Origin: an uncultured Phycisphaerae bacterium
GTDB taxonomy: Bacteria > Planctomycetota > Phycisphaerae > JAAYCJ01
Assembly: GCA_964563935.1 (NCBI GenBank)
Contig: CAZLZE010000002.1
Coordinates: 6,205 to 70,204, forward strand
Reading direction: 5' to 3'
DNA: 64,000 nt
Shown: one piece after another, positions 1-64,000 of the stretch
Layout of the letters: each line of letters starts with the position of its first letter
How positions within the stretch are numbered: the stretch's first letter is position 1
The notes under the pieces: generated by a model
Told to the model about the DNA's origin: nothing
The model's input: only the letters and a program-made list of their open reading frames with translations
Databases searched by the model: none
Made by a program: the position numbers and the translations under genes

Positions 1-638
1 AGACCTACCAGCCCGAATACACCGCATCGCGGGAACGAACCGAAGTGAAGCTGACACTCGAACCTTACCAGTCCACGTTCATCGTTTTCGAGGATGGAGA
101 GTCCCTGAATTCCGACGCGATGGAAAGAAGATGGCTGGAGAAGGAGTTGGTGTTCGGACCCGCTCTCGGCGGTCCGTGGAAGGTCTCCTCCGCCACGGCG
201 AAAGAATATCCCCGCTTCACTCCGCGTCCCGAGATCACCGGGCTTGGAAACATCTCCATCCCCTCCGTTCTCCCGAACTTCTCCGGAACTCTTCGATATG
301 AAATGACGTTCGATCTCCAGGACATCCCGGCGGCGAAAGCAGATGTAAAGGTCTTCCTGGATCTGGGCAAGGTCTATGAACTGGCAGACGTTCGATTAAA
401 CGGTAAACACGTCGGAACCCGGATCTGCCCCCCCTATCGCCTGAACATCACCGACACCGTCAAACCCGGGAAGAACGAGCTTCAAGTAGACGTGACGAAC
501 ACGCTGGCCAAGCAGCTTGGAACCAACGGACTCGATCGAGCCTGGCCTCAGGAACCGTCGGGCCTTCTTGGCCCGGTCCGGCTGGCGTGGACGACAGGGA
601 AACCCGAGCAAGACGAATTCCTAATGACGAATGTCTAA
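1..638 (+). CDS. Glycoside hydrolase C-terminal beta-sandwich (GH2/GH106-type), 5'-partial
   Basis: Frame is open from the window edge. Motif DLGKVYELADVRLNGKHVGTRICPPYRLNIT..VKPGKNELQVDVTNTL..PSGLLGPVRL is typical of these C-terminal domains. Confidence 0.75.
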   Translation, partial: TYQPEYTASRERTEVKLTLEPYQSTFIVFEDGESLNSDAMERRWLEKELVFGPALGGPWKVSSATAKEYPRFTPRPEITGLGNISIPSVLPNFSGTLRYEMTFDLQDIPAAKADVKVFLDLGKVYELADVRLNGKHVGTRICPPYRLNITDTVKPGKNELQVDVTNTLAKQLGTNGLDRAWPQEPSGLLGPVRLAWTTGKPEQDEFLMTNV

Positions 639-745
639 TCAATGTCGAATGCCTCAATGACGAACCAGGAGGCGTGCCCTGGGCGAAGCTCTGATCTCCT
701 AAGCTGAAAGCTGAGAGCTGACGACTGAGAGCTCTTCTCGTCATT
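621..745. repeat. Short-period (7-nt) imperfect repeat element with inverted ends
   Basis: AATGACG/AATGTC(T/G) units at 621-664; AGCTGAA-AGCTGAG-AGCTGAC-GACTGAG at 702-729; CTCGTCATT (737-745) is a near reverse complement of AATGACGAA. Confidence 0.7.
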
Positions 746-843
746 GTGGAGGGTAGGATAACATCGCGTCCTTGCATGTAGCCGGCCCGGGTCCATAGGC
801 AGACACAGTAAAAATGTTCTTGCGCTTTTCTTTGGCCCGGATA

Positions 844-871
844 TTGAACTTTCCAGAGAAATGACTACAAT
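844..871 (+). promoter_or_regulatory. Putative sigma70 promoter for tRNA-His
   Basis: TTGAAC (844-849), 16 nt, TACAAT (866-871); 15 nt upstream of the tRNA. Confidence 0.55.
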
Positions 872-885
872 ATTATAGCTTACAT

Positions 886-960
886 GGTGAGAGTAGCTCA
901 ATTGGTTAGAGCACCAGGTTGTGGTCCTGGGGGTTGCGGGTTCGATTCCCGTCTCCCACC
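886..960 (+). tRNA. trnH: tRNA-His (GTG), CCA not encoded
   Basis: Encoded G-1 and C73. D arm AGCTCAATTGGTTAGAGC; anticodon arm CCAGG-TTGTGGT-CCTGG; T arm GCGGG-TTCGATT-CCCGT; acceptor GTGAGAG/CTCCCAC with one A-C mismatch. Confidence 0.97.
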
Positions 961-962
961 CG

Positions 963-1961
963 TTGAACTGGTTGGCAATTTTGGAACATTATGATCTGCC
1001 CCGGCAGGTGAATCTGGTTCCCATCGGGGGAACGGCGAGTCAGAGCCTCCGGGTGGAAACGGCGACCGGAAACTATATCCTCCGATGTCGACCGGCGGGG
1101 ATGGCTAAAGAAGAATTCATCGAATACGATCATACCTTGCGCACGTTTCTCGCCGATCATTATTTTCCCACGCCCAGACTCAAGCCCGCGAAATCCGGAT
1201 ACACCTGGGTGGAAGTAGACGGACAGATATTCGAAATGTCCTGCCTCCTGGCCGGCCAGGTTGTTCCCGTGCCCAACGCCCGCCAACTGCATTCCGCGGG
1301 ACACGCCCTCGCCCTGTTTCACCAACTGACAGTTGATTTTGATCATCCCGGAAAAGCAAACTTCGTCCGTGAGGACCACGTCTCAATACTTCAGCCGCTG
1401 CTCGATGAACTGTACACTCTGGCACAAGACACCCGCGAGCGGGAGGAACTGGACCAGATCCAGGGACAACTAAAAATCCTCAGCACGCTCGACGCCGACG
1501 GATTCTTCGAGCCCCTTCAGCCGGGGGTGATCCACGGCGACCTTCATCCGGGGAACGTCTTGTTCACGGGCAATTATGTCTCCGCCCTGCTGGATTATGA
1601 TTACGCCAGCCCGGGTCCCGCCATGCGCGATATCGGCGACGGCCTCGTCTTCTTTGCCTCGCGGCGACCGCGGGATTTCGACCTCAACGATATCTGGTCG
1701 CTGACGCAAGGCTGGAAACCGGACACCGATCGGGCGATGGCGTTCCTTCGCGGCTACACCTCCATTCGACCGCTGCCCGACGACTGGCCCACGACCAGCC
1801 ACATCCTGCTTTCCCGCTGGCTTCAGGTAAAACTGCGAGGCTCGCGAAAAGTGCCGAAGGAAGAAAAAATCCGCTTCGTGCTGACAGACCTGTGGGACGT
1901 CGTCCGCTGGCTGGAACATTACTTCCACGGCTGGTTCACACAGTTGATCATGGACCTGTAG
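963..1961 (+). CDS. Phosphotransferase (APH / type II homoserine kinase family)
   Basis: Brenner motif IHGDLHPGNVLF and LLDYD. The track start (921) lies inside the tRNA; the first usable start is TTG at 963 (972 and 981 are alternatives). Confidence 0.85.
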   Translation: MNWLAILEHYDLPRQVNLVPIGGTASQSLRVETATGNYILRCRPAGMAKEEFIEYDHTLRTFLADHYFPTPRLKPAKSGYTWVEVDGQIFEMSCLLAGQVVPVPNARQLHSAGHALALFHQLTVDFDHPGKANFVREDHVSILQPLLDELYTLAQDTREREELDQIQGQLKILSTLDADGFFEPLQPGVIHGDLHPGNVLFTGNYVSALLDYDYASPGPAMRDIGDGLVFFASRRPRDFDLNDIWSLTQGWKPDTDRAMAFLRGYTSIRPLPDDWPTTSHILLSRWLQVKLRGSRKVPKEEKIRFVLTDLWDVVRWLEHYFHGWFTQLIMDL

Positions 1962-1990
1962 CGTTGCGGCGACAGAGCCACATTCATCGC

Positions 1991-2099
1991 AATGTCTAAT
2001 GACGAATCAATGACCAAATTCCGAATGACCTAAAAGAGCTTCGCCCACGTCACGCCTCACGGTTCGTCATTAGACATTCGTCATTAGGAACTCGTCATT
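1991..2099. repeat. Palindromic AATGAC-type repeat element
   Basis: AATGTCTAATGACGAA (1991-2006) and its exact reverse complement TTCGTCATTAGACATT (2063-2078), plus extra degenerate units; same family as 621-745. Confidence 0.8.
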
Positions 2100-2156
2100 T
2101 CAGATCCGCCCTTAGACGGGTCCACCACTTCCGAGCCGTAGACCGCGGACTGTTTT

Positions 2157-2267
2157 CCACCGCAAAGGTCGCGAAGGACGCAGAGCAGAGGTAACTGTCT
2201 CGTTAAGATCGGAACTCTACGTTCTTTGCGATTCGATCTTTTTCGTGTCTTGGCGCCTTCGTGGTGA
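2157..2267. repeat. Palindromic 9-nt-period repeat element
   Basis: CGCAAAGGT-CGCGAAGGA-CGCAGAGCA (2161-2187) face inverted units CTCTACGTT-CTTTGCGAT (2215-2232) and CTTGGCGC-CTTCGTGGT (2249-2265). Confidence 0.7.
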
Positions 2268-2515
2268 GCAAGATGGTGGGCACAGATCACTGCTCCCCTT
2301 CTATCCTCCTCGCTGAAAGTCGACGGCGAAGAAGAAATTTCACCGCCCCCACTCCCAGATAACCACTGCTCAGGGCTGGCCTTAGCGATTTCGCCCCATC
2401 CCCATCAAAAAAAACATAAAAAATCTCAAAAAAGTTCCCCAAACTTTGCCCGCCAGTGTCACCATTCTATAGAGACGAACGGATATTCTTGTTCGAATCA
2501 GGAGTTGACGGACCG

Positions 2516-3520
2516 ATGAACGACAAAACGACACAATGGACGATGGTCGCCTCGATGCTGGGCCTCAACCGCCTGCCGCAGGCGTGGAAATGGCCCGGAA
2601 GGTCGATTCGTATCCCTCGGATCGCCGGGTACGATGTCGTCCGGGTACTTCTGGGCCTCGTGCTGCTGACGGCGGCGGGACTTAAGGGCTATCAACTGGC
2701 CACCGAGCCGACGCTGGACAAAACTCTCTTCACCTCCCGGTGGCTCCTGATTGCCCAGGTGGAGTTTGAGCTTTTCATGGGCATCTTCCTCCTAAGCGGG
2801 TTATATAAGCGCCTGGTCTGGCTGGTGATGCTTGTCTGTTTTGTCGCCTTTTCGTGCGTGACGCTGTACAAGGGTCTTTCCGGCGAGGCGTCCTGCGGGT
2901 GTTTCGGGAAGATTGAAATCAATCCTTGGTATACGTTTGTGTTCGATACCTGTGCCATCATGGTATTATTGACGTTTCGCCCCGAAAGGACCAATTCTCG
3001 TCCCATGCAACCCAGCTGGGGAAGACCCGTGATGTTAGTGGTGCTAGTCCTCGCCGCCACCATCTCCGGCGGCTGGACCATGGCCAGGTATCAGCCTGCC
3101 GTTCTCGACTCCGACGGCGATCTGATCGGAGACAGTGATTTCATCGTCCTCGAACCGGAAGCGTGGATCGGAAAACCTCTCCCGCTTCTGAGGTATATCG
3201 ACATCGGTCACAGATTGGCAAAAGGGAAATGGGTGGTGATCCTGTATCATCATGATTGCGCTGACTGCAAGGAGGCCATTCCCAAATACGAGCAGATGGC
3301 CCTCGAAGTTGCTGACAAACCGGAAGCACCTCGATTCGCCTTCATTGAAGTGCCACCGTGTGTAGTGGATCGCTTCGATCCAAGAATCGCGGTTTGTGAC
3401 TACGGAGTTCTGACGGATAGGAAACAGTGGTTCGTTGAGACGCCGACAGTCATTTCATTGGAAGATGGCAAAGTGATACAGACGTCACGCGGTCTCTTCC
3501 AGAGCGGTGAAAGGGGGTGA
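2516..3520 (+). CDS. MauE/DoxX-family membrane protein fused to thioredoxin-like domain
   Basis: Several TM helices with SCGCFG motif; C-terminal LYHHDCADC (CxxC) in a Trx-like beta-alpha context. ATG 2516 follows GGAG. Confidence 0.8.
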   Translation: MNDKTTQWTMVASMLGLNRLPQAWKWPGRSIRIPRIAGYDVVRVLLGLVLLTAAGLKGYQLATEPTLDKTLFTSRWLLIAQVEFELFMGIFLLSGLYKRLVWLVMLVCFVAFSCVTLYKGLSGEASCGCFGKIEINPWYTFVFDTCAIMVLLTFRPERTNSRPMQPSWGRPVMLVVLVLAATISGGWTMARYQPAVLDSDGDLIGDSDFIVLEPEAWIGKPLPLLRYIDIGHRLAKGKWVVILYHHDCADCKEAIPKYEQMALEVADKPEAPRFAFIEVPPCVVDRFDPRIAVCDYGVLTDRKQWFVETPTVISLEDGKVIQTSRGLFQSGERG

Positions 3521-3611
3521 TGCCTATGAGCGTCTTATGAAGTCGTTAGTGTGGAATCTGGTCAGATTTGCGCTATGAAGGACAATTCTGTCAATGAAAG
3601 GAAAAACTCAA

Positions 3612-4031
3612 ATGAAATGGAAGATTCTAGTTGTTTTGGGGCTCATTCTGCTGGCGTGTGCCAGCCAAACCGTCACAGCCATGACACCCTTGTCGGAAGA
3701 TCAAATGGAGTCTGTAGTTGGCGCTTCAGGCTTCATGCAGTCATGTACTGGTACTTCGAACTGTCCGGGAAGGTGCGTGGCGCCAACCAAATGCACGCAG
3801 GTAATTACTCCGTTGACACACTATTGCCGCAGGGACAATGGTACGGCCGGATGCAGCAGTTCCGGGACATTCAAGGATTGTGAATGGGCGTGGTGTCTAT
3901 GGTGCTCGAATGGCGGGCCCGGACGATGTGGAAACTACGAGCTTCCGTACTGTGAATCGTCGTATGGATACTGCACAGGTATGGCTGGCTGCTCAAATAC
4001 GGGCGCTGCTTGTAAAAATGATTGCACATAG
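3612..4031 (+). CDS. Secreted Cys-rich precursor with signal peptide and double-glycine-type leader
   Basis: RBS GAAAGGA. MKWKILVVLGLILLACASQTVTA, then MTPLSEDQMESVVGA, then a 101-aa core with 15 Cys. Confidence 0.85.
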   Translation: MKWKILVVLGLILLACASQTVTAMTPLSEDQMESVVGASGFMQSCTGTSNCPGRCVAPTKCTQVITPLTHYCRRDNGTAGCSSSGTFKDCEWAWCLWCSNGGPGRCGNYELPYCESSYGYCTGMAGCSNTGAACKNDCT

Positions 4032-4045
4032 TTAACCATAACGAC

Positions 4046-4084
4046 ACAATGTTATTCAGGCTGATTTAGCCTGAATAACATTGT
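4046..4084 (+). terminator. Perfect 17-bp stem-loop (terminator or mRNA-stabilising hairpin)
   Basis: ACAATGTTATTCAGGCT-GATTT-AGCCTGAATAACATTGT, followed only by a weak T-rich tail. Confidence 0.7.
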
Positions 4085-4110
4085 ACTATTTATTGGAAGG
4101 ATTTCACATT

Positions 4111-5520
4111 ATGTTAAAGCACATTGGAAATGGACTGTTTATAATCGGGCTTCTTGTTTTGCCTCAAATCTGTGCAGCTGTTCACGCTGAAGGGATTCAA
4201 GTGGAGGATGTACTGGACGGCATGGAGGCACGGCGGTCTCAGATTGCTGATATGGAGCATCAGTATACCATCAGCCAGAACAACACAGACGACTTCTATA
4301 AGTTTTCCAGGCAGAGGGTTGAGGAATATAGACAACAATCCCCGGACTTGGCCGAGAAGGCGGGAGGACTGATCGTTCCTGAGGGTCTGAGTGCATCTCG
4401 AGAGTCATCCTCAAGCTATCATCTCTTTGTGAAAGGAAACAAGCGAGCTTTCGAAGACTACAGCGTTAACACTAAGGACAAATCACGAACCCTTATGCAG
4501 CAAGGGGCATACGATGGCGAGACCCTCAAACTCCTAGAACCGCAACGGTTAAGCGGCCTCTTGAAACGAGAGTCGCCTCAGAATATTCTCCGGTTCCCGA
4601 CGTTCCCCAAGATGTTGGGATTGGAAGGCCGAGAGTTATCTGAATACCTCAAAAGTGACGGGGTGGAGTGTCAGGTCACGGGAACCAAGATTGTTGATGG
4701 GGACACGAACGTGGAATTGCTCATCCGCCGCCGACACACACCCGTGCCCGAACAGCCCATCGAGACAGTTATTGAACATCGCGTGACGATCAATGCACAG
4801 AAGAACTTCTGGCCGACGAAAATCGAGCGATATGATGAGATCCGAAACGTGTCGACCGGTGAATCCGCCCGTTCCCTGAAAAAACGGATTGAGGTTGGGG
4901 AGTTTGCGGAAAGCAATGGCGTCTTTTTCCCAAAACAGATTCAGGAGAGCAACTACGAATGTGAATACAGCTATTCCCAGGGAGGGCTCATTCCCAAGCT
5001 GTCCGAACCCAAACTGACGGCGTCAGTCCGGACCGTTACCGAAAAGCTCGCCATCAATACAGGATTGTCCGATGATGCCTTCAAGCTGGAGTTCCCGAAA
5101 GGTACTCGCTATTACGACGCAAACTTGGGCATGGCCGTCGTCGTCGGCGCCGATCCTCTGCAAATGGCCGAGGAAATGGCTCGCAACGCCGATGCCCTCC
5201 CGGTCAAACTGTTCACCGAAGAGCAGGCCAAAGCCATTCTCGAACTCCGGCGACAAGGGAAGGTTAAAGAGGCTGAAGCCCTCAGGCGGCAGATTCTGGA
5301 CGCAAAACGCCCACCAGCAGCGACTACCAAACCGTCCGAACTCGCGAGCACCCCGACCTCAACGCCTGCTGGAGCCAAGGTCCCCGTAACCACTGTCGTA
5401 CAAGCAGGCGGGACCTCCTGGCTTGTCTACGCGGTCGTCATCTTGTTCTGTTTTGTTCTCGGCGCCGCTTTGGTTCTTGTCCGCCGATGGAGGAATGAAC
5501 ATGTCAATGAGCATCGATAG
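4111..5520 (+). CDS. Secreted hypothetical protein with C-terminal membrane anchor
   Basis: Signal peptide MLKHIG..AVHA; beta-rich body ending FKLEFPKGTRYYD; Pro/Thr-rich linker; TM helix and RRWR tail. Confidence 0.8.
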   Translation: MLKHIGNGLFIIGLLVLPQICAAVHAEGIQVEDVLDGMEARRSQIADMEHQYTISQNNTDDFYKFSRQRVEEYRQQSPDLAEKAGGLIVPEGLSASRESSSSYHLFVKGNKRAFEDYSVNTKDKSRTLMQQGAYDGETLKLLEPQRLSGLLKRESPQNILRFPTFPKMLGLEGRELSEYLKSDGVECQVTGTKIVDGDTNVELLIRRRHTPVPEQPIETVIEHRVTINAQKNFWPTKIERYDEIRNVSTGESARSLKKRIEVGEFAESNGVFFPKQIQESNYECEYSYSQGGLIPKLSEPKLTASVRTVTEKLAINTGLSDDAFKLEFPKGTRYYDANLGMAVVVGADPLQMAEEMARNADALPVKLFTEEQAKAILELRRQGKVKEAEALRRQILDAKRPPAATTKPSELASTPTSTPAGAKVPVTTVVQAGGTSWLVYAVVILFCFVLGAALVLVRRWRNEHVNEHR

Positions 5521-7300
5521 AATCAGATCCGTTCCGTTCGTGCCCGATTTGTGTTTCTCCGGGCACGTGTCGAGAGCAAAACGCCGTGTGTACGATCTCA
5601 TCAATGCGATCAACAGGTACGCACATGTGAGGCGCAATCGGCACCGTGCTGTGATGCTGATTCTGGGTACGTGCCTTTGTGTTTCGTCTGTTCTTGCCGA
5701 TCAGGGCGACATCCGGCCGATCCGTAACTGCGGCGCGCAGTGTGCCCTTATGCTGTGTCGATACTTTCAGGTCAATGTTCAGGAGGAACAGTTACAGAAG
5801 TACCTTGGTCCGCAAGATAAGGGGACTGTGTCCCTGCACGAATTGAAAGAATGCTTCCAAGCCCTTGGGTTTGACTCCCTTGCCTTTCAAGGGGACTCGG
5901 AGGACTTGAAGAAGAGCGTACATCCGATTATCCTGCATTTCCGGCCGGTACGAAATGAAAAAGTGGGGCATTTCCTCGTGGTCATGATGGACTTCAAACG
6001 CGGCCAGCTCGTGGCGTACGACCCCTCGTTTGCCGGGCGGCCTATTGATCTGGATGATAAGACCCTCCAAAGGTACTGGACGGGAAAGGGACTGATGGTT
6101 TGGCCTCGCTATGCCAACCATTTGCCACAAGAACGTTTCCCGGGATCGCTGTGGCTTTCGGCTCTTGCTTCTGTGTTCTGTGGAGCAGTCTTCACCCATC
6201 TACTCACCTTCCGTTCTCAGAAAGGAATCTTCTTCGTCCCATTACTGGTTTGGGCGGCGGGACTCTGTTACGCTGAAGCCAAGCCGTCTGCTCTTCCTAC
6301 CGTCAAGCCTGAAAAGGAAGTCAACTTGGGGATGCTTCCTGAAGGACGCAATGAAGTGCAGTACGACTTCTCCTGGCGGAACCCCTATTCCGAGACGTTG
6401 ACGATTCAGCGAATCTCCAAAAGCTGTGGATGTGAAGTCGTGCGCCCGAGCGCAATGCAGATACCACCCCAAGGAGATCTCAAACTGCATCTCTACGTCG
6501 ATGCGGCCAAATGGAATGGACAGGCAGCAGTATCCTTTGTCGTCTTCTTCACCAAGTCCTCCATTCAGCCCAGACTCTTCACCCTGAACTTCTTCCGACC
6601 GAAAAGTCTGCAGGCCGATCCGCCGACCGTGGATTTCCAGACCGTTGACGACCCATCGACCGCCATTCGATCATTCAGGTTCGCGTGGGTCTCCGATAAG
6701 ACACAGAAGAATGTGCACATTGAGGAAAGCAAAATCACCTGTAATCGCGACCTCCTGCGCTGCCGATTCCTGAAGACCACCACCAGGGAATTTCGTCTTC
6801 CCAATGCGGCCGCCGTGACCCGGGAACAGGCATTCTTTTACGAGGTTCGTACCGCGCCCGGAATCCGTGAAGGCGAGTTCCATGATACCATTAGTATTCC
6901 GGTTCAGATTGGAGACGACAGACGGGTGCTTCGCGTCCCCGTTGCTGGATATGTTCCGAAGCAGATAACCGCTCAACCATCCAAGATTATTGCGTTCCTG
7001 TCACCCGATAAGATTCAGACGGCGAAATGGCTGGTATCCCTGGTGGCGCGAAAGGACATGAAAGCTCCAGAGAATACAGTAGTCAGTGGCATTGAATACG
7101 ATCGGAGCAAGCTGTCGGTTGTCGCGTTGACTAGGCCCCAAATGAAAGATGGGAACATCATTCAGACACTGCAAATCTCTCTCAACAAGAATGCGGCCGG
7201 AGACTCCGTCAAAACAGCAATCCATCTCCTGTGTCAAGTTGGCAAGGAGAAGGTCAATCTGGACATTCCAGTGAAAGTTATCGTTGCCACGCGGAAGTGA
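5501..7300 (+). CDS. C39-family cysteine peptidase fused to TM segment and DUF1573-like Ig domain(s); start uncertain
   Basis: NCGAQCALML..YF, IILH..GHFLVV and VAYDPS give a Cys/His/Asp triad; later WRNPYSETLTIQRISKSCGCE (DUF1573-like); no ABC domain. Start could be 5495, 5501 or ~5651. Confidence 0.8.
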   Translation: MSMSIDRIRSVPFVPDLCFSGHVSRAKRRVYDLINAINRYAHVRRNRHRAVMLILGTCLCVSSVLADQGDIRPIRNCGAQCALMLCRYFQVNVQEEQLQKYLGPQDKGTVSLHELKECFQALGFDSLAFQGDSEDLKKSVHPIILHFRPVRNEKVGHFLVVMMDFKRGQLVAYDPSFAGRPIDLDDKTLQRYWTGKGLMVWPRYANHLPQERFPGSLWLSALASVFCGAVFTHLLTFRSQKGIFFVPLLVWAAGLCYAEAKPSALPTVKPEKEVNLGMLPEGRNEVQYDFSWRNPYSETLTIQRISKSCGCEVVRPSAMQIPPQGDLKLHLYVDAAKWNGQAAVSFVVFFTKSSIQPRLFTLNFFRPKSLQADPPTVDFQTVDDPSTAIRSFRFAWVSDKTQKNVHIEESKITCNRDLLRCRFLKTTTREFRLPNAAAVTREQAFFYEVRTAPGIREGEFHDTISIPVQIGDDRRVLRVPVAGYVPKQITAQPSKIIAFLSPDKIQTAKWLVSLVARKDMKAPENTVVSGIEYDRSKLSVVALTRPQMKDGNIIQTLQISLNKNAAGDSVKTAIHLLCQVGKEKVNLDIPVKVIVATRK

Positions 7301-7418
7301 TGCCAGTACGTTCCGTGAGTTGGGTAGCCGAGTATCCACGACAACGCCCGAGATATTGTCAAATCCGGTGGACGAGAATTTATTCAAGCGGCAACCTCCT
7401 TGATGCCGTCTACGAAAT

Positions 7419-9026
7419 TCACGCCTCGACGCGGGCTTCGGCGGATTCGACCAGGGTGCCGCCGGTTTCGGGCGATTGTGCCAAGGAGCTTAGGCGAAGA
7501 TACGACACACCGACGGTTTCGCGAAGCAAAGGCAGCGTACAAAACGCCTGGCCGCTGACCAGGACCTGGCATTGGCGCTTGGCGAGATCCCAATTGAGTT
7601 CCAGGTCGTGCCAGACGTTCGGCTTCACCATCGCCGGGGTTAGTTCCAGATTAAAAAGATTGTAAAAGCGGTCCTCCAGATCGAACGGAACGGAAAAATG
7701 GTCCGTAAGCCCGATGCGGACGCCCCCGGATCCTGCTTTCACCATCATCCGAAGACGAAGCTGGCCGCATCGTCCCGAAGGGAAGTTCCACACGGCGGCG
7801 GCAGGCCAATCGGCGTCGATTCGTCGCAATTCGAGAACCTTTGCATTCGCCTTCTCCGGATGCGGGGAGAATTCCACGCCCTTCGTTCCAAATTTGGCCC
7901 ATTCCTCTTCGCCCGCGTCAAAATCCGCCTTCTGTGAAGTCTCCAGCAGCCAGTTCGGATCCATCTGCATCAGGAGCACTCGCCCTTTGCCCTGGCCCGT
8001 GCAGTAGAGCACCTTGCCGTCGTTCGCCGTCGTCGGAAAAGGATACCCCGTCCCGAAGTCGCCGTTGGGCGGAGGCGGTTCGAGACGCCGCGGATCGCGG
8101 GCCACTTCACGATAGCCGCGCCACGTCTGGCCTTCGTCATCCGAAATGGCGGCGTGAATGACGTGCCGACCACCGAAGGCATAAGGGAAGCGCAGGCAGT
8201 TGTTCCAGAAAAGCACGATGCGGCCATCGTCCAGCCGCGTCAATCCCGCCGGTGAATCGGACGACAGGATCGACGTCGGACGCGGTGACGACCAGATCGC
8301 GCCGTCATCGGAAAACGACTCATAGAACCGCCCCTGCTGCGTGCGGATCAGCATCCACACCCGCCTGTCCTTAAGCTGCAGGACCATCGGCTCGACCGCA
8401 CCGTACGCGGAGACGATATCCGGCACGGGCACGCGAATATTCGACCCCTGTGCCCAGGTCGCCCCGCCGTCGTCGGAATAGATCACCGTGCAATCATACT
8501 GACCCATGAACGTGTAGGTGTCGAGCCCTTCGCCGCGTTTGTCCCACGCACGCGTGGTCAGCCACGAAAACGGCAGCAGGATTCGTCCATTGGTCATCTG
8601 GATCACCGAATTCAGCGCGCCGGTATACCCCTTCCAGATCAGCCGGGGACTCGACCATGTCGTCCGCGCCCCGCTCGATCGAGCATACCAGATGTCGAGC
8701 CGAACATTCGTCAGTTCGCCGATCAGCACCCGCTCGCCTTCGCCCTCGCCCGTCACCGCCCCCGCCGGATCGTTCATAATGAAAAGATGCACCTCGCCAT
8801 CACGCGTCAGAAGAGGCATGACCCAGATCCAGCTTCCCGGCCCTTTTGACCGCTCCAGCAGGCGCTCGGGTTCGCCCCAGGACGCGCCGTTGTCTTTCGA
8901 CAAACGGCTAACGACTTCCTGCGTCTGGTCGCTCGCCTGAACAAAAACGCTCATGAGCGTTCCGTCGGCGAGCCGTAGAACGATCAGGGGGTTATCCATG
9001 ACGAATAGGGCAATCGGTTTGGCCAT
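7419..9026 (-). CDS. Sialidase-family / BNR-repeat protein
   Basis: Asp-boxes SKDNGASW, SDDGGATW, SDDGAIW, SDDEGQTW. Confidence 0.85.
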   Translation of the reverse strand: MAKPIALFVMDNPLIVLRLADGTLMSVFVQASDQTQEVVSRLSKDNGASWGEPERLLERSKGPGSWIWVMPLLTRDGEVHLFIMNDPAGAVTGEGEGERVLIGELTNVRLDIWYARSSGARTTWSSPRLIWKGYTGALNSVIQMTNGRILLPFSWLTTRAWDKRGEGLDTYTFMGQYDCTVIYSDDGGATWAQGSNIRVPVPDIVSAYGAVEPMVLQLKDRRVWMLIRTQQGRFYESFSDDGAIWSSPRPTSILSSDSPAGLTRLDDGRIVLFWNNCLRFPYAFGGRHVIHAAISDDEGQTWRGYREVARDPRRLEPPPPNGDFGTGYPFPTTANDGKVLYCTGQGKGRVLLMQMDPNWLLETSQKADFDAGEEEWAKFGTKGVEFSPHPEKANAKVLELRRIDADWPAAAVWNFPSGRCGQLRLRMMVKAGSGGVRIGLTDHFSVPFDLEDRFYNLFNLELTPAMVKPNVWHDLELNWDLAKRQCQVLVSGQAFCTLPLLRETVGVSYLRLSSLAQSPETGGTLVESAEARVEA

Positions 9027-9041
9027 GAAAAACTGTCCTTT

Positions 9042-10148
9042 CTACACCGTAAACTTGAACCAGCGAATGTTCGACACGCAATCCTCGTAGCCCCAGAACG
9101 CGACGAAGATCGAGCCGTCCTTCGTACGCGTAATGCACGGGGCTCCGAATCGCAGCACGGCGAAGTTCTTTGACATATTGTCCGACGTCGCCGTCAATCC
9201 CTGCACCTGGTGGCCCCAGAGCGGCTCGGCCGCCTCATTGACCCAGCGATCGCCGTCAAGGTGCGAAAAGTTCGCCCACAATCCGGGCGTATCCATCCGC
9301 CGATACACACACAAAAACCGCCCGTCGTCGAGGACAAACGGCGTCAGCGTCTGGCCCAAAAGCCCCGTCGACGCCGGCTGAGACCACGTCTTTCCGCCGT
9401 CCTTGCTGAGCACGTACTGATTGGGCCGATCCTTCTTCGCCTTTTCATCATACGCCCAGGCCACCGCCATCAGCCGCCCGTCAGGAAGCTCGAGGATCTT
9501 CGACTCCCAATAAAATACACTGAAGTCCGATTCCTTCATCACATCCCAATACTCAGGCCATGTCTTGCCGCGATCGTGCGAGACCAGCGCCACCATCTTC
9601 TTGCCGTTCGGGCAGCTTCCGTCCCACCCCGGCCAGGTGGATGTCGGTATGATCCAGCGCCCGTCACGAAGCGGCGTGATCGGGCAGCACTGCTCAAACG
9701 ACGGCCCCACCAACGGCGGCTTGATCGGCGACGGCTCGGACCAGGTCCGTCCAAAATCCTTCGATCGGAGAAGTAACAGTTCCGTCGGAACGAACCCCTG
9801 CGTCTCAGGGCTGGTCAGCCCTTCCTCCGGATGATCCGTCCGATCGCTCCGCACCATAAACACCGCCGCCTCACCGTCCGCAAACGCAGTGATCCGGCAA
9901 TAATCCGACGTCACTCGGTCCTTCGTCCCGGGATAGATCCTGCCTTGCAGGGTCCACGTCTCTCCGTTATCGGTCGATCTTGCGATGTAGGTGTGGGAAT
10001 CGGCCGACTCGAACGCCTGGCCCAACGCCAGCGTCGCCACCATCTCGCCGTTACTCATCACAGCCACCGATGGAAAATACGCATGCTCGCTGCGAACGTG
10101 CGGTTTGGGGTTTCGGTAAATCAGTCCGCTCCTGAGATTCTTTAGCAT
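9042..10148 (-). CDS. Sialidase-family / BNR-repeat protein
   Basis: Asp-boxes STDNGETW, SKDFGRTW, SHDRGKTW, SKDGGKTW. Confidence 0.85.
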   Translation of the reverse strand: MLKNLRSGLIYRNPKPHVRSEHAYFPSVAVMSNGEMVATLALGQAFESADSHTYIARSTDNGETWTLQGRIYPGTKDRVTSDYCRITAFADGEAAVFMVRSDRTDHPEEGLTSPETQGFVPTELLLLRSKDFGRTWSEPSPIKPPLVGPSFEQCCPITPLRDGRWIIPTSTWPGWDGSCPNGKKMVALVSHDRGKTWPEYWDVMKESDFSVFYWESKILELPDGRLMAVAWAYDEKAKKDRPNQYVLSKDGGKTWSQPASTGLLGQTLTPFVLDDGRFLCVYRRMDTPGLWANFSHLDGDRWVNEAAEPLWGHQVQGLTATSDNMSKNFAVLRFGAPCITRTKDGSIFVAFWGYEDCVSNIRWFKFTV

Positions 10149-10177
10149 ACTAAACTCCTTGAGTGATAATTCATCTG

Positions 10178-11920
10178 TTATCCGCCCCAGAAAATGGGAA
10201 ATCGTCCGTCCAAAATCTCGTTTCCGATCCGGTGAACGGGCAGCGAAAGGGGCTTCTCGCTCGCGTGCCGCATTCGCAACTCAAACTCCTCGGGCCGGCC
10301 GAAACGGCATATGGCCGACCACCAGGAAATATTGTCGGTAAAGGCGTCCCAGAGGCAAATCCCGTCCGCGCCGTCGGCGAACAGCGTTTTGATGTCGTTA
10401 AGATGGTTCGCCAGGGGTTCGAAAATATTGAGCATGGGAAAAATCCTGACCTTGCCGCATTCCCTGACTTCGCGGAAGAATTTCATGTCCCATGTTCGCT
10501 TGGTCTCGCCAAACCCGTACTTGTACGCGTGAATCTCATCGACCAGCCCTTCCCTCACCATCCGGCGAAGGTCCACCGCATAGCGAAGATTGTCCGCCTC
10601 GTCGCCCAATACACACACGCTGATCTCGAGCCGTTTGCCATTCCCCCGCCACCCTTCTTCGCGATCCAGCATATCGCGAACTTCCTTCATAAATGTAATG
10701 ACCACATCGGATCGCAATTTCTGAATGCGCGGGTCCGATTCGTCCAGCGCGTGCGGGTCCTCGCCATACTGCTTTCGAAACAACTCGCAGAACGCCGGTT
10801 CATACAGCACCATGGGAAAACCGCGATTAAAGACAATGTGCACGCCATCCGCCCCAAGTTCGACGGCCTCGCGAAGAACGTCCAGCAAATGCGCCCGCAC
10901 CTCCGGCACCGCCCAACTCATCCGCGCTACCGGCGTACCGTCTTTGTCTATCGTTCGCCATTCCGGATGCCGGCGGTAGAACGGCGACTCAAACAGGTCC
11001 GTGTACGGCGGGTAGTAACTCCATAACGCCGGACGAAACCCCACGTGTACCTTCATCCCGATATCGTGAGCCCCGTCGATCAGTACCTTCGTGGGATTGA
11101 TCTTCTTTCGAGCCAGTTCCCGAACCGCTTCCACAAAGTACCGGTCGCCCGCTTCGGGGAAACTGTCGATGTCCTGCCCGAACATAAACCCGAATTTGGA
11201 GGGATAATTCACCTGGTCCGAACCGCCCAGGTGCAGCAGAAGCGTCTTGAAATCCGTATCGCGATAGATCTCGACTTCCGAGAGCAGCTCCTCTTCCGTC
11301 GTGGGACGGCGCTCGTAGATGAAACTGAACCCATCGCATGAAGCCGCCAGCGACCGCCGGGTCGGATTGTCCCGATCCGCCAGAAAACCGGAAATCTCCG
11401 CCTCGCTCAGCGGAATCAACTTGATGTAGGCGACACTGCAGCGGTGAATAATCCCACCCGGGGTCTGCGAAATCTCAAGGCACTGATCCTTCAGTTCCGC
11501 CACCTTGTAAAAGATGTCCTGAATATTCCAGTAGCCCTGATCCACCTTGGTCGATCGCGGAATCGAGGCCCGCTGACCGTCGAGTTTCAGCCAGACCTGA
11601 GTCTTGCCCCCCGGAACCACACACAACATCCCCACGAAGATGGCATACCATCCATTCACCGGCAGAGGCACCCGAACCTTGGGCACGCGATTATCCTCGA
11701 ATGCCCAGATCAGGTTCCCCTGAATTCCCCCCGCCTCGTAAGGAAATACCCGCCAGGCCCCCTGCTTCAGCCGTGAGGAACAGGCTTCGGGAGGCACAAA
11801 GCGAGTCATGTCCGACAAGATTACCGCCTTGTCCCAGTTCGCCCAGTTTGACGCCAGAATGCCTGTCCAAGGCTTCTGTTCACTCGCGCCCGTCGTGCCC
11901 ATGACCGTTCCTTTCCTCAT
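10178..11920 (-). CDS. Putative glycoside hydrolase (GHL10/DUF187-like TIM barrel)
   Basis: FYRRHPEWR..MSWAVPEVRAHLLDVLREAVELGADGVHIVFNR pattern; 580 aa. Confidence 0.6.
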   Translation of the reverse strand: MRKGTVMGTTGASEQKPWTGILASNWANWDKAVILSDMTRFVPPEACSSRLKQGAWRVFPYEAGGIQGNLIWAFEDNRVPKVRVPLPVNGWYAIFVGMLCVVPGGKTQVWLKLDGQRASIPRSTKVDQGYWNIQDIFYKVAELKDQCLEISQTPGGIIHRCSVAYIKLIPLSEAEISGFLADRDNPTRRSLAASCDGFSFIYERRPTTEEELLSEVEIYRDTDFKTLLLHLGGSDQVNYPSKFGFMFGQDIDSFPEAGDRYFVEAVRELARKKINPTKVLIDGAHDIGMKVHVGFRPALWSYYPPYTDLFESPFYRRHPEWRTIDKDGTPVARMSWAVPEVRAHLLDVLREAVELGADGVHIVFNRGFPMVLYEPAFCELFRKQYGEDPHALDESDPRIQKLRSDVVITFMKEVRDMLDREEGWRGNGKRLEISVCVLGDEADNLRYAVDLRRMVREGLVDEIHAYKYGFGETKRTWDMKFFREVRECGKVRIFPMLNIFEPLANHLNDIKTLFADGADGICLWDAFTDNISWWSAICRFGRPEEFELRMRHASEKPLSLPVHRIGNEILDGRFPIFWGG

Positions 11921-12102
11921 TCTTCCGTGCCCCCATTATAAAATCTGTCATGACAGATTCAAGAGCTTTCCACCGATTTTGTCCGCCGCGTAATGCAGAG
12001 TGGTTCTGTCGATTGCACAGCGCCCAGCCCCCCAAATGCAACAAAAAAGCGTCCTGATGACTGTTTTGCCCGTATTTACACCGGTTTTGCGATTTTTGGG
12101 AT

Positions 12103-12130
12103 TTGAGGAAAGACTATAATTCGTTATACT
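12103..12130 (+). promoter_or_regulatory. Possible sigma70 promoter
   Basis: TTGAGG, 16 nt, TATACT, in an AT-rich divergent intergenic region that also has TATAAT at 12115-12120. Confidence 0.35.
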
Positions 12131-12163
12131 GAAGATTGTCCATTCACCGGAGTGTAAAGAAAT

Positions 12164-12931
12164 ATGGAAGGAAGGGACACGGGGTCCCCAAACCGTGAAC
12201 AGTTCGATATCGTCTGGGTCGGCAGGTCCGCCCCGGATGCCTATTGGGACCAATGTGCAGGCCGGTTCCTTGTCGCCGACTTCGACAACATCTACGACGC
12301 AATGGCCCGCGTGCTGACCGATCTGCAAGCCAGAATCCTGGTCCTCAACGCCCTATCCGTGGGAACAGAACTCACGACAATCGTAAAGACAGTCCTCTCC
12401 CAGGGCCTATTTTCCGGTGTCTTTATCTACACAACGGCTTACCGAACCCCTCAGTTCGTTCCCAACGGCGACGCTCGCGTCATGATGGTCGAAAGCCCCC
12501 AGCGGCTGTTCGATCGACTGACGCTGATCCTGAAAGGACAAACACCCGAGCCCATTATGACAGCGGAAACCAGGCATGCCGGGGAATCTGGAGAGGTTGA
12601 ACAAAAGAGGCAACCTGTGCCGTCGATTGAAACCCCCATACCCGTCAGTTGGCCCCAAGAGGCACCTGCACTCGAAAAGGATCATACGCGGCGAGCGGAC
12701 AAGCCGGAAGAATCGTCGCCCCCGCCTGCCATCACTCCGCAGGCAAGTAAAATGATGGAACCGTCGAGCGATGAGGCCGGTTCCCCCGAGATAAATCCGG
12801 TTCAACCATCTGCCCACGAACCGGAACAGCCCAAGTGCCCCCCTCAGAAAGAATTCAAAGCCGCTCAACTGACCCCCGAAGAACTGCAGGCCTTGCTGGG
12901 ACCTGATTTTCAGCCGGAGAAGGAAGAATGA
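12164..12931 (+). CDS. Hypothetical protein with Pro/Glu-rich linker and C-terminal LTPEELQALL motif
   Basis: 255-aa ORF whose stop overlaps the next start (ATGA). Confidence 0.7.
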   Translation: MEGRDTGSPNREQFDIVWVGRSAPDAYWDQCAGRFLVADFDNIYDAMARVLTDLQARILVLNALSVGTELTTIVKTVLSQGLFSGVFIYTTAYRTPQFVPNGDARVMMVESPQRLFDRLTLILKGQTPEPIMTAETRHAGESGEVEQKRQPVPSIETPIPVSWPQEAPALEKDHTRRADKPEESSPPPAITPQASKMMEPSSDEAGSPEINPVQPSAHEPEQPKCPPQKEFKAAQLTPEELQALLGPDFQPEKEE

Positions 12932-14283
12932 TCGTTAGCACGGAAAAATGGACGGATATCGGGCGGGTTCTTCTGGTCGCCACCGACCCGGAGCTGCGAA
13001 ACCAGGTTGAGCAGGCCCTTCCCGCCGCAGAGACCGTCCAGGAAGAAACCGGCCTTGCCGGACTGTTGCGCACCTCACGAGAGAACTTCAACCTCGTCCT
13101 CCTGCGAATCCCAACTCAGGAAGATGATCTGGTGCCCGCACTTAGAAGTTACCGGCACGTGGATCCTTCCGTCCGCATCATCCTTCTGGCGAAAATGTTC
13201 GAGGAACCGCTGGCTCTTGGCCTGACCCAGCGGGGATTGGCCGATGACTATCTGATCCTGCCACTGCACAAGAAAGAACTGGATTTGGCTTTGAGGAAGT
13301 GCTTTCCGCGGTCGACGGGACGATCGATCGAGCCGATGGGAGCAGCCCCCTATTCCCGCCTGATCTCCGAGCCGGCCAACGCCCCTGCCGCGTCAGACCC
13401 TCAGCAGCTGCTCATCCGCGAAGTTACCGAACTGATCAACTCCGCCGAACTGGGACTCCAGGAATTGCTCGAACGGGTCTGCTGGTCGGCAGTGTTTCTC
13501 TGCAAAGCCCGAGGGGCCAAAATCACCTTCGGCGAGCATACCGCTTGTGTCGGAAGCGACGAATACTACGACCTGGTCATGCCTTTGATGGAAAACGGCA
13601 AGGAAATCGGTCAGATCGAACTGGCCACGGGAGCGGAGCACGCCGCCTGCTCGGTCGTCGCGGGATATCTCGATCAATTGATCCCCGGACTCGTGCGGCT
13701 GGCTTCTTCCCGGAACCGATTGCAGGAACTGGCCAACACCGACGCACTGACCGGACTGGCCAACCGTCGGCACTTCCAGGAAGTGGTCGAAAATCTGATC
13801 GCTCGCGCCCGCCACGAACGCTCCCGAGTCACTATCGTCATTTTCGACTTCGACGATTTCAAACACTTCAACGACGCCTATGGCCATGGGGCCGGCGACG
13901 AAATTCTACGCGAGTCCGGAATGCTCATCAAACGCTGCATCCGCCGCCAGGACCTGGCTGCACGATACGGGGGCGACGAATTCGCCGTTGTCCTCTGGGA
14001 TTGGCAGGAACGGCGAATCCCCAACAGCGAACACCCGCGATCCGCGATGGCCATCATGGAGCGCTTCCGCCGAATGTTGCGGGAACATGTCTTCCCTCGA
14101 CTGGGTCCCCAAGCCCACGGCGCACTAACCATCTCCGGCGGACTGGCCAGCTTCCCCTGGGACGCCTCCAGTGCCGAGGAATTGATCGAACGCGCCGACC
14201 AGGCCCTTCTCGAAGCCAAGCGATCCGGAAAAGACAGGGTCTACCTGGTGGGACAGGGGCCCGAGTCGACCAGGGCAACCTAG
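12928..14283 (+). CDS. Diguanylate cyclase with atypical receiver-like N-terminus
   Basis: TDALTGLANRR; DFDDFKHFNDAYGHGAGD; RRQDLAARYGGDEF (intact active site and RxxD I-site). Confidence 0.92.
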   Translation: MIVSTEKWTDIGRVLLVATDPELRNQVEQALPAAETVQEETGLAGLLRTSRENFNLVLLRIPTQEDDLVPALRSYRHVDPSVRIILLAKMFEEPLALGLTQRGLADDYLILPLHKKELDLALRKCFPRSTGRSIEPMGAAPYSRLISEPANAPAASDPQQLLIREVTELINSAELGLQELLERVCWSAVFLCKARGAKITFGEHTACVGSDEYYDLVMPLMENGKEIGQIELATGAEHAACSVVAGYLDQLIPGLVRLASSRNRLQELANTDALTGLANRRHFQEVVENLIARARHERSRVTIVIFDFDDFKHFNDAYGHGAGDEILRESGMLIKRCIRRQDLAARYGGDEFAVVLWDWQERRIPNSEHPRSAMAIMERFRRMLREHVFPRLGPQAHGALTISGGLASFPWDASSAEELIERADQALLEAKRSGKDRVYLVGQGPESTRAT

Positions 14284-14322
14284 ACGGCCCACGGGGAATT
14301 TCTCTTCATTCTCTCGGAATCT

Positions 14323-15204
14323 ATGGAGACGCTGGAACCTATGCGACGAATCGAATATCAGACAATTGTCAATGCAGTCAGAGACCTGTGCATCTCGGCA
14401 GCCCATCGATTGCCTTCGGATGTCGTTTCCGCCATCGAACGGGCCGTTCGGACAGAAACCGACACACGGGCAAAACACATGCTGGAACTGCTGCTCAAAA
14501 ACGCGGACGTGGCCGACAAAGAGATGTACCCCCTCTGCCAGGACACCGGCGTAACCGTCGTCTTCGTGGAGCAGGGAAACGAAGTCTTTGTCTCCGCTCC
14601 ACCTGAGGACCCCCAAGCCGGTATCATCGAAGCCATCAATGAAGGCGTCAAGGCTGGGTATCAGGACGGGTACCTGCGAAAAAGCATCGTGGATGATCCG
14701 GTGAAAGAGCGAAAGAACACCGGCACGAACACCCCAGCCGTCGTCCATCACTCATTTGTCCGCGGCGATCGCCTCAAAATCTCCGTCATGCTCAAAGGCG
14801 GCGGATGCGAAAACCGGAGCCAGGTCAAAATGCTGACCCCCGCGGAAGGTGAGGCCGGAGTTCAGAACTTCATTGTCGACGTTGTCCGAAAAGCCGGCGC
14901 CGATGCCTGCCCGCCTTTCGTCATCGGCGTGGGAATCGGTGGGAATTTCGAGGTGAGCTGCCTCCTGGCCAAGAAAGCATTGCTCCGTCCGCTTGACACA
15001 CCCAATATCCAACCCTATTATGCCAACCTCGAAAAATCCCTCCTGGAGAAGATCAACGATCTGGGAATCGGTCCCCAGGGTATGGGCGGCAGAACGACTG
15101 CCCTGGCCGTTCTCATCGAAACCCTTCCCTGTCATATCGCCTCTCTCCCCGTGGCCGTTAATGTTGAGTGCCATAGCCATCGACACGGTCATTGCGTAAT
15201 ATAA
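14323..15204 (+). CDS. Fe-S hydro-lyase (fumarate/tartrate hydratase) alpha subunit
   Basis: PLCQDTG, KGGGCEN, ACPPFVIGVGIGG, IGPQGMGG, PCHIASLPVAVNVECHSHRH. Confidence 0.93.
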   Translation: METLEPMRRIEYQTIVNAVRDLCISAAHRLPSDVVSAIERAVRTETDTRAKHMLELLLKNADVADKEMYPLCQDTGVTVVFVEQGNEVFVSAPPEDPQAGIIEAINEGVKAGYQDGYLRKSIVDDPVKERKNTGTNTPAVVHHSFVRGDRLKISVMLKGGGCENRSQVKMLTPAEGEAGVQNFIVDVVRKAGADACPPFVIGVGIGGNFEVSCLLAKKALLRPLDTPNIQPYYANLEKSLLEKINDLGIGPQGMGGRTTALAVLIETLPCHIASLPVAVNVECHSHRHGHCVI

Positions 15205-15267
15205 AATAACTTGCGACTCCTTATTCGGAAAAATTATGAAGTAAAATTATCAGTCCCCACTTGAAAT

Positions 15268-15295
15268 TTGTCACACACACCACATAAGATATAGT
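15268..15295 (+). promoter_or_regulatory. Sigma70 promoter
   Basis: TTGTCA (15268-15273), 16 nt, TATAGT (15290-15295). Confidence 0.6.
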
Positions 15296-15311
15296 AAAAG
15301 TATCAATTTTT

Positions 15312-15332
15312 TAGTTGCAAAGTCTGCAACTA
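15312..15332. promoter_or_regulatory. Candidate operator (perfect inverted repeat)
   Basis: TAGTTGCA-AAGTC-TGCAACTA just downstream of the promoter. Confidence 0.5.
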
Positions 15333-15374
15333 TCGATAATAAATAGATTTTTGTAGGATCATTGGGTCGGTGTT

Positions 15375-16121
15375 TTGATCATGGTGAAGGAACGTTTACA
15401 GAAAGTGCTATCCCGGGCGGGGGTAGGCTCACGTCGCGCATGCGAACAGCTTATCCTGGATGGACACGTCACGGTCAACAATGAGCCGGTATCCTCCCTG
15501 CCTATTCTCATCGATCCCGAAACAGATCGAGTCGCCATCGACGGCAAATCAATCAAAATCGCTCCTGAGGGCAAGATCTATTTAATGCTTAACAAACCCA
15601 AAGGCGTGGTTTCTACCGCCAAGGACGAGCGAGGGCGAAAAGGCGTACTCGATCTCCTGCCCGCCGGCGCTATCAGAGAGCGAGTATTCCCCGTGGGACG
15701 ACTGGATATGGAATCCCAGGGGCTTCTTCTTTTGACAAATGACGGGGAACTCACCCGTAAGTTGACGCACCCTAGTTTTGGCATAGAGCGAGTGTACGTG
15801 GCCGAAGTCGAGGGCCACGCGGATGGAACGATCGTAGAGAAATTACTCCATGGTGTGTGGCTTGCCGAAGGAAAGGCGAAGGCAAGCCGGATCAAGATCG
15901 TGAAAAGGGGTACCAAGCGGTCGGTGTTGGAAGTCACTTTGAGAGAAGGCAAGAATCGTCAGGTGCGTCGAATGTTGGCCAAACTGGGTTTGCCTGTCCG
16001 AAAGCTGACCCGTATTCGCATGGGCTCGTTGGAGTTGCGTGGAATCGGAGTTGGCCGGGTCAGACCGCTGACCCGTTCGGAACTGGTTGAATTAAAGCAA
16101 CTGGTAAAGGAAAAGGAATAG
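15375..16121 (+). CDS. rluB: rRNA pseudouridine synthase (RsuA/RluB family) with S4 domain
   Basis: ERLQKVLSRAGVGSRRACE (S4); LNKPKGVV; FPVGRLDMESQGLLLLTNDG; EGKNRQVRRM. Exact paralog assignment is uncertain. Confidence 0.88.
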   Translation: MIMVKERLQKVLSRAGVGSRRACEQLILDGHVTVNNEPVSSLPILIDPETDRVAIDGKSIKIAPEGKIYLMLNKPKGVVSTAKDERGRKGVLDLLPAGAIRERVFPVGRLDMESQGLLLLTNDGELTRKLTHPSFGIERVYVAEVEGHADGTIVEKLLHGVWLAEGKAKASRIKIVKRGTKRSVLEVTLREGKNRQVRRMLAKLGLPVRKLTRIRMGSLELRGIGVGRVRPLTRSELVELKQLVKEKE

Positions 16122-16150
16122 TTGCCATTCTCTCAAAGAATTGTTATAAT
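16122..16150 (+). promoter_or_regulatory. Sigma70 promoter for the REC-XRE regulator
   Basis: TTGCCA (16122-16127), 17 nt, TATAAT (16145-16150). Confidence 0.75.
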
Positions 16151-16197
16151 TATACTAACGTATTGTAAGTTAAATTGTTTGTGGGAAGGAATTAACG

Positions 16198-16803
16198 ATG
16201 AAACCAGAACAGATCAAAATTTTGGTTGCAGACGGGGACAAGACAAGCGCAGCCAAGTGTGCGGAGATTCTAGCTGGTAAAGGCTACCAGGTAGAGCAGG
16301 CACATACCCCGGACGAGGCACTGGCGAAAAGCACCGAAACACCGTTCCACCTAGTCATTACGGAAATGAGCTTTAATGGCCACGGAACGGGTATGGAAGT
16401 GATCAAGCAGGTCCGCGATCACCATCGCCACACCTGCGCGATCGTACTGACGGCCAGTCCGTCGCTGGAAAGCGCCATTCAGGCGATCCAGATGGGCGTG
16501 TGCGACTATCTGCCCAAACCGGTGCAGGAAGACCTGCTGCTTGACTCGGTCAACCGGTCATTGTCTCGTCGAGGCATCTACCTGACGAGCGAAGAGACGA
16601 TCAACAAGGCCATCGGCGCCCGGTTGCGCCAGTTGCGCCGCGAGCAGGGCTTGACGACTCAGCAACTTGCCAATCGGGTCGGCGTCACACAGTCGCAGAT
16701 CTCCCAGGTGGAGACCGGACGAAGTGCCGCCTCCGTCGTCACGCTCTACAAGATCGCGCAAGCGTTCGAAATGAGCCTGGCCGAAATGCTCGAAGGCGTC
16801 TAG
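16198..16803 (+). CDS. Response-regulator-like protein (receiver + XRE HTH)
   Basis: Receiver fold with DYLPKP; C-terminal IGARLRQLRREQGLTTQQLANRVGVTQSQISQVETG. Confidence 0.9.
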   Translation: MKPEQIKILVADGDKTSAAKCAEILAGKGYQVEQAHTPDEALAKSTETPFHLVITEMSFNGHGTGMEVIKQVRDHHRHTCAIVLTASPSLESAIQAIQMGVCDYLPKPVQEDLLLDSVNRSLSRRGIYLTSEETINKAIGARLRQLRREQGLTTQQLANRVGVTQSQISQVETGRSAASVVTLYKIAQAFEMSLAEMLEGV

Positions 16804-16958
16804 ACCTGACTGCGCTGAACCGTGCGGCAAGGCTGGTTCCGATATGGAACCGCCAACCGCCTGAGTAAGGGTGGGCGGATTGGCAGGCACTGCCAATTAT
16901 GATTCAGGAAAAAAGCATCGCTTTCTTCCTTTCGGCAACTGAATTGAAGAAGTAATCA

Positions 16959-17001
16959 ATGCAGGGCATCTTCCTGTACAAGGTGCCCTGCATCTTTTTT
17001 T
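16959..17001 (+). terminator. Intrinsic terminator
   Basis: ATGCAGGGCATCTT-CCTGTAC-AAGGTGCCCTGCAT (one G-U pair) followed by C and a T7 run. Confidence 0.85.
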
Positions 17002-17103
17002 ACCCTCTGGTTTGTATTTGGAATATCCACAAACTTCGATCTGCCACTTTAACCCCAACCAAGCCAGGACGCCTTTACCTTACGGATGAGGTGTACATTC
17101 TCC

Positions 17104-18825
17104 ATGACAAGCGTACGAAATATGCCCTCAGTATATCGGATTGAACCTGGATTGGCGAATCTGACCCAGGAACAGCTTCAGGCGGCACGTTCCGAGGCCA
17201 AGAAGCAGCAGATTTCGCTTCGCGACAGCATTCTGAAGCTCGGGTTTGCGGACGAGACTCAGCTGCTGCAGTCCGCGTCGCAGTCTACCGGCCTGGAACT
17301 CGTGCATCTGTCCGCGGATGATATTTCCCGGGATGCTCTGGCGATCGTCAACGCCCAAACGGCCTCCCACTACCACATCATCCCCGTTAAGGTTGCCGAC
17401 GATACCCTCTGGGTGGCCACCAGCGATCCGTTCAACTCAGACTTGAAACACGAGATCGAACTGGTGCTGGACTGTCCCTATCGCGTGGAATTCGTCCTGG
17501 CGACGGCGGACTCCATCAAGCAGGCGATCCGGAAATGCTATGGCGTGGGCGCCGCCACCGTGGAGCAGATGGTGGCGGAGGAAGGGATCCGGGAGGCCGA
17601 TGGTCCCGCGGACGGCGACATTTCCGACGAGAGCAAGGCCATCGAGGCCTCGGTCATCAAGCTGGTGAACCAGATCCTGGCGGACGCCATTTCCGCCGGC
17701 GCAACGGACATCCATTTCGAACCCCACGAAAATGACTTGCGGGTCCGATACCGAATCGACGGACGGCTTCACGATTCCGGCATGCCCTCCTCTGTACGCC
17801 ACTTCCGCGAAGGCATCACAAGCCGAATCAAGATTCTCTCGGGACTCGACATTGCCGAGAAACGTCTGCCTCAGGACGGTCGGGCGCAGGTTAACCTGTC
17901 GGGAAATCTGTTTGATTTGCGGGTCTCGATTCTCCCCACACCGTTCGGAGAGGCCGCGGATATACGCGTCCTGCCCCGCGGGGCGATTATCCTGGACCTG
18001 CCCACCCTGGGAATGCCGGAACGAGACGTAACGGAACTGACCAGGCTGATCCACAAGCCCCACGGCATTCTTTTGGTCACGGGACCGACCGGAAGCGGCA
18101 AGACAACCACGCTGTATACCTGCATGAAGATGCTCAACCGCATCGATCAGAAGATCATCACCATTGAGGATCCAATTGAGTACAATCTGGGCGGCCTGGT
18201 CCAGATGCAGGTTCATTCGGAAATCGGATTCACTTTCGCCCGGGCGTTGAGAGCGATCTTGCGTCATGACCCGGACATCATTCTCGTGGGTGAAATACGC
18301 GACCTGGAGACGGCAGAGACGGCCATTCGAACCGCCCTCACCGGCCACCTGGTGTTCAGTACGCTGCACACCAACAGCGCCGCCAGCGCCGTTACACGGT
18401 TGCTGGATATGGGCATCGAGTCTTACCTGCTGGCGTCATCCATCGAAGGAATTCTCGCCCAGCGACTCGTGCGAAAGCTGTGCACACACTGCAAAGAACC
18501 TTACACGCCGCCCGAGGAAGTCCAGACGATGGTCAAATCCTTTCTCGGTCTGGATCGGCTTCCGGAAGCGTACCAGGGTCGTGGATGCGCCAAATGTCGT
18601 TTCACCGGCTATCAGGGACGCACCGTCATCAGCGAACTCATGATCATGTCGGAGGAGATTCGCAACCTGGCCATCGCCAAACGTCACGCCAATGAGATCG
18701 ACGCACTCGCCCGCAAAGAAGGGATGGTTTCGCTACTGACATGCGGCTTGGACAAGGTTCATCAGGGAATCACAACATATGCAGAGGTGCTGCGAGTCAC
18801 CAAGGGTACCGTGTCGGCCGACTGA
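17104..18825 (+). CDS. gspE: Type II secretion ATPase
   Basis: DIHFEP, DIAEKRLPQDGR, Walker A GPTGSGKTTT, RHDPDIILVGEIRD, Zn-finger CxxC pairs. RBS GAGGTG. Confidence 0.93.
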   Translation: MTSVRNMPSVYRIEPGLANLTQEQLQAARSEAKKQQISLRDSILKLGFADETQLLQSASQSTGLELVHLSADDISRDALAIVNAQTASHYHIIPVKVADDTLWVATSDPFNSDLKHEIELVLDCPYRVEFVLATADSIKQAIRKCYGVGAATVEQMVAEEGIREADGPADGDISDESKAIEASVIKLVNQILADAISAGATDIHFEPHENDLRVRYRIDGRLHDSGMPSSVRHFREGITSRIKILSGLDIAEKRLPQDGRAQVNLSGNLFDLRVSILPTPFGEAADIRVLPRGAIILDLPTLGMPERDVTELTRLIHKPHGILLVTGPTGSGKTTTLYTCMKMLNRIDQKIITIEDPIEYNLGGLVQMQVHSEIGFTFARALRAILRHDPDIILVGEIRDLETAETAIRTALTGHLVFSTLHTNSAASAVTRLLDMGIESYLLASSIEGILAQRLVRKLCTHCKEPYTPPEEVQTMVKSFLGLDRLPEAYQGRGCAKCRFTGYQGRTVISELMIMSEEIRNLAIAKRHANEIDALARKEGMVSLLTCGLDKVHQGITTYAEVLRVTKGTVSAD

Positions 18826-18836
18826 GATAGAGGACT

Positions 18837-20054
18837 ATGCAATCATTCGCATACAAAGCCAAGGGAATGGATGGACGCCTGATTACCGGAGAAATTCAAG
18901 CGGAAGATCGTCCGTCCGTCGTCTCCATGCTGAAAAAGAAAGGGTATTTCGTCCTGTCGGTCGAACCGGAACAGCGGTTGGTTGTTTCGATTCAGCGAAA
19001 ATTCCGCTTCCTGGAGCATCGAGTCCCGCTTCGACAGAAGGCCGTCTTCACCCAGCAACTGGCCACCCTGCTGAAGGCGGGGATGCAGTTGACCGTTGCC
19101 CTGAAGACCCTGTCCCGGCAGATGGAGGACAAATTCTTCGCGTCGATCATTCACCGACTGTATCAGGACATCGAAGAATCGAGTTCCCTCTCCCAAACCA
19201 TGTCCAATTTTCCGAACGTGTTTCCTCCGACCTACACCGCCATCGTCGGCGCGGCTGAGGAGTCCGGGTCGCTGGTCGAATCGCTCACCAATCTGAGCAA
19301 GCAAATCAAGTCCCAAGCCGCCATTTGCTCCCGCATCAGAGGCGCCTTGGCCTACCCGCTCTTCCTGCTGCTCGTAAGCATACTCGTCGTGGGCGTCCTG
19401 GTAAGCTTCGTCATACCCAAATTCATTGAACTCTTTGTCAATGCCAACCAGAAGCTGCCCCTGCCGACTCTGATCCTCCTGCATATTACCGACTTTTTCA
19501 AAGCGTTCTGGTGGGTATTTCCACCTGCGATCATCGGCGCGATCTTCCTGGCCGCCGTCGTCCTGAAAAACGAGAAGATCAAGAGCATCTCGGACACCTG
19601 CCTCCTGCGATTCCCCCTGCTCGGCCGGCTGAACCTGAAAATCCAACTGGCCCAGTTCACAAGGACCCTCGGTTCGCTCCTGGACGGCGGGGTCCGAATC
19701 CTGCCCGCGGTGCAGATTGCCCGGGGCACCACCCGCAATCTGGTATTCGCCCAGAACATTCGGGATATTTCCAGCCAGATCACCAAAGGGGCGACCCTCG
19801 CCCAGGCAATCAAGAAACAGCCCTTCTTCACCGAGCTTACCGCCAGCATGATCGCCGTCGGAGAGGACAGCGGCATGCTTCCGGAAATGCTCCTGGAAGT
19901 GGCAGAGATCTACGAGCAGGAGGCGGAAGCCACCATCAATTCCCTCACCGGACTTCTGGGCCCGATGATAGTCGTCTTCATCGGCCTTGTTATCGGATTT
20001 GTCGTCATGGCCATTCTCTTGCCCATCTTCGAGGCAAGCACCATGGTCGGATGA
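18837..20054 (+). CDS. gspF: Type II secretion inner-membrane platform protein
   Basis: FTQQLATLLKAG, ALAYP, MIAVGEDSGMLPEML, MAILLPIF. Confidence 0.93.
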   Translation: MQSFAYKAKGMDGRLITGEIQAEDRPSVVSMLKKKGYFVLSVEPEQRLVVSIQRKFRFLEHRVPLRQKAVFTQQLATLLKAGMQLTVALKTLSRQMEDKFFASIIHRLYQDIEESSSLSQTMSNFPNVFPPTYTAIVGAAEESGSLVESLTNLSKQIKSQAAICSRIRGALAYPLFLLLVSILVVGVLVSFVIPKFIELFVNANQKLPLPTLILLHITDFFKAFWWVFPPAIIGAIFLAAVVLKNEKIKSISDTCLLRFPLLGRLNLKIQLAQFTRTLGSLLDGGVRILPAVQIARGTTRNLVFAQNIRDISSQITKGATLAQAIKKQPFFTELTASMIAVGEDSGMLPEMLLEVAEIYEQEAEATINSLTGLLGPMIVVFIGLVIGFVVMAILLPIFEASTMVG

Positions 20055-20068
20055 AAGGAGTATCGACG

Positions 20069-20533
20069 ATGAGAGAATATCGCATAACCACGTCCCTTCG
20101 TGCCGCGTTCACGCTCGTTGAACTGCTCTTGGTGATCACCATCATCGGCGTTCTGGCTGCCGTGATCGTCCCGCGTTTCTTCGGACGGTCGCAGGACGCC
20201 AAGATCGCCGCCGCCAGGCAGACCATCGTGGGAACATTCGGGACCGCCCTGGACTTGTATGAACAGGATGTCGGCGAATATCCGACAACCGATCAGGGAC
20301 TCGAGGCCCTGATCAAGGATCCTTCCACCAAGGACTGGCGGGGCCCATACCTCAAGAGTACAACCATTCCCATGGATCCCTGGGGCAACCCGTATAAATA
20401 CACGTACCCAAGCGAACTGACGGATTCTGAGACGCTCTATGACCTTGTCTCCCCCGGTCCCGACGGAACAGCGGGAAACGCGGACGACATCACCAATCAC
20501 AATGCCCAGGAACACACGGAAAACAAGAAATAG
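20069..20533 (+). CDS. gspG: Major pseudopilin
   Basis: A|FTLVELL prepilin motif; ALDLYEQDVGEYPTTDQGLEALI, GPYLK, DPWGNPYKY. RBS AAGGAG. The track's 19511 start is spurious. Confidence 0.93.
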   Translation: MREYRITTSLRAAFTLVELLLVITIIGVLAAVIVPRFFGRSQDAKIAAARQTIVGTFGTALDLYEQDVGEYPTTDQGLEALIKDPSTKDWRGPYLKSTTIPMDPWGNPYKYTYPSELTDSETLYDLVSPGPDGTAGNADDITNHNAQEHTENKK

Positions 20534-21032
20534 ATCCGCCTTCACCCTGACGGAAATGCTGATCGTCCTGGTCATCATCTCCGTGACTCTAGCAGTCATT
20601 GTTCCCTATTCGGGGCGCACCACAGGTCATATGAAACTGACTCAGGAAAGCCTCAACCTGCAGGCAGCCATTCTCTTCGCCCGGGATCGCGCCGGAATGA
20701 CAAACAGGTCCGTACGGCTGGTCATTGATCGCAAAAAGAATCAATACAGACTGGAAGAGATCTCGAAAGCGGACGCCAACGAGTTCAAGCCGCTGGAAGG
20801 TTCCCTCGGAATGAACCGGACACTGGACAAGTCCGTCGCCATCCTGGAGACCGACCAATTGACAGATGAAAACGATCGGCAAACTCTGACCTTTGACCCC
20901 AACGAGGTCTGGCCGACCGCCAGCATCACCCTTGGCGATAAGCAAGCCTCGGCAACCGTCGTACTCAACGGAATATCAGTGGAAATCAATGAAACCACGA
21001 TCGAAGACACGAAAGACAAAACACCCGGTTAA
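20502..21032 (+). CDS. gspH: Minor pseudopilin (GspH/FimT-like)
   Basis: A|FTLTEMLIVL; position after gspG. Confidence 0.75.
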   Translation: MPRNTRKTRNRSAFTLTEMLIVLVIISVTLAVIVPYSGRTTGHMKLTQESLNLQAAILFARDRAGMTNRSVRLVIDRKKNQYRLEEISKADANEFKPLEGSLGMNRTLDKSVAILETDQLTDENDRQTLTFDPNEVWPTASITLGDKQASATVVLNGISVEINETTIEDTKDKTPG

Positions 21033-21408
21033 CACCCGGCACGCCACAACCGCTTTTACGTTGATTGAAGTAATCGTGGCCTTGGCCATCCTGGGCACGG
21101 GAATCACGGCGGTCTTTGGTGTCCTGAGCGTCTGCTCACGGGCCGCTCATCATAATCGCATGCTGACGCAGGCAGTGCTCCTGGCGGAATCGGAACTGGC
21201 ACGCGCCAGCCTGGTCAAGCGAACCGAATTCGGAACACAGGACGGAACCAGCGGACCATTCAAATGGCAGGTGGATATCGCGTCAACGCCTGTTGAGGAC
21301 TTGGCCGCCATCAAGGTTACCGTCACATGGAGCGAACAAAAGCGGCCGCAGTCCTATGAACTGCTGTCCTGCATACGGATGAAATCTTTCGTCGAAAAGG
21401 AAACCTGA
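20989..21408 (+). CDS. gspI: Minor pseudopilin (GspI-like)
   Basis: A|FTLIEVIVALAI; GPFKWQVDI. Confidence 0.75.
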   Translation: MKPRSKTRKTKHPVNTRHATTAFTLIEVIVALAILGTGITAVFGVLSVCSRAAHHNRMLTQAVLLAESELARASLVKRTEFGTQDGTSGPFKWQVDIASTPVEDLAAIKVTVTWSEQKRPQSYELLSCIRMKSFVEKET

Positions 21409-21518
21409 TGTTACTGGAAACGCCGATGCTGGCGGCGGCAATATGGATAATGGTAATCGGCAATCGCCTGCCATCGGCGGCATTCGCTCGTAGCATATGT
21501 CAGCCGACGTACAACTAG
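21408..21518 (+). CDS. Possible 36-aa small ORF
   Basis: TGATG overlap with the gspI stop, preceded by AAAGGA; MLLETPMLAAAIWIMVIGNRLPSAAFARSICQPTYN. Confidence 0.25.
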   Translation: MLLETPMLAAAIWIMVIGNRLPSAAFARSICQPTYN

Positions 21519-21543
21519 AATATTTGGAACAACTCTTCTTCAT

Positions 21544-22167
21544 ATGACATCACCGAAACAAAGAGGGTTTACGCTCGTGGAAATACTGATCGCAATGGTG
21601 ATCGCAACGATTCTTGCGTTGGCGCTCCAGACAATCCTTCGACAGGGATTTCATATCCTGTCGCATGCCGAGAAACGCCGACCGACCTTTCAGAGCGTCA
21701 GGTTCATCACGGAGATGATGCGTGAGGAAATCACCGGGGTTTACCTTCCGCCCCTGGGCCCGGACAAGGATGCCTCGTTTCTCCTGGATGAAACGAAACT
21801 TGAGTTCTATACGTCAACGCCCTTCCTGGAAGCCAATCCATCCCTGTCCAGAATGGCCAGAGTGCGATATGAATTCACCCGGGACGACGCCTCCCAATTG
21901 TTCACTCTGAAACGAACTCAGCAATTGTACTCTGGCGAGAAGAATATCGCCCAGGAAACGGTGGCAACTCTGGCTTCGGGACTCTCCACAGTCTCCCTCA
22001 AAGCTTTTGATCGAGCAAACGAGCAATGGAAGGATAGCTTCAAATCCAAGGAAGAGCCTCCTCGAGCCATTCTGTTTTCCATTGCCTGGCCGGGAAACAA
22101 GTCGGTTCCGGCACTGGACTTCCAGACCGTGTACCGAATTCCGAGTCAGATCGCAGTGAGGAATTGA
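21544..22167 (+). CDS. gspJ: Minor pseudopilin (GspJ-like)
   Basis: G|FTLVEILIAM; ends WKDSF..PPRAILFSIAW. Confidence 0.8.
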   Translation: MTSPKQRGFTLVEILIAMVIATILALALQTILRQGFHILSHAEKRRPTFQSVRFITEMMREEITGVYLPPLGPDKDASFLLDETKLEFYTSTPFLEANPSLSRMARVRYEFTRDDASQLFTLKRTQQLYSGEKNIAQETVATLASGLSTVSLKAFDRANEQWKDSFKSKEEPPRAILFSIAWPGNKSVPALDFQTVYRIPSQIAVRN

Positions 22168-22179
22168 GCGGGCGGAATC

Positions 22180-23211
22180 ATGTTAAATTCCAACACAATC
22201 GAACATAAAAGAACAAGGAAAGGCAGTATCCTGATCTTCGTTCTGATCGTTGTCGCCACGACGACGGTTTTGGCCTTCGGATTTGCCTATCGGACTCGCA
22301 TCGAGATCAAGCTCGTCGACAATTACGCCAAGCGGACTTACGCCCACTACCTGGCCCTGGGCGGTCTGGAGCGACTCTTGTGCCTTCTCGAAAAGGACCC
22401 CGGGGACTTGACCGTCGCGGCGCACACGGGCAGGCTTGGCGCGTTCAGCACCACCGCGACGAAAGAGGAACTGTTCAAGGATGTGCCGGGGAGGACCGAC
22501 AGAGCCCATGATCTGCAATACTCCATTTGCGACGAAGCAGGTCTGCTCAACATAAACACGTCGGATCCGGCCTGCTGGGCACAACTTGATCCGCTCACAA
22601 AGGAATCGGCCGCATGTATTCTCGATTGGGTTGATGAGGACGACGACGCAGGTCTGGGCGGTGCGGAAACCGCCTACTACGAGAAGCTGAGCCCCTCGTA
22701 TCGGGCCAAGAACGCCAAGTTCATTCTTCCGAAGGAATTGCTGTACATCAAGGACATCTCTGCACAAATGTACACTCATCGTTCCGGCCTGGACCACGAG
22801 GCGTTCTCGACGGTCGCCCGAAATACTCCTGTTCCGGGCCTCCTCGATATCTTCACCACACGAGGAAACGGGCAAATCAACCTCAACACGGCCCCCAAAT
22901 ACATTATCGCATCACTTCCCGGCCTGAACGAATTCGTGGCTGATGCTCTTTACACCTTCCGAGCCGGTTTTGACGGTCAACTGGGAACGGATGACGACGT
23001 CTTCCTTGAGTCCGGGGATGATATTCTGAAAGTTCCCGGCGTCACGGAACTGCAGGCGGAATTACTGGGGCAATACTGCTGCTTTTCGTCTGCCGAGTTT
23101 CGCCTATATTCCCGTGCCGCAATGAAAGGCGGCGTGGAATGTCGTCTGATGGGGTCCGTCAAGTATCAGCAAGGCAAGGCCCAGTTGGTCTCAGTTGAGA
23201 GAATTCCGTAG
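22180..23211 (+). CDS. gspK: Minor pseudopilin (GspK-like)
   Basis: RKGSILIFVL; DEAGLLNINT; ILDWVDEDD; GQINLNTAP..SLPGL. Confidence 0.88.
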   Translation: MLNSNTIEHKRTRKGSILIFVLIVVATTTVLAFGFAYRTRIEIKLVDNYAKRTYAHYLALGGLERLLCLLEKDPGDLTVAAHTGRLGAFSTTATKEELFKDVPGRTDRAHDLQYSICDEAGLLNINTSDPACWAQLDPLTKESAACILDWVDEDDDAGLGGAETAYYEKLSPSYRAKNAKFILPKELLYIKDISAQMYTHRSGLDHEAFSTVARNTPVPGLLDIFTTRGNGQINLNTAPKYIIASLPGLNEFVADALYTFRAGFDGQLGTDDDVFLESGDDILKVPGVTELQAELLGQYCCFSSAEFRLYSRAAMKGGVECRLMGSVKYQQGKAQLVSVERIP

Positions 23212-23212
23212 C

Positions 23213-24637
23213 ATGCATGAAACGACATTGAAATCCGAATGGGGCGCCCTCGCCGCCCATCCCGACGGGGGGATGGTCGTGGGCATTCGTCCAGGGGGCC
23301 AACAGATCGTCCTTTACTATTTCGGGTCCATGCATGACCTTTATCATGCCCTGGAGCGAAGAGAACTGGTGGTCCGCAAGTGGGCTGTGAGCGTTCCGGG
23401 CAACCAATGCATTCATAAGTCGCTCGGTCTACCCACGTCCGACCCGGCTGAGGCCACGAAGATACTGGAATTCGAGCTGCCGTCGCTCGTACCCATCCCA
23501 CCGGATCAATTGGTGTTCGGCTGCACTCCGACCCTGACGCACGACAACCTGACGGAGTATCTACTGCATATCGTCCGCCTCGACAGACTCGACTCGCTGC
23601 TCAAGCCCTTCCTTGATCGGAATCTGGAGGTCCACACGGTCCTTACGCATCCACTTGCCGTGATCGCCTGGACTCTTCCACAAGTCGCGATACCTCCGAG
23701 CACACCGATCACGCTTGTGCTCAGGTCCCCAGCCCACATTGAGGCCATCACGTGCATCAATGGGAACATCCAGACGATTCGCCGCAAGCCCATCGACACG
23801 AACGATGCCCGGCATACAGTGTGGGCGATCAGGGAATTCCTCAGCCAGCATCAGGGTTCCGGTGGGATCGATGTCGGCGAGGGCCAATTCGTTCTCGTCG
23901 GTTTTGAGGCCCACTCTCAGTCCATTACCAAACAGATACAGGAGGCAAGCGACGGACGTTCGCATTTGGATCCCCTCTTCCTGGCTCATCCTCCGGTGTT
24001 GCCGTGGGAAGGGTCCTCACCACCGTCCGACGGCAAGGGACATTTGGAGCACGCAGCCGTCATTTGCGCCGGATTGCTCTCGGCCGTAACCGACTCACAG
24101 TTCGGCTGCTTCAACCTGCTGCCTGCGACTCATCAGAAGCGGCTGGCGAAGAAGGATCGAATCCGAAAATACGTCTGCACGGGTGGCCTGGTCGCCATGG
24201 GTGTTCTGCTTCTCTGGTTTTCCCTGTTCACGATGAATCTCCGCATCGACCGGGTCTGCCGAAAGATGGAAGATCAGATGGCGCCGATCACCGGCGTGGC
24301 CCGATCCGTCGAAACCAAACGGCGTCACATTTCCGCCATTGAAAACCAGTTGTCCAATCGTGGGCTGATCCTGCGGATCATTCAGGAATTGTACCGCTTT
24401 ACACCTCAGACGATTTCGCTGAGCGAGCTATCGTACACGTCCCAGACCGACCGAACATCCATCAGCATGAAAGGGCAGGCAGATATACTCTCCAATGCTT
24501 TTGGATATACCGAGGCCCTCCGCAAAGCTTCCGTGCTGAACGCCGTACAGATTGAGGATGCTCAACAGATTCCTCGGCCCGGTGGAAGCGTGGTTGAGTT
24601 TCGCGCAAACGGTATTATCAAGGCGGACCGCAAATGA
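23213..24637 (+). CDS. GspL / PilM-PilN-like assembly protein
   Basis: LEFELPSLVPIP (actin-like region), FNLLP, single TM helix and PilN-like C-terminus; operon position. Confidence 0.7.
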   Translation: MHETTLKSEWGALAAHPDGGMVVGIRPGGQQIVLYYFGSMHDLYHALERRELVVRKWAVSVPGNQCIHKSLGLPTSDPAEATKILEFELPSLVPIPPDQLVFGCTPTLTHDNLTEYLLHIVRLDRLDSLLKPFLDRNLEVHTVLTHPLAVIAWTLPQVAIPPSTPITLVLRSPAHIEAITCINGNIQTIRRKPIDTNDARHTVWAIREFLSQHQGSGGIDVGEGQFVLVGFEAHSQSITKQIQEASDGRSHLDPLFLAHPPVLPWEGSSPPSDGKGHLEHAAVICAGLLSAVTDSQFGCFNLLPATHQKRLAKKDRIRKYVCTGGLVAMGVLLLWFSLFTMNLRIDRVCRKMEDQMAPITGVARSVETKRRHISAIENQLSNRGLILRIIQELYRFTPQTISLSELSYTSQTDRTSISMKGQADILSNAFGYTEALRKASVLNAVQIEDAQQIPRPGGSVVEFRANGIIKADRK

Positions 24638-25200
24638 CAAAACCCCAAACCATGAACAGAGAAAGACCGCTGGGCCGGATAGCCCTGATCCTTCTCGCCT
24701 CCGCAATTATTTACCTGATCCTTCTGGGTCCTCAGATCGACAGACTTGGGCAACTGCGGAAGCGCGAGAAGGAACTGGAGATCAGTTTTGCAAAGATGAA
24801 ACGCGATCTGCTGGCGAAGGACCGTGTCGATCGGACGTACAGATCGATCGAGCCGATGATCAAGAGCACGGGCCACCATCAGCAGGAAATCTCGCTGTTT
24901 ACGCGTGAACTGAACGATCTGTACTCCCCGCTCGGCGTGCGAGTCCGTTCAGTCAAAATCCTGCCCGCCAATCAGAATGAGTTCTATCGCCAGTTTTCCG
25001 TCAAACTCGACATGTCGGGAGAGATCAAGGACATCCTCCGTTTTCTCGAAGCCGTTGAAACCTGCGCCAAGCCCATCAAGATCGAGAAGCTCACATTGAC
25101 GGCCAAGGATGTTCCTGATCAGCTTTCGGCAAGCTTTCTGATCAGCAAGATCGTAAGCACACCCGCCGGTTCGTCAAAACGGGAGGCCAGACGACTATGA
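24634..25200 (+). CDS. GspM / PilO-like protein
   Basis: N-terminal TM helix, coiled coil, ferredoxin-like FSVKLDMSGEIKDILRFL..IKIEKLTL. Confidence 0.75.
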   Translation: MTKPQTMNRERPLGRIALILLASAIIYLILLGPQIDRLGQLRKREKELEISFAKMKRDLLAKDRVDRTYRSIEPMIKSTGHHQQEISLFTRELNDLYSPLGVRVRSVKILPANQNEFYRQFSVKLDMSGEIKDILRFLEAVETCAKPIKIEKLTLTAKDVPDQLSASFLISKIVSTPAGSSKREARRL

Positions 25201-25694
25201 TTAAGACCCTCACATCCATCGACATTGTCGGCAGCGCCAGATCGACCCATCCAGTCCTCCGGTATGGGTTCATCGCGATCCTGGCCATTTCTCTTCTGCA
25301 ATTGCTCATTCCGGTACGTCTTCTGGGCGGAAGCACACCCTCGCCATCATCCGGCGACGCACCCGGACGGGACACGCCACCCGGGTTGCGCAAAGCCGTT
25401 GCTCATACTCCGATCAGCTCGATTATCACGCGTAAAGGACTCTTCAGACCCGCGACGCCCGTCGCGGACAAGCCGATGGCCGACAAAACCATCGAACGCA
25501 TAAAGTCTCAGCTTAAACTGCAGTGTGTCATGAACATGAACAACGAGCCCGTCGCCTATATCAATATCACCGGCGTCGGTCTGAGAAAGTGCAAGGTGGG
25601 CGAGTCGATTCAGGACCTCTTCACCGTCACGGTCATTAACACCAACAGCGTAGACGTCACCATTCTTGGTCACAAAGTGACCCTTGGTCTCTGA
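25197..25694 (+). CDS. GspC / PilP-like protein
   Basis: TM helix, low-complexity linker, KLQCVM..PVAYINI..KVGESI beta domain; directly before the secretin. Confidence 0.6.
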   Translation: MIKTLTSIDIVGSARSTHPVLRYGFIAILAISLLQLLIPVRLLGGSTPSPSSGDAPGRDTPPGLRKAVAHTPISSIITRKGLFRPATPVADKPMADKTIERIKSQLKLQCVMNMNNEPVAYINITGVGLRKCKVGESIQDLFTVTVINTNSVDVTILGHKVTLGL

Positions 25695-25714
25695 TAATTG
25701 TCTTTATACGGGAG

Positions 25715-28057
25715 ATGTGGATGCTTAACTCTCTGCACCGGATACGATACGCCTCTATGATCCTAGCCGTCTCGATTTGTCTTCATGAGGTCGTCAGCTC
25801 AGTTCAAGCGGTCGACTTTGACCCCTTCGCGGGACAAACGACGACGTCCACATCGGCCAAGAGCCTGAATACGGACAAAGGGCCGACCATTCCCCAAGTC
25901 CAATTCATCAATAACGACATGGCCATGGCGTTTCAGATCATCAGCGATGCCACCGGATGGAGCATTTTTCCAACAGCCGGCGCTTCCAAGGAGAAGATCA
26001 GTCTGTGGGCCAAGGATATTTCCGCACTGGACCTCCTGGACACGGTTGTCTCCATGTCCGGCCTGATCTACCACCGCGACGGGAACATCATCACGGTCAT
26101 GACATATGATGAATACATGGAACATCACGGTCTGGATCGAAAGGTCATCACGCCCAGATACGCTGAGGCCGAGGCCTTATCGGCCGTCATCAAACCTTTC
26201 TTCACGAAGCTGGGCAAGTGCGTCGTTCACAAGGAAACCAATAGCCTGGTCCTGTATGATTCCGAGGCCAACCTGAGGCTGACAACCAAGATTATCGAAT
26301 CACTCGATTGCCCCTCCAACGACAGCGTCATCGAGATCGTCGACCTTCAGTACGCCGACTCTGAAATGCTGGCCACCACGCTCAAGGATGTGTTCTCCCC
26401 CAAACAGACCAAGGAGAACGCCGCCTCCACCCGCCATACACAGTCATCGGCAACGGGAGCACCGAAGAATCCCACAGCGGGGACTCCGGAGCACTCGAGA
26501 ATGCTGGATACATTTCACAGGCCGATTGAGTTCTTCCCCATCGGCAGGACCAATCAACTGGTTGTCAAGTGCCGCAAATCCGACATCCGACACATCAAAG
26601 ATGTGGTGACTCGTCTCGACACCTACATGGAATCAACCACCAAGAGTTACCACTTCCTGTACGTGGACGCGGCGGAGGTCTATAAAGGTCTGGAACAGGT
26701 TCTCAACATTTCCGACCGGAAATACACGCAAAGTGCCGCGAAAAGCGGAGGCGTATCCAAGGGCCTGAGTCTTCTCGAGAAATCGAATTCAATCGTGCTT
26801 ACCGCCCCACCATCGGCGCACCGCATCATGACGTCCATCAAGGAATCCGTGGATGCGCCCGCCCCCTTCGAAGCCAGCGTGATACGAATCTATAAACTGG
26901 AAAATGCGGATGTCACGGAGGTGGCGGACGTCATCCGCCAACTCATCGAAGGTGCCGGAAAACAAGATCCGGCGATGGCACAAGCACAGTTTTCATCATT
27001 GAACATGGACAGAGCGATTATCAAACCCCCGGAACCCGCTCCGGGCATCCTTCCCGCGGCTCCCGCGATGCCTCCCCGCCTCCAGGACGTCGGTACCACC
27101 GGCGAAATTCTGAACAAGTTGGACGCCAAAGTGTCCGTGAGCAAATCCACGAATTCCATCGTCGTCCAGGCAACGGCGCGAGAGCAGAGGGAATTGGAGA
27201 GGATCATTCAAGAACTGGACAAACGCCGGCGACAGGTTCTGATCAAGGCCATGATCGTGGAAGTGACAACCACGGATAGTCTGAAACTCGGCGTGGAGCT
27301 CGGAAACGCCAACGGTCACCATATCGAATTCAGCTCGTTTGGACTGTCTACCATCGACCCCAAGACGGGAGAACGAACCATCGTCGTCAGTCCCGGCGGC
27401 ACGGCGGCGTATTTTGACACTCAGGATCTGACGGCCATCATCCAGGCATTGAAATCGGACGGCAACGTGAAAGTGTCCTCTGAACCGCAGATTCTCGTCA
27501 ATGACAACTCCGTCGGGACAATTCAAAGCGTGGCGGAGGAACCCATTACCCAGGTCAACGCCAGCCAGACCGTGGCCACCACCTCCTTCGCGGGATTCGT
27601 GGAAGCGGGAACTCAGTTCAAAATCACCCCGCACATCAGCCAAAAAGACTATCTTCGCGTGGAGTACGAAATCATCCTGAACACCTTCGGAACCCGATCA
27701 CCGGATCCCTCAATCCCACCTCCTCGCAGCACCAGCAGCATCAAAAGTGAAGCCACCGTTCCTGACACCCACACCATCGTCGTCGGCGGGCTGCAAACGG
27801 TCGAGGAGGGCGAAAGTTTCGACAAAGTCCCCATCGTGGGTGATATTCCGCTGATCGGCCTCGCATTCCGCAAGCAGACGACCATCAAACGATACAAAAC
27901 CAGCTACCTCTTCATCACGCCCTGCATCATGAAGGATCCCTCATTCAAAGATCTTAAGTGTGCTTCGGAGCAGGCCCAAACCCACATGGCGGACGTCGAA
28001 GAAAAGAGTACGCCCCCCTGCCACAAAATCGAGAAGAAAATACTCCGAATGAAATAG
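25715..28057 (+). CDS. gspD: Secretin
   Basis: Repeated N domains (TNSLVLYD, TNQLVVK, TNSIVVQ); RRRQVLIKAMIVEV; SEPQILVNDN; KVPIVGDIPLIGLAFR. Confidence 0.93.
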   Translation: MWMLNSLHRIRYASMILAVSICLHEVVSSVQAVDFDPFAGQTTTSTSAKSLNTDKGPTIPQVQFINNDMAMAFQIISDATGWSIFPTAGASKEKISLWAKDISALDLLDTVVSMSGLIYHRDGNIITVMTYDEYMEHHGLDRKVITPRYAEAEALSAVIKPFFTKLGKCVVHKETNSLVLYDSEANLRLTTKIIESLDCPSNDSVIEIVDLQYADSEMLATTLKDVFSPKQTKENAASTRHTQSSATGAPKNPTAGTPEHSRMLDTFHRPIEFFPIGRTNQLVVKCRKSDIRHIKDVVTRLDTYMESTTKSYHFLYVDAAEVYKGLEQVLNISDRKYTQSAAKSGGVSKGLSLLEKSNSIVLTAPPSAHRIMTSIKESVDAPAPFEASVIRIYKLENADVTEVADVIRQLIEGAGKQDPAMAQAQFSSLNMDRAIIKPPEPAPGILPAAPAMPPRLQDVGTTGEILNKLDAKVSVSKSTNSIVVQATAREQRELERIIQELDKRRRQVLIKAMIVEVTTTDSLKLGVELGNANGHHIEFSSFGLSTIDPKTGERTIVVSPGGTAAYFDTQDLTAIIQALKSDGNVKVSSEPQILVNDNSVGTIQSVAEEPITQVNASQTVATTSFAGFVEAGTQFKITPHISQKDYLRVEYEIILNTFGTRSPDPSIPPPRSTSSIKSEATVPDTHTIVVGGLQTVEEGESFDKVPIVGDIPLIGLAFRKQTTIKRYKTSYLFITPCIMKDPSFKDLKCASEQAQTHMADVEEKSTPPCHKIEKKILRMK

Positions 28058-28268
28058 CCCAAGAGGCGAACAGACAGCCTTTCGTACATGACAAGGTACA
28101 ATTATGGAAACTGCAGACGAGACATGGCACTCCATTCAGGTTTCCATTCAACCTGAAGTCAGGGAACCACTCCAATATCACACGGAACTCTTCCCTTCGC
28201 TCGTGGACTCACCTCCGAGAAGCGTCTGGATTCCAATGACCCCGGCAGCGTATTGCGTGGCCCGGGCC

Positions 28269-28313
28269 AGATTCATCGGCGGTCGCTCAGAATGACGCGT
28301 ATTGCTCTGAGCG
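28269..28313. repeat. Degenerate palindromic repeat remnant
   Basis: AGATTCATCGGCGGTCGCTCAGAATGAC; arms CGCTCAGA (28284-28291) and TCTGAGCG (28306-28313). Confidence 0.45.
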
Positions 28314-28435
28314 GGATAGAGATCGAAGCGATCGGGAGTAAGCCGTATGAGGTGCTGCTGGTTCTGGGCAGCATGTCTGGACTCTTCGCGCAGCTGGATG
28401 TGGATTGGTGTTTTGCGTAACCTGGACAAATCCGC

Positions 28436-29197
28436 TCAGGTTCCCACCCGCCTTTGAATGAAGGCATGGGTAATCTCAGCAGCCTGGTTCGTGTAGTCGC
28501 AGTATCCACGATAGCCCAGGTACCAGAATTTCCGGGAACTGACGTGGACAACGACTTCGTAACCATCCTCCCTGGCCGGCTCGCAATTCCGGGCACTTTC
28601 CGCGAAACGCACGATCAGCAGCCGATCCGACTGCACCGGAAGCTTTGCATAATCGATATGCCAATGTTTCAGCTCATCAAAAAAGACTCTGCTGATTCGC
28701 CATCCGCCGATATCAATGCGATCATCTTCGCCATGATGATCCCGAACGGACGTCGCAAGGCGCCTGAATCGAACCAGTTCCGCACCCGCCGTCACGGGCT
28801 CCCACAATACCGTCAGCGCAACCGCCGAGTTCGCCGCATGGGCCATGGCCGGGACTGCCCCCCCTCTGAATCCAATCACAACCACCTTCTTTCCTCCAAG
28901 GTCCGACAAGTGCTCGATCCCCGCCTGAACATCGTCGTGGAGTGTATCCAGCCGTATCATGGACGACTGCCCTTCACTCTCCCCTTGCCCGACGTAGTCC
29001 AGATAGAGCGTGCGATATCCTGCATTGCAGAAAAACCGTCCCATATTCATGAGAAATGTCCGGCTGTAATTGGCTTCCGTGAATAGTGAGTTCAGAAGCA
29101 AGATTCCGGGACCATTTTCATTACCGACAGGTTCATACATGCGTCCATAGATCCTGTGCCCACGAAGACACACCACATGTTCCGATGCATTCAACAT
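28436..29197 (-). CDS. Alpha/beta-hydrolase fold, resembles exosortase-A-system-associated hydrolase 2
   Basis: LDYVGQGESEG, VIGFRGGA (Arg at the nucleophile elbow), LWEPVTAG, DIGGWRIS. Confidence 0.7.
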   Translation of the reverse strand: MLNASEHVVCLRGHRIYGRMYEPVGNENGPGILLLNSLFTEANYSRTFLMNMGRFFCNAGYRTLYLDYVGQGESEGQSSMIRLDTLHDDVQAGIEHLSDLGGKKVVVIGFRGGAVPAMAHAANSAVALTVLWEPVTAGAELVRFRRLATSVRDHHGEDDRIDIGGWRISRVFFDELKHWHIDYAKLPVQSDRLLIVRFAESARNCEPAREDGYEVVVHVSSRKFWYLGYRGYCDYTNQAAEITHAFIQRRVGT

Positions 29198-29209
29198 GAG
29201 GCCACTCCT

Positions 29210-30148
29210 TTACAGATTCCACGCCCCGGGCGAACCGCCGGATCTGCCTCGGCCCATCTCGTGGGCCAAACGACCCGATGTCTTTGGTCCTGAGTCTTTC
29301 AGGTCCTCCAGGTATGCAACAATATGCCCGACAAGACTCTCTCTCTCCTCGTCCGATCCGAAGTTATGGCCTGCATTCCTGATGATCTGCACGTTCCAGG
29401 GCAGTTGATGCTCATCGATGAAGGGCCGATAATCCATCAGGTTCTTTTTTGAATAGGGGTCCTTTTCTCCGATGACAAGCTGGGACACAATTCGCCTCAT
29501 CTTCTCACTGCTCGCCCTCAGTCTCGCGATACTCACTGCTTCCTGCCTGTCCGCCATCGGTGTCCCAGCCGATTCCCGCAATACGGACATGACCGCTCGC
29601 ACGTCAATCCGACCACCAAGAAGTCGCCTGCACGTCTCCAGCCGGCACATTTTGCGAATGTATTCTCGCAGTCTGATCGCAAACCGCCCCCGACCCGGGC
29701 CTTTCCCCTCCAGATGCGTGAACTTCGGGGAAAGAAAGATCACGCCGTTCACAAGATCCAATTCGTTCCGCAAATGGAAGACAAGCGACGACACATCGCT
29801 GATGCACAATAGACAGATGCGCGACGCGCTCAATTCGCGAGCACAGTAGCGAATGATGACCGACGCATCATCCGCTTTGACACGGATGTCCGCCGTCATA
29901 CCGCCCGGGCTTTCTCCATTTCCCCGGCAATCGAAACGGACACCATAGACACCATTGCCCGCCAATCGATCCGCCAGGTACGGATACAGGTTGTTCGGAC
30001 CCAATTTGCATCCGTGCAGTGAATGCAGAAAAATCACGGCCGTGGTGGATGTGGGGTCTGGAACCGCTGGAATATGAATACACGTTGAGTATGCATTGGG
30101 ACCATCGTAAATGGTGATATGCTTGCGGTGACTGTCAACACTGATCAT
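29210..30148 (-). CDS. Alpha/beta-hydrolase fold, resembles exosortase-A-system-associated hydrolase 1
   Basis: RFDCRGNGES, LLCISDVSS, GVIFLSP, IIRNAGHNF. ATGA overlap gives start 30148. Confidence 0.7.
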   Translation of the reverse strand: MISVDSHRKHITIYDGPNAYSTCIHIPAVPDPTSTTAVIFLHSLHGCKLGPNNLYPYLADRLAGNGVYGVRFDCRGNGESPGGMTADIRVKADDASVIIRYCARELSASRICLLCISDVSSLVFHLRNELDLVNGVIFLSPKFTHLEGKGPGRGRFAIRLREYIRKMCRLETCRRLLGGRIDVRAVMSVLRESAGTPMADRQEAVSIARLRASSEKMRRIVSQLVIGEKDPYSKKNLMDYRPFIDEHQLPWNVQIIRNAGHNFGSDEERESLVGHIVAYLEDLKDSGPKTSGRLAHEMGRGRSGGSPGAWNL

Positions 30149-30831
30149 GGCTTCGCCCCACTCCGGAAACCTGCGTGCTCCTGTTCGTATTCTTTCGAGC
30201 AAGCCCCAGTTCCTCCTGATTCGATGAATGCCTGGAGACACTTGTCCCATTCCTCGTCACATCCCCTCCGCCAGTGAGGATCGCTTTCCGGACGTCTCAT
30301 CTTGCTGAACTTGTGCAGATAGATCCGAGGATCCGGATTCGTCGGGACGGGAATTCTGCATCCATTGGCCAAAACTGTAAAATCCTTGCCGCCGCGAATC
30401 AACGCAAGGTCGTCGGCCAATTCGCCATAGCCATCCATACCCACATTGGCGCTGCTGATCACAAAGAGCATGAGTTCCCGAGTCCTGACCTCATGGAAAA
30501 ACCGCTCGATGCGACGATCAATTTTCGCTTTGAACTCGTCAAACGATGTATCAAGTGTCTCGCGGGCAGGAAAATCATGATATGAATCGACGTTGTATTT
30601 CAGATCCCGGACAATCAGGTTTTCCTCCTGATAGGTGCCGATTACCTGCAGGTTTTCCCTGACCATGAAGTGGCGGAATCCACTCCGAAGGAGACAACGT
30701 AGACTCTCAAACGGCGTGATGAACCAGTCCAGGGGACCAGCGGACTGCCTTAAGCCCAGTCGACGGAGTTGCCAAGCCGTTTGACAGGTCGTGCCAAGAC
30801 TCACCACACTATCATGTGCAAGCAACATCAT
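30145..30831 (-). CDS. DUF1796-family putative papain-like protein
   Basis: VSLGTTCQTAWQLRRLGLRQSAGPLDW; HDF..KIDRRIERF. Confidence 0.8.
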   Translation of the reverse strand: MMLLAHDSVVSLGTTCQTAWQLRRLGLRQSAGPLDWFITPFESLRCLLRSGFRHFMVRENLQVIGTYQEENLIVRDLKYNVDSYHDFPARETLDTSFDEFKAKIDRRIERFFHEVRTRELMLFVISSANVGMDGYGELADDLALIRGGKDFTVLANGCRIPVPTNPDPRIYLHKFSKMRRPESDPHWRRGCDEEWDKCLQAFIESGGTGACSKEYEQEHAGFRSGAKP

Positions 30832-32336
30832 GCTCCCTTTCTTTTCCACATGTCTATGGGCTCCGAACCACCATCTCTGCGCGTCTTTCCCGTTGCCGTC
30901 TTCTCAAGCACGTCAACAACGTACAACTTCCTGGGCCACTTGTATGGAGCAAGCTTCCCCTTGAGCAGGCCGTGCACTTTCTCCAGGGTCACTTGTGCGC
31001 CAGGCGTGACAACGACCTTCACCGCGGGGACTTCACCCAAAAGAGGATCGGCCTCTCCGTAAACGACCGCGTCCTCGATTCCTTCATGATGCCGTATGAC
31101 CTCTTCAATTTCCTCCGGATATACATTGATCCCGCCAGTGATAACCACATTCTTTTTTCGTCCAACAAGGTAAATGCAGCCGTCTTCATCTCGCCGGGCG
31201 AGATCTCCCGTGTACAGCCATCCGTTTCGCAAGATCCTTCCGCTCTCCTCTGCGTTTCTGTAATAACCCTGACAGATGTTCTCGCCTCTCACTCTGATTT
31301 CGCCGATCGCTCCCACGGCAACGACGGTATCGTCCTCATCAACGATTTCCACCTGGACGTTGGGAATCGCTGTCCCCACCGACCCGATTTTCGTCAAGCT
31401 GTCTTCTGGAAGCAGCGCCGTCACCCGCGGCGAGCACTCCGTCTGCCCGTACGTGTGAACAAAGCCGGTATGAGGCAATTTTGCCATCAGTTCCCTTAAC
31501 ATCCCGCTGCTCGACGGACCGCCTCCGAAACACATATATCGGAGTGTCCGCAGATCATAATTGTCGAGGTAGGAACACGAGTTGATCATACCCAGCATCG
31601 TGGGCACAGCGGTGGTGCACGTCACTCGATGCCGCTGAACCAGGGCGAGGAAATCCTTCGCGGTAAACAGAGGACGATCATAGAGGACAATCGTTCCTCC
31701 CAATCGCGTATGCGTCAGGAATTGAGCGGTATGACAATATCCGAAGAAGAGTGGGAGGACGATCAATACTCTGTCATCATCTGTCAACCTCAGGGACTTA
31801 ATGTTGGACTCCGTGTTGGCCCGGAGGTTCTGATGGCTCAGCATCACCTTTTTAGGTCTTCCCGTGGTTCCCGAAGTATGCAGCATGACCGCAATATCCG
31901 ACGAATTCGCTCGCCGCGCCGACCGGTCCGCCCCACGCACGAGCCGGCAGTGCTGGTCTTCACCAATCGCGACGACCCCAATCTCCAGAACGTCCGCGAT
32001 GGCCAGCATCCGCTCCACATATCTCGTCTGGGTGATCACCCAGTTGCAGTCGCAGTACTCCAGTTCCGATATGACCTCATGATCGGTCAGTTTGACATTG
32101 ATAGGGATATTCGTGTTCCCCGCCAGGACATTGGCGAAATAGGCCGTGATGTACTCCGGTGAGTTTCCGGCGAATACCGCCACATTCTGCCCGTCTGCAT
32201 GTTGTCTGGAGAGAAGGTGGCTGCAGCCCTCGGCGAGGGTGTTGATTTCGTGATACGTCAACACGTTCTCCCCGCAGATGATGTACGGGGCCGCCGATGA
32301 ACGCCACAAGGTCAGAAAATCTTTAATTGGCTGCAC
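30828..32336 (-). CDS. Class I adenylate-forming (acyl-CoA/acyl-ACP) ligase
   Basis: HTSGTTGRPKKV, YGQTEC, WLYTGDL, GINVYPEEIE, APYKWP, KTATGK. Confidence 0.92.
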   Translation of the reverse strand: MQPIKDFLTLWRSSAAPYIICGENVLTYHEINTLAEGCSHLLSRQHADGQNVAVFAGNSPEYITAYFANVLAGNTNIPINVKLTDHEVISELEYCDCNWVITQTRYVERMLAIADVLEIGVVAIGEDQHCRLVRGADRSARRANSSDIAVMLHTSGTTGRPKKVMLSHQNLRANTESNIKSLRLTDDDRVLIVLPLFFGYCHTAQFLTHTRLGGTIVLYDRPLFTAKDFLALVQRHRVTCTTAVPTMLGMINSCSYLDNYDLRTLRYMCFGGGPSSSGMLRELMAKLPHTGFVHTYGQTECSPRVTALLPEDSLTKIGSVGTAIPNVQVEIVDEDDTVVAVGAIGEIRVRGENICQGYYRNAEESGRILRNGWLYTGDLARRDEDGCIYLVGRKKNVVITGGINVYPEEIEEVIRHHEGIEDAVVYGEADPLLGEVPAVKVVVTPGAQVTLEKVHGLLKGKLAPYKWPRKLYVVDVLEKTATGKTRRDGGSEPIDMWKRKGA

Positions 32337-32595
32337 GGCACGTTTCCAGGGTGGTCAAAATAACATTGATGTTCTTAAAGTTGTCCAGATCCACCACGTC
32401 GTCGTCGAAGGTGACCCCAAATGCGTCCTCGATTCCCGTGATCAGTTCGAGCATGGCAATGGAGTCAAACCCAAGCCCGTCAATCAAATCCACCTCATCC
32501 GTCAACGGTCGGCTCTTATCGGGCATGACCGATCGGACAACTTCCCTGATCATGTCTTTCATCAATTGAGTCTCCATCAAAAAAAGGGAAATCAC
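32323..32595 (-). CDS. Acyl carrier protein
   Basis: LGFDSIAMLELITGIEDAFGVTF (phosphopantetheine Ser). Confidence 0.9.
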   Translation of the reverse strand: MISLFLMETQLMKDMIREVVRSVMPDKSRPLTDEVDLIDGLGFDSIAMLELITGIEDAFGVTFDDDVVDLDNFKNINVILTTLETCRAAN

Positions 32596-33323
32596 TGCGT
32601 CCGGCTGTCGATGCAGAACACCTGCCCTGTCACACTTCTGATCTCATCCGAGCAGGCAAACGCGACAAAGTTCACCAGATCGTTCATATTCTCACGAATT
32701 CCCATCAACGACTGCGCCTTGGCAGCGGTTATCTTCTCCTCAACGGCCGAGTTCAGTTTGGAGGGAATAAAACCTGGGCATACCGCGTTCACCGTAATGT
32801 TGAATGCAGCCAGTTCCCGAGCCAGACTCTTTGTCAGGGCAATGACTCCGGCCTTGGCGGCACTATAATTGACTTGTCGGCGACAACCAACCAGTCCCTT
32901 GTACGAGGCGATATTGATGATTTTTCCCCGCTGGCGAGGGATCATCTTCCGCGAGACATATTTACAGGTGTTGAACACCCCGGTCAGATTCACATCAATG
33001 ACCTTCTGCCAATCCGCGGCATGCATGAGCGAACAGTATTCGTCCGACAGAACACCGGCGTTGTTGATCAACACGTCCACGGGTCCATGTCTTCTGACGA
33101 TACGATTAACCAACTCCTTCACGTCACCGGAATCGGTAACGTCCACCCGGTAAATATCCGTTTTCCGAAGCCAGTCCTCATCATACTCGGTTGTCGTATG
33201 CACCGTCGAAATAATCCGGGTATCTTCCCGCAGCAGCCGGTTTACCAGCGCTCGGCCGATCTGGCTGCCAATTCCACCTACAATGAAAATATTCCTCATA
33301 GAACCGGTCCAATCAGCCTTCAC
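32592..33323 (-). CDS. SDR oxidoreductase (FabG-like ketoacyl-ACP reductase)
   Basis: LINNAG, NYSAAKAG, VNAVCPGFI, VTGQVFCID; atypical GGIGSQIG cofactor loop. Confidence 0.88.
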   Translation of the reverse strand: MKADWTGSMRNIFIVGGIGSQIGRALVNRLLREDTRIISTVHTTTEYDEDWLRKTDIYRVDVTDSGDVKELVNRIVRRHGPVDVLINNAGVLSDEYCSLMHAADWQKVIDVNLTGVFNTCKYVSRKMIPRQRGKIINIASYKGLVGCRRQVNYSAAKAGVIALTKSLARELAAFNITVNAVCPGFIPSKLNSAVEEKITAAKAQSLMGIRENMNDLVNFVAFACSDEIRSVTGQVFCIDSRTQ

Positions 33324-33919
33324 GGAACAGGCGACAGGTATCCGACATTAAGACCGTGATACCACGTTAGCTTATACGTTCCCCACCGGAGTCTTCCACA
33401 GGCCTCGTCATGATTCAAATACCCCTGGTAAGCGCCAGGACGGAAGATCAAATGGCTGCGATCCATCCGATAGCCTCTGCAGTCTGTTACAAGGCGAGCG
33501 GAGCTTATTCCCTTCGGCCCGCCGTACCGGAAGTCCTCAATCGTTCCCGACAAAATGGTATAGTTGTAGTGGGGCAACAGCCATGTGGAGGTAATGGTCC
33601 AGTGGGCGTCCGTTCGCACTGGGACACTGTGGATGAAGACGTTCAGCCCCCCTTTCGCCTTCATGTCGAACCGGTAACGATCCTCATCCGCAAAATCATT
33701 GCTGACATAGTCGCCCTTGCCGTCAGGCTGTTCAAGAATTGTGAAATGTTGAATGATTCGTACATCACTCATGGCGCCGTTGGCATCAGGACCGCTCCCG
33801 GCTAGATATAACGTTGTCGGATAGTTCGAGGGCGGTATCTTCTCACCCAACAACTCCGAGCCATGCGCGAAGAAGAAGACTCCCACAACACCCAGAATCA
33901 CATATGGTCTCATCAGCAT
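33320..33919 (-). CDS. Secreted hypothetical protein (paralog A)
   Basis: Signal peptide; strong similarity to 33941-34555. Confidence 0.8.
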   Translation of the reverse strand: MLMRPYVILGVVGVFFFAHGSELLGEKIPPSNYPTTLYLAGSGPDANGAMSDVRIIQHFTILEQPDGKGDYVSNDFADEDRYRFDMKAKGGLNVFIHSVPVRTDAHWTITSTWLLPHYNYTILSGTIEDFRYGGPKGISSARLVTDCRGYRMDRSHLIFRPGAYQGYLNHDEACGRLRWGTYKLTWYHGLNVGYLSPVP

Positions 33920-33940
33920 CTCCTTGCTCCACGAATCGTC

Positions 33941-34555
33941 CTACTGCCCCTGTTTTCCAGAAGAAACGGGCACCAGAAGACCGGCATTCAGGCGATGATA
34001 CCAGACAAGTTGGTATGCCCCCGAAAGTAGCCGCCCGTTTGGCTCCCGTTTGCTGGCGAACCCCTGATATACCCCGGGATTCCACGTGTCGTACGCGCCA
34101 TCCGTATTGTACACACGGCACTCCGTCTGGAGTCGAGCCGTGCTGACTCCCGCGGGTCCGCCGTAGACAAATCCCGAAACCATGCCGGACAGAATTGACG
34201 TATCGAACGCTCCGAAGCGAGATCCAAGCCTCCATTGTGCGTCCGCCCTGACAGGCTTGCCAAAGACAATCACCTCCAGCCCGCCTTTTGCCTTCATATC
34301 CAGCTTGTAACAGTCCTCGTCCTTAAAGTCGTTGCCGACATAGTCGCCCTTGCCGTCCGGCTGCGCGATGATCGTGAAGTGCTGAAGAATCCGGATATCG
34401 CTCATGGTACCTTCTGCGTCCGGACCGCTGCCTGCCAAGTAGAGAATCGTCGAGTAATTCGGGGACGGGATCTTTTCGCCCGGCGCCGTGGGAACACAAG
34501 CAATAAGGAACACCAAGACCGTACCCATCCATATCCTGTTTCGCATTATAGTCAT
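33941..34555 (-). CDS. Secreted hypothetical protein (paralog B)
   Basis: Signal peptide; shares LYLAGSGPD, QHFTI, QPDGKGDYV.NDF, DMKAKGGL with paralog A. Confidence 0.8.
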   Translation of the reverse strand: MTIMRNRIWMGTVLVFLIACVPTAPGEKIPSPNYSTILYLAGSGPDAEGTMSDIRILQHFTIIAQPDGKGDYVGNDFKDEDCYKLDMKAKGGLEVIVFGKPVRADAQWRLGSRFGAFDTSILSGMVSGFVYGGPAGVSTARLQTECRVYNTDGAYDTWNPGVYQGFASKREPNGRLLSGAYQLVWYHRLNAGLLVPVSSGKQGQ

Positions 34556-34594
34556 TTCCTTCCGGCGGTTAGCCATACATAGCATTATGTTTAC

Positions 34595-35842
34595 TTACTC
34601 CGTCATGCGTTGAATGCGGTCCAAGAACTCCTTGGCTTTCCCGACGTATCCACAGTTCGGGTATTCCTTCAGCACAACGTTGAATCCATCCTTTGCCTCG
34701 GTGAATTTCCCCTGGAGCATTTTGCAGTACCCGACGAAAAACGCCGCATCCGGCGCCTGCAAGGCCTCGGGATATTCGGTGATCAGAGAAAGAAACAGGT
34801 CCGATGCCGCCTCAATCTCTCCCAGTTGAATCAGGCCGTGCCCCTTCATCAATATCATCTGGGGTACCAGGGTCCGGCGCAGGGAATTTCCGGCCGTTCG
34901 GGCCTTTCTGACGAATCCATCAATCTCGGCGATTGCTCCTTCATAATCCTCGCCGTCTTTCAAGCATTGACAGATGCGTACCTCCAGTGGAACGCGGTCC
35001 TGATCCTTCGTATGCCTGGCCACCCAACGCCGATATATCGCCACCGCACCTCGGTAATCCTTCTTCTCCATAAGCTTTTCTGCCACCGCCACATCCTTTG
35101 CCTGGGCATAGGCCGTCAACAGTGGCTGGGTTCGGGAATACGCAAGCAGACCATCGGCGAGCTGTTTCTTCTCGTTCGACCCATCGGCCATATTGATGCC
35201 CAGATAGGCTTCCATGGTCTGAAAAACCGATACCGGATCGTCCACTCCTTCCATCACTCCATCAAAATAGCGTTTATACACGCTCACGTCTCCTCGCGCC
35301 CGGCCAGCCGCAACCACATCCAACACCTTCAAGAGTGTCTGCAGGTCACGTGATTGGCTTCGCGCGAGGATGGTACGAATGATCCTGCCATACTCCTTGG
35401 CTGGTATCTTGTCCGCAAGCCACGCCAGGGATGCGATTTGCTCAAAAGGCGCCAGAGCCAATGGGCTATCCAAAACCTGCTTGTAGGCGGTCACTAACTC
35501 CTCCACTGGACGTCCGCATATGCTCTTGGCATAGGCTTTCTGAAAATAGAGCCGCGGCAACAGTCCCTCAGTGATGACGGATTCTGCCATGTGCCCCTTC
35601 TTCCATACCTGATATTTCGCCGTCTTCTCCTCCAGATAGTTCACCGCCTGTGCCGCTTCATTTCGGTTGATCATCTCCTCGGCCTTATCCGATATCGCCA
35701 GCACGTACTGGGCGTCCCCAAATCGCTCTTGAACGTCATCCGCAATCACGTCTGCACAAAAGGCCGCATAAGCCATGAACACGAATACGGGCATTAGTCG
35801 TATCGACATACGGAATCGTCTGGTACACGCATGATCTATCAT
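34595..35842 (-). CDS. Secreted TPR protein
   Basis: Signal-like N-terminus; C-terminal CpoB/BamD-like TPRs (LITEYPEA, VLKEYPNC..KAKEFL). Confidence 0.8.
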   Translation of the reverse strand: MIDHACTRRFRMSIRLMPVFVFMAYAAFCADVIADDVQERFGDAQYVLAISDKAEEMINRNEAAQAVNYLEEKTAKYQVWKKGHMAESVITEGLLPRLYFQKAYAKSICGRPVEELVTAYKQVLDSPLALAPFEQIASLAWLADKIPAKEYGRIIRTILARSQSRDLQTLLKVLDVVAAGRARGDVSVYKRYFDGVMEGVDDPVSVFQTMEAYLGINMADGSNEKKQLADGLLAYSRTQPLLTAYAQAKDVAVAEKLMEKKDYRGAVAIYRRWVARHTKDQDRVPLEVRICQCLKDGEDYEGAIAEIDGFVRKARTAGNSLRRTLVPQMILMKGHGLIQLGEIEAASDLFLSLITEYPEALQAPDAAFFVGYCKMLQGKFTEAKDGFNVVLKEYPNCGYVGKAKEFLDRIQRMTE

Positions 35843-35867
35843 CTTTGGTATCCCTGAATATGCGGAC

Positions 35868-37091
35868 TTACTTCTTTTCGACTCGCGTAAGGGCTTCCAG
35901 GTACAACTTCGCCTGGTAGCAACTGCTCGTGTCCGGACATTCTTTCACGAGTAACGTCAGTGCGTTCTTCGCTTCGTCGATGTTCCCTGTCTTGATCTTG
36001 CTGTAACCGATCAAAAGTCTGGCCACGGGAACCCTCGCCGACTTCGGATAATCTTTTAGAAGACTGTCGCAACTACTCTTCATCTTCGCCATATCACCCA
36101 TCCGAAAGAAGCATTGCCCCTTCAGCAGAAGGGCTTCCGGAACAGCTTGATCAGAAAGTCCTTTGACCTCACGCACTTTCCCCATCATGTTATCGAGTTC
36201 CGAAATGGCCTTCTCATACTCCCCTGTTCCCAGTAGACACTGACACAGCTTCAGTTGATACTTGGCATAGTCCTCCACTCGCGTTGTTCGCTTGAGAATG
36301 CTCCGGTATACGTCCAGCGCCTTGTCATAGATCCCCAACCCGAAAAGTTTGTCCGCGTTTTCGATATCCCGTTCCAGGACAAACGGCACCAGATTTTTCT
36401 TACGGCGACACCATTCGAGAAATTCGGTTTTCACCGTTTCGTTTTCGCCAAGGGCGCCCTGCATTGCCTTCGCAAAGGCGACGGGATCCTCCGCGTCCTC
36501 ATGTGCCGGGTTGATGTAATCGAACGTAAATGCTCGCGGGATCGCATCCGGACGTTCCGTCACTATGTTCTTGACCGTATTGACCAATAGAGTGCGAAAA
36601 TCCTGCTTGCTCAGCTGCTGCCTGAACCTGGCTAACGTGGCAAGGTATTGAGTATATATTATCTTGTCACATATCCATCCCAGCACCCAGGCTTGTTCGG
36701 CCAGGTACAGAGTAGACGGCGTCTTGATCGCTTCCGTATACGCGGGCAATACCTTCTCGACCGGGTCTCCGGCCGCAGTCCTTGCTCTCCCCAACTCATA
36801 GTAGAGGCCGGACATCAACATTTGGCCCTGCTTTATCTGATTGGGATCAGCACCTTTCCACTCCCCACATGCCTGAATCTTCCTTTCCACATACCTCTCA
36901 GCTTCCCGGGGTTTCTGCGGGACGAGTTGCTCCGCTTCCTTAATCCATTGGTCGATCTGGCTCTTGTCCGCTATCTTCGCTGTCGGCGCCCCCGTGGAGT
37001 TGGCCGGTGGCGAGGCCAACACAGCCGATACCGTAATAAGCACGCCAATGATATATCCCGCCCTTTCGAGTACTTTGATTAGTGTCTCCAT
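35868..37091 (-). CDS. Secreted TPR protein (paralog of 34595-35842)
   Basis: Hydrophobic N-terminus; LLKDYPKS, LVKECPDT..QAKLYL. Start may be 37115. Confidence 0.8.
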   Translation of the reverse strand: METLIKVLERAGYIIGVLITVSAVLASPPANSTGAPTAKIADKSQIDQWIKEAEQLVPQKPREAERYVERKIQACGEWKGADPNQIKQGQMLMSGLYYELGRARTAAGDPVEKVLPAYTEAIKTPSTLYLAEQAWVLGWICDKIIYTQYLATLARFRQQLSKQDFRTLLVNTVKNIVTERPDAIPRAFTFDYINPAHEDAEDPVAFAKAMQGALGENETVKTEFLEWCRRKKNLVPFVLERDIENADKLFGLGIYDKALDVYRSILKRTTRVEDYAKYQLKLCQCLLGTGEYEKAISELDNMMGKVREVKGLSDQAVPEALLLKGQCFFRMGDMAKMKSSCDSLLKDYPKSARVPVARLLIGYSKIKTGNIDEAKNALTLLVKECPDTSSCYQAKLYLEALTRVEKK

Positions 37092-37114
37092 GCGTTTTCT
37101 CCGAGTGCGCAGCA

Positions 37115-39910
37115 TCAATAGATCTTGTTCTGCATCGCGTCAAGTTCCTTGTCCAAGTCTCTCGGTGCGTTCCGCAAGAGATTCCGCTTCAGCATCGGAA
37201 CCAGTCTGCCTTCTCCCACAACATCATAGTTGGAGAATCTCAGCCCCAGCCTAGCCATGCTGACGAAATTGTGCGGCATGGCCACCGTATACAACCGGTC
37301 GTTTCTAACCGCCTGAATGTTGATGCCCGCAGGCTGACTGGTCGGCGCCGCCGAATAGCTCACACCCGCCAGCACCAGCGGCGAACCGACTGTGCGACGG
37401 GCAATGTCCGTAAAAGGCGTCATTAGCATCTGCTTGAAGGTTTGTCCGTCGACCTGAATCTTCACAATCCACCGATTCTGAAAGGTATTGAAGACATCCC
37501 GCAGCGTGAGAGGACCCTCTTGTGGGACCTGGGGACTGCGAATATGGTCTTCACACACCACGGCATCTACGCCCAGTTCCGTCCGAATACTGTCCGCTGC
37601 CCATTGACGCCACTGCCACCGCGAATGCTTGCTTGTGGTATGTGCCAACACAGTATCCCAGTCACTATGCCACCGCCATGTGGTGTCAAAGCACTCCGCT
37701 ACAAACCATCTTATTTCATTGGCGGGTGTCACCTCGAAGATCCCAACGTCCGCGGGAGGCATGGATCGCAGTTGATTGAACGCCGTTGCCAACTGACCCA
37801 CCGCCTTCGCCGTCGTACCGGAAAACACAGCCACATATGTGCCACCCGCATGAAGCGGGCTGGGATAGATAAGGCAGTATCCGACGTCGCCGGAGTAAGT
37901 CTTACCGTTCGCCGTCACTTTCCCACCCTCGATCCTGACGGGCAGGTCCTTATCCACCGCCGCCAGCCATCGATTACTCTGCGACGTTCCGACCAGCACC
38001 AGATTCTGACCCGACATCGTATCGCGTGGAAACGTGACATCATCAAAGCAAGGCGCCCCGTTCGCCAAAGCCTGGGCGACGCTCTGCCCACCCTTGACAA
38101 TATCCGCGTTGCTCCCGCCCGACCCATAGACCACCACATACGGATCCGTAAACACATCCCACACCGGTCCGCTGAGCTGCGTACTCTTGATTTGCTTCGC
38201 GTCCTTGAACCGGTCCGGCTTACGCGAATAGGCCTGGGCCTGTGTGTGGGCAATCAGTCGCCCATTCTCGACAATCCTCACTGGCCGGCTCAGGTCAACC
38301 GGCGCCGTAGAGAGGTCCAGCGTATACGCATTCACATTCTCCGTCTTCACAATGACCCATGGTCCCCGAACTGAGGCGTCGATCGTCCCCTGGAAATTCT
38401 CATCCACTCGTCCGTCGATCCTCACCCAATAGGCCTTTGCCGATCTGAAGGAATCGCTCGTAAAGAACACCCTCGCAGGTCGAAGGTCGCGCACCGGACC
38501 CGCCGGCTTCGGCCTGTCACCCATACTCTCCAGCCACGTCGCAGTGTCCTCGCAATACCCAGCGAACGGTCCGAGTAGTCCACTGGCGGCATGCAGCTTG
38601 TCCGCCAGCAAACAGGACAGATCCGGTGATTCCCTCGGTCCACTGTCATTGTTGATATACATGCACTTGTGGTAGGCAAGACACTTATGGGCAAACCCGT
38701 ACCAGGCTGCCGCTTCCTGCTCCCCGTGGTGAGAGTTCTGCCAATAGCTCATCTTAAGGTTCAACGCATTTCCCGCCAGGTAGATGTGACTGTTCCCGAG
38801 ATCCAGGTTCGCTCGCATCCACTCATCCGGATAGTGAAGGGCCAGACTCATGGCGGCGGCGGAATTCCCGCAAAACCCCCAGATCTGGAACTGATCATAA
38901 TCCACATTCAACTTCTGCTGCAGAATTGACCAGAACGCCTTGTACTCTTTCCATTGCAGATTGTCGTTGGATAGCGTATGCCACCACACATCAATCATCC
39001 CGGGATGCGCACCGTTCCCCCACCAGTCATTACTCACACCGTAGTTGCTTGCCCCTACACGCGCAGGGTCGATATGTATGTACACAGGCCACTTCCGCGA
39101 AGGATCATAGTCCGCAGGCACCCGAACGACAAATTCCGATATTGGACCGCCCGCAAAACGCCGCAGCACACACTTGTTCAATCCGCCCACAACCAGATCA
39201 GGACACTTCTTCTCATACTCCCGTCTGGCCACTACCGCATTCCCCAGACCTTTCAGGATTCTCCCCGACGCGAACGGCGTCTTCTCGATCAACCCCAGGA
39301 CATGATCGACATGCGAAACCGCCACCGATGCAAAAATCCACTGCTCATCCTTCTTCTGCTCAATCGCGTTCTTCAGTTCCTGGCAATACCCCACCAGGTC
39401 CTTTTTCCAGCCGCGGCACACAATCACATAGACGGCATACGACTCCACGTCCTTCTCATTGGCTGGGACCGGAGTCAATACCAGGCGAAATAATCCCTCG
39501 GAAGGCAGACCCGACTGGAGGGTGAGTCCCTGGGGCCTCTGAACAAGTGTCTCCTTTCCCGCATCCTGCCATTTGCCGGCCACCCGCTGAGACATCACGC
39601 ATGCCACCTGCTCCTGGTCGCTGCTCGGATGATCCTCCGGCAGACGAACGAGGACTGGCTCCTTGGGTTCAAGAATATAGGCAACATCATGGATATACTG
39701 GTCTTCAATAGGATTGTCTTTGGACAGCTTTCGTTCCGGATCCACGACCAGCTTGAAGCCAAACAGCCGCTTCTCAACCGCCTTTTCTCCGATAATCTCC
39801 CAAGGCAGACTGTAGGCCATGGCAGCTGTGTTCGCCAGACCGCTCGTTACGGCAAGGAAAAGACAAATCACTATGCAGACCGCCAGTGTTCGCCACATCT
39901 TATCTGACAT
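37115..39910 (-). CDS. Large secreted alpha/beta-hydrolase-like protein with 5'-nucleotidase-C-like C-terminal domain
   Basis: VRVPADYDPSRKWPVYI, WGFCGNS elbow; domain shared with 39939-41600; AADSIR..GVDAV..GPLTLRDVF..FQN. Confidence 0.65.
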   Translation of the reverse strand: MSDKMWRTLAVCIVICLFLAVTSGLANTAAMAYSLPWEIIGEKAVEKRLFGFKLVVDPERKLSKDNPIEDQYIHDVAYILEPKEPVLVRLPEDHPSSDQEQVACVMSQRVAGKWQDAGKETLVQRPQGLTLQSGLPSEGLFRLVLTPVPANEKDVESYAVYVIVCRGWKKDLVGYCQELKNAIEQKKDEQWIFASVAVSHVDHVLGLIEKTPFASGRILKGLGNAVVARREYEKKCPDLVVGGLNKCVLRRFAGGPISEFVVRVPADYDPSRKWPVYIHIDPARVGASNYGVSNDWWGNGAHPGMIDVWWHTLSNDNLQWKEYKAFWSILQQKLNVDYDQFQIWGFCGNSAAAMSLALHYPDEWMRANLDLGNSHIYLAGNALNLKMSYWQNSHHGEQEAAAWYGFAHKCLAYHKCMYINNDSGPRESPDLSCLLADKLHAASGLLGPFAGYCEDTATWLESMGDRPKPAGPVRDLRPARVFFTSDSFRSAKAYWVRIDGRVDENFQGTIDASVRGPWVIVKTENVNAYTLDLSTAPVDLSRPVRIVENGRLIAHTQAQAYSRKPDRFKDAKQIKSTQLSGPVWDVFTDPYVVVYGSGGSNADIVKGGQSVAQALANGAPCFDDVTFPRDTMSGQNLVLVGTSQSNRWLAAVDKDLPVRIEGGKVTANGKTYSGDVGYCLIYPSPLHAGGTYVAVFSGTTAKAVGQLATAFNQLRSMPPADVGIFEVTPANEIRWFVAECFDTTWRWHSDWDTVLAHTTSKHSRWQWRQWAADSIRTELGVDAVVCEDHIRSPQVPQEGPLTLRDVFNTFQNRWIVKIQVDGQTFKQMLMTPFTDIARRTVGSPLVLAGVSYSAAPTSQPAGINIQAVRNDRLYTVAMPHNFVSMARLGLRFSNYDVVGEGRLVPMLKRNLLRNAPRDLDKELDAMQNKIY

Positions 39911-39938
39911 TATCCTCCTGCACCGTTGTCATCGTTTC

Positions 39939-41600
39939 CTATGGTTTGGCGTTATTGACCACCCCATCGTTAAACGACATCTTATCGGGATGCTTCGCTT
40001 GTCCTGGATTGGCCGGAGCCAGCCATTCCCAATGACTCCCAAAGAGCGCTTTCATCCGCCATGTGATCTGACCTGTCGGCGCATCAAGATCGAAAATACC
40101 CGCATCCATTTTCCTTGGACAGGCGTCGAACGCCGGCCAGATCTGACCGAACGAGTTTACGCTCTCCGGCGAATTCCCGCTGATCACCATAACATATCGG
40201 TCCGGATTCTTCGGGTTCGGGTAGATCAGAACAAACCCCAGTTTCACCCCCCCATACTCTCGCCCATTCGCAACGAGCCTTCCATTGACCCACCGGATCG
40301 GCAGCTTGCCCGATATTTCCCGCAGCAACGTGTTGCTCTCCGCGTCACCAACCAGGACGATATTGCTCTCCTGAATATCTTTCGCTGTCACTTCCGTGTC
40401 CTTCACGATCCTGTACCCCATGGCCGGCATCCACCCCGGCTTCACAAACGATTGAGCGCATTCAAGAGCCGCTTCAATCATTTTCCCGTCTTTCGATACC
40501 GCGGGGCGAACCAGAAGGCATGGCTGGCTGTAGATGTCCCATATCGGTCCGCACAGCCCCCGCTTCTTCCGCACCCCGCTGTCCAGCTTTCTCACAAACA
40601 TCGCTTTTTCGTTAAGCAACCCCCTGTGAATCCTGACCCCGTTTTCGATAATCCCAACATCCTTGGATAGATCGATAAGGTCCCTGTTTAGAACCAGCCG
40701 ATAATTGGAGACGTTGTTCGTACTAACATAGACGGTCTGCCCATCGATACGAGCATCGATCGTGGCCGGTTGACCATAACGGGCGATTTCTAGAATCCAC
40801 ACCCAGTACGCATGATCGCTGTTCAGGTCACGAGTGGTAAAATGAACCCACTTTGGATTTACCGTTCGTCGTTGTTCCGTCAGCCACGCTTCGACTTTGT
40901 CCCACTCAATTCCGAAACTGTGTCCCATATCCGGGTGTTCGGTGTACCGCCAATCGCTGATCCCACATTCGAGAGCCTTTTCATAGATACTCTTCGACAG
41001 CTTCGCCGGCAAAATATCGTCCTTCCCTCCCGCGTTAATCCAGAAGGCAATATTCTCCGCGTTCTTGATCAGTGCCTCATCATCCCATTTGCCGCATACG
41101 GGAATGCATCCCGCCCATACATCCGGATGCCGGAACGCGAGCTTGAAGGTCCCGCATCCACCCATGGAAAAACCGCACAGAAAAATACGATCTACGTCGA
41201 CGCTAAACATTCTCTTGGCCAGATCGATACACTCGAAGACATCCTGGGCACCCACACCGTCATACCAAATGGACCCTCTCCCCGATGGCCCGATCTGAAT
41301 CACACCATCGATGTCCGGGGCCAGGATCGGACCGTCGTTGTATCCGTGGAGCGTCACGAGAAGCGGATATTTCTTGGCTGGATCATATTTCCTGGGCAAC
41401 CGGATGAGGCAGGGCTGCATCGTTCCGTCAATCTTGCTCTTTACGGACATACCGAAGGTCTTTCCACCGGGAAATCGGACGCCCCTCAATTCATCGGAGG
41501 CCTGCATCGCCTGCCCTTCGGCTTCTCCGCCAATCCTTACGCACAGCGGATCGTTTGACAGCAGCACAATCACTGACAATATCACCATTCTCAATCGCAT
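39939..41600 (-). CDS. Secreted esterase/peptidase (prolyl-oligopeptidase-like)
   Basis: RLPRKYDPAKKYPLLVTLHG, RIFLCGFSMGG, GGKDD, HPDMGH. Confidence 0.82.
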   Translation of the reverse strand: MRLRMVILSVIVLLSNDPLCVRIGGEAEGQAMQASDELRGVRFPGGKTFGMSVKSKIDGTMQPCLIRLPRKYDPAKKYPLLVTLHGYNDGPILAPDIDGVIQIGPSGRGSIWYDGVGAQDVFECIDLAKRMFSVDVDRIFLCGFSMGGCGTFKLAFRHPDVWAGCIPVCGKWDDEALIKNAENIAFWINAGGKDDILPAKLSKSIYEKALECGISDWRYTEHPDMGHSFGIEWDKVEAWLTEQRRTVNPKWVHFTTRDLNSDHAYWVWILEIARYGQPATIDARIDGQTVYVSTNNVSNYRLVLNRDLIDLSKDVGIIENGVRIHRGLLNEKAMFVRKLDSGVRKKRGLCGPIWDIYSQPCLLVRPAVSKDGKMIEAALECAQSFVKPGWMPAMGYRIVKDTEVTAKDIQESNIVLVGDAESNTLLREISGKLPIRWVNGRLVANGREYGGVKLGFVLIYPNPKNPDRYVMVISGNSPESVNSFGQIWPAFDACPRKMDAGIFDLDAPTGQITWRMKALFGSHWEWLAPANPGQAKHPDKMSFNDGVVNNAKP

Positions 41601-41602
41601 GC

Positions 41603-42601
41603 TCAGGTTCCCTTCAGTTCATGGAACAGTACCGTTCTCGATTCACCGTTTATCACAAAACTGCTCGATAATCGTGCGATAACCCGCCCGCCCATCCGAC
41701 GGACCACCCGCCGCTTCACGCCGTCGCATTCCAGCACTGCGCATAGAAGCTTCTTGAAACCTGACCGACTCGCCTGCTCGATATGCTCACTCACCAGCCG
41801 GTCCGTATCATCCAGACATTCGTCGCGAACGAAGAAATCCAGCCGTCCGACCTGGGTCTCACCATGCGGATACACCTTTTGCGTCTGAGCGATCCCGACA
41901 ACAGTTTCCTCCCGATCCGCCAGGACCGACGCGCACCCGCCATCCCTCTCTATCCGGCCCATCATCTCCGGAAATACAGTCAGAAACCGCGTGGGCGGTG
42001 CATATCGGCTCGAAACGATCCCGTTGACCAGATCAAACGTGTGCATTGCCGACGGATGAATCGATAGAAGTGATGTCGAAACAAAGTCACCCCAATCCAG
42101 CGCTCGAACCTCCGTTCGTCCCGGATTCTCCTCGGAGAACTTACAGATCGCCTCCTCCGGCTCGAGCATCCGTCGCATAACGATCCCCCGGTGTTCATCA
42201 AAACCCATTTTCTGATACAAGCCCACGGCCGGGTTCTCTCGATTCACGCCCAGGTAAATTGCACGACAGCCTCGCGCCGTCAGGTATTCGATAGACTCGC
42301 GGATCAGCTTCTGCCCGATCCCCTGGTGGCGGTACCGCTCCTCGACCACAATGGGTCCCAGAATCGCGTTCCGCGGAAAGATCCTGTGGTAAAGAACTGC
42401 GGCCGCTCCCACAATCCGGTGTCCCGCTTTGGCCAAAATGAACGTCCCGCCAAGCCGAGGAGATAATCTTCCCAACAGCACAGAGCGGAGGCTGTAGTTC
42501 GCGTACTCCAGTGTCTTGAGGTATACTCTCTCAATCTCCCACACCATATCGGGACTCACGGGGGCTGATACATTGACAATCTTCATGCTGCCGATATCCA
42601 T
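41603..42601 (-). CDS. GNAT-family acyltransferase
   Basis: IVVEERYRHQGIGQKL, NPAVGLYQKMGF. Confidence 0.85.
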   Translation of the reverse strand: MDIGSMKIVNVSAPVSPDMVWEIERVYLKTLEYANYSLRSVLLGRLSPRLGGTFILAKAGHRIVGAAAVLYHRIFPRNAILGPIVVEERYRHQGIGQKLIRESIEYLTARGCRAIYLGVNRENPAVGLYQKMGFDEHRGIVMRRMLEPEEAICKFSEENPGRTEVRALDWGDFVSTSLLSIHPSAMHTFDLVNGIVSSRYAPPTRFLTVFPEMMGRIERDGGCASVLADREETVVGIAQTQKVYPHGETQVGRLDFFVRDECLDDTDRLVSEHIEQASRSGFKKLLCAVLECDGVKRRVVRRMGGRVIARLSSSFVINGESRTVLFHELKGT

Positions 42602-42608
42602 TGCGCCG

Positions 42609-43913
42609 TCATTGCGTCCACTTGGTCAGAACACCGCTTAATGCCGTCATCTCCCTGGTGAAGTCCTTGGAGTGAATTTCGTACTGCTCGTCCGGGTCTT
42701 TCGCCCGATCGAAGATGACCGGTTTACGCCCCTTCTCCTTATAACATGTCAAACGCGTCGTCCTCACGGCCCAACTATCCGCCACGGCCCCGCCGGTATA
42801 CTCCGTCCATACATACTCATGCACACGATCCGCCTTCCCCTCCATGATCGGCTTCAAGCCCACCCCGGCGCATTGCGCCGGCTTCTTGATGTTCGCATAC
42901 TCCAGCACCGTGGGCAGAATGTCCACCGTGCTCACCAAAGCGTCACTCTTCTTCGTATAGCCCTTGCGATCCGGCACGCGTATCAACATGGGCACGTGCA
43001 CCAATTCCTCATGGACCCCGTGATGGCTCGTGTGACCGTGTTCGTAAAACTGCTCCCCATGATCTCCCACGATGATCACGATCGATCGTTCCAGCAGTCC
43101 TTCACCTCGTAGGAAACCGAGCAATTCCCCCAGGTCCTTGTCCGTCTGTCGCACTTCGCCATCGTACAAAGCAATCATATGTTCGATGTCCCGCTGCCCC
43201 GGTGGATTACTGAACAGCGGTTCACGGGATACACTGACACCGTTCATCTGACCCTTATAGTCCGGATCAAAGAGCCGATCATAGGGCGCAGGCGGCAGGT
43301 AGTCCCAGTGACTGTCGTAATAATGAACGAACATGAAAAATGGCGATTTGCGGTTCTTGCTCAGCCACTTCATGGCCGCTTCATTGACCAGGTCGTTCGT
43401 CCGATTCTTGTTGATGTCCGCGGAAACGCCCGAAATCGCACTTAGCATGACCTGAACACTGAAATCGTCGTAGAATTCAAATCCTTGATTGAAACCATGG
43501 GCACAATCCACCCGGGGACCGCAGCAAAACCCCGCACAACGGAACCCCTTGTCACGAAGGATCTCCGCCAACGTGGTGAAACGCCCATCCAGAGAATGGT
43601 CAATGTGCGTCACCTTGTGATCCCTGGGAAACCGGGAGGTAAAGATCGACGCGTGACTCGGCATGGTCCAGCCCGAGGTTGCGTACGCCCGGGTGAATAG
43701 CGTGCCTTCCTGTGCAAACTTGTCGAACTCCGGCGTCGTCGCACGCCCATAGCCTAGGCAACTGACATGGTCGGCTCGCAGGCTGCTGATCGTGACCAAC
43801 ACAACGTTCAGCGGAGGCTCACTGCCAACCGATGTCCGCTCCGCCAACGCACACGTGCCTGATAACACAACAGCCGGCCAACACACACAAAATACAGTTG
43901 CTTTGATATTCAT
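42609..43913 (-). CDS. Sulfatase-like hydrolase/transferase (alkaline phosphatase superfamily)
   Basis: NVVLVTISSLRADH, WTMPSHASIFT, FFMFVHYYDSH, YDGEV, GDHGE, HVPMLI. Confidence 0.88.
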   Translation of the reverse strand: MNIKATVFCVCWPAVVLSGTCALAERTSVGSEPPLNVVLVTISSLRADHVSCLGYGRATTPEFDKFAQEGTLFTRAYATSGWTMPSHASIFTSRFPRDHKVTHIDHSLDGRFTTLAEILRDKGFRCAGFCCGPRVDCAHGFNQGFEFYDDFSVQVMLSAISGVSADINKNRTNDLVNEAAMKWLSKNRKSPFFMFVHYYDSHWDYLPPAPYDRLFDPDYKGQMNGVSVSREPLFSNPPGQRDIEHMIALYDGEVRQTDKDLGELLGFLRGEGLLERSIVIIVGDHGEQFYEHGHTSHHGVHEELVHVPMLIRVPDRKGYTKKSDALVSTVDILPTVLEYANIKKPAQCAGVGLKPIMEGKADRVHEYVWTEYTGGAVADSWAVRTTRLTCYKEKGRKPVIFDRAKDPDEQYEIHSKDFTREMTALSGVLTKWTQ

Positions 43914-43935
43914 TGATCATTCCCGCGCAATCGAC

Positions 43936-45300
43936 TTATCCTGCCCGTTTGATACCCGCCAATCGACTCATGATTCTCTTGGCCTGCTCCGCGCTCTTGG
44001 TCTGCGGAAATTTCTCCGCAATCGCCGCCAGCAGCTCGTTCGCTTGCTGATAGTCCTGATTGGCCAGACTGTCCATCGCCTGCGAGAACAAAATCGGAGC
44101 AACAATCGGGTTATCGCCATACTGACTTACCATCGTCTTCTCCAGAACCGCCAGATTCGCGGGTTTGTCTCTCTTCTTGCGAAGCGCCCACCACTTGACG
44201 AAGAGTAACTGCGCCCGGTAGGACTGTGCCGCCTTCTTGCCCAGCGCCGTGTCGATATCGGTCAGAACGGCGTCCGCATTTCCACTATTCGCCAGCGACG
44301 TGTAATACGACTGGATCGCCCGTCCCGTCTCCGCATGCGCCGGGAATTCCGTCGCGATCTTCTTCGCTTGCGAGGCAGCAAGAGCGTAGTTCCCCGCATC
44401 CCACCATACCTGATATATCCGGAATTGAAGTTTCACTCGATCATCAATCTTATCGGCGGGAACACTCACTAACGCCCTATTCAGGCATTCCACAGCCGTA
44501 CTGGCCGAACTGCCCGCGCATTTCCCGGCGGCAGTCTCGTAGAACTCCCGTTCACTGAACGGTTTCTTCTGGCTCTCGCAGGCATACCGTGCCACCGCCA
44601 TCGCCTGGAACGGTAATCCGAAATGCAGCAGACACGAATCGGAAAGACTATTCAGTTCCTCCGCTTGCCTCAACCATTTCGGCAAGATACTCACGTTCAC
44701 GCCTCGATCGCCCTGGGCATGAAGCAGCGGGAGCACCAGGACATAATCGTGAGTCCCCTTGAACCCCGCATCGGCTACAGCCAACGCCAGACCCGCTTTG
44801 CCGATTTTCGTCGTCATGCCCCGCAATTGAAAATCGTAGTACTTCGCCAGAAATTCCCGCTCTTCCACCGGTAGATTCTGTATACGAATCGGAATACCAA
44901 ACACTTTCACCGCGGTCTCGTAAAACTCCTTGGCCGGCGCAACCATAATGGGCTTGGCCTGCCGTCTCTCCAGAATGTCGCTGCCCGCGTTAACGATCCT
45001 CCCTTGCGTGGCCTTCCTCAGTTGCGACACCATCTGGTTCGCCAGAAACTCGGAGGCCAGAAGCTTGGATTTCAGCGTCCGGAAACCTTCCTCGCCCGCG
45101 TATTTCCCGCTCAATTCCTCGAACAGACCATCCCCCAGGCGTTGTGCAGTCGGCTCATCCTCGGCAGACAATGCCTTCTGGAACTGCACATACCCATTCT
45201 CCGTCCGAACCTCCCTGGTTGTCGGTAGCGGGTCGGCTCCCAACCCAACCGATACCAACGTCAAAACGCACACTAATGCATACCGCGACATCGTTCCCAT
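43936..45300 (-). CDS. Secreted TPR protein
   Basis: Signal MGTMSRYALVCVLTLVSVGLGA; ATEFPAHAE, AEKFPQTKSAEQA. Confidence 0.75.
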   Translation of the reverse strand: MGTMSRYALVCVLTLVSVGLGADPLPTTREVRTENGYVQFQKALSAEDEPTAQRLGDGLFEELSGKYAGEEGFRTLKSKLLASEFLANQMVSQLRKATQGRIVNAGSDILERRQAKPIMVAPAKEFYETAVKVFGIPIRIQNLPVEEREFLAKYYDFQLRGMTTKIGKAGLALAVADAGFKGTHDYVLVLPLLHAQGDRGVNVSILPKWLRQAEELNSLSDSCLLHFGLPFQAMAVARYACESQKKPFSEREFYETAAGKCAGSSASTAVECLNRALVSVPADKIDDRVKLQFRIYQVWWDAGNYALAASQAKKIATEFPAHAETGRAIQSYYTSLANSGNADAVLTDIDTALGKKAAQSYRAQLLFVKWWALRKKRDKPANLAVLEKTMVSQYGDNPIVAPILFSQAMDSLANQDYQQANELLAAIAEKFPQTKSAEQAKRIMSRLAGIKRAG

Positions 45301-45310
45301 GAGCTGACTC

Positions 45311-46561
45311 CTATTTCCTATCCTCTTCTTCGTAACCGCCCTGCTTTTCCAACGTGTCGAGATTCCGTTCCACCGCCTCCGTAATCTTTGCGATATGCGG
45401 ATTCTGCGGAACAGTGGCCACCTGGCGCACCTGCTGCAAAGCCGAACGATATCTGCCCTGCTCCCCAAGGGTAATCGCGTGCTGAATCCTCGCGTACGCC
45501 CCCACATCCATGAAGTCCCCCGCCTTCGCGCCTCCCGACACCTGCACCTGGCTGCTATCACACACGCTGGCCAACACCCGTCGGCTCTCTTCCGCCTTTC
45601 CCATCGCGTCAAGCAAAATTGCATATGCGTATCCGATGACCCCCGCGTACCTGCTTCGACAGCCTTCCTCACACAACGCCTTCAGATCACCAGCCAGCTC
45701 TGTCGCCAATATCTTCTTTTCCCTCACGTATCCCAGGACCTTCGCCGGTACAATCGAGATGCCCATCGAACAATCCACGGGCAACTGATTCTTCTCCGCA
45801 AACGCAACGCACGCCCGCTCCAACTTCACCAAGGGCCATCGTGCATACTCCCGATGATTCCGCAAGATGGCGTCAGTGTGCTCCTGATACCTCTTCCGCT
45901 CGCCCCGCGCCCAGTACAATCCGGCTGCCCGATCACGAGCCAATGGAAGATATTCCCTCAACGGCCCGTTTGCCGCATATGTCGACAGAAATGTGATAAT
46001 GCCCTCATACTCCGTCAACGCGGATTGATCATCCTTACGGGCCTCAAAAGTCTCTGCCCGCGCAAACTTGGCTGAACATTCGACGAACTGCAGGGCCGCC
46101 GCATTCTCTCGCGTATTTTCGCGATTCCCTTCGACCGCTCGGATCGCTTCGCTGAATGCGTCAAGGCATCGCTGGCTGTCGCCCATCAGGCGGTAAATCT
46201 GACCAGCCATATTCAGTGCAAACACTTTTTCCATGATCGGGCATGCTTCTTTGGAGGCCAGGGTCTTGAATTCCTTCAGCGCCCCCGCAAAGTCGCCGGC
46301 CTTAAACTGCAGCACGCCAATACCGTACTGAATTCGATCTGCCTTCACCGGCTCTTTGCATGCTAACGCACGTTTTCGTAGAATGCTGATCTCGCGCTCA
46401 TGGTCCACCGCGGGCGTCCTCATCTCGCTGCCTGCTGGCCCGTCACACCCTTTGCCGCAACTGTATTCGCCGTAAGCAGCCGCCCCAAGAGCAAGCCAGA
46501 CCACGAGAATCCTCGCACACCACGCTCCGCTATCGAAGTTTGCGCACTTTGGGATAACCAT
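45311..46561 (-). CDS. Secreted TPR protein
   Basis: Signal-like N-terminus; YGIGVLQFKAGDFAGALKEF and further helical repeats. Start 46561 is uncertain. Confidence 0.72.
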   Translation of the reverse strand: MVIPKCANFDSGAWCARILVVWLALGAAAYGEYSCGKGCDGPAGSEMRTPAVDHEREISILRKRALACKEPVKADRIQYGIGVLQFKAGDFAGALKEFKTLASKEACPIMEKVFALNMAGQIYRLMGDSQRCLDAFSEAIRAVEGNRENTRENAAALQFVECSAKFARAETFEARKDDQSALTEYEGIITFLSTYAANGPLREYLPLARDRAAGLYWARGERKRYQEHTDAILRNHREYARWPLVKLERACVAFAEKNQLPVDCSMGISIVPAKVLGYVREKKILATELAGDLKALCEEGCRSRYAGVIGYAYAILLDAMGKAEESRRVLASVCDSSQVQVSGGAKAGDFMDVGAYARIQHAITLGEQGRYRSALQQVRQVATVPQNPHIAKITEAVERNLDTLEKQGGYEEEDRK

Positions 46562-47126
46562 ATCGAATCCTTGTTGAAGAAAATGTCCTGACTCCAAGAG
46601 TACTCTCCCATCGATCATCACCCGAAGCGGCCCCGACGGCTCTTCCATCACTCCCCACCCACATCCCCCGGATGGACCCCTGCGTCTCGCTCAAAATGGC
46701 CTCCAGCGAGTTCTCCCACGATCCTCCTCGCTTGGGCAGATCAAACTCGAACGCCTCAAATTGCGAAAGATTGTATGGAAACTCCCATTTCCACCCGTTG
46801 AAGATCGTCAAGGGCAGACTCGCTTCATATAGAGGCCACACATATTCCGCCAGTATCCGGCCCACGCCGCTTATACATGCTTTTGTCTTCTCATGATTCA
46901 CGCTCGCCGGGATGAGACATTTGTACTGATTGCCGCAGCGATCCCGACAGGCGCGATTGATGACCGGTCCCACTTTGTCGACGGGCACCCAGACCTGAAC
47001 CGTTTCTATCTCGATCGGCGCTATCACAAACGTCTCCAGCGCGGGATCCTTGCCCTGCCCCACGTCCCCCGCCAGCGTGATCGAAACCACACCAAGGATC
47101 ATCACACCCACAATAACGTATTTCAT
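46530..47126 (-). CDS. Secreted hypothetical protein
   Basis: Signal peptide MKYVIVGVMILGVVSITLA; 4 Cys. Confidence 0.7.
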   Translation of the reverse strand: MKYVIVGVMILGVVSITLAGDVGQGKDPALETFVIAPIEIETVQVWVPVDKVGPVINRACRDRCGNQYKCLIPASVNHEKTKACISGVGRILAEYVWPLYEASLPLTIFNGWKWEFPYNLSQFEAFEFDLPKRGGSWENSLEAILSETQGSIRGMWVGSDGRAVGAASGDDRWESTLGVRTFSSTRIRYGYPKVRKLR

Positions 47127-47138
47127 ACATGTCCTCCG

Positions 47139-47984
47139 CTAGTGACTCGACAACGCGCCGTCCCTTTTCGCCTTCTTGATACACACGCGAGTTGTCACGA
47201 CCATGAGTACAAAAAACACCACCACAAATACGGCTAGCGCACAGATGTTGCCCGACACGTCCCGAATGGGTAGTCCAAGCAGCATACATTTCCTCAAACC
47301 CGTCAGTGAATGCGTCAGGGGTAATCCCAGGGAGAGCGTCTGAAGCCACTCGGGAAACACCGTAATGGGGAACATCGCGCCTGCCAGAAGTGTGGAAATG
47401 CTCGAAAAGAACCAGTTGATCGGATCCCCCTTCTTCACCAGGATCAACAGGCTGCATGACATGACCCCCACCATCAGAAATACCGACAACGTCAGCAGAA
47501 GAATCACGCCCACACCCACCCAATTGGCCCCGCGAACGCTCATCCCGAAGACCGCCATCCCCAGAAACAGATAACACCCCACCCGGATCGTCTCAAACAG
47601 AAAGTGCCAGATGGAAGAGTAAAACAGGACTCTCACATACCCGATCGGACTGGCAAATATCGCCTCCAGCGTCCCCTGGACCATCACCTGACGTATCTCC
47701 TCGGTCACACTGATTAGTCCGGCTCGACTGTAGCTCGCTATGGCAACGCCCACCAGCGCAAAAGAAAAATAGTCGACCTGGTACCCTTTCATCAGCGTCG
47801 GCCTGCCCGAGGCCACAAGCATCTTCCCGATAAAGTAGATCACCGCCGTTCCCACAAATACCTGGCAAAATTGAAACAGGAATTGGAGCCGGTATGTCAC
47901 GGCGATCCTGCTGTCTCGCCGCACAAACGCCAGCATCTGCTTCCATGGATTGGTCGCATGTTGTTTCACGTCCTGGTGGCTCAT
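47139..47984 (-). CDS. ABC-2-type transporter permease
   Basis: Six TM helices; GTLEAIFASP, AGAMFPITVFPEWLQ, LPLTHSL. Confidence 0.9.
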   Translation of the reverse strand: MSHQDVKQHATNPWKQMLAFVRRDSRIAVTYRLQFLFQFCQVFVGTAVIYFIGKMLVASGRPTLMKGYQVDYFSFALVGVAIASYSRAGLISVTEEIRQVMVQGTLEAIFASPIGYVRVLFYSSIWHFLFETIRVGCYLFLGMAVFGMSVRGANWVGVGVILLLTLSVFLMVGVMSCSLLILVKKGDPINWFFSSISTLLAGAMFPITVFPEWLQTLSLGLPLTHSLTGLRKCMLLGLPIRDVSGNICALAVFVVVFFVLMVVTTRVCIKKAKRDGALSSH

Positions 47985-47993
47985 GTCTTTCTT

Positions 47994-48968
47994 CTACACC
48001 ATACGTTCCTTTTGAGGCACGCATCCCGCAAACGACACCTGCGCATCATACTCGGTCACCGCCATGGTGATGATCCGTCCGAAGATCGTCGGCGTCACAT
48101 CCTCAAAAACAAACTCATTCACATTGTGCATCCTCAGATGCCGGAAATTCGAAATGGCCGAACATTCACCCGCAAACTCGTCCAGCCGGTCCTCCAGATT
48201 GCGAACCTGTAGAAGATACCTGCTTCGAACCGACTTGCCGACGCCTCCCACCGGCTCGAACGACCGGGCCCTCCCCTTTTCTAGAACCAGTACTCGATCA
48301 CATAGCTCCGCCGTTTCCTCCAATCGATGCGTGCTCCAGAGAACCGCCGCGTTCGGATGTTCAGTCACGTATCTGCGAACAATTTCCTTCGCCTTCTGGC
48401 TCGACTCCGGATCCAGACTGTTCGTGATCTCATCAAGCAGGAGCACACGTGGACGGTGCAATAACGCCCGGATCAACCCAAGTTTCTTCCTTGTTCCCGT
48501 CGAATAGTCCCTGAAAGGAACTCTCGCCTTGCCTGCAAGTCCCAGTTCATCCACAAGTGGCCGGGCCACCGCGTCTGTATCTCGTCTACTCATCCCATGC
48601 AGGCTGGCAAAGAAATACAGGTTCTCCATGCCGCTCAGCCGCCAGAAGAAACTCCGTTCGTCAGTGGGCGCATAACCGATCGTCATCCTTGAAGTCGCTT
48701 TCCCGCTCCGATCATATCCGTTGATCCGAATGACCCCCAGGTCCGGCTGGATCAGATCGGCAATGATCCGCATGAGAGTCGACTTGCCCGCCCCGTTCTC
48801 TCCGACAACCCCCACGATCTCGCCCGGCGGAACCGAAAAGGACACATCCTCCAGGGCCGTGAATGTCCCTCGGCAACCAAACGGTCTAAGCACAAGATCC
48901 CGAAGTGATCGTCGGATTCGAAAATGCTTGGTCACATGTTTTACGTCAAGAACGCAGGATTCTGTCAT
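47994..48968 (-). CDS. ABC transporter ATP-binding protein
   Basis: GENGAGKST, YSTG signature, VLLLDE, H-loop STH. Confidence 0.92.
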   Translation of the reverse strand: MTESCVLDVKHVTKHFRIRRSLRDLVLRPFGCRGTFTALEDVSFSVPPGEIVGVVGENGAGKSTLMRIIADLIQPDLGVIRINGYDRSGKATSRMTIGYAPTDERSFFWRLSGMENLYFFASLHGMSRRDTDAVARPLVDELGLAGKARVPFRDYSTGTRKKLGLIRALLHRPRVLLLDEITNSLDPESSQKAKEIVRRYVTEHPNAAVLWSTHRLEETAELCDRVLVLEKGRARSFEPVGGVGKSVRSRYLLQVRNLEDRLDEFAGECSAISNFRHLRMHNVNEFVFEDVTPTIFGRIITMAVTEYDAQVSFAGCVPQKERMV

Positions 48969-49044
48969 TCAAAGCAACCTGTCTCTATATATCCCATTTC
49001 CATATATGGCGACCCAGGAATCGCGGGGTTATCCTCCTTCTCGT

Positions 49045-49752
49045 TCATCCCAGCAGCACGTTCAGTTCTTTTACACCCATGATCTCCGTGGAGGCAAACG
49101 GCTCCCCATATTGGGTCCCGATACACTGTCCATAGAATCTGCACAGGACAGTTACATAGTCGATGAACTTCGGGGTATGGTCCGGGTTTCTTAAGTACAA
49201 TTGACTTTGGTACGCGCGTATGGCCTTGATCTTGGTCGCCCATGTCTCGGTAACGTCGATAATGAACGTCGGCTGAACATGGCGTATCTTGTTCGGCGAA
49301 TAGTAGCAGTACTGACGCGGCACCCAGTGCGGACTTCCCCGCATCTTTGTCTTGTGGAGCTTCGCCTCGAAGCGCGACGCGTCAACCAGACCGTGGGCCG
49401 CGGCATGATCCGGATGGTAGTCTCCGTCAATCGGACCAAACAGGACGTTTGGCGCATACTCTCGAATGACTTCCGCCAGCCGTCGCCGCTCTTTCAGATG
49501 CGTCGTAAGACGCCGATTCGGCATGTTCAGGCACATACGTTGCCTGAGGCCAAGGACCTCGCTGGCCGCATGCGATTCTTTCTTCCGTATGGCTTTTGAT
49601 CCGAACGGTGTGGGCTCCCCGTCGGTCAGATCAATCACTACCACGTCCCACTTGCTCGCGATCATCTTCGCGATCGTCCCTCCCATCATAATCTCCGCAT
49701 CGTCCGGATGAGTAGCGATTATCATTGCTCTTGGCACAGTGTCCCTTTCCAT
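49045..49752 (-). CDS. bshB1: PIG-L family de-N-acetylase, BshB1-like
   Basis: THPDDAEIMMGGTI, DLTDGEPTPFGS, DYHPDH, YGEPF. Confidence 0.85.
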   Translation of the reverse strand: MERDTVPRAMIIATHPDDAEIMMGGTIAKMIASKWDVVVIDLTDGEPTPFGSKAIRKKESHAASEVLGLRQRMCLNMPNRRLTTHLKERRRLAEVIREYAPNVLFGPIDGDYHPDHAAAHGLVDASRFEAKLHKTKMRGSPHWVPRQYCYYSPNKIRHVQPTFIIDVTETWATKIKAIRAYQSQLYLRNPDHTPKFIDYVTVLCRFYGQCIGTQYGEPFASTEIMGVKELNVLLG

Positions 49753-51319
49753 AACCGTTTTCCTCTGTTGCGACCCGATCGAGTATTGCTCTCGGAAACA
49801 GGCCGAAGAAATACTCCCGACACATATGAACCACCTGCGATTTCCTCGCCCCCTCCAGTCGACGAATATCCGCCTTCATCGCGTCGTATTTCTCCCGCAC
49901 CGCTTCAAAAAGCGCCCGGTTCCTCGCCTTCAGCAGATTCCACGCGTCCCTCCGTTCCTGCCTGCTTATCCCACGGTCGGACGCAACGGTCGTCAACCGC
50001 CGCTTCTCCCCTATCATTGACCGGTACGGCTCCATTCCTCGCCACGCCAAGTCCATATACTTCTCCGGGCTGTGCGGAATGTTGTGAATCCGGTACTTCG
50101 CATCCGCAATCGAACCCTCGCACAAGTGCGCGTCCGAAAATGGCAGACGGATGGTCGATGTCGCCACGCCAAAATCTGTGGATGCGACACGATAATACTC
50201 ACTCAGCAAAGAGTCCGTTATCCTCTCATACACCGCTCCTCCAACCCCGTGAATGAACCAGTCTGCCAGGTACAGCCGTGCAAAAAGTGTCAGAGTCACC
50301 GCCTTCGGACGCAAACACACCCTCGCCTCGGCGAGAATGGCACGCAACTGCTCAACTCGTGCCCCCTCGCTGCCTGCGTCGATTGCACCAATCGGCCTGC
50401 CTTCCGCAAAAATGTCCGCCCTCGTCTCGCCGCTGCGTCGGACAAACACATTCTCCCGCCCTTGCTCAGCCATGCCGGCCCAGAATGGGATTTCAATGTG
50501 GTCACCCTTCCGATCCAGAGGACGGACGACAATCGCTTCAGATCTCGGGTCCGCGCACAAACATTCGCGTACCCCCCTGTTATACGAATCGTAGAACCGT
50601 TCGGCATCGGACATGATCGCAAGGACAAATCGTAGAAAAGCATTTGTCGCGGAGAGATGTGAAACGGGCAGGTACAACATATCGAGCCCAAGCGCTCGGT
50701 TCAACCAGGCCTGGATGCCTGCGATCAATTCGGCAACGTTACGATAACCGTCCGCCCCCATCGACCATCGCTCGGTACACTCCTCCCAAATGCTCATTGG
50801 AAGATGACCGCGGATCGCTTCAAACACCTGCTCGCGAAACGCCTCCATGCGATGTTTCCGCGGCACAACCCGTAGCTCAAGTGGACGTGGGTCCGGCACA
50901 TCCTCCAAACGGGCTGTTTCAAATTCCCAGCAGCCATCCGGATTCCGCCGAGGCAGAAGCATGGACGTGTCCTTGACGTCATGGTCCAGCACCAGGTGAA
51001 TCACCTGCCCATTGACCTTGTCCGCCAGCTTCCGCGCCACAACATTTTTGACCCAGACACCGCAATGGTGCCAAATTGCCTGGTGTCCCGTCACAACGAT
51101 GTTGTCCGGCGGCTCGTCGAAGCCGACCCTCTCCACTGTCTTTGAAAATGCAGCCGCCGTCCGCCACAGTTCCCTCCGGGCTTCCCGGCGATCCGGCAGA
51201 CCGTCCAATCTCACCCGATTCTCCGCCAGCAACCCCGGCCATCGGGTGAAATCCGGATATACGTGAATTACGTCCCGCTCCTCAGGAACGCACAAATGTG
51301 ACATCGTCTTGATCTGCAT
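49631..51319 (-). CDS. BshC-like putative ligase
   Basis: VVTGHQAIWHHCGVWVKN..LA....LVLDHD resembles the BshC N-terminal motif; FIHGVGGAVYE; next to bshB1. Confidence 0.55.
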   Translation of the reverse strand: MQIKTMSHLCVPEERDVIHVYPDFTRWPGLLAENRVRLDGLPDRREARRELWRTAAAFSKTVERVGFDEPPDNIVVTGHQAIWHHCGVWVKNVVARKLADKVNGQVIHLVLDHDVKDTSMLLPRRNPDGCWEFETARLEDVPDPRPLELRVVPRKHRMEAFREQVFEAIRGHLPMSIWEECTERWSMGADGYRNVAELIAGIQAWLNRALGLDMLYLPVSHLSATNAFLRFVLAIMSDAERFYDSYNRGVRECLCADPRSEAIVVRPLDRKGDHIEIPFWAGMAEQGRENVFVRRSGETRADIFAEGRPIGAIDAGSEGARVEQLRAILAEARVCLRPKAVTLTLFARLYLADWFIHGVGGAVYERITDSLLSEYYRVASTDFGVATSTIRLPFSDAHLCEGSIADAKYRIHNIPHSPEKYMDLAWRGMEPYRSMIGEKRRLTTVASDRGISRQERRDAWNLLKARNRALFEAVREKYDAMKADIRRLEGARKSQVVHMCREYFFGLFPRAILDRVATEENGYGKGHCAKSNDNRYSSGRCGDYDGRDDREDDREQVGRGSD

Positions 51320-52028
51320 GGACGCTCAGTTCTCTCCGAAGAATGGTCAGATAGTACTTCCACCGCTCCGTCGCGTCCTCCAATACACCCTTGAAGTTCC
51401 TCCCGGGATCATGGTATATCAAAGGAACGGCAATTTCCCGTATCCGAAGACCCGCCAGGCTCGCCTTCACCCAGAACTGCAAGGGAAAACCATACCCTTC
51501 TTCCGTAAGCTCCAGCGAAACGACACTCCGCGTCCGATAGGCCTTGAAACCGCAAAAACTGTCCGTCAACTGAAGTCTCAGCCATTTGTTCACCAACTCC
51601 GTCATCTGGCGGTTGATCTCGCGACGTTCACGGGGGGGCGGAAGCCCAGCCTGACTGCTCCCCGACAAATATCGCGAGCCACTGATGATGTCGGCATCAT
51701 CCCGCTCGATTTCCATACTGAACCTGCTGAGGAAGGATGGCTCGTGCTGGTGATCGCAATCCATGGTGATCACCCAGTCATAACCATTCGTATCGGCATA
51801 AGCAAACCCATCGATCAGCGCCCGGCCGTAACCCAGGTTGCGGTCGTGGGACAACACACGAATACCATCCTCCCGCTTTAGTACATCCGCAGTACCGTCC
51901 ACGCTCCCGTCATCCACAACGAGAATGTCCTGTGACGACTTGCGAACCTCTCGCAGGACATCCCGGACATATGGCCGTTCATTGTAGACCGGTATTACGA
52001 TCAACACTCGATGATTCGCCTTGATCAT
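51282..52028 (-). CDS. Glycosyltransferase family 2 (polyprenol-phosphate sugar synthase-like)
   Basis: VIPVYNE, VVDDGSVDGT, NLGYGRAL, MDCDHQH, SGSRY, TDSFCGFKAY. Confidence 0.9.
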   Translation of the reverse strand: MIKANHRVLIVIPVYNERPYVRDVLREVRKSSQDILVVDDGSVDGTADVLKREDGIRVLSHDRNLGYGRALIDGFAYADTNGYDWVITMDCDHQHEPSFLSRFSMEIERDDADIISGSRYLSGSSQAGLPPPRERREINRQMTELVNKWLRLQLTDSFCGFKAYRTRSVVSLELTEEGYGFPLQFWVKASLAGLRIREIAVPLIYHDPGRNFKGVLEDATERWKYYLTILRRELSVHADQDDVTFVRS

Positions 52029-52049
52029 GGCTTCTCCTGAATATGTGGT

Positions 52050-53423
52050 TCACTGCACCGCATGTGGACCCGCCAATCCCGTCGTCGCCCCACCCTCCCG
52101 GGATCGACCAGGTGAGATGACCATCCTGTACTTGCCGCTTTTCTCCGGAATAATCTCCGCCACTGACTGAAATGAAATCCTCACTCGGTTTCCCAGCCGC
52201 GATCCCAACCTCGTCGCTATCACCGTCTCAATCGCATCAACCGCGCAGTCCGGCTCACGAACATATCGGACAACCAGACTCAAATCGGGCTCTTGAACGA
52301 TCTGAAACTGCCGGACACCCGGGTGATAGACCAGGCTCTTAAGTTCATGCCATGGCACATCCGAACCGTCCGACATGCGAATATCCTCACCCGTTCGCCC
52401 GACGATTTCCGCTATCAGTGGAAGCTTGCACCCACACCCGCACTCCCCCTTCCTGACCCTCGCCAGATCTCCGTTCTTGTACCGGATGATCGGCATGGCA
52501 AACCGGTTCAGATTCGTTATCACCACTTCACCGATCTGTCCGTCAGGAACCGGCTGACCGTCACGAACGATCTCCACGATAACGTTGTCCGCGTTGACGT
52601 GATAGCCCTCGCCCCGCAAACATTGCCAGGCAATATCGCCGCCCTCATTGCATCCGTAAATGTCCGCAACCCGCGTCCCCAGGGCCTGCTCGATTCGCTG
52701 CCTTTCCTCCACCTGCAGCGTGGCCCCGGTGGTCATTGCCAGAAACGGTCGGAATGAAGACACCACACCATCCCTGACCAAACACGCCAGCTTGGCGACG
52801 GCCGGCGCTATTCCAATGAGTACCGCTCCATTCAATGCGCCCAGAACCTTCGACATGTAAGTGAGATTCTCAGAAGACATGTTGTATGGATTGACGTAGT
52901 ACGTCTTATGTATCCCCTGCGCAAACGTCCAATGAGGCACTCTGTTCCATTCGTCACTCGGGGTCTTTAGCGGCGTAACGATAGGCCTGCCCCAAAAGCC
53001 GATTCCCAGGGCATGACGGTACCGAATCACCGCCGCCGAGTTCTGGACCCGTGATCGCATGTCCGACAGTACGCACACCGGAACCCCGGTACTCCCCGAC
53101 GTCCGCGTCACCCGGCAAGCCGGTATCGTCGGCCCCAACAATTCCCAAAAACGTGTCCGGATATCGTCTTTCGTCAGAAATGGAAGCTTCGCCAGATCCT
53201 CCAACCGCCGGATGTGATCCGGCATCACACCACTGCTGTCGAACCTCTCCCGATAGTACTTGCAGTGGCTGTAGACGTAACCGACAAGACGCCTCAAACG
53301 TCGCAACTGCGTCCTCGCCAACAGATCCGCATCACACTGCCTTCTAATGGCCTGCCCCGCGCTCCACATAACGCGGACCGGAAAGACAAGCTTCGTCAGA
53401 AATTCCTCATATTCCATACACAT
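52050..53423 (-). CDS. Phenylacetate-CoA-ligase / CapK-family adenylating enzyme
   Basis: LPFLTKDDIR, RTSGSTG, YGCNEGG, MPIIRYKNGDL, IVGRTGE, SGKYR. RBS GAGGAG before 53423. Confidence 0.88.
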   Translation of the reverse strand: MCMEYEEFLTKLVFPVRVMWSAGQAIRRQCDADLLARTQLRRLRRLVGYVYSHCKYYRERFDSSGVMPDHIRRLEDLAKLPFLTKDDIRTRFWELLGPTIPACRVTRTSGSTGVPVCVLSDMRSRVQNSAAVIRYRHALGIGFWGRPIVTPLKTPSDEWNRVPHWTFAQGIHKTYYVNPYNMSSENLTYMSKVLGALNGAVLIGIAPAVAKLACLVRDGVVSSFRPFLAMTTGATLQVEERQRIEQALGTRVADIYGCNEGGDIAWQCLRGEGYHVNADNVIVEIVRDGQPVPDGQIGEVVITNLNRFAMPIIRYKNGDLARVRKGECGCGCKLPLIAEIVGRTGEDIRMSDGSDVPWHELKSLVYHPGVRQFQIVQEPDLSLVVRYVREPDCAVDAIETVIATRLGSRLGNRVRISFQSVAEIIPEKSGKYRMVISPGRSREGGATTGLAGPHAVQ

Positions 53424-53442
53424 ACGGCTCCGCTCCTCGCCC

Positions 53443-53832
53443 TCACTCCCACTCGTCTCCGACTGCCAACCTTCGCCGCAGCTTCGCCAACCCGCGGGCC
53501 AGACGATCTCGCATGGCATAATACGAACATCCCGCAATCCGAGCGGCCTGAGTCGCCGGAATCCCCTCAATCAGTATGATCTCCACCGATTGACGTTCGT
53601 CCCTTGGCAGCCGGTCCAGCGTACCATTGACCAATTCCCTCAGTTCCCGACGATACGATTCCTCCGACGGACAGGATGAGAAGTCCACATCGCCTGCACG
53701 AATCCGATCCACGACAGGTACCTGCGCAAAAACCTCTCGCTTCCTCTGATGCCTGCGATCTTCAGGCAGCACATTCGCCGCTTCCTCAAAAACCATAACA
53801 TCACAAATCGCTTGCGTCTTGACGTGTTCCAT
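53443..53832 (-). CDS. Sigma70 region-4-type HTH protein (short, ECF-like)
   Basis: LDRLPRDERQSV..ILIEG..ATQAARIAGCSYYAMRDRLARGLAKLR; only 129 aa, with an in-frame TAG four codons upstream. Confidence 0.7.
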   Translation of the reverse strand: MEHVKTQAICDVMVFEEAANVLPEDRRHQRKREVFAQVPVVDRIRAGDVDFSSCPSEESYRRELRELVNGTLDRLPRDERQSVEIILIEGIPATQAARIAGCSYYAMRDRLARGLAKLRRRLAVGDEWE

Positions 53833-54096
53833 CTGCAGAGCCTAACCTCTATCCAGGGACTCCTTCCAACTCTGGGCCTTTGTTGCGCGCCCAACAGAAA
53901 GCTGGCTTGTATAAAAGCGTAGCACCCCGACCTTTCATTAACCCCAACCCAAACTTTGCCTCATCTGGCTGAGCCCTCGACATAACTTGCACCCGGCACA
54001 TATCCCCCGGCTAACATCCGTCTCCCGCCAAACGCCTCTATATTGCGACCGATCCCAGCGGTCTGCGAATTCGGTCGCACCATGGAAAGAATACAA

Positions 54097-55227
54097 ATGG
54101 CGGACAAACCAGGAATTCTCTTCGTCAACCTCGAAGGCAGGATCGCCGGCGCGGAAAGAAGTCTCTTACTTCTCTTGTCGCGACTGCGCACACACTATAC
54201 CCTCTTCCTTGCCTGCCCGAATACCGGTCCCCTCGCCAAAGAAACACGTGGTCTCGGCATCCGCTGTTGGTCGCTGCCGCACACGCCTGTACGCCGATAC
54301 CGATCGCTCTTCGGATTCCTCTACATGTGCCTGGCTGGCGTCCGCCTGCTCCGCATTCTCATTCAAACCCGGCCCAGCATCGTACATGCAAACAACATCC
54401 ATGCCATGCTCGCCTGCATCGTTCCCGCACTGCTTACCCGCAGGCGAATCGTCTGGCATGTTCGAGACTTTTCCAGAAGTCCCTACCTGACCAGGCTCTG
54501 CGGACGCACGGCTGACCAAATCATCGCCGTAAGCTATGCCATCAGACACGATCTGCTCGAACATGGCGTCGACCCCCGCAAAATTGACGTGGTCCATAAT
54601 GGCATCGAAGAACTCCGAACCCGCGGAATGCGAAACAACGCGACTCTCCCCCCTGCCCCTCCCGAACGGCGATTCGTATTCGCAAACGTTGGCCAATTTG
54701 TCCCCTGGAAAAATCAGTCCCTCTTCCTGCAGGCGGCAGCCAGAACATCCGCCTTGATACCTCATGCCCAGTTCATGCTCGTGGGAGACGACCTTTTCGA
54801 ACGAAACCCCGATTATAAGGCGTGGGTACTCCAGTCAATCGACCGTCTGAGGCTCCGACAAAGAACCACTCTCTACGGGTGGCAGCCCGATATGTCGCAA
54901 GTGTGGCCGCGAATCCACTGCCTCGTGCATACCGCCCGTAAAGAACCCTTCGGACGTGTACTCATCGAAGCCATGGATGCCGGAGTCCCCGTCATCGCTG
55001 TCCATGGTGGCGGCTCCTCCGAAATCATCCGCAATGAACACACCGGACTCCTCGTCCCTCCGGATAGCCCCGATGAGCTGGCACGAGCGATGATCCGCCT
55101 CTACTACCACCGACGCGCCCGAAGAACCATGATCAGGCACGCCCGGCGAGACACGCTGGCTCGTTTCACCGCGTCCGCAACCGCGGATCAGATTCGAGCC
55201 ATATACCAACGGAGGCCAAACCATTGA
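54097..55227 (+). CDS. Glycosyltransferase family 4
   Basis: AGAERSLL, VVHNGIE, NVGQFVPWKNQ, EPFGRVLIEAM. Start may be 54082. Confidence 0.92.
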   Translation: MADKPGILFVNLEGRIAGAERSLLLLLSRLRTHYTLFLACPNTGPLAKETRGLGIRCWSLPHTPVRRYRSLFGFLYMCLAGVRLLRILIQTRPSIVHANNIHAMLACIVPALLTRRRIVWHVRDFSRSPYLTRLCGRTADQIIAVSYAIRHDLLEHGVDPRKIDVVHNGIEELRTRGMRNNATLPPAPPERRFVFANVGQFVPWKNQSLFLQAAARTSALIPHAQFMLVGDDLFERNPDYKAWVLQSIDRLRLRQRTTLYGWQPDMSQVWPRIHCLVHTARKEPFGRVLIEAMDAGVPVIAVHGGGSSEIIRNEHTGLLVPPDSPDELARAMIRLYYHRRARRTMIRHARRDTLARFTASATADQIRAIYQRRPNH

Positions 55228-56387
55228 CAGGCAAACTGCGCATCGGCATCAACTTCCACTCGAAAACCCCCTTCCTGTCGGGCGTGCAATACTACGCGAT
55301 GGGCATAATCAAGGCCCTGCTCACCATTGACCCCGTCAATTCCTACATCGTGTTCACGAACCATCCGAATCTCGTACGGCAGTATGTCGGACCAGCCCCA
55401 AACCTGACCATCCGCGCCACGTCCATCAAGACACGCATCCATCGCATCATCTGGGAACATTTCCGCCTGCCCCAGCTGACCGTCCGCGAGAGTATCGATA
55501 TCCTGCACTGCCCGTGCTACATCTGTCCCCTCTTCGACGGCGGAACGCCCTACGTCGTAACCATACATGACACAATCGCGCTCGACCACCCGGAATGGTG
55601 TACCTCATCCAATACCCTCTATTACCGGGCATTTCTCAAGGCATCCGCGAGAAAAGCCGCCGCCATCATCGCCGTTTCTCAAAGAACCAGAGATGATATC
55701 GCACGCCACTTTCCTGATTACGCCCACAAAATCCGAGTCGTCTATCCCGGCATTGATCCCGCCTTCCTCACCGATCACGTTCCCGATCGCATCCCATCCG
55801 TAAGGGCACGCTACCGGTTGCCGGACCGATATATCCTCTACGTGGGCAATCTGGAACCTCGAAAAAACCTCCGCGCCCTGCTCGATGCGTTCCGAAAGTT
55901 GCGAAAGGTCGGATTCCCCCAGAAACTCGTCATCGTGGGAAAAGCCACGTGGGGGGCCTCGGACTTCTTCAATGCCGTTGCGCCCGATATGCATGACGGA
56001 AACGTCGTCCTCACCGGATATGTCGAACGGCAAGACCTTCCCACCATCTACCGACTCGCGGAAGTCTTCGTCTTCATCTCACTTCACGAGGGATTTGGGT
56101 TCCCGCCCCTCGAAGCCATGGTTTCAGGCACACCCGTTGTCTCCTCGTCCGAAGGGGCTCTTAACGAAACCCTTGAGCATGCCCGGTTCGTCACCGATCC
56201 GGGAAATCCCGATGAAATCGCCGACGCTGTCGCCAACACACTCGCCAATCCGCATTCCGACCCGCAAAAACAACGCATCAGGCAGGCAACAGCCGCCAAA
56301 TTCGACCCCAACGCATCGGCCCAGGCAATCTTCGCCATCTACCTTCAGGTGCTGAACGATCGCGCCGCCCGAATGGGGGGACCTTGA
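55224..56387 (+). CDS. Glycosyltransferase family 4 (MtfB/WbaZ-like)
   Basis: VVTIHD, VGNLEPRKNL, EGFGFPPLEAM; TTG start after GGAGG. Confidence 0.92.
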   Translation: MTGKLRIGINFHSKTPFLSGVQYYAMGIIKALLTIDPVNSYIVFTNHPNLVRQYVGPAPNLTIRATSIKTRIHRIIWEHFRLPQLTVRESIDILHCPCYICPLFDGGTPYVVTIHDTIALDHPEWCTSSNTLYYRAFLKASARKAAAIIAVSQRTRDDIARHFPDYAHKIRVVYPGIDPAFLTDHVPDRIPSVRARYRLPDRYILYVGNLEPRKNLRALLDAFRKLRKVGFPQKLVIVGKATWGASDFFNAVAPDMHDGNVVLTGYVERQDLPTIYRLAEVFVFISLHEGFGFPPLEAMVSGTPVVSSSEGALNETLEHARFVTDPGNPDEIADAVANTLANPHSDPQKQRIRQATAAKFDPNASAQAIFAIYLQVLNDRAARMGGP

Positions 56388-56406
56388 TCCGCCGGAGAAA
56401 CCTACG

Positions 56407-58809
56407 ATGAAAATCGCTTATGTGTTGACCACATTTCCATCGCATACGGAAACCTTCGCCGCAAGGGAGATCGACTGCCTGACGCGGATGGGGCACACCA
56501 TCACCATCCTGGCCGCCAATCGTGACACGACCGCTTCCACGCAACCTCATAGCCACCCCGTCTTCTATCGACCCGCCGTCTGCTCTCCCACAACCGCAGC
56601 CTCCATCCTCTTCCTGCTCCGGCACTATCCCCTGGGGATCATCAGGTATTTCGGCTTGATCCTCCATCTCCTGTTCGTCTCTCCATACGAAGCCAAAGTG
56701 CTCCTCAGCAACTTCCACACCCTCGCCTGGTTCGCCAGGGTCCTCGACGATTACTCCATATCCATCCTTCACGCCTACTTCCTCAGTTGGCCCGCGTGCA
56801 TCACTCTCGCCCTCGCCAAAATCACAGGTCGCGAGTTCAGTATCGCAGCCCACGCCAGGGACATCTTCGTCGAACCCGGAGCGCTAACTCTCAAGGCTAC
56901 CCACGCCCGGTTCATCGTCACCTGTACCGATCAAGGACTCTCACATCTAAAAACACGCCTCCCCAAGCATCTCCACCACAAACTACACCTCACCCATCAC
57001 GGAATCCCATCCGCCATCTGCGACATCGGCGATCCGGAACCCCGTCCGCTCTGCCGCCAGTTCCTGGCCGTCGGACGCCTCGTCCCCAAAAAGGGCTTTA
57101 ACATCCTCCTGCAGGCCTTCGCCAGAATCGCACCCCAACTGCCGCATCACAAATTGCTCATCGTCGGCGACGGTCCGGACCTCCCGCTCCTCCGGAACAT
57201 GCTCGCATTCCTCCGCCTGGAAGACAAAGTCCATCTCCTCGGGCGAAAGAACCACGCCAACACCCTCGAACTGATGTACCGGTCCGATGCCCTTATCGTC
57301 CCCTCCGTCATCGCGGATGACGGCGATCGCGACGGAATCCCCAACGTCATCCTCGAGGCCTTCGCATTCGAAGTCCCCGTAATCGCCAGCCGTCTGAACG
57401 GAATCACCGAAGCCGTCATCGATGGTCACACCGGCCTGCTCGTTACACCCGGCGACCCTCACGCCCTCGCTTCCGCAATCCTCCATCTCGCCGACAACCG
57501 GCAACTGTCCCGAATCTTCGCCGGTAACGCCCGCCAAACGCTCCAAACAAAATTCGATCTCGATGAAAATGTCGGGCGTCTGGCCTCGCTCTTCCGGAAC
57601 ACCGGCGTCCATCCACCTCTTCGGATCGCCCATGTTTCCGAACCCATGAGTGGGGGCATTGCCACTTACTTCACACACACCCTCCCCGCCCTGGTCCGGC
57701 AAGGGTTCGATATGACCCTCATATGTCCGCCCCAACAGAACCCGCACGCCGTCGAAATTCTCCGATCACTCCAGAACAACGGCGTCACCATTCTGCCGCT
57801 GCCCATGACCAAACGCATACACTTCCTTCGAGACCTCCAGGCGTTCATCCGCCTGTGCAGGCTTCTCGCATCCGAACGCTTCGATATCGTCCATACCCAC
57901 AGTTCAAAAGCCGGCGTCCTCGCTCGACTGGCCGCCTTCCTCACGGGCACGCCAGTCCTCATACACACCCCCCATTGCTTCGCCTTCTTGCGCCAGCCAC
58001 GCCGAATCAAACGTCTCCTGTACTTTCACATCGAGAAATTCCTCAGCCAAATCACTACCTGCTGCATCGCTGTCTCACACTCCGAAGCCGCGATGGTCGC
58101 CACACTCAACGAATCTGCCCGTCCATCCTGCAAAGTCGTGTTTAATGCCCTACCCGGCAAGTTCTCCTTCACGTACACCTCACTTAAGGCCCGACTCGGC
58201 ATTCCGCCAACGACCCGCGTCGTATCCACCTTCTGCCGTCTCGTCGAGGGCAAGGGAATCCTCCGATTCCTCCAGGCCGCACAATGCTCCCAAGCCGCCA
58301 ACACATGCTTCCTGATTGTCGGTGAAGGATACCTCAGATCACACGCCCTGCGATTCATCAAGGACAACCGCCTTGACCACAAAGTCTTCCTTACCGGATT
58401 CCTTAACCCTCCGGATGAAGCCTACGCCATCTCCGACGTGGTCGCCCTGTGCTCCGACGCCGAAGGCCAACCCTATACCCTCCTCGAAGCCATGCGGGCC
58501 ACGCGGGCCATCGTCGCCACCAGCGTCCCCGGAAATATCGAGCTTATTCGCCATAACGATACCGGGCTTCTCACCTCCAAAAATCCGTCCGATATCGCCT
58601 CGGAAATCGACCGCCTGCTGGCCGATGAACCGCTTCGCCGCCGACTCGCCCAAAACGCTCACTGCTGTTTTCTTCAACATCACGTACTTGACGATCAGAT
58701 CGCCAAACTAACGGACATATACAAGTCTCTCTATCGCAAAAAACCGCAGGAAAACCATGCCACATTCACCACCGGATATTGCCAAACCCAGATCCCTCAC
58801 GACGCGTGA
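56407..58809 (+). CDS. Tandem double GT4 glycosyltransferase
   Basis: Domain 1: VGRLVPKKG..DGIPNVILEAF. Domain 2: HTHSSKAG..EGQPYTLLEAM. Confidence 0.9.
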   Translation: MKIAYVLTTFPSHTETFAAREIDCLTRMGHTITILAANRDTTASTQPHSHPVFYRPAVCSPTTAASILFLLRHYPLGIIRYFGLILHLLFVSPYEAKVLLSNFHTLAWFARVLDDYSISILHAYFLSWPACITLALAKITGREFSIAAHARDIFVEPGALTLKATHARFIVTCTDQGLSHLKTRLPKHLHHKLHLTHHGIPSAICDIGDPEPRPLCRQFLAVGRLVPKKGFNILLQAFARIAPQLPHHKLLIVGDGPDLPLLRNMLAFLRLEDKVHLLGRKNHANTLELMYRSDALIVPSVIADDGDRDGIPNVILEAFAFEVPVIASRLNGITEAVIDGHTGLLVTPGDPHALASAILHLADNRQLSRIFAGNARQTLQTKFDLDENVGRLASLFRNTGVHPPLRIAHVSEPMSGGIATYFTHTLPALVRQGFDMTLICPPQQNPHAVEILRSLQNNGVTILPLPMTKRIHFLRDLQAFIRLCRLLASERFDIVHTHSSKAGVLARLAAFLTGTPVLIHTPHCFAFLRQPRRIKRLLYFHIEKFLSQITTCCIAVSHSEAAMVATLNESARPSCKVVFNALPGKFSFTYTSLKARLGIPPTTRVVSTFCRLVEGKGILRFLQAAQCSQAANTCFLIVGEGYLRSHALRFIKDNRLDHKVFLTGFLNPPDEAYAISDVVALCSDAEGQPYTLLEAMRATRAIVATSVPGNIELIRHNDTGLLTSKNPSDIASEIDRLLADEPLRRRLAQNAHCCFLQHHVLDDQIAKLTDIYKSLYRKKPQENHATFTTGYCQTQIPHDA

Positions 58810-60349
58810 CGGAAAACTGCTGATGCTCGTCTTTGGTCTTTCCGCCGTCACCGTCGGAACCAAACTCCTCGGTTTCGCCGAAAAAATCGTCGTCGCTCAC
58901 TACTTCGGAACCACGCACGTCGCCGATGTCTACTTCGCCGTCGTCGCGCTCGCGATATCCCTGGTCTTCCTCCTCAGAGAACTCGTCTATCCCTCTCTGC
59001 TTCCGGTCTTCACCCGAGCCCTGGCAACCTCTCCTGATTCCACCGCCGGCCTTTTCAAACGATGCCTCTTCACTGCCGGCGCCATACTCATCTGCATAGG
59101 TATTCCCCTTTCTCTTCAACCCCGAATCTTCCTGACTCTTCTGCTTCCCGGATTCACTCCCGCTCAGCAAAATACTGCCGCCCCGCTCATACGCTCGTTG
59201 GGCCCCGCTATCGCCTTCCTCGGACTCATGACCGTGACCTCCGCAGCCCTCAATGCCCGACGCCGCTTCGTCATCTCCGCCCTCGGCGATTTCACCTTCA
59301 AGTTCCTCCTCATCGCCGGCTACATCGTCCTCGTACCTGCCATGGGAATCTCCTGCACATCCCTCGTCATGGGCGCCTGCGCCCTCCTTGCCCTCCTGTT
59401 CCATCTGATATTTCTACCCGACTCCCGACACATTCTCACTCGCGGATCAGAAGATTCCTCGCGACTCTTTCGCGATGTCCTGAAACTCGCGTGTCCTCTG
59501 ATCCTTGGCGTGCTCTTTTCCCACTTCACCGACCTCATGGACAACCTCCTGGCCTCCCGGCTGCCCACAGGCCAACTCTCCTGCTTGACCTACGCCAAAA
59601 AACTCGTCGATGCCATCCTCCTCGTCGGACCCGTCGTCTTCGTCACCATCACCTATCCCCGATTGTCCGACCTCGCCGCACGAAATCGCAACGCGGAATT
59701 CACTGCGACTATGCTAAACGCATTCAGAATCATCCTGTTCATCACCGTCCCCCTCGCCTGCCTTCTCATCCAACTGCGAATCCCGATCAACCAGGTCCTG
59801 TTCCAACATGGACGTTTCGATCTCACCTCAACTCTCGGAACGTCCACCGCGCTATCCCTGTACGCCCTGGGCCTGCCCGTGCTCGCCCTCGACGGCCTGC
59901 TCGTTCACAGCTTCTTCGCCCTGCAGGACACACGCACACCCGTTATCATCGGTATCGCGTGCGCCATCCTCAATATCGTCCTGGCGATACTTCTCTCCCA
60001 CTACCTCCAATACCTGGGAATCGCCTTCGCCCTCATCCTCTCCAAGACCGTTAAAATCGCCATCCTGTATTCCTTGCTGGCCCGGCAAATCGAAGGCTTC
60101 AAGTCCCCAACTCTTTTCCGCTTCATGGCAAAGCTGCTCACCACCACTCTCGTCCTGGCCCGCGCCGTCCATTGCATGACCCCCGCGGAAAGTGGCGCCA
60201 CCCCCCTCTATCGTGTTGCCCTGCGACACCTTCTGATGCCCACATTGGCCGGTCTGACAACCTTCACCGTCGCGGCATGGCTCATGAAAATCCAGGAAGC
60301 CCGCCAGCTCATAACCTTGTGCAAAGACAGATTTATCCCGGGAGAATAG
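58757..60349 (+). CDS. MurJ/MviN-family lipid-linked glycan flippase
   Basis: KLLGFAEKIVVAHYFGT..ADVYF, LTYAKKL, LFQHGRFD, FFALQDTRTP; many TM helices. Confidence 0.85.
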   Translation: MPHSPPDIAKPRSLTTRDGKLLMLVFGLSAVTVGTKLLGFAEKIVVAHYFGTTHVADVYFAVVALAISLVFLLRELVYPSLLPVFTRALATSPDSTAGLFKRCLFTAGAILICIGIPLSLQPRIFLTLLLPGFTPAQQNTAAPLIRSLGPAIAFLGLMTVTSAALNARRRFVISALGDFTFKFLLIAGYIVLVPAMGISCTSLVMGACALLALLFHLIFLPDSRHILTRGSEDSSRLFRDVLKLACPLILGVLFSHFTDLMDNLLASRLPTGQLSCLTYAKKLVDAILLVGPVVFVTITYPRLSDLAARNRNAEFTATMLNAFRIILFITVPLACLLIQLRIPINQVLFQHGRFDLTSTLGTSTALSLYALGLPVLALDGLLVHSFFALQDTRTPVIIGIACAILNIVLAILLSHYLQYLGIAFALILSKTVKIAILYSLLARQIEGFKSPTLFRFMAKLLTTTLVLARAVHCMTPAESGATPLYRVALRHLLMPTLAGLTTFTVAAWLMKIQEARQLITLCKDRFIPGE

Positions 60350-60350
60350 C

Positions 60351-60977
60351 GTGACTGCCACAGCATCATTCCAACCCAGAGTCTTCACTGTCCTCCGCGT
60401 CTGCCGGACCGCCCTTCCCTTACTCGGTATTTCACTCGCCTGCGCCATGTGCCTCCTGACCAGAAAAGAAATTGCCATCACTCACCCCTCGCTCCTGGTC
60501 TTTGCCTCTCTGATATTGATTCTCCCCATCAGATTTCCCCCCGGCTCCACCGTGCGTACAATAATGGCACTGTTTCTCTCATTCGTGCCTATTGACCAGA
60601 TCGCCGGCACTCCCCACACCGTCTCCATCTTCGGAACAAATCTGCTTGTATCGTTATCGCTCCCCGTTCTGATCCTGTGTGCCGCGGGCCGATGCTTTGG
60701 AACGTCCCAAACCGACAACACCCGCGACACACCCCTCCCTTATATCGCCACCGTCCTCATCGGACTGATACTGACCCATCTGGGCGTCTTGTATGTTCTC
60801 CTGACCCGATTCTACAACTATGGCCACGAGCGCGACATCCCCATCATCGGACACAGTATCCTCTTCATGCTCCTGTTCCTCTGCCTCCGCGACGTCCTGG
60901 CATCAACCCCCTTTCGACGGATCCTGGCAACCATCCTTCTACCCTTCTACATCCTCTATTCAATCATGGGAAACTAA
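60351..60977 (+). CDS. Hypothetical integral membrane protein
   Basis: Several hydrophobic helices; coupled to both neighbours (GTG start, TAATG overlap). Confidence 0.7.
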   Translation: MTATASFQPRVFTVLRVCRTALPLLGISLACAMCLLTRKEIAITHPSLLVFASLILILPIRFPPGSTVRTIMALFLSFVPIDQIAGTPHTVSIFGTNLLVSLSLPVLILCAAGRCFGTSQTDNTRDTPLPYIATVLIGLILTHLGVLYVLLTRFYNYGHERDIPIIGHSILFMLLFLCLRDVLASTPFRRILATILLPFYILYSIMGN

Positions 60978-62233
60978 TGCTCATGCCGATTCCAAACAGA
61001 CAACATAATATTGCATATGCCTGTCCCCTTTCCTGCTGCCTGACCGCCCTGGCCATATTCGCTTCCGCGTTCCACTTCTGGCCCCTGGGCAAAAACCCGA
61101 TCTGGCAACTCCTCGCCCCATCAAACACTGCCGTCCTTATCTGGCTCCTTCTCGCTGTCCCCCTCTTGCTGCCAAGACAACATCGCAAGTCCGTGGTCGC
61201 CCTACTCCCCCATTCCAGCGTCTTCGCTTTCCTCGCCGTCACCGGCTTGTCCATCGCCTTCTCTCCCAACCTCGCTCGTTCTCTCAGCGTGCTGTTCAAG
61301 CAAGCTCTTATCCTCATCGGCGCATTCGCCCTCTTCCGCTGCGCATTTCGCCACTGGACGTCCATCCGACTGCCCATTGCCTTGGCCTCGCTCACACTCA
61401 CCGTCACCCTCATCGCCTGCTTCGTCTCCCGATTCATGCTTCACTCACCCAGCTTCGGATTCCACGTCAATCCTCACAAATACGCCACCTTCGTCGCCAT
61501 ACTGGCGCCCATGATCGTCGTCTATTTCCTCCTCGGCCAGTCCATGCGATCAAAAGGCCTGGGCATGCTTCTCCTCGTAGCTTCCGTCCTTTCTTCCGGC
61601 ACCATCGGCCTCGTCTGCGCCATCCTCGCCGGACTTCTTCTCGCAATAATACTCACGCCCAGCCTCCGTTCCCGATTGTCTCTCCTCATCGCCCTGTTCC
61701 TCACCGTCGGAACCGCCTTCGTCCTTCTGCACACGCCCTTCGGGTCCTCCCTCACTGCCGATCTCCTTCTCTCAGAAAACGACAAAATCAACCTCAAACA
61801 ACGCTACATCGAATGGCAGGCGGAGCTGAATCTCCTGGAAAAACGCGCCAGCACAGGAACCGGCGCAGGCTGCCTCAATGACTATCGCAGCGAATTCTAT
61901 GGCCGCCTGCCCAAACTCAACACACTCAATACCTTCGACCAAAACGGATGGCTCGCCACCGCCGCCGAAACCGGTCTCCTCGGACTCCTGTCCCTCATCT
62001 GGATCCTCACTCACTACCTCTCGCTCACACATCAAGCCTTCAAACAGGCTCGAGCCCTTGCAGACAATAACTCACTGCGAATCCTTATCGCCGTCCAAGC
62101 CTCACTCTTCAGCGCCGCTGTCGCCCATCTCTTCTCGTCCTTCTTCTTCAACGGCATCCTCATCGCCTTCATCTTCGTTCTTGCCCTCGCTGCTCACGTT
62201 GTCGATTCCCATCAGGAGTACGTGTATGAGTAA
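60977..62233 (+). CDS. O-antigen ligase / polymerase (Wzy_C) family protein
   Basis: Many TM helices; NPHKYATF, RYIEW..GTGAG, NGWLATAAETGLLG. Confidence 0.8.
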   Translation: MLMPIPNRQHNIAYACPLSCCLTALAIFASAFHFWPLGKNPIWQLLAPSNTAVLIWLLLAVPLLLPRQHRKSVVALLPHSSVFAFLAVTGLSIAFSPNLARSLSVLFKQALILIGAFALFRCAFRHWTSIRLPIALASLTLTVTLIACFVSRFMLHSPSFGFHVNPHKYATFVAILAPMIVVYFLLGQSMRSKGLGMLLLVASVLSSGTIGLVCAILAGLLLAIILTPSLRSRLSLLIALFLTVGTAFVLLHTPFGSSLTADLLLSENDKINLKQRYIEWQAELNLLEKRASTGTGAGCLNDYRSEFYGRLPKLNTLNTFDQNGWLATAAETGLLGLLSLIWILTHYLSLTHQAFKQARALADNNSLRILIAVQASLFSAAVAHLFSSFFFNGILIAFIFVLALAAHVVDSHQEYVYE

Positions 62234-63380
62234 ATTCCGCGTCCTCAATCCAATCCTGATCACTGCCGGCGTCTTCGCTTATCTTCTCTCCGCCGTACAA
62301 GTCAACAATCGCGACACCCACAACATCAGTATCGACCTCAGCAAGCCTCTGAAAATCGAATGGCCCTTCGAAATCGCTGGCGTCGGCGAAGAAGGCGAGC
62401 GGGGCCTGCGAATCGGACCAAAAATCGGGCGAGGATGGAAAAACGAAGCGGGCGGAAAGGCATTCTACCGATTCTACGTCCCCGAAAAAGACGAATACAC
62501 CTTCTGGGCCCAAAGCCTGTGGCATGGCGCCTGCTCCAACGCTATCTACGCCAAAATCGACAACCTTGACAAAGGAATCATCGGCAACAATCCCGTCTAC
62601 AACCGCTGGCATTGGGTTCGAAGCTTCAGTCTGTCCCTCGACAAAGGAACCCACACCCTCGAGCTATCCAACCACGACGACAATGTCGCCTTGCGAAAAG
62701 TCTTCCTCACAAATTCCCAAACCACCACCCCCGCCGACGCCTCGGAAATCTTCGGCGACATCTTCTACGACGGGTTCGACGGCTGCGGAAGGGGAAACTT
62801 CGAAATGTGGAAAGTCATCTCTGGTAAATGGAACGTCCAGAACCCCTGCAACCCCAAGAACACATCCCAGAACTTCCTCATCGGAACTTCCGACGCATCG
62901 GCCATGGTCATCATGAACAAGGGCAAGTGGTCCGAGTACACGCTCAGCGCCTCCTTCAAGCCCATCACCCTGGGCAGCCCCGATTCCGCCATCGGAATCT
63001 GCTTCGGCCTCAAAAACCGCTTCGACTATTACTGCATCCAATACTCGTCCTCGCCGAACGATCGCCAAGCCAAAATCCAGGTCCTGCACAACTCCATCGC
63101 CGGCACCCAACTGCTCGCTACCTTCGAAATGCCCACCGAAAAAGACGCCTGGCACAAACTCGATATCCTCCCATCCCAAAAGCAATTCGTCCTCAAATAT
63201 GACTCCACCCCGCCCAGGACCATCACCCTGCCCAAACCCGTCGCCGGCGGAATCGGCTTTGTCCTCCAGGGAAAAACCACCGCCTACTTCGATGATGTCC
63301 ACGTCCAGCAAACCGAAAAAAATCGCCCGCGAGCCGATCGGCCGGCGAAAGACCAACGCGTTGATACCGCCAATCCCTAA
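62226..63380 (+). CDS. Secreted/anchored protein with CBM-like and concanavalin/DUF1080-like domains
   Basis: Hydrophobic N-terminus; YTFWAQ..WHWVR..LDKGTHTLEL; FYDGFD..WKVISGKW..KWSEYTLSASF. Confidence 0.65.
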   Translation: MSKFRVLNPILITAGVFAYLLSAVQVNNRDTHNISIDLSKPLKIEWPFEIAGVGEEGERGLRIGPKIGRGWKNEAGGKAFYRFYVPEKDEYTFWAQSLWHGACSNAIYAKIDNLDKGIIGNNPVYNRWHWVRSFSLSLDKGTHTLELSNHDDNVALRKVFLTNSQTTTPADASEIFGDIFYDGFDGCGRGNFEMWKVISGKWNVQNPCNPKNTSQNFLIGTSDASAMVIMNKGKWSEYTLSASFKPITLGSPDSAIGICFGLKNRFDYYCIQYSSSPNDRQAKIQVLHNSIAGTQLLATFEMPTEKDAWHKLDILPSQKQFVLKYDSTPPRTITLPKPVAGGIGFVLQGKTTAYFDDVHVQQTEKNRPRADRPAKDQRVDTANP

Positions 63381-63390
63381 AACCCAATAC

Positions 63391-63418
63391 AAAAGGGGCG
63401 GCCACAAGAACCGCCCCT
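63391..63418 (-). terminator. Intrinsic terminator for the minus-strand SGNH gene
   Basis: AGGGGCGG (63394-63401) pairs with CCGCCCCT (63411-63418); T run follows on the minus strand. Confidence 0.75.
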
Positions 63419-63451
63419 GCAACATCACATCGATTTTGCCCCCGCCAACCG

Positions 63452-64000
63452 CTAATGTCCGGGAGGCATAATCACATACGGCGCAACATTGTAATACGTC
63501 GCCCCCGGCGTCGGCGTATATCCCGATGCCGTCAGAATCTGCTGATCCGTCATCGGCTGGAATGTCGTCCCGTACATGCGATTAACCCCGTTGATAAACA
63601 GATTGGCGAGCAAACCCGTAAACACCGGACCTGGATGAATCCCATCGCTGTAAAACATATTCCGCATCGGAATCGTCACGCCCGCCAGAACGAAATTGCT
63701 CTTCGGCGAACTGGGCGTCCCCATGATGGAGTTCTGAAGCCCAATCACGTCCAGGTAAACCCATATCCGCGACGCGGCAATGCTCTTGAGATTGTTATTA
63801 AACGAAATAGCCGCATTGCGATACTTCGTCGCACTCCCCCAATATGCCGCCCAAAGATAGTCCGAGATCGCGGGCATCCGCGTAATATCCGGGCACCCGA
63901 ACAGAATCATCTCCGTACCCGTCGGACTGCCCGCCACACCGGCCACCGTGTTGATCGCCGTCGCGCAATTGCTGTTCATCGCCGGAACGATCACGCTCGG
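63452..64000 (-). CDS. SGNH/GDSL-family hydrolase, 5'-partial
   Basis: Block V FYSDGIHP; PDIT..P; frame is open to the window edge. Confidence 0.75.
   Translation of the reverse strand, partial: PSVIVPAMNSNCATAINTVAGVAGSPTGTEMILFGCPDITRMPAISDYLWAAYWGSATKYRNAAISFNNNLKSIAASRIWVYLDVIGLQNSIMGTPSSPKSNFVLAGVTIPMRNMFYSDGIHPGPVFTGLLANLFINGVNRMYGTTFQPMTDQQILTASGYTPTPGATYYNVAPYVIMPPGH

Follow-up and report, generated by a model that had tools for sequence, protein, structure and literature searches.

The locus and its genes

Four genes, g1 to g4, lie on the plus strand between positions 2516 and 7300 of the window, the 64-kb stretch of DNA analysed here. The list of open reading frames confirms the co-directional arrangement given in an earlier note on this DNA, which had also called the cassette lower in GC; this is true but modest (52.9% vs a window mean of 55.6%, within the lowest 1.7% of equal-sized stretches). 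Signal peptides and topology were derived from hydropathy and the positive-inside rule only. The features are:

2516..3520, + strand: g1, MauE/DoxX-type membrane protein fused to a periplasm-facing thioredoxin-like domain
3612..4031, + strand: g2, precursor of 139 aa with 16 Cys (alternative ATG start at 3594)
3612–3680, + strand: signal peptide of g2, MKWKILVVLGLILLACASQTVTA, from hydropathy
3681–3725, + strand: double-glycine-type propeptide of g2, MTPLSEDQMESVVGA, after the signal peptide
3726–4028, + strand: core of g2, 101 aa with 15 Cys, beginning SGFMQSC
4046..4084, + strand: hairpin between the g2 stop codon and g3, with a perfect 18-bp stem and a 3-nt loop, then ACTATTTATT
4111..5520, + strand: g3, 469 aa, with a signal peptide (aa 1–~28), a LolA-like half-barrel and a C-terminal TM anchor (aa 441–457)
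5501..7300, + strand: g4, 599 aa (P0003), fusion of a C39 peptidase and DUF1573

The description of g1 as a MauE/DoxX–thioredoxin fusion holds. The protein matches Pfam MauE (PF07291) with 40 bits against a cut-off of 27 and has five TM segments predicted from hydropathy, with the K/R distribution used for orientation; an SCGCFG motif lies at aa 126–131 (nt 2891–2908). The C-terminal domain of ~145 aa carries a CxxC motif, DCADC, at aa 247–251 (nt 3254–3268) and a TP cis-Pro-like motif (ETPT at aa 308). Its match to Pfam Thioredoxin stays below the threshold (E 0.096). A profile built from the C-terminal domains of four g1 orthologues gave 29 PDB matches, each weak but 28 of them to thioredoxin-fold chains, and on the basis of this uniformity the domain appears thioredoxin-like.

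A Cys-rich precursor with a conserved leader

The g2 product has the build that had been proposed for it, with a signal peptide, a GG-type leader and a Cys-rich core. The leader has L at –12, S at –11, M at –7, V at –4, G at –2 and A at –1. In all six frames of the window, g2 is the sole ORF with both a hydrophobic segment at its N-terminus and 8 or more Cys. It has no match to any Pfam or NCBIfam family, and structure prediction yields no usable model (pLDDT 36). Homologues are P0001, P0002, P0004 and P0005 (family alignment A5).

Conservation of the leader in homologous precursors had been named as a test, and the result is uniform. Each of the 16 precursors examined begins with a hydrophobic, signal-type segment, after which comes an acidic stretch of 15–20 aa that ends in G-G/A, with hydrophobic residues at or near the canonical positions –4/–7/–12. 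In the alignment, the G-G/A occupies one and the same position, immediately ahead of the first Cys of the core, in 16/16 precursors, despite core identities down to 17–24%; the cores contain 12–19 Cys. In P0002, P0004 and P0005 the leader does not start with Met and the signal segment is retained, so the signal peptide belongs to the precursor protein. Tandem paralogous precursors (2–3) are found in loci L016, L019 and L020.

The hairpin that follows g2 gives a terminator-like match and has an MFE of –26.9 kcal/mol (z = –6.9; 0/200 shuffles as stable). Strong hairpins directly after the precursor stop are also present in L001, L008, L010 and L015. The element is a probable attenuating terminator or mRNA-stabilising structure.

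Anchored partners g3 and g4

The likely start of g3 is 4111, not 4081. As the earlier note stated, it is an anchored secreted protein: hydropathy shows a signal peptide and, at the C-terminus, a TM segment. It also contains LSDDAFKLEFPKGTRYYD at aa 319–336. There is no Pfam or NCBIfam match and no sequence-level match to LolA/LolB/DUF1329-type carriers. The AF2 model has a pLDDT of 59.8 overall and ~85 in the core, and Foldseek with this model retrieves DUF1329 (4z48, E 2e-8), LolA3 (9tp6, 1e-7) and LolA, with TM-scores to LolA-type targets of 0.45–0.53. Judged from this moderate-confidence model, g3 looks LolA-like.

Translation of g4 likely starts at 5501, with GGAGGA 6 nt upstream; the last 20 nt of g3 then lie within g4. 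The protein matches Pfam Peptidase_C39 (65.7 bits vs 22) and DUF1573 (34.4 vs 26.1). A K/R-rich, predicted cytoplasmic N-terminus is followed by TM1 (aa 50–66), the C39 domain (aa ~70–205), TM2 (aa 219–235), TM3 (aa 242–258) and the DUF1573/Ig-like region (aa ~270–599). The catalytic triad is intact (Cys77, nt 5729–5731; His157; Asp174), as aligned to ComA PEP (3k8u) and PCAT1 (4ry2). The claim that C39 stands here without an ABC transporter agrees with our search: no ORF in the window has an ABC signature and a Walker A motif together, and the match to the PCAT family TIGR01193 in the window reaches 24 bits vs a cut-off of 524.

An extracytoplasmic, tethered C39 domain, the location of which the earlier note wanted tested, is predicted from two sides. 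Twelve K/R in the 49 aa ahead of TM1 and a basic short TM2–TM3 loop place the domain outside the cytoplasm by the predicted charge bias. In standalone C39 homologues, a hydrophobic, signal-type segment at the N-terminus immediately precedes (G/S)CGExC, and a TM anchor lies at the C-terminus. In an exhaustive search, the catalytic Cys could be placed in 109 C39-containing best matches; 79 of these have a hydrophobic segment at most 45 aa upstream of it, and all 8 PCAT-sized matches have none. C39 and DUF1573 are separate genes in L008, L010, L017 and L018, and TM2 and TM3 of the window protein correspond to the C39 C-terminal anchor and the DUF1573 signal peptide of such split loci. A precedent exists in FapD of the Pseudomonas Fap functional amyloid system, a Sec-exported periplasmic C39 peptidase whose catalytic Cys is required for function (PMC5557850); the novelty seen earlier in an extracytoplasmic C39 therefore does not extend to the location, but we have not found the cassette arrangement described.

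The DUF1573 region carries SCGCE at aa 308–312 (nt 6422–6436). DUF1573 is the OS_HP2 selenoprotein family, in which UxC replaces CxC (PMC2398784), and DUF1573/OS_HP2 is also matched in NCBIfam. This replacement suggests that the CxC motif may be redox active.

These anchors permit another reading of the leader, in which the hydrophobic segment escapes signal peptidase I and holds the precursor in the inner membrane; the only protease to release it would be C39, itself anchored there, which would act as a private signal peptidase. In P0002, P0004 and P0005 the hydrophobic segments of 19–20 residues run into PYLRQSNPVGVK-type sequence and have no small-x-small site; with no obvious signal-peptidase site, their leaders may stay membrane-anchored until C39 cuts. 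The spacing from hydrophobic segment to G-G/A site is short and fairly constant, and since C39, g3 and the window DUF1573 are all membrane-anchored, enzyme and substrate would share one plane. Against this, good sites of the AxA type are present in the precursors of the window (TVTA|M), L014 (GASA|S), L016 (AFA|S) and L019 (GASA|Q); cleavage there would leave a free leader of the canonical 15–20 aa, and we consider release by C39 alone quite unlikely.

Conservation across loci

Nine further complete loci (L008, L010, L013, L014, L015, L016, L017, L019 and L020) have the gene order of the window: precursor(s), then a g3-like gene, then C39 with DUF1573. The precursors at these loci are homologous or analogous to that of the window. 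Seven of the nine loci were reached via C39 similarity alone. Among eight loci looked up by C39/DUF1573 similarity only, seven have upstream sequence, and precursors are present in 7/7. In most of the ten loci the stop of g3 and the start of C39 overlap, and fusions of g3 with C39 (P0058) or with C39 and DUF1573 (P0073, P0085, P0088, P0154) occur. Domain content, catalytic residues, signal and anchor segments, gene order, fusions and leader conservation are read directly from sequence. No ABC exporter is found among the annotated neighbours at the relatives' loci. A pattern scan of 185,579 GTDB species representatives did not find the family; the supporting sequences are therefore all from metagenome contigs and MAGs.

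Co-occurrence in other genomes, put forward earlier as a test, is thus seen for precursor, C39 and DUF1573 in the nine loci but only in part for MauE. Full-length g1 orthologues are present in L008 (39% identity), L017 (52%) and L019; the fusion occurs in 4/10 loci and is missing from the other six within the sequence at hand, which makes MauE-Trx a predicted accessory to the C39 module and not part of a conserved set. The earlier note under-weighted g3 and DUF1573, which are invariant partners. The conserved core, as judged from these loci, is precursor, LolA-like protein, C39 and DUF1573. On co-occurrence, leader conservation and C39 topology, the computational checks gave nothing that refutes the idea of the earlier note.

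The same comparison bears on whether the leader is coincidental, that is, whether the Cys-rich ORF is an ordinary Sec-secreted protein with a GG-like motif of no processing role, while C39 acts on g3, DUF1573, an anti-sigma factor or itself. FecR-type anti-sigma genes stand immediately upstream of MauE-Trx in L008 and L017, precursor cleavage is a prediction, and the substrate of FapD likewise has no canonical leader (PMC5557850). FecR is absent from 8/10 loci, however, and the family alignments of g3 (A2 and A3) show no conservation of the GG dipeptides of the window protein, in contrast to the invariant G-G/A of the precursors. We regard a coincidental leader as very improbable.

Proposed maturation pathway

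We think it probable, from the sequence evidence, that the cassette is devoted to maturing a small, disulfide-rich secreted protein outside the cytoplasm. The scheme below for its export, cleavage site and redox roles, like the fate and function of the product, is our inference. The precursor would cross the inner membrane by Sec via its N-terminal signal peptide, and the double-glycine-type propeptide of 15–20 aa would be exposed after the signal-peptidase cut, or while signal-anchored in homologues with no clear AxA. The Cys-rich core would be oxidised and isomerised in the periplasm, by MauE-Trx where present; the CxC of the DUF1573 Ig-like module probably contributes, since the family has the UxC-bearing selenoprotein members. 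The membrane-anchored LolA-like g3 may hold or present the pro-protein, tied to C39 by translational coupling here and by physical fusion in other lineages. The membrane-tethered periplasmic C39 (Cys77/His157/Asp174) would then cut after VVGA and release a mature protein starting SGFMQSC. The hairpin after the precursor gene may keep precursor mRNA in excess of that for the machinery. The free catalytic thiol of C39 in an oxidising compartment would need protection, and the clusters have no outer-membrane component for the product to cross the outer membrane; both points count against the scheme.

Relation to known systems

The cassette and PCATs (ComA, CvaB, LagD, PCAT1; PF03412 + TIGR01193) share a peptidase family with an aligned Cys/His/Asp triad, an acidic leader of ~15 aa, hydrophobic at –4/–7/–12 and with G-G/A at –2/–1, and a precursor gene in the same operon followed by a hairpin. 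Unlike PCATs, the cassette has no ABC transporter, its peptidase brings a signal peptide or anchor of its own, with a predicted periplasmic orientation, and LolA-like and DUF1573 proteins are obligatory partners. Its leader lies behind a Sec signal peptide, whereas a PCAT leader is the N-terminus of a cytoplasmic peptide, and its cargo is a ~100-aa protein with 12–19 Cys. The system, discussed earlier in RiPP terms, indeed fits no PCAT arrangement, as the window has no ABC transporter, but the product is predicted to be a small disulfide-rich protein of ~100 aa, not a RiPP-type peptide, and the RiPP framing is therefore loose.

MauE and MauD of mau clusters act in methylamine dehydrogenase maturation. 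As there, a MauE-family membrane protein is paired with a periplasmic CxxC thioredoxin-like domain and adjoins a small secreted protein with many disulfides (predicted for the cassette). The cassette differs in joining both functions in one polypeptide, in having no MauA (PF02975), MauB or TTQ context, and in carrying the fusion in only 4/10 loci. Sec-dependent class II bacteriocins such as enterocin P are likewise small secreted proteins exported by a Sec signal peptide with no dedicated ABC exporter, a route predicted for the cassette; to our knowledge they lack a second propeptide of the GG type as well as dedicated C39, LolA-like, DUF1573 or MauE partners. The g3 model, in which a long antiparallel half-barrel comes after an N-terminal helix, resembles LolA/LolB/DUF1329-type carriers, but g3 is about twice as long and has a C-terminal membrane anchor, and its precursor partners are not consistently lipoproteins.

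FapD, which is likewise a C39 peptidase that stands alone, carries a Sec signal peptide and works in the periplasm (a location predicted for the cassette enzyme), suggests a rival in which the periplasmic C39 is a checkpoint protease of envelope assembly or secretion, not mainly a leader trimmer. Cleavage would license the Cys-rich subunit for polymerisation, surface attachment or outer-membrane hand-over, with LolA-like g3 as carrier, as its modelled fold suggests, and DUF1573 (PapD/HYDIN-like Ig fold) as chaperone. FapD is required for secretion of the Fap amyloid subunits, its substrate not being established (PMC5557850); DUF1573 overlaps the HYDIN/VesB Ig-like Pfam family, and tandem paralogous precursors are common for fibre subunits. 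The g4 protein has a weak similarity to the NCBIfam 'putative pilus system C39 family peptidase FilB' (E 3e-5), with a score far under the cut-off (23 vs 475). FapD works with the outer-membrane barrel FapF, whereas no outer-membrane barrel, usher or secretin is encoded in any of the ten loci. The amyloid subunits have no canonical GG leaders; the co-encoded putative substrate of the cassette has one, and neither amyloid-type repeats nor pilin-like features are seen in the precursor cores. The cassette peptidase also has a membrane anchor, and LolA-like and DUF1573 modules are linked or fused to it. We consider such a gate unlikely; since it still includes GG-site cleavage, it differs from leader trimming by a maturation module in the product's fate and not in the chemistry.

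We found no published description of Sec export combined with extracytoplasmic double-glycine leader trimming by such a cassette. The cluster recurs in many uncultured planctomycete-type bacteria, and a Sec-exported, Cys-rich mini-protein whose bacteriocin-style leader would be trimmed outside the cytoplasm is an apparently undescribed arrangement.

Organization of the cassette

The ORF listing of the window confirms the four-gene cassette described in the earlier note: four consecutive ORFs on the + strand lie within positions 2516-7300.

Features of the cassette (window numbering)
2516-3520, + strand: g1, fusion of MauE with a thioredoxin-like domain (MauE-Trx), Pfam MauE
3612-4031 (alternative ATG at 3594), + strand: g2, Cys-rich precursor, an ORF with no curated family
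4046-4084, + strand: perfect hairpin of 18 bp after the g2 stop codon
4111-5520, + strand: g3, anchored protein with a signal peptide and a C-terminal TM segment
5501 (most likely start) to 7300, + strand: g4, Peptidase_C39 + DUF1573

The start of g4 at 5501 has GGAGGA 6 nt upstream, and gives the 599-aa product P0003 and a 20-nt overlap with g3. The reading frames of g3 and C39 share 4-20 nt in most loci. The cassette is indeed lower in GC, falling in the lowest 1.7% of equal-sized stretches of the window, but the difference is only 2.7 percentage points. The hairpin after g2 has a predicted energy of -26.9 kcal/mol (z = -6.9). Strong hairpins of unrelated sequence also stand directly 3' of the precursor stop in four loci on other contigs (L001, L008, L010 and L015), and their recurrence is consistent with control of the ratio of precursor to machinery.

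No Rfam match lies inside the cassette; the single Rfam match is a tRNA-His (GTG) at 887-961 (+), which ends 2 nt ahead of an APH-family kinase gene (963-1961) and sits ~1.5 kb upstream of the cassette. Its position beside the lowest-GC 4.8-kb stretch could mark an island boundary. The flanks (1-2455 and 7419-11920) are carbohydrate-active, as the longer contig has GH2 and GH106 genes upstream, and two sialidase-like BNR_2 genes follow downstream on the minus strand; these genes are functionally unrelated to the cassette.

A four-part core recurs in related loci

The precursor family is rare. A search with the single g2 sequence gave two matches on short AT-rich contigs, one a 99% copy and the other a 43% homologue, and a profile search added the homologues P0004 and P0005. 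The gene order around P0004 (L008) is ECF sigma factor, FecR, MauE-Trx, precursor, g3 homologue, C39 and DUF1573, and around P0005 (L010) it is precursor, g3, C39 and DUF1573. In L001 the gene 3' of the precursor begins with the same sequence as g3 of L008.

The association can also be approached from the peptidase. An exhaustive HMMER search with g4 gave 401 proteins at E ≤ 1e-3, while a word-index search returned only g4 itself. Eight proteins from the exhaustive search were looked up by C39/DUF1573 similarity alone. The contig of one of them (L018) ends inside g3, and all seven loci with upstream sequence (L013-L017, L019 and L020) show the precursor pattern: a g3-like gene and a C39/DUF1573 gene or fusion are immediately preceded by one to three small ORFs, in each of which a signal-type N-terminus leads into an acidic stretch with G-G/A at its end, followed by a core that has 12-19 Cys. 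The one exception is a 96-aa ORF with 6 Cys, one of three in L019. The co-occurrence expected in the earlier note is thus borne out by these seven loci together with L008 and L010, all of which carry precursor, g3-like, C39 and DUF1573 components. In some relatives the parts are joined: P0058 is a g3-C39 fusion, and P0073, P0085, P0088 and P0154 carry g3, C39 and DUF1573 in one chain. The cassette members that carry a name come from Pirellulales and Phycisphaerae MAGs. Scans with short exact patterns found neither precursor nor g3 in GTDB species genomes, a weak negative, and their only metagenome match, L012, is the L010 contig again.

MauE-Trx orthologues, with 39-52% identity across both domains, occur in the window, L008, L017 and L019. 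As this amounts to four of the ten complete loci, MauE-Trx is accessory to an invariant core of precursor, LolA-like protein (g3), C39 and DUF1573. In the four-gene unit of the earlier note, the MauE-Trx gene is thus an optional member.

Several loci carry additional features. In L008 (6466-8893) and L017 (3-1253) MauE-Trx is directly preceded by genes for an ECF sigma factor and a FecR-type anti-sigma factor, with the FecR stop overlapping the MauE start; no such pair is found near the window cassette. This linkage suggests that in some lineages the cassette is controlled by envelope signals. Genes for GT-C/PMT-type polytopic glycosyltransferases or an unassigned 697-aa polytopic protein adjoin the clusters of L019 (1-719 and 8713-10806) and L020 (310-2469), which belong to a subgroup with GGA↓C at the predicted cut. 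The cores in these clusters are Ser/Thr-rich, and periplasmic glycosylation is therefore conceivable. Two or three tandem paralogous precursors are present in L016 (5828-6754), L019 (4097-5462) and L020 (3973-4961), with similar leaders and divergent cores, resembling multi-precursor bacteriocin or RiPP loci. Extra short ORFs of 59 and 99 aa lie upstream of the main precursors in L013 (3787-3966) and L014 (4577-4876); their N-terminus is signal-like, their tails are rich in CxxC or CC and hold 7-12 Cys, and one abuts an additional DUF1573 gene. On the AT-rich contig of L001, an 18-codon ORF (MWKFWMIGKADLFDENSF) at 36-92 with a very strong AGGAGG-type ribosome-binding site stands just upstream of the P0002 precursor, and may be due to chance or be a small regulatory ORF.

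The precursor and its leader

The g2 product consists of MKWKILVVLGLILLACASQTVTA, followed by MTPLSEDQMESVVGA and a core of 101 aa with 15 Cys. No other ORF in the six frames of the 64-kb window has both an N-terminal hydrophobic segment and 8 or more Cys. The residues ahead of the predicted cut (L-12, S-11, M-7, V-4, G-2 and A-1) conform to the description of a double-glycine (GG) leader, an acidic stretch of 15-30 aa with G-G/A/S at -2/-1 and hydrophobic residues at -4, -7 and -12. Conservation of the leader, on which the earlier note had staked its reading, is seen throughout, as G-G/A is kept in 16/16 precursors. In the precursor family alignment A5 the aligned G is invariant in 9/9 sequences, with core identity down to 17-24%. 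The close subgroup has the leader TPLSENE(M/L/K)(S/A)S..GA; an example from the distant subgroup is LTPALSDEIASAQGG↓A, which would place E at -8, I at -7 and A at -4 if GG precedes the cut. An AF2 model of the precursor has a pLDDT of 36, too low for the model to be used.

In every homologue the leader comes after a hydrophobic signal segment. For the window, L014, L016 and L019 precursors, cleavage at the predicted signal-peptidase sites would yield free leaders of 15-21 residues, which is the canonical length. P0002, P0004 and P0005 have no clear signal-peptidase site, and precursors of this type may be signal-anchored variants. Translation from Met24 of the window precursor (MTPLSEDQ...) would instead give a cytoplasmic GG peptide. 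We reject this start because that position is Leu or Lys in P0002, P0004 and P0005, so that the internal Met is not conserved, whereas the upstream signal segment is kept. Two lipoprotein readings were also rejected. The LLA↓C motif of the window signal peptide is not conserved, and neither is GGA↓C as a lipobox, which is in addition separated from the hydrophobic region by 15-20 polar residues.

Neither the precursors nor g3 belong to a curated family in Pfam, NCBIfam or a PDB profile search. Gene callers skip the precursor. The JGI call on the window contig is a wrong-frame 46-aa ORF at 3743-3883 (+); in the PGAP/NCBI record of a Phycisphaerae MAG, HUW82139 (MauE) is directly followed by HUW82140 (g3), with the precursor (L017, 2254-2808) left uncalled; and precursor calls are also missing in L014 and L015.

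A predicted extracytoplasmic C39 peptidase

The g4 product matches Peptidase C39 (PF03412) at aa 76-203 of 599 with 65.7 bits (gathering cut-off 22). Cys77 (NCG), His157 (GHFLVV) and Asp174 (AYDP) share alignment columns with TRDCG, LQHYYVV and IIGDP of the ComA peptidase domain (3k8u), where the aligned residues are the catalytic ones; the triad also aligns with PCAT1 (4ry2). TM1 and TM2 flank the C39 domain. The 49 residues ahead of TM1 hold 12 K/R, and the linker between TM2 and TM3 is a short basic loop, TFRSQK. By the positive-inside rule, this placement of K/R predicts that both C39 and DUF1573 are outside the cytoplasm, as the earlier note proposed for C39.

Comparative data strengthen this prediction much. 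C39 and DUF1573 are separate genes in L008, L010, L017 and L018. The standalone C39 proteins of ~190-205 aa have an N-terminal hydrophobic signal-type segment followed after a few residues by (G/A)CG, and a C-terminal TM anchor; the standalone DUF1573 protein of ~370 aa has its own signal peptide. The predicted TM2 and TM3 of the window protein correspond to the anchor of the former and the signal peptide of the latter, respectively. Among the best 149 of the 401 g4 relatives (g4 excluded), 112 contain C39 and the catalytic Cys can be located in 109. A hydrophobic segment lies at most 45 residues upstream of this Cys in 79 of the 109, and 64 have a downstream TM segment too. All eight PCAT-sized matches are without the upstream segment; the other C39 relatives without it are mostly N-terminal fragments or have the domain behind a fused g3 domain.

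Partner proteins

g1 matches MauE (PF07291) with 40 bits (gathering cut-off 27). Hydropathy gives five TM segments, with the basic N-terminus and two short basic loops on one side, and on the other side SCGCFG (aa 126-131, in a predicted periplasmic loop) and a C-terminal domain of ~145 aa that contains DCADC and a TP motif. This domain is sub-threshold against Pfam Thioredoxin (E 0.096). Of the 29 PDB matches to a profile of four orthologues, 28 are Trx-fold chains, all of them weak matches (best E 0.004), and the alignments coincide at the CxxC and TP regions. A methylamine dehydrogenase (MADH, mau) system was considered and rejected, with no MauA or MauB by Pfam or among the annotated neighbours, which are glycoside hydrolases, an APH kinase and BNR proteins; g2 and g3 match no Pfam family at E ≤ 0.1, the MADH light chain included.

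The second part of g4 matches DUF1573 (PF07610) with 34.4 bits (cut-off 26.1) and the NCBIfam OS_HP2 model NF041425 with E 1.6e-7, below the model cut-off. DUF1573 is a large family, characteristic of Planctomycetes, and some of its members are selenoproteins. In the GOS selenoproteome paper (PMC2398784) pfam07610 (OS_HP2) is listed as a selenoprotein family with a UxC motif. The corresponding CxC in the window is SCGCE (aa 308-312), and it is kept in nearly all DUF1573 homologues inspected; one has CPSC instead. As selenocysteine usually substitutes for redox-active Cys, the UxC members suggest a thiol-disulfide role for DUF1573, which would explain how 12-19 Cys are handled in loci without MauE-Trx. 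The redox partner may be DUF1573 itself, a part that the earlier note had assigned to MauE-Trx.

g3 has no Pfam, NCBIfam or other sequence-level family match. An AF2 model from a six-sequence alignment has an overall pLDDT of 59.8 and ~85 across the beta core. Foldseek with this model finds DUF1329 (4z48, E 2e-8), Porphyromonas gingivalis LolA3 (9tp6, 1e-7) and classical LolA (1e-2 to 1e-3), with target TM-scores of 0.39-0.53. We regard a LolA-like fold as probable for g3. No outer-membrane component is encoded in the clusters.

Comparison with known systems

In the textbook view, GG leaders and C39 peptidases go together with cytoplasmic export coupled to an ABC transporter. The predicted chemistry of the cassette matches that of PCAT/GG-bacteriocin systems, but the cassette is without the ABC fusion: TIGR01193 (PCAT/bacteriocin ABC exporter) scores 24 bits against g4 (cut-off 523.85) and aligns with the C39 part alone, and no ORF in the 64 kb scanned has an ABC signature and Walker A. 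The peptidase without an ABC transporter, as earlier described, is thereby upheld. In PCAT systems the peptidase domain is cytoplasmic and has no signal sequence, whereas the cassette C39 is preceded by a TM/signal segment. The PCAT leader likewise forms the extreme N-terminus with no Sec signal, while the cassette leader comes after a signal segment.

An extracytoplasmic C39 has a precedent that the earlier note does not mention. FapD is a periplasmic C39 with a Sec signal and a required catalytic Cys, whose substrate was not established in that study (PMC5557850). It is the sole periplasmic C39 that we found in the searchable literature, where we found no paper combining C39 with DUF1573, and on DUF1573 essentially only selenoprotein surveys. 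The Fap amyloid system has a FapF barrel and FapB/C/E repeat subunits, none of which is present in the window or the nine related loci.

No enzyme that defines a RiPP class (lanthipeptide, rSAM, YcaO and others) is found in the four proteins by Pfam and NCBIfam or among the annotated neighbours of related loci. The cassette indeed fits no standard RiPP class in this respect, but its product is a small protein, not a RiPP-type peptide.

Implications

As far as computation reaches, the predictions support the earlier reading of Sec export, oxidative folding and cleavage outside the cytoplasm, with the corrections given above, and the cassette has a substantial chance of being a distinct maturation machine. 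More specifically, we put forward as a tentative possibility, and not as the expected outcome, an unrecognised, self-contained periplasmic maturation machine of LolA-like protein, C39 and DUF1573 with optional MauE-Trx, in which the GG leader would be a post-Sec extracytoplasmic pro-sequence and the CxC of DUF1573 a new disulfide catalyst or chaperone. Such a machine is apparently centred on Planctomycetota, with its modules sometimes joined in one polypeptide.

If true, this would define a new class of secreted proteins that depend on Sec, undergo GG processing and carry multiple disulfides. It would also, for the first time, give a clear substrate logic to the FapD-like clade of periplasmic C39 peptidases, which gains a predicted substrate with an explicit cleavage site. 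Conserved post-Sec cleavage at GG in the periplasm would show that the recognition and cleavage chemistry can be uncoupled from ABC export. The cassette also offers a working context for DUF1573 and the unannotated LolA-like family, and suggests first functions for both. The multi-disulfide mini-proteins, being routinely missed by gene callers, make up an overlooked gene family, and in their mature form could be toxins, signals or envelope components.

What the first reader, a model, noticed from the sequence alone, without database searches (positions are those of the whole stretch)
3612..4031. Precursor with stacked export signal and double-glycine leader, 15 Cys and a Trp cluster
Seen: 23-aa signal (containing LLAC, a possible lipobox), then LSEDQMESVVGA, which matches the GG-leader pattern L(-12)S(-11)..(E/Q)(-8)(L/M)(-7)..V(-4).G(-2)A(-1) position for position. 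The 101-aa core (from nt 3726) has 15 Cys, an odd number, and a CEWAWCLWC segment. Inference: one Cys stays free or forms an intermolecular or non-disulfide crosslink. The Cys+Trp richness beside a MauE homolog also recalls quinone-cofactor small subunits (MauA), though no MauG-like oxidase is encoded here.
Basis: partly seen in the sequence, partly recalled or inferred. Interest (0 to 1): 0.8.

Follow-up and report, generated by a model that had tools for sequence, protein, structure and literature searches.

The report
Periplasmic cysteine-rich pre-pro-protein maturation cassette
A small secreted protein with 15 cysteines carries an ordinary export signal followed by a bacteriocin-type "double-glycine" leader, and it always sits beside its own disulfide-forming enzyme and a leader-cutting protease that faces the periplasm, an uncharacterised five-gene maturation system found only in metagenomes.

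Summary
ORF 3612-4031 encodes 139 aa: a signal peptide, then LSEDQMESVVGA, then a 101-aa core with 15 Cys and CEWAWCLWC.

It is one of about 25 sequence clusters of a metagenome-only family with no Pfam or NCBIfam model. The leader (G-2 in 24/24, L-12, S-11, E-8) is as conserved as the core. The core models confidently (pLDDT above 90) and matches no solved fold.

The gene belongs to a conserved five-gene cassette:
- a MauE-thioredoxin fusion (a DsbB/DsbA-like oxidase)
- the precursor
- a ~460-aa membrane-anchored protein of unknown fold
- a C39 peptidase
- a DUF1573 protein with an invariant CxC motif

The C39 gene follows in 6 of 6 loci with enough DNA. It keeps Cys and His. It has its own signal peptide and a C-terminal anchor, so it should face the periplasm, where the Sec-exported substrate arrives.

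Best reading: a pre-pro-protein that is exported by Sec, oxidised by MauE-Trx, and trimmed after Gly-Ala by a periplasmic C39. FapD is the only precedent I found for such a protease.

An odd Cys count is the family norm (18/23). The extra Cys always sits in a CxxC with an invariant Cys, at one of two alternative positions.

The MauA/quinone idea and the lipoprotein idea are not supported. The product's function is unknown; a bacteriocin-like role is my weak best guess.

The parts
2516..3520 (+). MauE-thioredoxin-like fusion: predicted membrane disulfide oxidase (DsbB-like) with a periplasmic Trx-like CxxC domain. The ORF is open from GTG 2456.
   Evidence: Pfam MauE 6.6e-10, above the curated cut-off. 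'SCGCFG' lies between hydrophobic segments 3 and 4, and 'YHxDCxxC' is in the C-terminal domain; both are invariant in 4 homologs. A C-terminal domain profile against the PDB gave 19 weak hits, of which 15 are thioredoxin-superfamily proteins and the two printed alignments centre on the CxxC; best E 0.0032. Hydrophobic segments and K/R distribution put the CxC loop and the Trx domain in the periplasm (inference). MauE replaces DsbB, its active site is the CXC, and 8.2% of MauE entries are Trx fusions (bioRxiv 10.64898/2026.03.05.709764).
3612..4031 (+). Pre-pro-protein gene (139 aa; alternative start 3594 gives 145 aa)
   Evidence: Family of 25 representatives, alignment A1. AF2 mean pLDDT 82.
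3612..3680 (+). Sec-type signal peptide (residues 1-23): n-region K2/K4, h-region I5-L14, candidate SPase I sites ACA|S and VTA|M. LLAC fits a lipobox, but this is not conserved in the family.
   Evidence: Hydrophobicity 2.43 over residues 5-21. Signal region only 16% identical across the family. Lipobox in the signal region of 2 of 24 members. No signal-peptide predictor was available, so this rests on rules.
3681..3725 (+). Double-glycine-type propeptide MTPLSEDQMESVVGA. Hydrophobic residues at -15, -12, -7, -4; predicted C39 cleavage after G37-A38.
   Evidence: Position-wise conservation. Short helix at 29-33 and pLDDT below 50 at 36-38, i.e. an exposed linker at the predicted cut. The co-occurring C39 is the presumed protease.
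3726..4028 (+). Mature core, 101 aa, 15 Cys, beta-rich. It has 12 near-invariant Cys, a covarying Cys pair, and one 'odd' Cys (C95 in C95-L-W-C98). The Trp cluster W92/W94/W97 lies in a lower-confidence loop.
   Evidence: Cys and Trp columns. AF2 blocks 51-90 and 111-130 have pLDDT 90-96; block 91-100 has 63. No fold match in PDB or BFVD.
4046..4084 (+). 18-bp perfect stem-loop 15 nt after the precursor stop codon. Likely a partial terminator or transcript stabiliser that raises precursor mRNA relative to the accessory genes.
   Evidence: Terminator-like site. MFE -28 kcal/mol, z = -6.08, 0 of 200 shuffles fold as well. Strong stems lie at the same place in L004, L011, L013 and L018, but not in L002, L009 or L019.
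4111..5520 (+). Conserved ~460-aa protein of unknown fold: N-terminal signal, large periplasmic part, C-terminal TM helix with a basic tail. Its gene overlaps the C39 gene by 20 nt.
   Evidence: No Pfam, NCBIfam, PADLOC or PDB hit. The family gene lies next after the precursor in window, L001, L002, L004, L007, L009, L011, L013 and L018, and weakly in L019. Topology. Single-sequence AF2 failed, pLDDT 41.
5501..7300 (+). C39 peptidase fused to a DUF1573 protein (599 aa): basic N-terminus, signal/TM (residues 50-66), C39 domain, two TM helices, then DUF1573 and further C-terminal sequence.
   Evidence: Pfam Peptidase_C39 4.8e-18 and DUF1573 2.3e-8. The identical protein occurs on 4 contigs. In other loci these are two adjacent genes.
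5726..6109 (+). C39 peptidase domain with catalytic Cys (IRNCGAQC), His (VGHFLVV) and Asp (AYDP). Predicted to face the periplasm.
   Evidence: Aligned to the ComA peptidase domain and to PCAT1. Cys and His invariant in 7 cassette C39s. About 30% identical to CvaB/MchF-type peptidase domains. Stand-alone homologs have an N-terminal signal and a C-terminal TM followed by 2-4 K/R.
6311..6562 (+). DUF1573 Ig-like domain with a CxC motif (SCGCE)
   Evidence: Pfam. CxC invariant in 7 cassette homologs. DUF1573 has selenoprotein members with UGC at this motif, which suggests redox activity (PMC9312934).

Best explanation
The gene encodes a pre-pro-protein matured entirely on the periplasmic side of the inner membrane by a dedicated five-gene cassette.

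1. The N-terminal signal takes the unfolded chain through Sec. It is then cut by signal peptidase I, or kept for a time as an anchor.
2. The MauE-thioredoxin fusion, a DsbB/DsbA-like oxidase encoded next door, installs about seven disulfides in the 101-aa core. The CxC-bearing DUF1573 protein may assist as a second redox partner.
3. A membrane-anchored C39 cysteine peptidase, whose catalytic domain is itself exported, recognises the 15-residue double-glycine-type propeptide (L-12, S-11, E/Q-8, M-7, V-4, G-2, A-1). It cuts after Gly37-Ala38 and releases a mature protein of about 10.7 kDa.
4. The mature protein has a beta-rich, disulfide-locked fold with no known relative. It keeps one extra cysteine in a CxxC next to a tryptophan-rich loop, which is probably its reactive or binding site.
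5. The ~460-aa protein is probably translationally coupled to the C39 gene. It likely works with the peptidase as a scaffold, chaperone or immunity/hand-over factor.

Shown here: the sequence features, family-wide conservation, gene linkage, catalytic residues and redox motifs.

Inferred: topology, the cleavage itself, the order of steps and every functional role.

My weakly held guess for the product (about 35%) is a secreted bacteriocin-like competition protein kept inactive by its propeptide.
For: - Family and leader conservation.
- C39 gene follows in 6 of 6 loci with enough downstream DNA (window, L001, L004, L013, L018, L019).
- Catalytic Cys and His are invariant and Asp is kept.
- The C39 domain is closest to true GG/GA-cutting microcin and colicin V exporter domains.
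- C39 proteins carry N-terminal signal-like segments and C-terminal TM helices followed by 2-4 basic residues. The 460-aa and DUF1573 proteins also have N-terminal signals, so all parts face the same compartment as the Sec substrate.
- A MauE-Trx gene is present in window, L001, L002, L007, L013 and L018, plus a fragment in L014.
- MauE is shown experimentally to replace DsbB through its CXC motif.
- The Trx-like domain is supported.
- A periplasmic, catalytically required C39 exists in the Fap system, and GA is an accepted cleavage site: PMC5557850.
- In the AF2 model the leader is a short helix joined to a confident core by a low-confidence linker at the predicted cut.
- The 460-aa and C39 genes overlap in 5 of 6 loci, from the gene coordinates.
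- For a bacteriocin-like role: the cassette is compact and sits in different neighbourhoods in each locus; there is a tandem precursor duplication in L002; a strong hairpin follows the structural gene.
Against: - No experiment, and no signal-peptide or topology predictor was available. Topology rests on hydrophobicity and the positive-inside rule.
- No curated GG-leader HMM matched, though such models are very short.
- Some members have degenerate leaders. P0023 and P0027 keep only W-15, L-4, G-2 and A-1.
- L011 lacks an adjacent MauE, and L019 has none in 15 kb.
- For the bacteriocin guess: cores are conserved rather than hypervariable, no recognisable immunity gene or outer-membrane exporter lies in the cassette, and 101 aa is large for a GG-leader peptide.
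- Disulfide pairing could not be read, because model coordinates are not exposed.
Confidence: 0.6

Rival explanations
1. The Gly-Ala motif is not a cleavage site. The protein is matured by signal peptidase alone, the 'leader' is the structural N-terminus of the mature protein, and the C39 peptidase acts on another substrate, such as the ~460-aa protein or the DUF1573 protein.
For: FapD's substrate in the Fap system is still unknown and lacks a canonical GG leader. No GG-leader HMM hit. The leader is degenerate in P0023 and P0027.
Against: The leader matches the canonical GG-leader positions one for one. It is as conserved as the core, while the signal region is not. G at -2 is invariant in 24 of 24. 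AF2 places the leader outside the folded core, joined by a low-confidence linker. No comparable motif was looked for or seen in the other cassette proteins.
Confidence: 0.15
2. The product is a structural or adhesive envelope component, such as a fibre subunit. It would polymerise or attach through its unpaired Cys after leader removal, by analogy with C39-dependent fibre systems (Fap amyloid; the 'FilB' pilus peptidase named in NCBIfam).
For: Odd Cys count in 18 of 23 members. Weak NCBIfam similarity of the C39 to the pilus-system peptidase FilB, 3.4e-5 and far below the cut-off. Weak Pfam DUF6160 match over signal plus leader, E 0.1. A hairpin after the structural gene, as with pilins. FapD precedent.
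Against: No usher, secretin or outer-membrane pore in the cassette. The FilB and DUF6160 similarities are not significant and could not be followed up. The family is rare and sits in a different neighbourhood in each locus, which is unlike a core envelope structure.
Confidence: 0.15
3. The core is a small redox-active or metal-binding periplasmic protein. The extra Cys and its CxxC partner would form a reactive thiol/disulfide or a metal site.
For: The extra Cys always makes a CxxC with an invariant Cys, either C102-xx-C105 or C192-xx-C195 in alignment columns. One member (P0013) has both CxxC motifs. Three accessory proteins carry redox motifs.
Against: No similarity to any known redox or metal protein. 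This does not explain the need for a propeptide and a protease.
Confidence: 0.1
4. One reading: a quinone-cofactor small subunit like MauA (TTQ) or QhpC (CTQ), with the cofactor built from the Trp cluster and a Cys.
For: MauE neighbour. Conserved Trp at three columns (17, 12 and 15 of 24) beside the odd Cys.
Against: No Pfam match to amine-dehydrogenase small subunits in 24 members. No fold match to any PDB chain. No CxxCH di-haem MauG candidate in any window ORF of 100 aa or more. No large subunit, radical-SAM enzyme or flavoprotein among the genes called in six cassettes. MauE is now known to be a general disulfide oxidase found mostly outside mau clusters. In about a third of members the odd Cys sits at the other position, far from the Trp cluster in sequence.
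Confidence: 0.03
5. The window's copy is a lipoprotein: SPase II cuts LLA|C, Cys16 is lipidated, and C39 cleavage later releases the core from the membrane.
For: LLAC fits the lipobox pattern at the right distance from the N-terminus.
Against: Only 2 of 24 members have a lipobox in the signal region, and several have no Cys there at all.
Confidence: 0.1

Closest known systems
Double-glycine leader peptides cut by C39 peptidase domains of ABC exporters (PCATs: ComA, CvaB/MchF, LahT, PCAT1)
   Same: The leader consensus matches position for position, with cleavage predicted after Gly-Ala. The C39 domain has Cys/His/Asp and is about 30% identical to CvaB/MchF-type domains.
   Different: The leader is preceded by a Sec signal rather than sitting at the N-terminus. 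The peptidase is not fused to an ABC transporter and none is adjacent. The peptidase has its own signal and is predicted to be periplasmic. The cargo is a 101-aa folded protein rather than a short peptide.
FapD, the periplasmic C39 peptidase of the Pseudomonas Fap amyloid system (PMC5557850)
   Same: A stand-alone C39 with a Sec signal, active in the periplasm on Sec-exported partners.
   Different: FapD's substrate is unidentified and has no canonical GG leader. Here the candidate substrate carries a textbook leader. There are no Fap genes, no outer-membrane pore and no amyloid repeats. This C39 is membrane-anchored and, in the window, fused to DUF1573.
MauE/MauD oxidative folding of the methylamine dehydrogenase small subunit, and MauE as a general DsbB substitute (bioRxiv 10.64898/2026.03.05.709764)
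   Same: A MauE domain with the CXC active site in the loop between segments 3 and 4, paired with a thioredoxin-like CxxC module, next to a small protein with many disulfides.
   Different: MauE and the Trx-like module are fused. There are no other mau genes. The client is unrelated to MauA in sequence and fold.
Bacteroidota cassettes that pair Cys-rich GG-leader peptides with a C39 peptidase and a membrane thiol oxidoreductase (recalled from memory of NCBIfam/TIGRFAM descriptions; not tested here)
   Same: The same logic: a Cys-rich precursor, a GG-type leader, a C39 and a dedicated disulfide-forming membrane protein.
   Different: Those precursors are short and, as far as I recall, have no Sec signal. 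No such model matched any cassette protein. The only related hit was a sub-threshold BT_3928-family match for the MauE region.

Membership tests
Double-glycine (GG) leader / C39-processed precursors | Leader consensus L(-12) S(-11) x x E(-8) L/M(-7) x x hydrophobic(-4) x G(-2) G/A/S(-1) | tested here: met
   Window: L S E D Q M E S V V G A. Family: G-2 in 24/24, A/G/S at -1 in 22/24, hydrophobic at -12 in 20/24, S/T at -11 in 18/24, E at -8 in 15/24. The consensus itself comes from established knowledge and is echoed.
Double-glycine (GG) leader / C39-processed precursors | Leader lies at the extreme N-terminus with no Sec signal | tested here: not met
   A 23-residue hydrophobic signal precedes the leader in the window and in all aligned members.
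Double-glycine (GG) leader / C39-processed precursors | A C39 peptidase with catalytic Cys and His is encoded nearby | tested here: met
   Pfam 4.8e-18. Triad aligned to ComA. Present in 6 of 6 loci, with Cys and His invariant.
Double-glycine (GG) leader / C39-processed precursors | The peptidase is the cytoplasmic N-terminal domain of an ABC exporter | tested here: not met
   No ABC domains in the protein or the cassette. Its own signal/TM precedes the domain and an anchor follows it.
Double-glycine (GG) leader / C39-processed precursors | Actual cleavage after the GG/GA site | not testable with these tools
   Needs mass spectrometry of the native or co-expressed protein.
Periplasmic stand-alone C39 peptidases (FapD type) | Sec signal on the peptidase and an intact catalytic Cys | tested here: met
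   Signal-like N-termini in the window, L004 and L013 copies, judged by rules only. Cys is invariant.
Periplasmic stand-alone C39 peptidases (FapD type) | Encoded in a fapA-F amyloid operon | tested here: not met
   No Fap-like genes in any of the six cassettes.
MauE disulfide-bond-forming proteins | MauE domain above Pfam's threshold, with the CXC motif in the periplasmic loop between TM3 and TM4 | tested here: met
   39.8 bits against a cut-off of 27. SCGCFG invariant. Position relative to the hydrophobic segments. Active-site definition.
MauE disulfide-bond-forming proteins | Thioredoxin-fold CxxC partner (MauD/DsbA-like) | tested here: inconclusive
   CxxC invariant. Pfam Thioredoxin only at E 0.11. 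A profile against the PDB gives 15 of 19 weak hits to Trx-superfamily proteins, best E 0.0032. No structure model was made.
MauA (TTQ) / QhpC (CTQ) quinone-cofactor small subunits | Sequence or fold similarity to the small subunit | tested here: not met
MauA (TTQ) / QhpC (CTQ) quinone-cofactor small subunits | Cofactor-forming enzyme (MauG di-haem, QhpD radical SAM or a flavoprotein) and a large subunit nearby | tested here: not met
   No CxxCH in any window ORF of 100 aa or more. None among the genes called in the cassettes.
Bacterial lipoproteins | Lipobox with an invariant Cys at +1, conserved among orthologs | tested here: not met
   LLAC is present in the window, but a lipobox occurs in the signal region of only 2 of 24 members.

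The most novel reading that the evidence does not exclude
This would be a previously unrecognised class of protein maturation system. A bacteriocin-type double-glycine propeptide has been moved behind a Sec signal. A membrane-anchored periplasmic C39 complex (C39, the ~460-aa protein and a CxC DUF1573 protein) both quality-controls oxidative folding and releases a new-fold, seven-disulfide protein. That protein's conserved unpaired Cys, next to a Trp-rich loop, would carry out covalent chemistry: thiol-disulfide attack on a target, self-polymerisation, or a Cys-Trp cross-linked cofactor made without any known cofactor enzyme.
Probability: 0.15. Interest if true: 0.85.

Novelty: new variant of a known kind. 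Interest (0 to 1): 0.65.

Why it matters
Double-glycine leaders are textbook cytoplasmic signals, read by the peptidase domain of an ABC exporter as the peptide leaves the cell.

Here the same leader grammar sits behind a Sec signal, and the matching peptidase is predicted to be outside the cytoplasm. If confirmed, this gives periplasmic C39 enzymes their first clear candidate substrate. The one studied case, FapD, still has no known substrate.

It also provides a natural, genetically linked client for the newly described MauE disulfide pathway, and a first functional context for DUF1573 and for a ~460-aa family that has no annotation.

The product is a confidently modelled ~10.7-kDa disulfide-rich fold that matches no solved structure. 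It is a compact candidate for a new stable scaffold or a new antimicrobial protein from uncultured bacteria. The gene is also missed by standard gene calling.

Tried and rejected
- **Word-index protein searches.** Searches with the precursor and the C39 protein found only themselves. Only exhaustive phmmer found the family. A profile search through the word index returned just 5 members.
- **Collection scans.** The A1 alignment was too variable to scan with. The metagenome scan gave one distant, precursor-less locus (L008).
- **The ~460-aa protein.**
  - The single-sequence model was useless, pLDDT 41.
  - Profile against the PDB and a Pfam scan gave nothing.
  - My hunch that it is LolA-like was tested by hhalign against E. 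coli LolA. Only 22 N-terminal residues aligned, probability 0.2%. I reject it as unsupported.
- **Defence systems.** No PADLOC hit for any cassette protein.
- **FilB / DUF6160 lead.** The similarities are weak. It could not be followed, because papers on it are not in the library and a plasmid search returned only ABC-fused C39s among the 30 records listed.
- **P0019.** This 927-aa repeat protein in the phmmer list is a spurious compositional match.
- **One script timed out** and was re-run with fewer shuffles.
Full report
**1. The observation**

The ORF at 3612-4031 (+) encodes 139 aa: MKWKILVVLGLILLACASQTVTA-MTPLSEDQMESVVGA-SGFMQSC...KNDCT. There are 16 Cys in all and 15 in the 101 residues after VVGA. 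There are 4 Trp, three of them in CEWAWCLWC (residues 90-98).

An upstream ATG at 3594 would add six residues. That 145-aa version is the only close database relative (P0001, 99% identical).

The N-terminus has the anatomy of a Sec signal: two Lys, a 10-residue hydrophobic core, and small-residue sites ACA|S and VTA|M (hydrophobicity). LLAC fits a lipobox pattern.

The GG-leader regex hits only two places in all six frames of the window. One is this site; the other lies in a frame with no other sign of coding.

On a 64.9-kb JGI contig with identical DNA, the gene caller missed this gene and called a 46-aa ORF in another frame.

**2. It belongs to a family, and the leader is conserved**

Word-index searches found nothing but the protein itself. 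An exhaustive phmmer over 1.84 billion representatives found 25 proteins with E up to 0.001 and 7 with E up to 1e-10. All but one are 103-184 aa. The exception, P0019, is a spurious repeat protein.

All members come from metagenomes. The few that carry a name at all are 'hypothetical protein'. No Pfam or NCBIfam model matches.

The alignment shows a variable signal region followed by a conserved block, G-[LW]-T-P-L-S-x-x-E-[AM]-x-x-[LVM]-[VI]-G-A. Counts out of 24:
- G at -2: 24
- A/G/S at -1: 22
- hydrophobic at -12: 20
- S/T at -11: 18
- E at -8: 15
- hydrophobic at -15: 19

After this block comes a conserved core.

Mean pairwise identity is 16% in the signal, 32% in the leader and 33.5% in the core (24% if Cys is left out). 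That test fails: both are kept.

**3. The core**

AlphaFold2 with the 24-sequence alignment gives mean pLDDT 82. Blocks 51-90 and 111-130 score 90-96. The model is beta-rich.

The leader is a short helix (residues 29-33). It is joined to the core by a linker with pLDDT below 50 at residues 36-38, which is the predicted cleavage site. The Trp/Cys loop (residues 91-100) scores only 63.

**4. Cysteine bookkeeping**

- Twelve Cys columns are invariant or nearly so.
- Two further Cys are present together in 18 full-length members and absent together in the other 5, with no discordant case. One lies in CPGxxxC and one near the C-terminus. They look like a seventh disulfide. The five that lack both may be one clade, so this could be a single evolutionary event.
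- One more Cys occurs either three residues before the first invariant Cys (8 members) or in WAW-C-x-W-C (15 members). One member has both and one has neither. In both positions it forms a CxxC with an invariant Cys.

As a result, 18 of 23 full-length members have an odd Cys count, and 14 have exactly 15.

That the extra Cys alternates between two sites suggests the sites are close in space. I could not check this, because model coordinates are not exposed.

**5. The neighbourhood is a conserved cassette**

In the window the order is:

| Coordinates | Gene | Evidence |
|---|---|---|
| 2516-3520 | MauE-Trx fusion | Pfam MauE 6.6e-10 |
| 3612-4031 | precursor | |
| 4111-5520 | ~460-aa protein | no family hit |
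| 5501-7300 | C39 peptidase fused to DUF1573 | Pfam 4.8e-18 and 2.3e-8 |

Contigs carrying homologs show the same genes.
- Complete sets occur in L001, L013 and L018. In L018 the MauE gene is moved to the end.
- L004 and L019 have precursor, 460-like gene, C39 and DUF1573.
- L007 has MauE, precursor and the 460-aa gene. L002 has MauE, DUF1573, two precursors and the 460-aa gene. L009 and L011 have the precursor and the 460-aa gene.

A C39 gene follows in 6 of 6 loci that have enough downstream DNA. The flanking genes differ from locus to locus, so the cassette is self-contained.

The 460-aa and C39 genes overlap by 4-20 nt in 5 of 6 loci (coordinates). This suggests translational coupling.

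**6. What the accessory proteins are**

*C39.* The domain aligns with the ComA and PCAT1 peptidase domains. The catalytic Cys (IRNCGAQC), His (VGHFLVV) and Asp (AYDP) are in place. Cys and His are invariant in seven cassette homologs. By tblastn it is about 30% identical to the peptidase domains of CvaB/MchF-type microcin exporters, which are true GG/GA cutters.

It is not fused to an ABC transporter. Instead:
- the stand-alone versions start with a signal-like segment, for example MRNGRGVLIVVCFFSCSLCIAASA in L013;
- they end with a TM helix followed by 2-4 basic residues;
- the window's fused version has a basic 49-residue N-terminus, then a TM, the C39 domain, two TM helices separated by a short basic loop, and then DUF1573.

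By the positive-inside rule, the C39 domain and DUF1573 both face the periplasm. This is inference from rules, not from a trained predictor.

*MauE-Trx.* SCGCFG, between hydrophobic segments 3 and 4, and YHxDCxxC, in the C-terminal domain, are invariant. The C-terminal domain profile finds mostly thioredoxin-superfamily chains in the PDB: 15 of 19 weak hits, best E 0.0032, and the two printed alignments centre on the CxxC.

A 2026 preprint shows that MauE replaces DsbB in E. coli. It identifies the active site as a CXC in the periplasmic loop between TM3 and TM4, and reports that 8.2% of MauE entries are thioredoxin fusions.

*DUF1573.* The CxC is invariant in seven homologs. The family has selenoprotein members with UGC at this motif, which points to redox activity.

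*The ~460-aa protein.* It has an N-terminal signal and a C-terminal TM with a basic tail. It matches nothing. Single-sequence AF2 failed. A LolA-like guess was not supported.

**7. Mechanism**

All five products are predicted to work on the periplasmic face. The simplest reading is as follows:
1. Sec exports the chain.
2. MauE-Trx oxidises it, perhaps with help from DUF1573.
3. The anchored C39 removes the 15-residue GG-type propeptide after Gly37-Ala38.
4. A mature protein of about 10.7 kDa is released.

GA is an accepted C39 site. A periplasmic, catalytically required C39 exists in the Fap system, where its substrate is still unknown.

An 18-bp perfect hairpin lies right after the precursor stop codon (4046-4084; z = -6.08). 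Similar stems occur in L004, L011, L013 and L018. This fits a structural gene transcribed in excess over its processing genes.

The cleavage, the order of steps and the roles of the 460-aa and DUF1573 proteins are all inferred.

**8. Function of the product**

The function is unknown.
- For a bacteriocin-like secreted protein: the GG-leader/C39 ancestry, the compact cassette in varying neighbourhoods, a tandem duplication in L002, and the hairpin.
- Against it: conserved cores, no evident immunity gene or outer-membrane exporter, and the large size.

A type II secretion cluster lies 10 kb away in the window and could export a folded periplasmic protein. It is not linked to the cassette in the other loci.

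Fibre-subunit and redox/metal-site readings remain open.

**9. What is rejected**

- **MauA/quinone idea:** no sequence or fold similarity; no CxxCH protein in the window; no partner enzymes in any cassette.
- **Lipoprotein as a family trait:** a lipobox in the signal region of only 2 of 24 members.
- **Hypervariable paralogs:** none in the window, and the L002 pair have nearly identical cores by eye.

**10. Novelty**

Each ingredient is known: GG leaders, C39 peptidases, one periplasmic C39, and MauE oxidases. Their combination is not described in the literature I could search or in the curated family libraries. That combination has three parts:
- a GG-type propeptide placed behind a Sec signal;
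- a membrane-anchored periplasmic C39 linked to a dedicated oxidase;
- two uncharacterised partners.

I rate it a new variant of a known kind. The product's fold and function are open.

The organism is not identified. The sulfatase, BNR sialidase-like genes, GH2/GH106 genes and a DUF1559-type gene in L001 suggest PVC-group bacteria. This is inference.

Noticed in passing
window 17086-28057: A type II secretion gene cluster: GspE-like ATPase (17086-18825), GspF (18837-20054), a pseudopilin with an N-methylation motif (21544-22167), GspK-like (22180-23211) and a secretin (25715-28057). It could be an outer-membrane route for a folded periplasmic protein, but it is not linked to the cassette in other loci.
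   Followed up: partly
L015 8020-8611 (= window 3520-4111): On the 64.9-kb JGI contig with identical DNA the precursor gene was not called. A 46-aa ORF in a different frame was called instead. This family is probably under-annotated in metagenomes.
   Followed up: yes
window 5501-7300 versus L001, L004, L013, L018, L019: C39 and DUF1573 form one 599-aa fusion protein in the window, joined by two TM helices, but they are two adjacent genes in the five other loci. The fusion supports their acting together and facing the same side of the membrane.
   Followed up: partly
L008 8001-10275: A distant low-GC locus has the ~440-aa protein followed by a C39-like/DUF1573-like fusion that keeps the Cys and His but appears to have lost the rest of the peptidase domain. 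It has no precursor or MauE, and sits next to an integrase and a tRNA-like fragment. It may be a decayed or mobile remnant of the cassette.
   Followed up: partly
L002 1896-3070: Two tandem precursor paralogs (P0027 and P0023). Their signal peptides diverge but their cores look nearly identical. Their leaders are degenerate, keeping W-15, L-4, G-2 and A-1 but lacking L-12, S-11 and E-8.
   Followed up: partly
L019 5061-5762: Directly upstream of that locus's precursor lies a 233-aa signal-bearing protein made of roughly a dozen 'GCCGGxVYDLxxQGCC'-like repeats. It is a second, unrelated Cys-rich secreted protein, sitting where MauE usually is.
   Followed up: no
window 7419-10148 (-), 42609-43913 (-), and upstream genes in L015: Two adjacent BNR/sialidase-like genes, a sulfatase, and GH2 and GH106 glycosidases just upstream of the window region. 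This polysaccharide-degrading gene content is typical of PVC-group bacteria. The organism itself could not be named.
   Followed up: partly
window 921-1961: An APH/homoserine-kinase-like phosphotransferase gene lies directly upstream of the cassette. It is not conserved next to the cassette in other loci, so it is probably unrelated.
   Followed up: partly
window 3612-3731 (precursor residues 12-40): A weak Pfam match to DUF6160 (E 0.1) covers the signal plus leader. The C39 has a sub-threshold NCBIfam match to the 'pilus system C39 peptidase FilB' (3.4e-5). Together these hint that a signal-plus-leader/periplasmic-C39 arrangement may also exist in proteobacterial Fil pilus loci. I could not retrieve those sequences or papers.
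   Followed up: partly

Follow-up and report, generated by a model that had tools for sequence, protein, structure and literature searches.

Bacillithiol (BSH), which is Cys-alpha-GlcN-L-malate, is produced in Bacillus subtilis and other bacteria through BshA, BshB1 and BshC, and mycothiol through MshA, MshB, MshC and MshD. In MshC and CysRS, a Cys before the HIGH motif and a Phe-Pro-His-His motif provide the zinc ligands. Glucosyl-3-phosphoglycerate, mannosyl-3-phosphoglycerate and mannosylglycerate synthases (GpgS, MpgS and MGS) are retaining hexosyltransferases for compatible solutes. According to the accessible text of reviews from 2015 and 2018, reconstitution of cysteine activation by BshC had not been achieved (PMC4360819, PMC5790435). 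When genomes are surveyed for bacterial thiols, orthologs of BshA, BshB and BshC are counted by sequence, according to the accessible parts of two such surveys (PMC6282198, PMC12719100). These surveys would miss the module described here because its ligase belongs to an unannotated "hypothetical protein" family with thousands of sequences. The literature searched, lying outside most subscription journals and outside the supplementary genome lists of these two surveys, contained no description of the module.

Our analysis concerns a window of 64,000 nucleotides, the whole stretch of DNA examined, from an uncultured bacterium of the Phycisphaerae (Planctomycetota). We consider it somewhat probable that three of its genes (Table 1) encode enzymes that couple UDP-GlcNAc to a small anionic acceptor, remove the acetyl group and add cysteine, so that the product would be an analogue of bacillithiol not described before.

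Gene order and genomic setting

Table 1. Features of the locus, with positions in the window
Feature	Position	Strand	Assignment and proposed role
Soluble GT2, 248 aa	51282..52028	minus	PF00535 match; proposed first enzyme (BshA replacement)
BshC-fold protein, 562 aa, unannotated family	49631..51319	minus	predicted fold; proposed amide-forming ligase
BshB1-type (PIG-L/LmbE) zinc deacetylase	49045..49752	minus	TIGR04001; proposed second enzyme
CapK/PaaK-type ligase	52050..53570	minus	same strand as the trio

The trio forms one overlapping run, in which 38 nt are common to the GT2 gene and the 562-aa ORF and 122 nt to this ORF and the BshB1-like gene. The CapK/PaaK-type ligase gene ends 21 nt before the start of the GT2 gene. 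A sequence-only reading had described such a run downstream of a CapK-type ligase and without a BshA among the three genes, and in these respects it was confirmed. Its placement of the trio inside a glycan operon was not confirmed: the GT4-MurJ-Wzy genes lie on the opposite strand, a CapK gene accompanied the trio in none of 80 GTDB and none of 80 metagenome loci, and the GT4a-b-c-MurJ run was seen in 3/80 metagenome loci. CapK was rejected as a module member on these 0/160 loci. Both CapK and the GT4s on the divergent side owe their position to a local inversion and are incidental to the module, which in this genome appears to ride in a laterally acquired block.

The GT2 gene lies directly upstream of the BshC-like gene in 56/69 GTDB and 49/50 metagenome loci with at least 1.8 kb of upstream sequence, far more often than expected by chance. 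Among the 80 metagenome loci, the order GT2-C-B occurs in 14 and GT2-B-C, the order of the Coriobacteriia-type loci, in another 14. The GT2, BshC-like and deacetylase genes form a module.

Other neighbors are restricted to parts of the sample. In the nearest loci, the trio runs into GT4-GT4-GT4-MurJ-Wzy in three cases, and in 16/26 it is preceded by a secretin gene of type II secretion. Within single clades, a GT28/MGDG-synthase-like gene (8/80) or a PAP2 gene (9/80) is found nearby in GTDB loci, and PlsY-like (10/80) or YegS-like (8/80) genes, mostly on the other strand, in metagenome loci. No recurrent GT-C membrane transferase or flippase was detected among the annotated neighbor clusters of module loci; a single GT87 gene lies near the module in locus L141, on the opposite strand. 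The downstream ABC-2 transporter is not conserved as a partner (general ABC matches in 9/80 and 3/80 loci, no permease), and the rhomboid, DUF1844 and aminotransferase IV genes on the downstream side of Phycisphaerae loci seem to reflect synteny within that clade. Around unlinked deacetylase and GT2 genes and a second deacetylase paralog, no recurrent thiol or lipid genes were seen.

The three predicted enzymes

The 562-aa ORF matched no Pfam, NCBIfam or PDB sequence, either as a single query or as a profile, and its placement came only from fold and profile-profile comparison. Its predicted model (pLDDT 91) matched BshC (4wbd) with a Foldseek E-value of 8.4e-10 and a Z-score of 25.6 over 451 aligned residues (rmsd 5.5, 10% identity). 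Class I LysRS was the second-best fold (Z 19.2), and MshC reached Z 10.4. An Atlas model gave a TM of 0.60 to a BshC cluster, and a profile comparison matched canonical BshC with an E-value of 2.1e-5 and a probability of 76.8. The family counted 2706 representatives at E<=0.001. Judged from the model, the protein is predicted to have the BshC fold supposed in the sequence-only reading, with a Rossmann core like that of class I aminoacyl-tRNA synthetases, connecting peptides and a helical arm. The BshC motifs align with those of the family, with substitutions: the HIGH-like His-x-Gly is kept in the first motif, where His stands in place of the Gln of BshC, and the second reads His-Gly-x-Gly-Gly, without the Glu of BshC. 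The zinc-thiolate Cys that precedes the HIGH motif in CysRS and MshC is absent from the family, which has T/S/A there; the Phe-Pro-His-His motif was not found, and no alignment column exceeds 41% Cys. The C-terminal tail past the last conserved motif measures 62 aa, against a median of 26 in 135 relatives, and the last ~40 residues may, with low confidence, be read-through into the next gene.

The BshB1-like protein passes TIGR04001 (185.2 against a cut-off of 182.5), and its nearest solved structure is BshB1 of B. subtilis (6p2t, E 2.9e-33). The metal motif H15-D17-D18 with H116, and R56, are invariant in 25/25 sequences; the accessible part of PMC4101496 describes the corresponding HxDD and His zinc motif of BshB1 and Arg53, the equivalent of R56. 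An equivalent of Arg109 is missing. This loss is shared by 6/7 canonical BshB1 enzymes of the phylum, and the idea that it marks a new aglycone was therefore rejected.

The GT2 is a member of the DPMS/polyprenyl-phosphate-glycosyltransferase clade, in which it belongs to a tight, module-specific subfamily. Its best NCBIfam match, PpgS, is below the cut-off (102 of 370 bits), and the cut-offs of ArnC (44/529 bits) and AglJ (65/325 bits) are missed as well. The predicted model (pLDDT 93) is closest to DPMS (Z 24.0), followed by ArnC (20.2), MpgS (19.8), GpgS (19.1) and MGS (18.6). The GT-A fold and the DxD-x-Q-H and S-R-Y motifs are kept, with D90, D92, Q94, S116-G117 and R119 invariant. The invariant Cys159/Lys162 were set aside as a special feature, since a similar motif presumably occurs in dolichyl-phosphate glucose synthases. 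The predicted complex of GT2 and ligase scored 0.05, and the single GT2-ligase fusion (P0079, the same as L124), with a degenerate GT2 part, was not used as evidence.

These relatives bear on a lipid-linked route, also raised in the sequence-only reading, that would start with synthesis of polyprenyl-P-GlcNAc by the GT2, continue with release of the amine by the deacetylase and end with its acylation by the BshC-like enzyme, ready for transfer to a surface glycan or lipid. The nearest solved GT2, DPMS, uses a lipid phosphate; this kinship, which counts against a soluble acceptor, is the part of that proposal that persists, together with the conserved donor motifs, the GT4-MurJ-Wzy and secretin genes of the nearest loci and the clade-bound lipid-related neighbors. 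No TM segment was predicted in 115/116 members of the GT2 family, which is no proof against a lipid acceptor, since DPM-like paralogs without TM segments exist. The membrane-facing helix IF1, however, carries at least two aromatic residues in 7/67 family members against 16/17 DPM-like paralogs, and at least two acidic residues in 54/67 against 2/17 (10 of 27 paralogs, from which the segment could not be cut, were left out). Mean hydropathy of IF1 overlaps between the groups and separates them poorly, whereas the aromatic and acid counts do separate them. Judged from these residues, the loss of aromatics and gain of acids would favor a soluble acceptor. The lack of a recurrent membrane transferase or flippase, the local origin of the CapK/GT4 arrangement and the single-copy, housekeeping-like, often scattered module genes of most genomes weaken the lipid-linked route further, and a surface role would leave the exclusion with BshA/BshC (see below) unexplained. 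We regard this route as distinctly unlikely.

Distribution, relation to BshA/BshC and proposed pathway

The module was found in 128/201 genomes of a class sample and in all tested genomes of two other families (16/16 and 13/13); all co-occurrence counts include kin and are not independent. Within the phylum, the GT2 subfamily is present in 51/52 genomes with the BshC-like gene and in 0/28 others, and at this threshold a single copy was listed in 50 of the 51 and more than one in none. The module-type BshB1 shows the same distribution (51/52 versus 0/28), its subfamily profile scoring at least 219 bits in the former and at most 202 in the 28 others. This co-occurrence holds even when the genes are unlinked.

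A genome-wide search with BshA and BshC models, suggested as a check in the sequence-only reading, detected neither protein in this genome, which is 94% complete: the best of 33 GT4 matches reached 181.1 bits against the TIGR03999 cut-off of 273.7, and TIGR03998 and the Pfam BshC models matched neither the 562-aa ORF nor any other sequence. BshA over the cut-off was found in 0/52 module genomes and in 11/28 others, the same 11 carrying canonical BshC; the class sample gave 2/128 and 6/73, respectively. Within this replacement pattern, GshB was over its cut-off in 0/53 genomes. This near-exclusive distribution fits a functional replacement of BSH. Since the trio travels together in many planctomycetes without the standard pathway, it probably makes a related protective molecule. 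A variant low-molecular-weight thiol pathway is thus the better supported of the two branches that had been offered, although the GT4s across the divergent promoter, named there as possible substitutes for BshA, were rejected: they score 62-141 and are present in 3-4/80 related loci. Because the GT2 co-occurs one-to-one with the BshC-like gene, we take it, and not these GT4s, for the BshA replacement.

Could the module make bacillithiol itself, or its beta anomer, with the GT2 as a non-homologous L-malate BshA or with GlcNAc-malate supplied by another GT4? The deacetylase passes the BshB1 equivalog cut-off, the GT-A relatives MGS, GpgS and MpgS glycosylate small hydroxy acids, and the two module genomes with BshA pair it with the BshC-like gene and lack canonical BshC. 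Moreover, YpdA-like disulfide reductases score the same in module and BshA genomes of the class. However, each of the three enzymes belongs to a separate subfamily with distinct invariant residues, an indication that the substrate is not the same. The best GT4 of this genome stays below the BshA cut-off, and DPMS-type GT2s invert, according to the accessible part of PMC12992685. We hold this explanation to be very improbable.

Two further observations link the module to thiols. The YpdA-like reductases, all below the family cut-off (228-332 versus 339.9 bits), occur in 34/126 module-only, 4/6 BshA-only, 2/2 double and 1/67 genomes with neither pathway. Oxygen lifestyle could confound this pattern, and 25 of the 34 module-only carriers belong to one family; in genome G088 the gene lies 1.9 kb from the module deacetylase. 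An OsmC-family gene directly precedes the module in 8 Coriobacteriia-type loci, which look like one clade.

The tracking of either pathway by YpdA-like genes and the near-exclusivity with BshA/BshC speak against a variant of the same three soluble steps in which the ligase adds an acyl group or an amino acid other than cysteine, giving a non-thiol aminoacyl-glucosaminide that might serve as a compatible solute, cofactor or signaling molecule. Such a product would agree with the low identity of the ligase to BshC, its altered active-site motifs and its second-best fold, LysRS. It would also agree with the lack of YpdA-like genes in 92/126 module-only genomes and in this genome, and of BrxA/B and BrxC in 5/5 tested module genomes with YpdA-like genes. 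We judge it unlikely. Cysteine is the most likely candidate for the ligated residue, a choice that sequence alone does not dictate, and the zinc-thiolate Cys is not kept.

The cysteine-containing analogue would thus arise from a complete cytoplasmic three-gene pathway, parallel to BSH synthesis and with a different product. The GT2 would move GlcNAc from UDP-GlcNAc onto a small soluble anionic acceptor, for example a phosphate monoester or a hydroxy acid, probably with inversion, giving a beta linkage, unlike the alpha linkage formed by the GT4 BshA. The BshB1-type zinc enzyme would strip the N-acetyl group, and the BshC-fold enzyme, in which a HIGH-like His-x-Gly is kept, would activate an amino acid, with cysteine the most likely one, and attach it through an amide bond to the liberated amine. 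The resulting Cys-GlcN-X may serve many Planctomycetota, anammox-type genomes among them, and environmental Coriobacteriia as their low-molecular-weight thiol. As a tentative joint claim, Cys-GlcN beta-linked, possibly via a phosphodiester, to an aglycone other than malate or inositol could represent a new sugar-thiol class that acts as the main redox buffer in much of the Planctomycetota, anammox bacteria among them, and in environmental Coriobacteriia. The ligase, with its His-containing HIGH-like motif, could then be an ATP-using branch of the BshC family that lends itself to reconstitution, which has not been achieved with BshC itself. If the proposed pathway is right, much of a phylum that matters for nitrogen and carbon cycling has a redox thiol with a three-gene recipe amenable to expression and assay. 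The ligases also add a strongly diverged second family to the study of cysteine activation by BshC.

Comparison with known systems

PfDPMS (5mlz), ArnC and PpgS are nearest to the GT2 in sequence and fold. It shares with them the metal/donor motif and the arginine of S-R-Y, and the residues of its invariant Arg-x3-Asn pair are spaced like the phosphate-binding Arg131/Ser135. Unlike the polyprenyl- and dolichyl-phosphate glycosyltransferases, it has no TM segment, a polar and acidic IF1, Gly/Ala in place of the mannose-binding Lys178, a conserved C-terminal Tyr/Arg/Phe motif and no detected membrane transferase partner. GpgS, MpgS and MGS (7p5l, 3f1y, 2bo4) are of the same GT-A type (Z 18.6-19.8) and use small soluble anionic acceptors, but are just 12-18% identical to the GT2 and have no deacetylase or ligase partners.

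As in bacillithiol synthesis, a glycosyltransferase, an N-deacetylase of the TIGR04001 family and a BshC-fold ligase are combined in one module, and some carriers have a YpdA-like protein. In contrast to that system, the first enzyme is a GT-A GT2 and not a GT-B GT4. Identity between the ligase and BshC is 10-13%, and TIGR03998 and the Pfam BshC models do not match it; of the HIGH-like motif it retains the first His, along with a His-Gly motif like that of CysRS, but it lacks the Glu of BshC. The two systems almost never occur in one genome.

The mycothiol system differs in that MshC has the Cys before the HIGH motif, the deacetylase scores 39 of 224 with the MshB model, and no acetyltransferase or phosphatase is conserved beside the trio. 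The HIGH-like and His-Gly-x-Gly motifs of the ligase are nevertheless similar to the CysRS motifs of these genomes, and both systems follow a common logic, in which GlcNAc transfer and deacetylation are followed by aminoacylation through an enzyme with the fold of class I synthetases.

Local setting and origin of the block

The overlapping run of GT2, BshC-like and BshB1-like genes which the sequence-only reading had placed downstream of a CapK-type ligase was confirmed: the 562-aa ORF shares 38 nt with GT2 and 122 nt with the deacetylase gene, and CapK ends 21 nt before GT2. The deacetylase, called BshB1-like in that reading, passes the BshB1 cut-off (185.2 bits, cut-off 182.5).

Coordinates of the features in the window, with the order of transcription for the run that contains the trio
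Feature	Position	Strand	Remark
Type II secretion cluster (E, F, pseudopilins, K, secretin)	17086-28057	+	secretin 25715-28057
SDR, AMP-binding enzyme, DUF1796, two unannotated ORFs	28436-33323	-	opposite end of the reversed block
Mostly unannotated run	33320-47126	-	secreted-looking and TPR proteins, sulfatase, GNAT
Two short paralog-like ORFs	33320-33919, 33941-34585	-	
Two related esterase-like proteins	37115-39910, 39939-41600	-	within the mostly unannotated run
ABC-2 ATPase and permease	3' of deacetylase	-	last
PIG-L deacetylase, BshB1-type	49045-49752	-	fourth
562-aa ORF (BshC-like ligase)	49631-51319	-	third
GT2	51282-52028	-	second, after CapK
CapK/PaaK-type adenylate-forming ligase	52050-53570	-	first; likely start 53423
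Short ORF	53443-53832	-	sigma-70 region 4 as sole domain; overlaps annotated CapK start
Three GT4 genes, MurJ, Wzy-like gene	from 54043	+	strand opposite to trio

In the closest relatives (36-40% identity), type II secretion genes, secretin, GT2, ligase and deacetylase lie on one strand and are followed by variable genes. The secretin stands directly 5' of the trio in 16 of the 26 closest loci examined, GT4-GT4-GT4-MurJ follows the trio in 3 of these, and CapK was found beside the ligase relatives in none of 160 loci (best 80 GTDB and best 80 metagenome). The secretin and the first GT4 of the window keep the relatives' orientation, and the block between them (28.1-54.0 kb), trio included, is reversed relative to the nearest loci. 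Because of this reversal against both flanks, the 'divergent promoter' and the CapK adjacency are best read from gene order as products of inversion or insertion, and the local context as incidental; the 'glycan operon' setting proposed earlier was not confirmed.

The ligase was found in none of the six other genomes of the source genome's order (70-97% complete), and GT2 and the large GT4 in none of four tested genomes of this order; since the block is also mildly atypical in composition (72nd-97th percentile), it was probably acquired laterally. The sigma-70 region 4 ORF, at the inferred rearrangement junction, is possibly a remnant. Several genes of the mostly unannotated run have orthologs close to the trio in four compared loci (L126, L128, L133, L142).

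Three co-inherited enzyme families

The large ORF gave zero matches in Pfam, NCBIfam and PDB sequences, and the named members of its family (2706 representatives at E<=0.001) are 'hypothetical proteins' from Planctomycetota and Coriobacteriia. Its structure model (149 sequences, pLDDT 91) nevertheless bears out the BshC-like label: the best match is B. subtilis BshC (Foldseek E 8.4e-10; 451 residues superpose with Z 25.6, rmsd 5.5 and 10% identity), followed by class I LysRS (Z 19.2) and MshC (Z 10.4), and its profile aligns with that of canonical BshC over 413 columns (E 2.1e-5). The (near-)invariant residues G78-H79-Q80, H85-x-G87, K91 and D112-x-D114, and towards the C-terminus R348, F355-x-H357-G358-x-G360, Y364 and R501, align with BshC motifs, but with differences; BshC has Gly-Pro-x-Glu where the ligase has His357-Gly358, which resembles the His-Gly-Gly-Gly motif of CysRS, and His85-x-Gly87 takes the place of the HIGH motif of CysRS from these genomes. 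The Cys before that motif in CysRS is Thr/Ser/Ala in the ligase family, where no conserved Cys was found, so that the amino acid of the ligase cannot be read from its sequence. The C-terminal 40 residues are a low-confidence read-through.

Shortened, faster-evolving ligases (430-490 aa) stand beside a normal GT2 in five genomes from two families of the class (G001, G040, G156, G217, G245; loci L208-L212). The sole GT2-ligase fusion ORF (L124:771-3113, protein P0079) has a degenerate GT2 half and could stem from a frameshift or an error of assembly. Archaeal Atlas clusters (commonest Nitrososphaerota) lie structurally between the ligase family and canonical BshC (TM 0.66-0.69), and 14-49% in them carry PF10079.

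The trio genes form one module of three co-inherited enzyme families. Where the DNA 5' of the ligase relatives extends for 1.8 kb or more (within the best 80 GTDB and best 80 metagenome loci among the matches listed), GT2 is the gene directly 5' of the ligase in 56 of 69 loci from GTDB and 49 of 50 from metagenomes. The deacetylase adjoins the ligase in 0/80 GTDB loci versus 28/80 metagenome loci, 14 of them arranged as in the window and 14 with the deacetylase between GT2 and ligase; the latter include some whose ligases cluster with Coriobacteriia proteins. Genome-wide, 80 genomes were compared: 52 with the ligase (from 54 other ligase genomes in a phylum draw of 301, two with fragmentary matches being excluded) and 28 that lack it, of which 24 came from the same draw and four are family relatives. 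Phylum and class, here and below, are taken from named relatives to be Planctomycetota and Phycisphaerae. The GT2 subfamily occurs in 51/52 and 0/28, respectively; the deacetylase subfamily reaches at least 219 bits in 51/52, against a maximum of 202 bits in the 28. Both exceptions come from fragmented assemblies, 91% and 86% complete. Kin are non-independent in these counts and in those for BshA and BshC below, yet the pattern covers many families. In a 13-genome family, anammox-type as judged from GC and named Brocadiaceae loci among other signs, the module genes are scattered and all present.

About 15 module genomes, mostly of one family, hold a second deacetylase paralog of module type (183-206 bits; L273-L282, e.g. 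L274:4649-5395) with an altered motif before the third zinc ligand, reminiscent of the BshB1/BshB2 pair; its neighbours in these loci were uninformative.

Acceptor and donor of the GT2

Among solved structures, the GT2 model matches dolichyl-phosphate mannose synthase best (Z 24.0), then ArnC (Z 20.2), and after these the small-acid enzymes MpgS, GpgS and MGS (Z 18.6-19.8). As in PfDPMS, the metal/donor motif and an arginine (Arg119, PfDPMS Arg117) are retained, and invariant Arg135 and Asn139 are spaced as Arg131 and Ser135, described as holding the acceptor phosphate (PMC12992685); we take the two pairs as putative equivalents, although the pairwise alignment is off by two residues there. 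The place of mannose-binding Lys178 is Gly/Ala. UDP-GlcNAc is the predicted donor because the partner is a deacetylase, and an inverting reaction is expected from the DPMS mechanism.

A transmembrane segment scored above threshold in only 1/116 family members. The top structural match would suit a lipid or surface-glycan route, which we nonetheless consider improbable, since IF1, the helix facing the membrane in lipid-acceptor GT2s, is poor in aromatics and rich in acids. At least two aromatics occur there in 7/67 members versus 16/17 DPM-like paralogs of the phylum, and at least two acids in 54/67 versus 2/17, 10 of 27 paralogs being unscorable and the paralogs' own acceptors assumed. On these sequence features the enzyme lacks the usual membrane-interface signature, and for the same reasons its acceptor is predicted to be small, soluble and anionic.

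A single in-frame TGA lies within the GT2 match of three congeneric genomes (G338:C1:701116-701808, G353:C19, G379:C1) and within those of G012 and G250; selenocysteine or read-through is possible there, as the family has (near-)invariant cysteines.

Product and relation to bacillithiol

The genome-wide search found neither canonical bshA nor BshC in the source genome (94% complete), extending the absence of BshA noted earlier for the trio: the best GT4 scored 181 against the BshA cut-off of 273.7, and searches with TIGR03998 and with a profile of ten same-phylum canonical BshC gave no BshC. The module and BshA/BshC are near-exclusive. BshA exceeds its cut-off in 0/52 module genomes versus 11/28 ligase-less ones; all of these 11 also have a BshC match, which exceeds the cut-off in 5, and one module genome has a 22-bit BshC fragment match. 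Among 201 genomes drawn separately from the class, 128 have GT2, 8 have BshA and two have both; in these two the BshC-like ligase is present and canonical BshC was not found. The two, of one genus (G422, contigs C84 and C90; G443, C81 and C16) and with BshA over cut-off, are a natural experiment on whether one ligase handles both sugars. GshB reached its cut-off in 0/53 module genomes, with weaker matches in 4.

Signs of a thiol product are indirect. YpdA has been described as the bacillithiol disulfide reductase (PMC7278568, PMC8113031). YpdA-like genes (228-332 bits, all below the 339.9 cut-off, YpdA being the best match, far above thioredoxin reductase) occur in 34/126 module-only genomes (five families), 4/6 BshA-only, 2/2 with both and 1/67 with neither; the distance to the module deacetylase is 1.9 kb in G088. 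The gene directly 5' of the trio in 8 Coriobacteriia-type loci is of the OsmC family and has two conserved cysteines. Against a thiol product, 25 of these 34 genomes are one family, the source genome has no YpdA-like gene, bacilliredoxins were found in 0/5 genomes tested, and the 8 OsmC loci seem to belong to a single clade. A soluble conjugate without a thiol is a lesser possibility that we regard as rather unlikely.

We lean, with modest confidence, towards a new bacillithiol analogue as the product, with donor, acceptor, linkage, amino acid and pathway role all being predictions. A literature search found no description of the module in the texts covered; two thiol-gene surveys (PMC6282198, PMC12719100) count canonical orthologs only. 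Bacillithiol itself is a very doubtful product. The module works like the bacillithiol pathway, yet with BshA missing and a ligase outside the BshC family models it is not a member of it.
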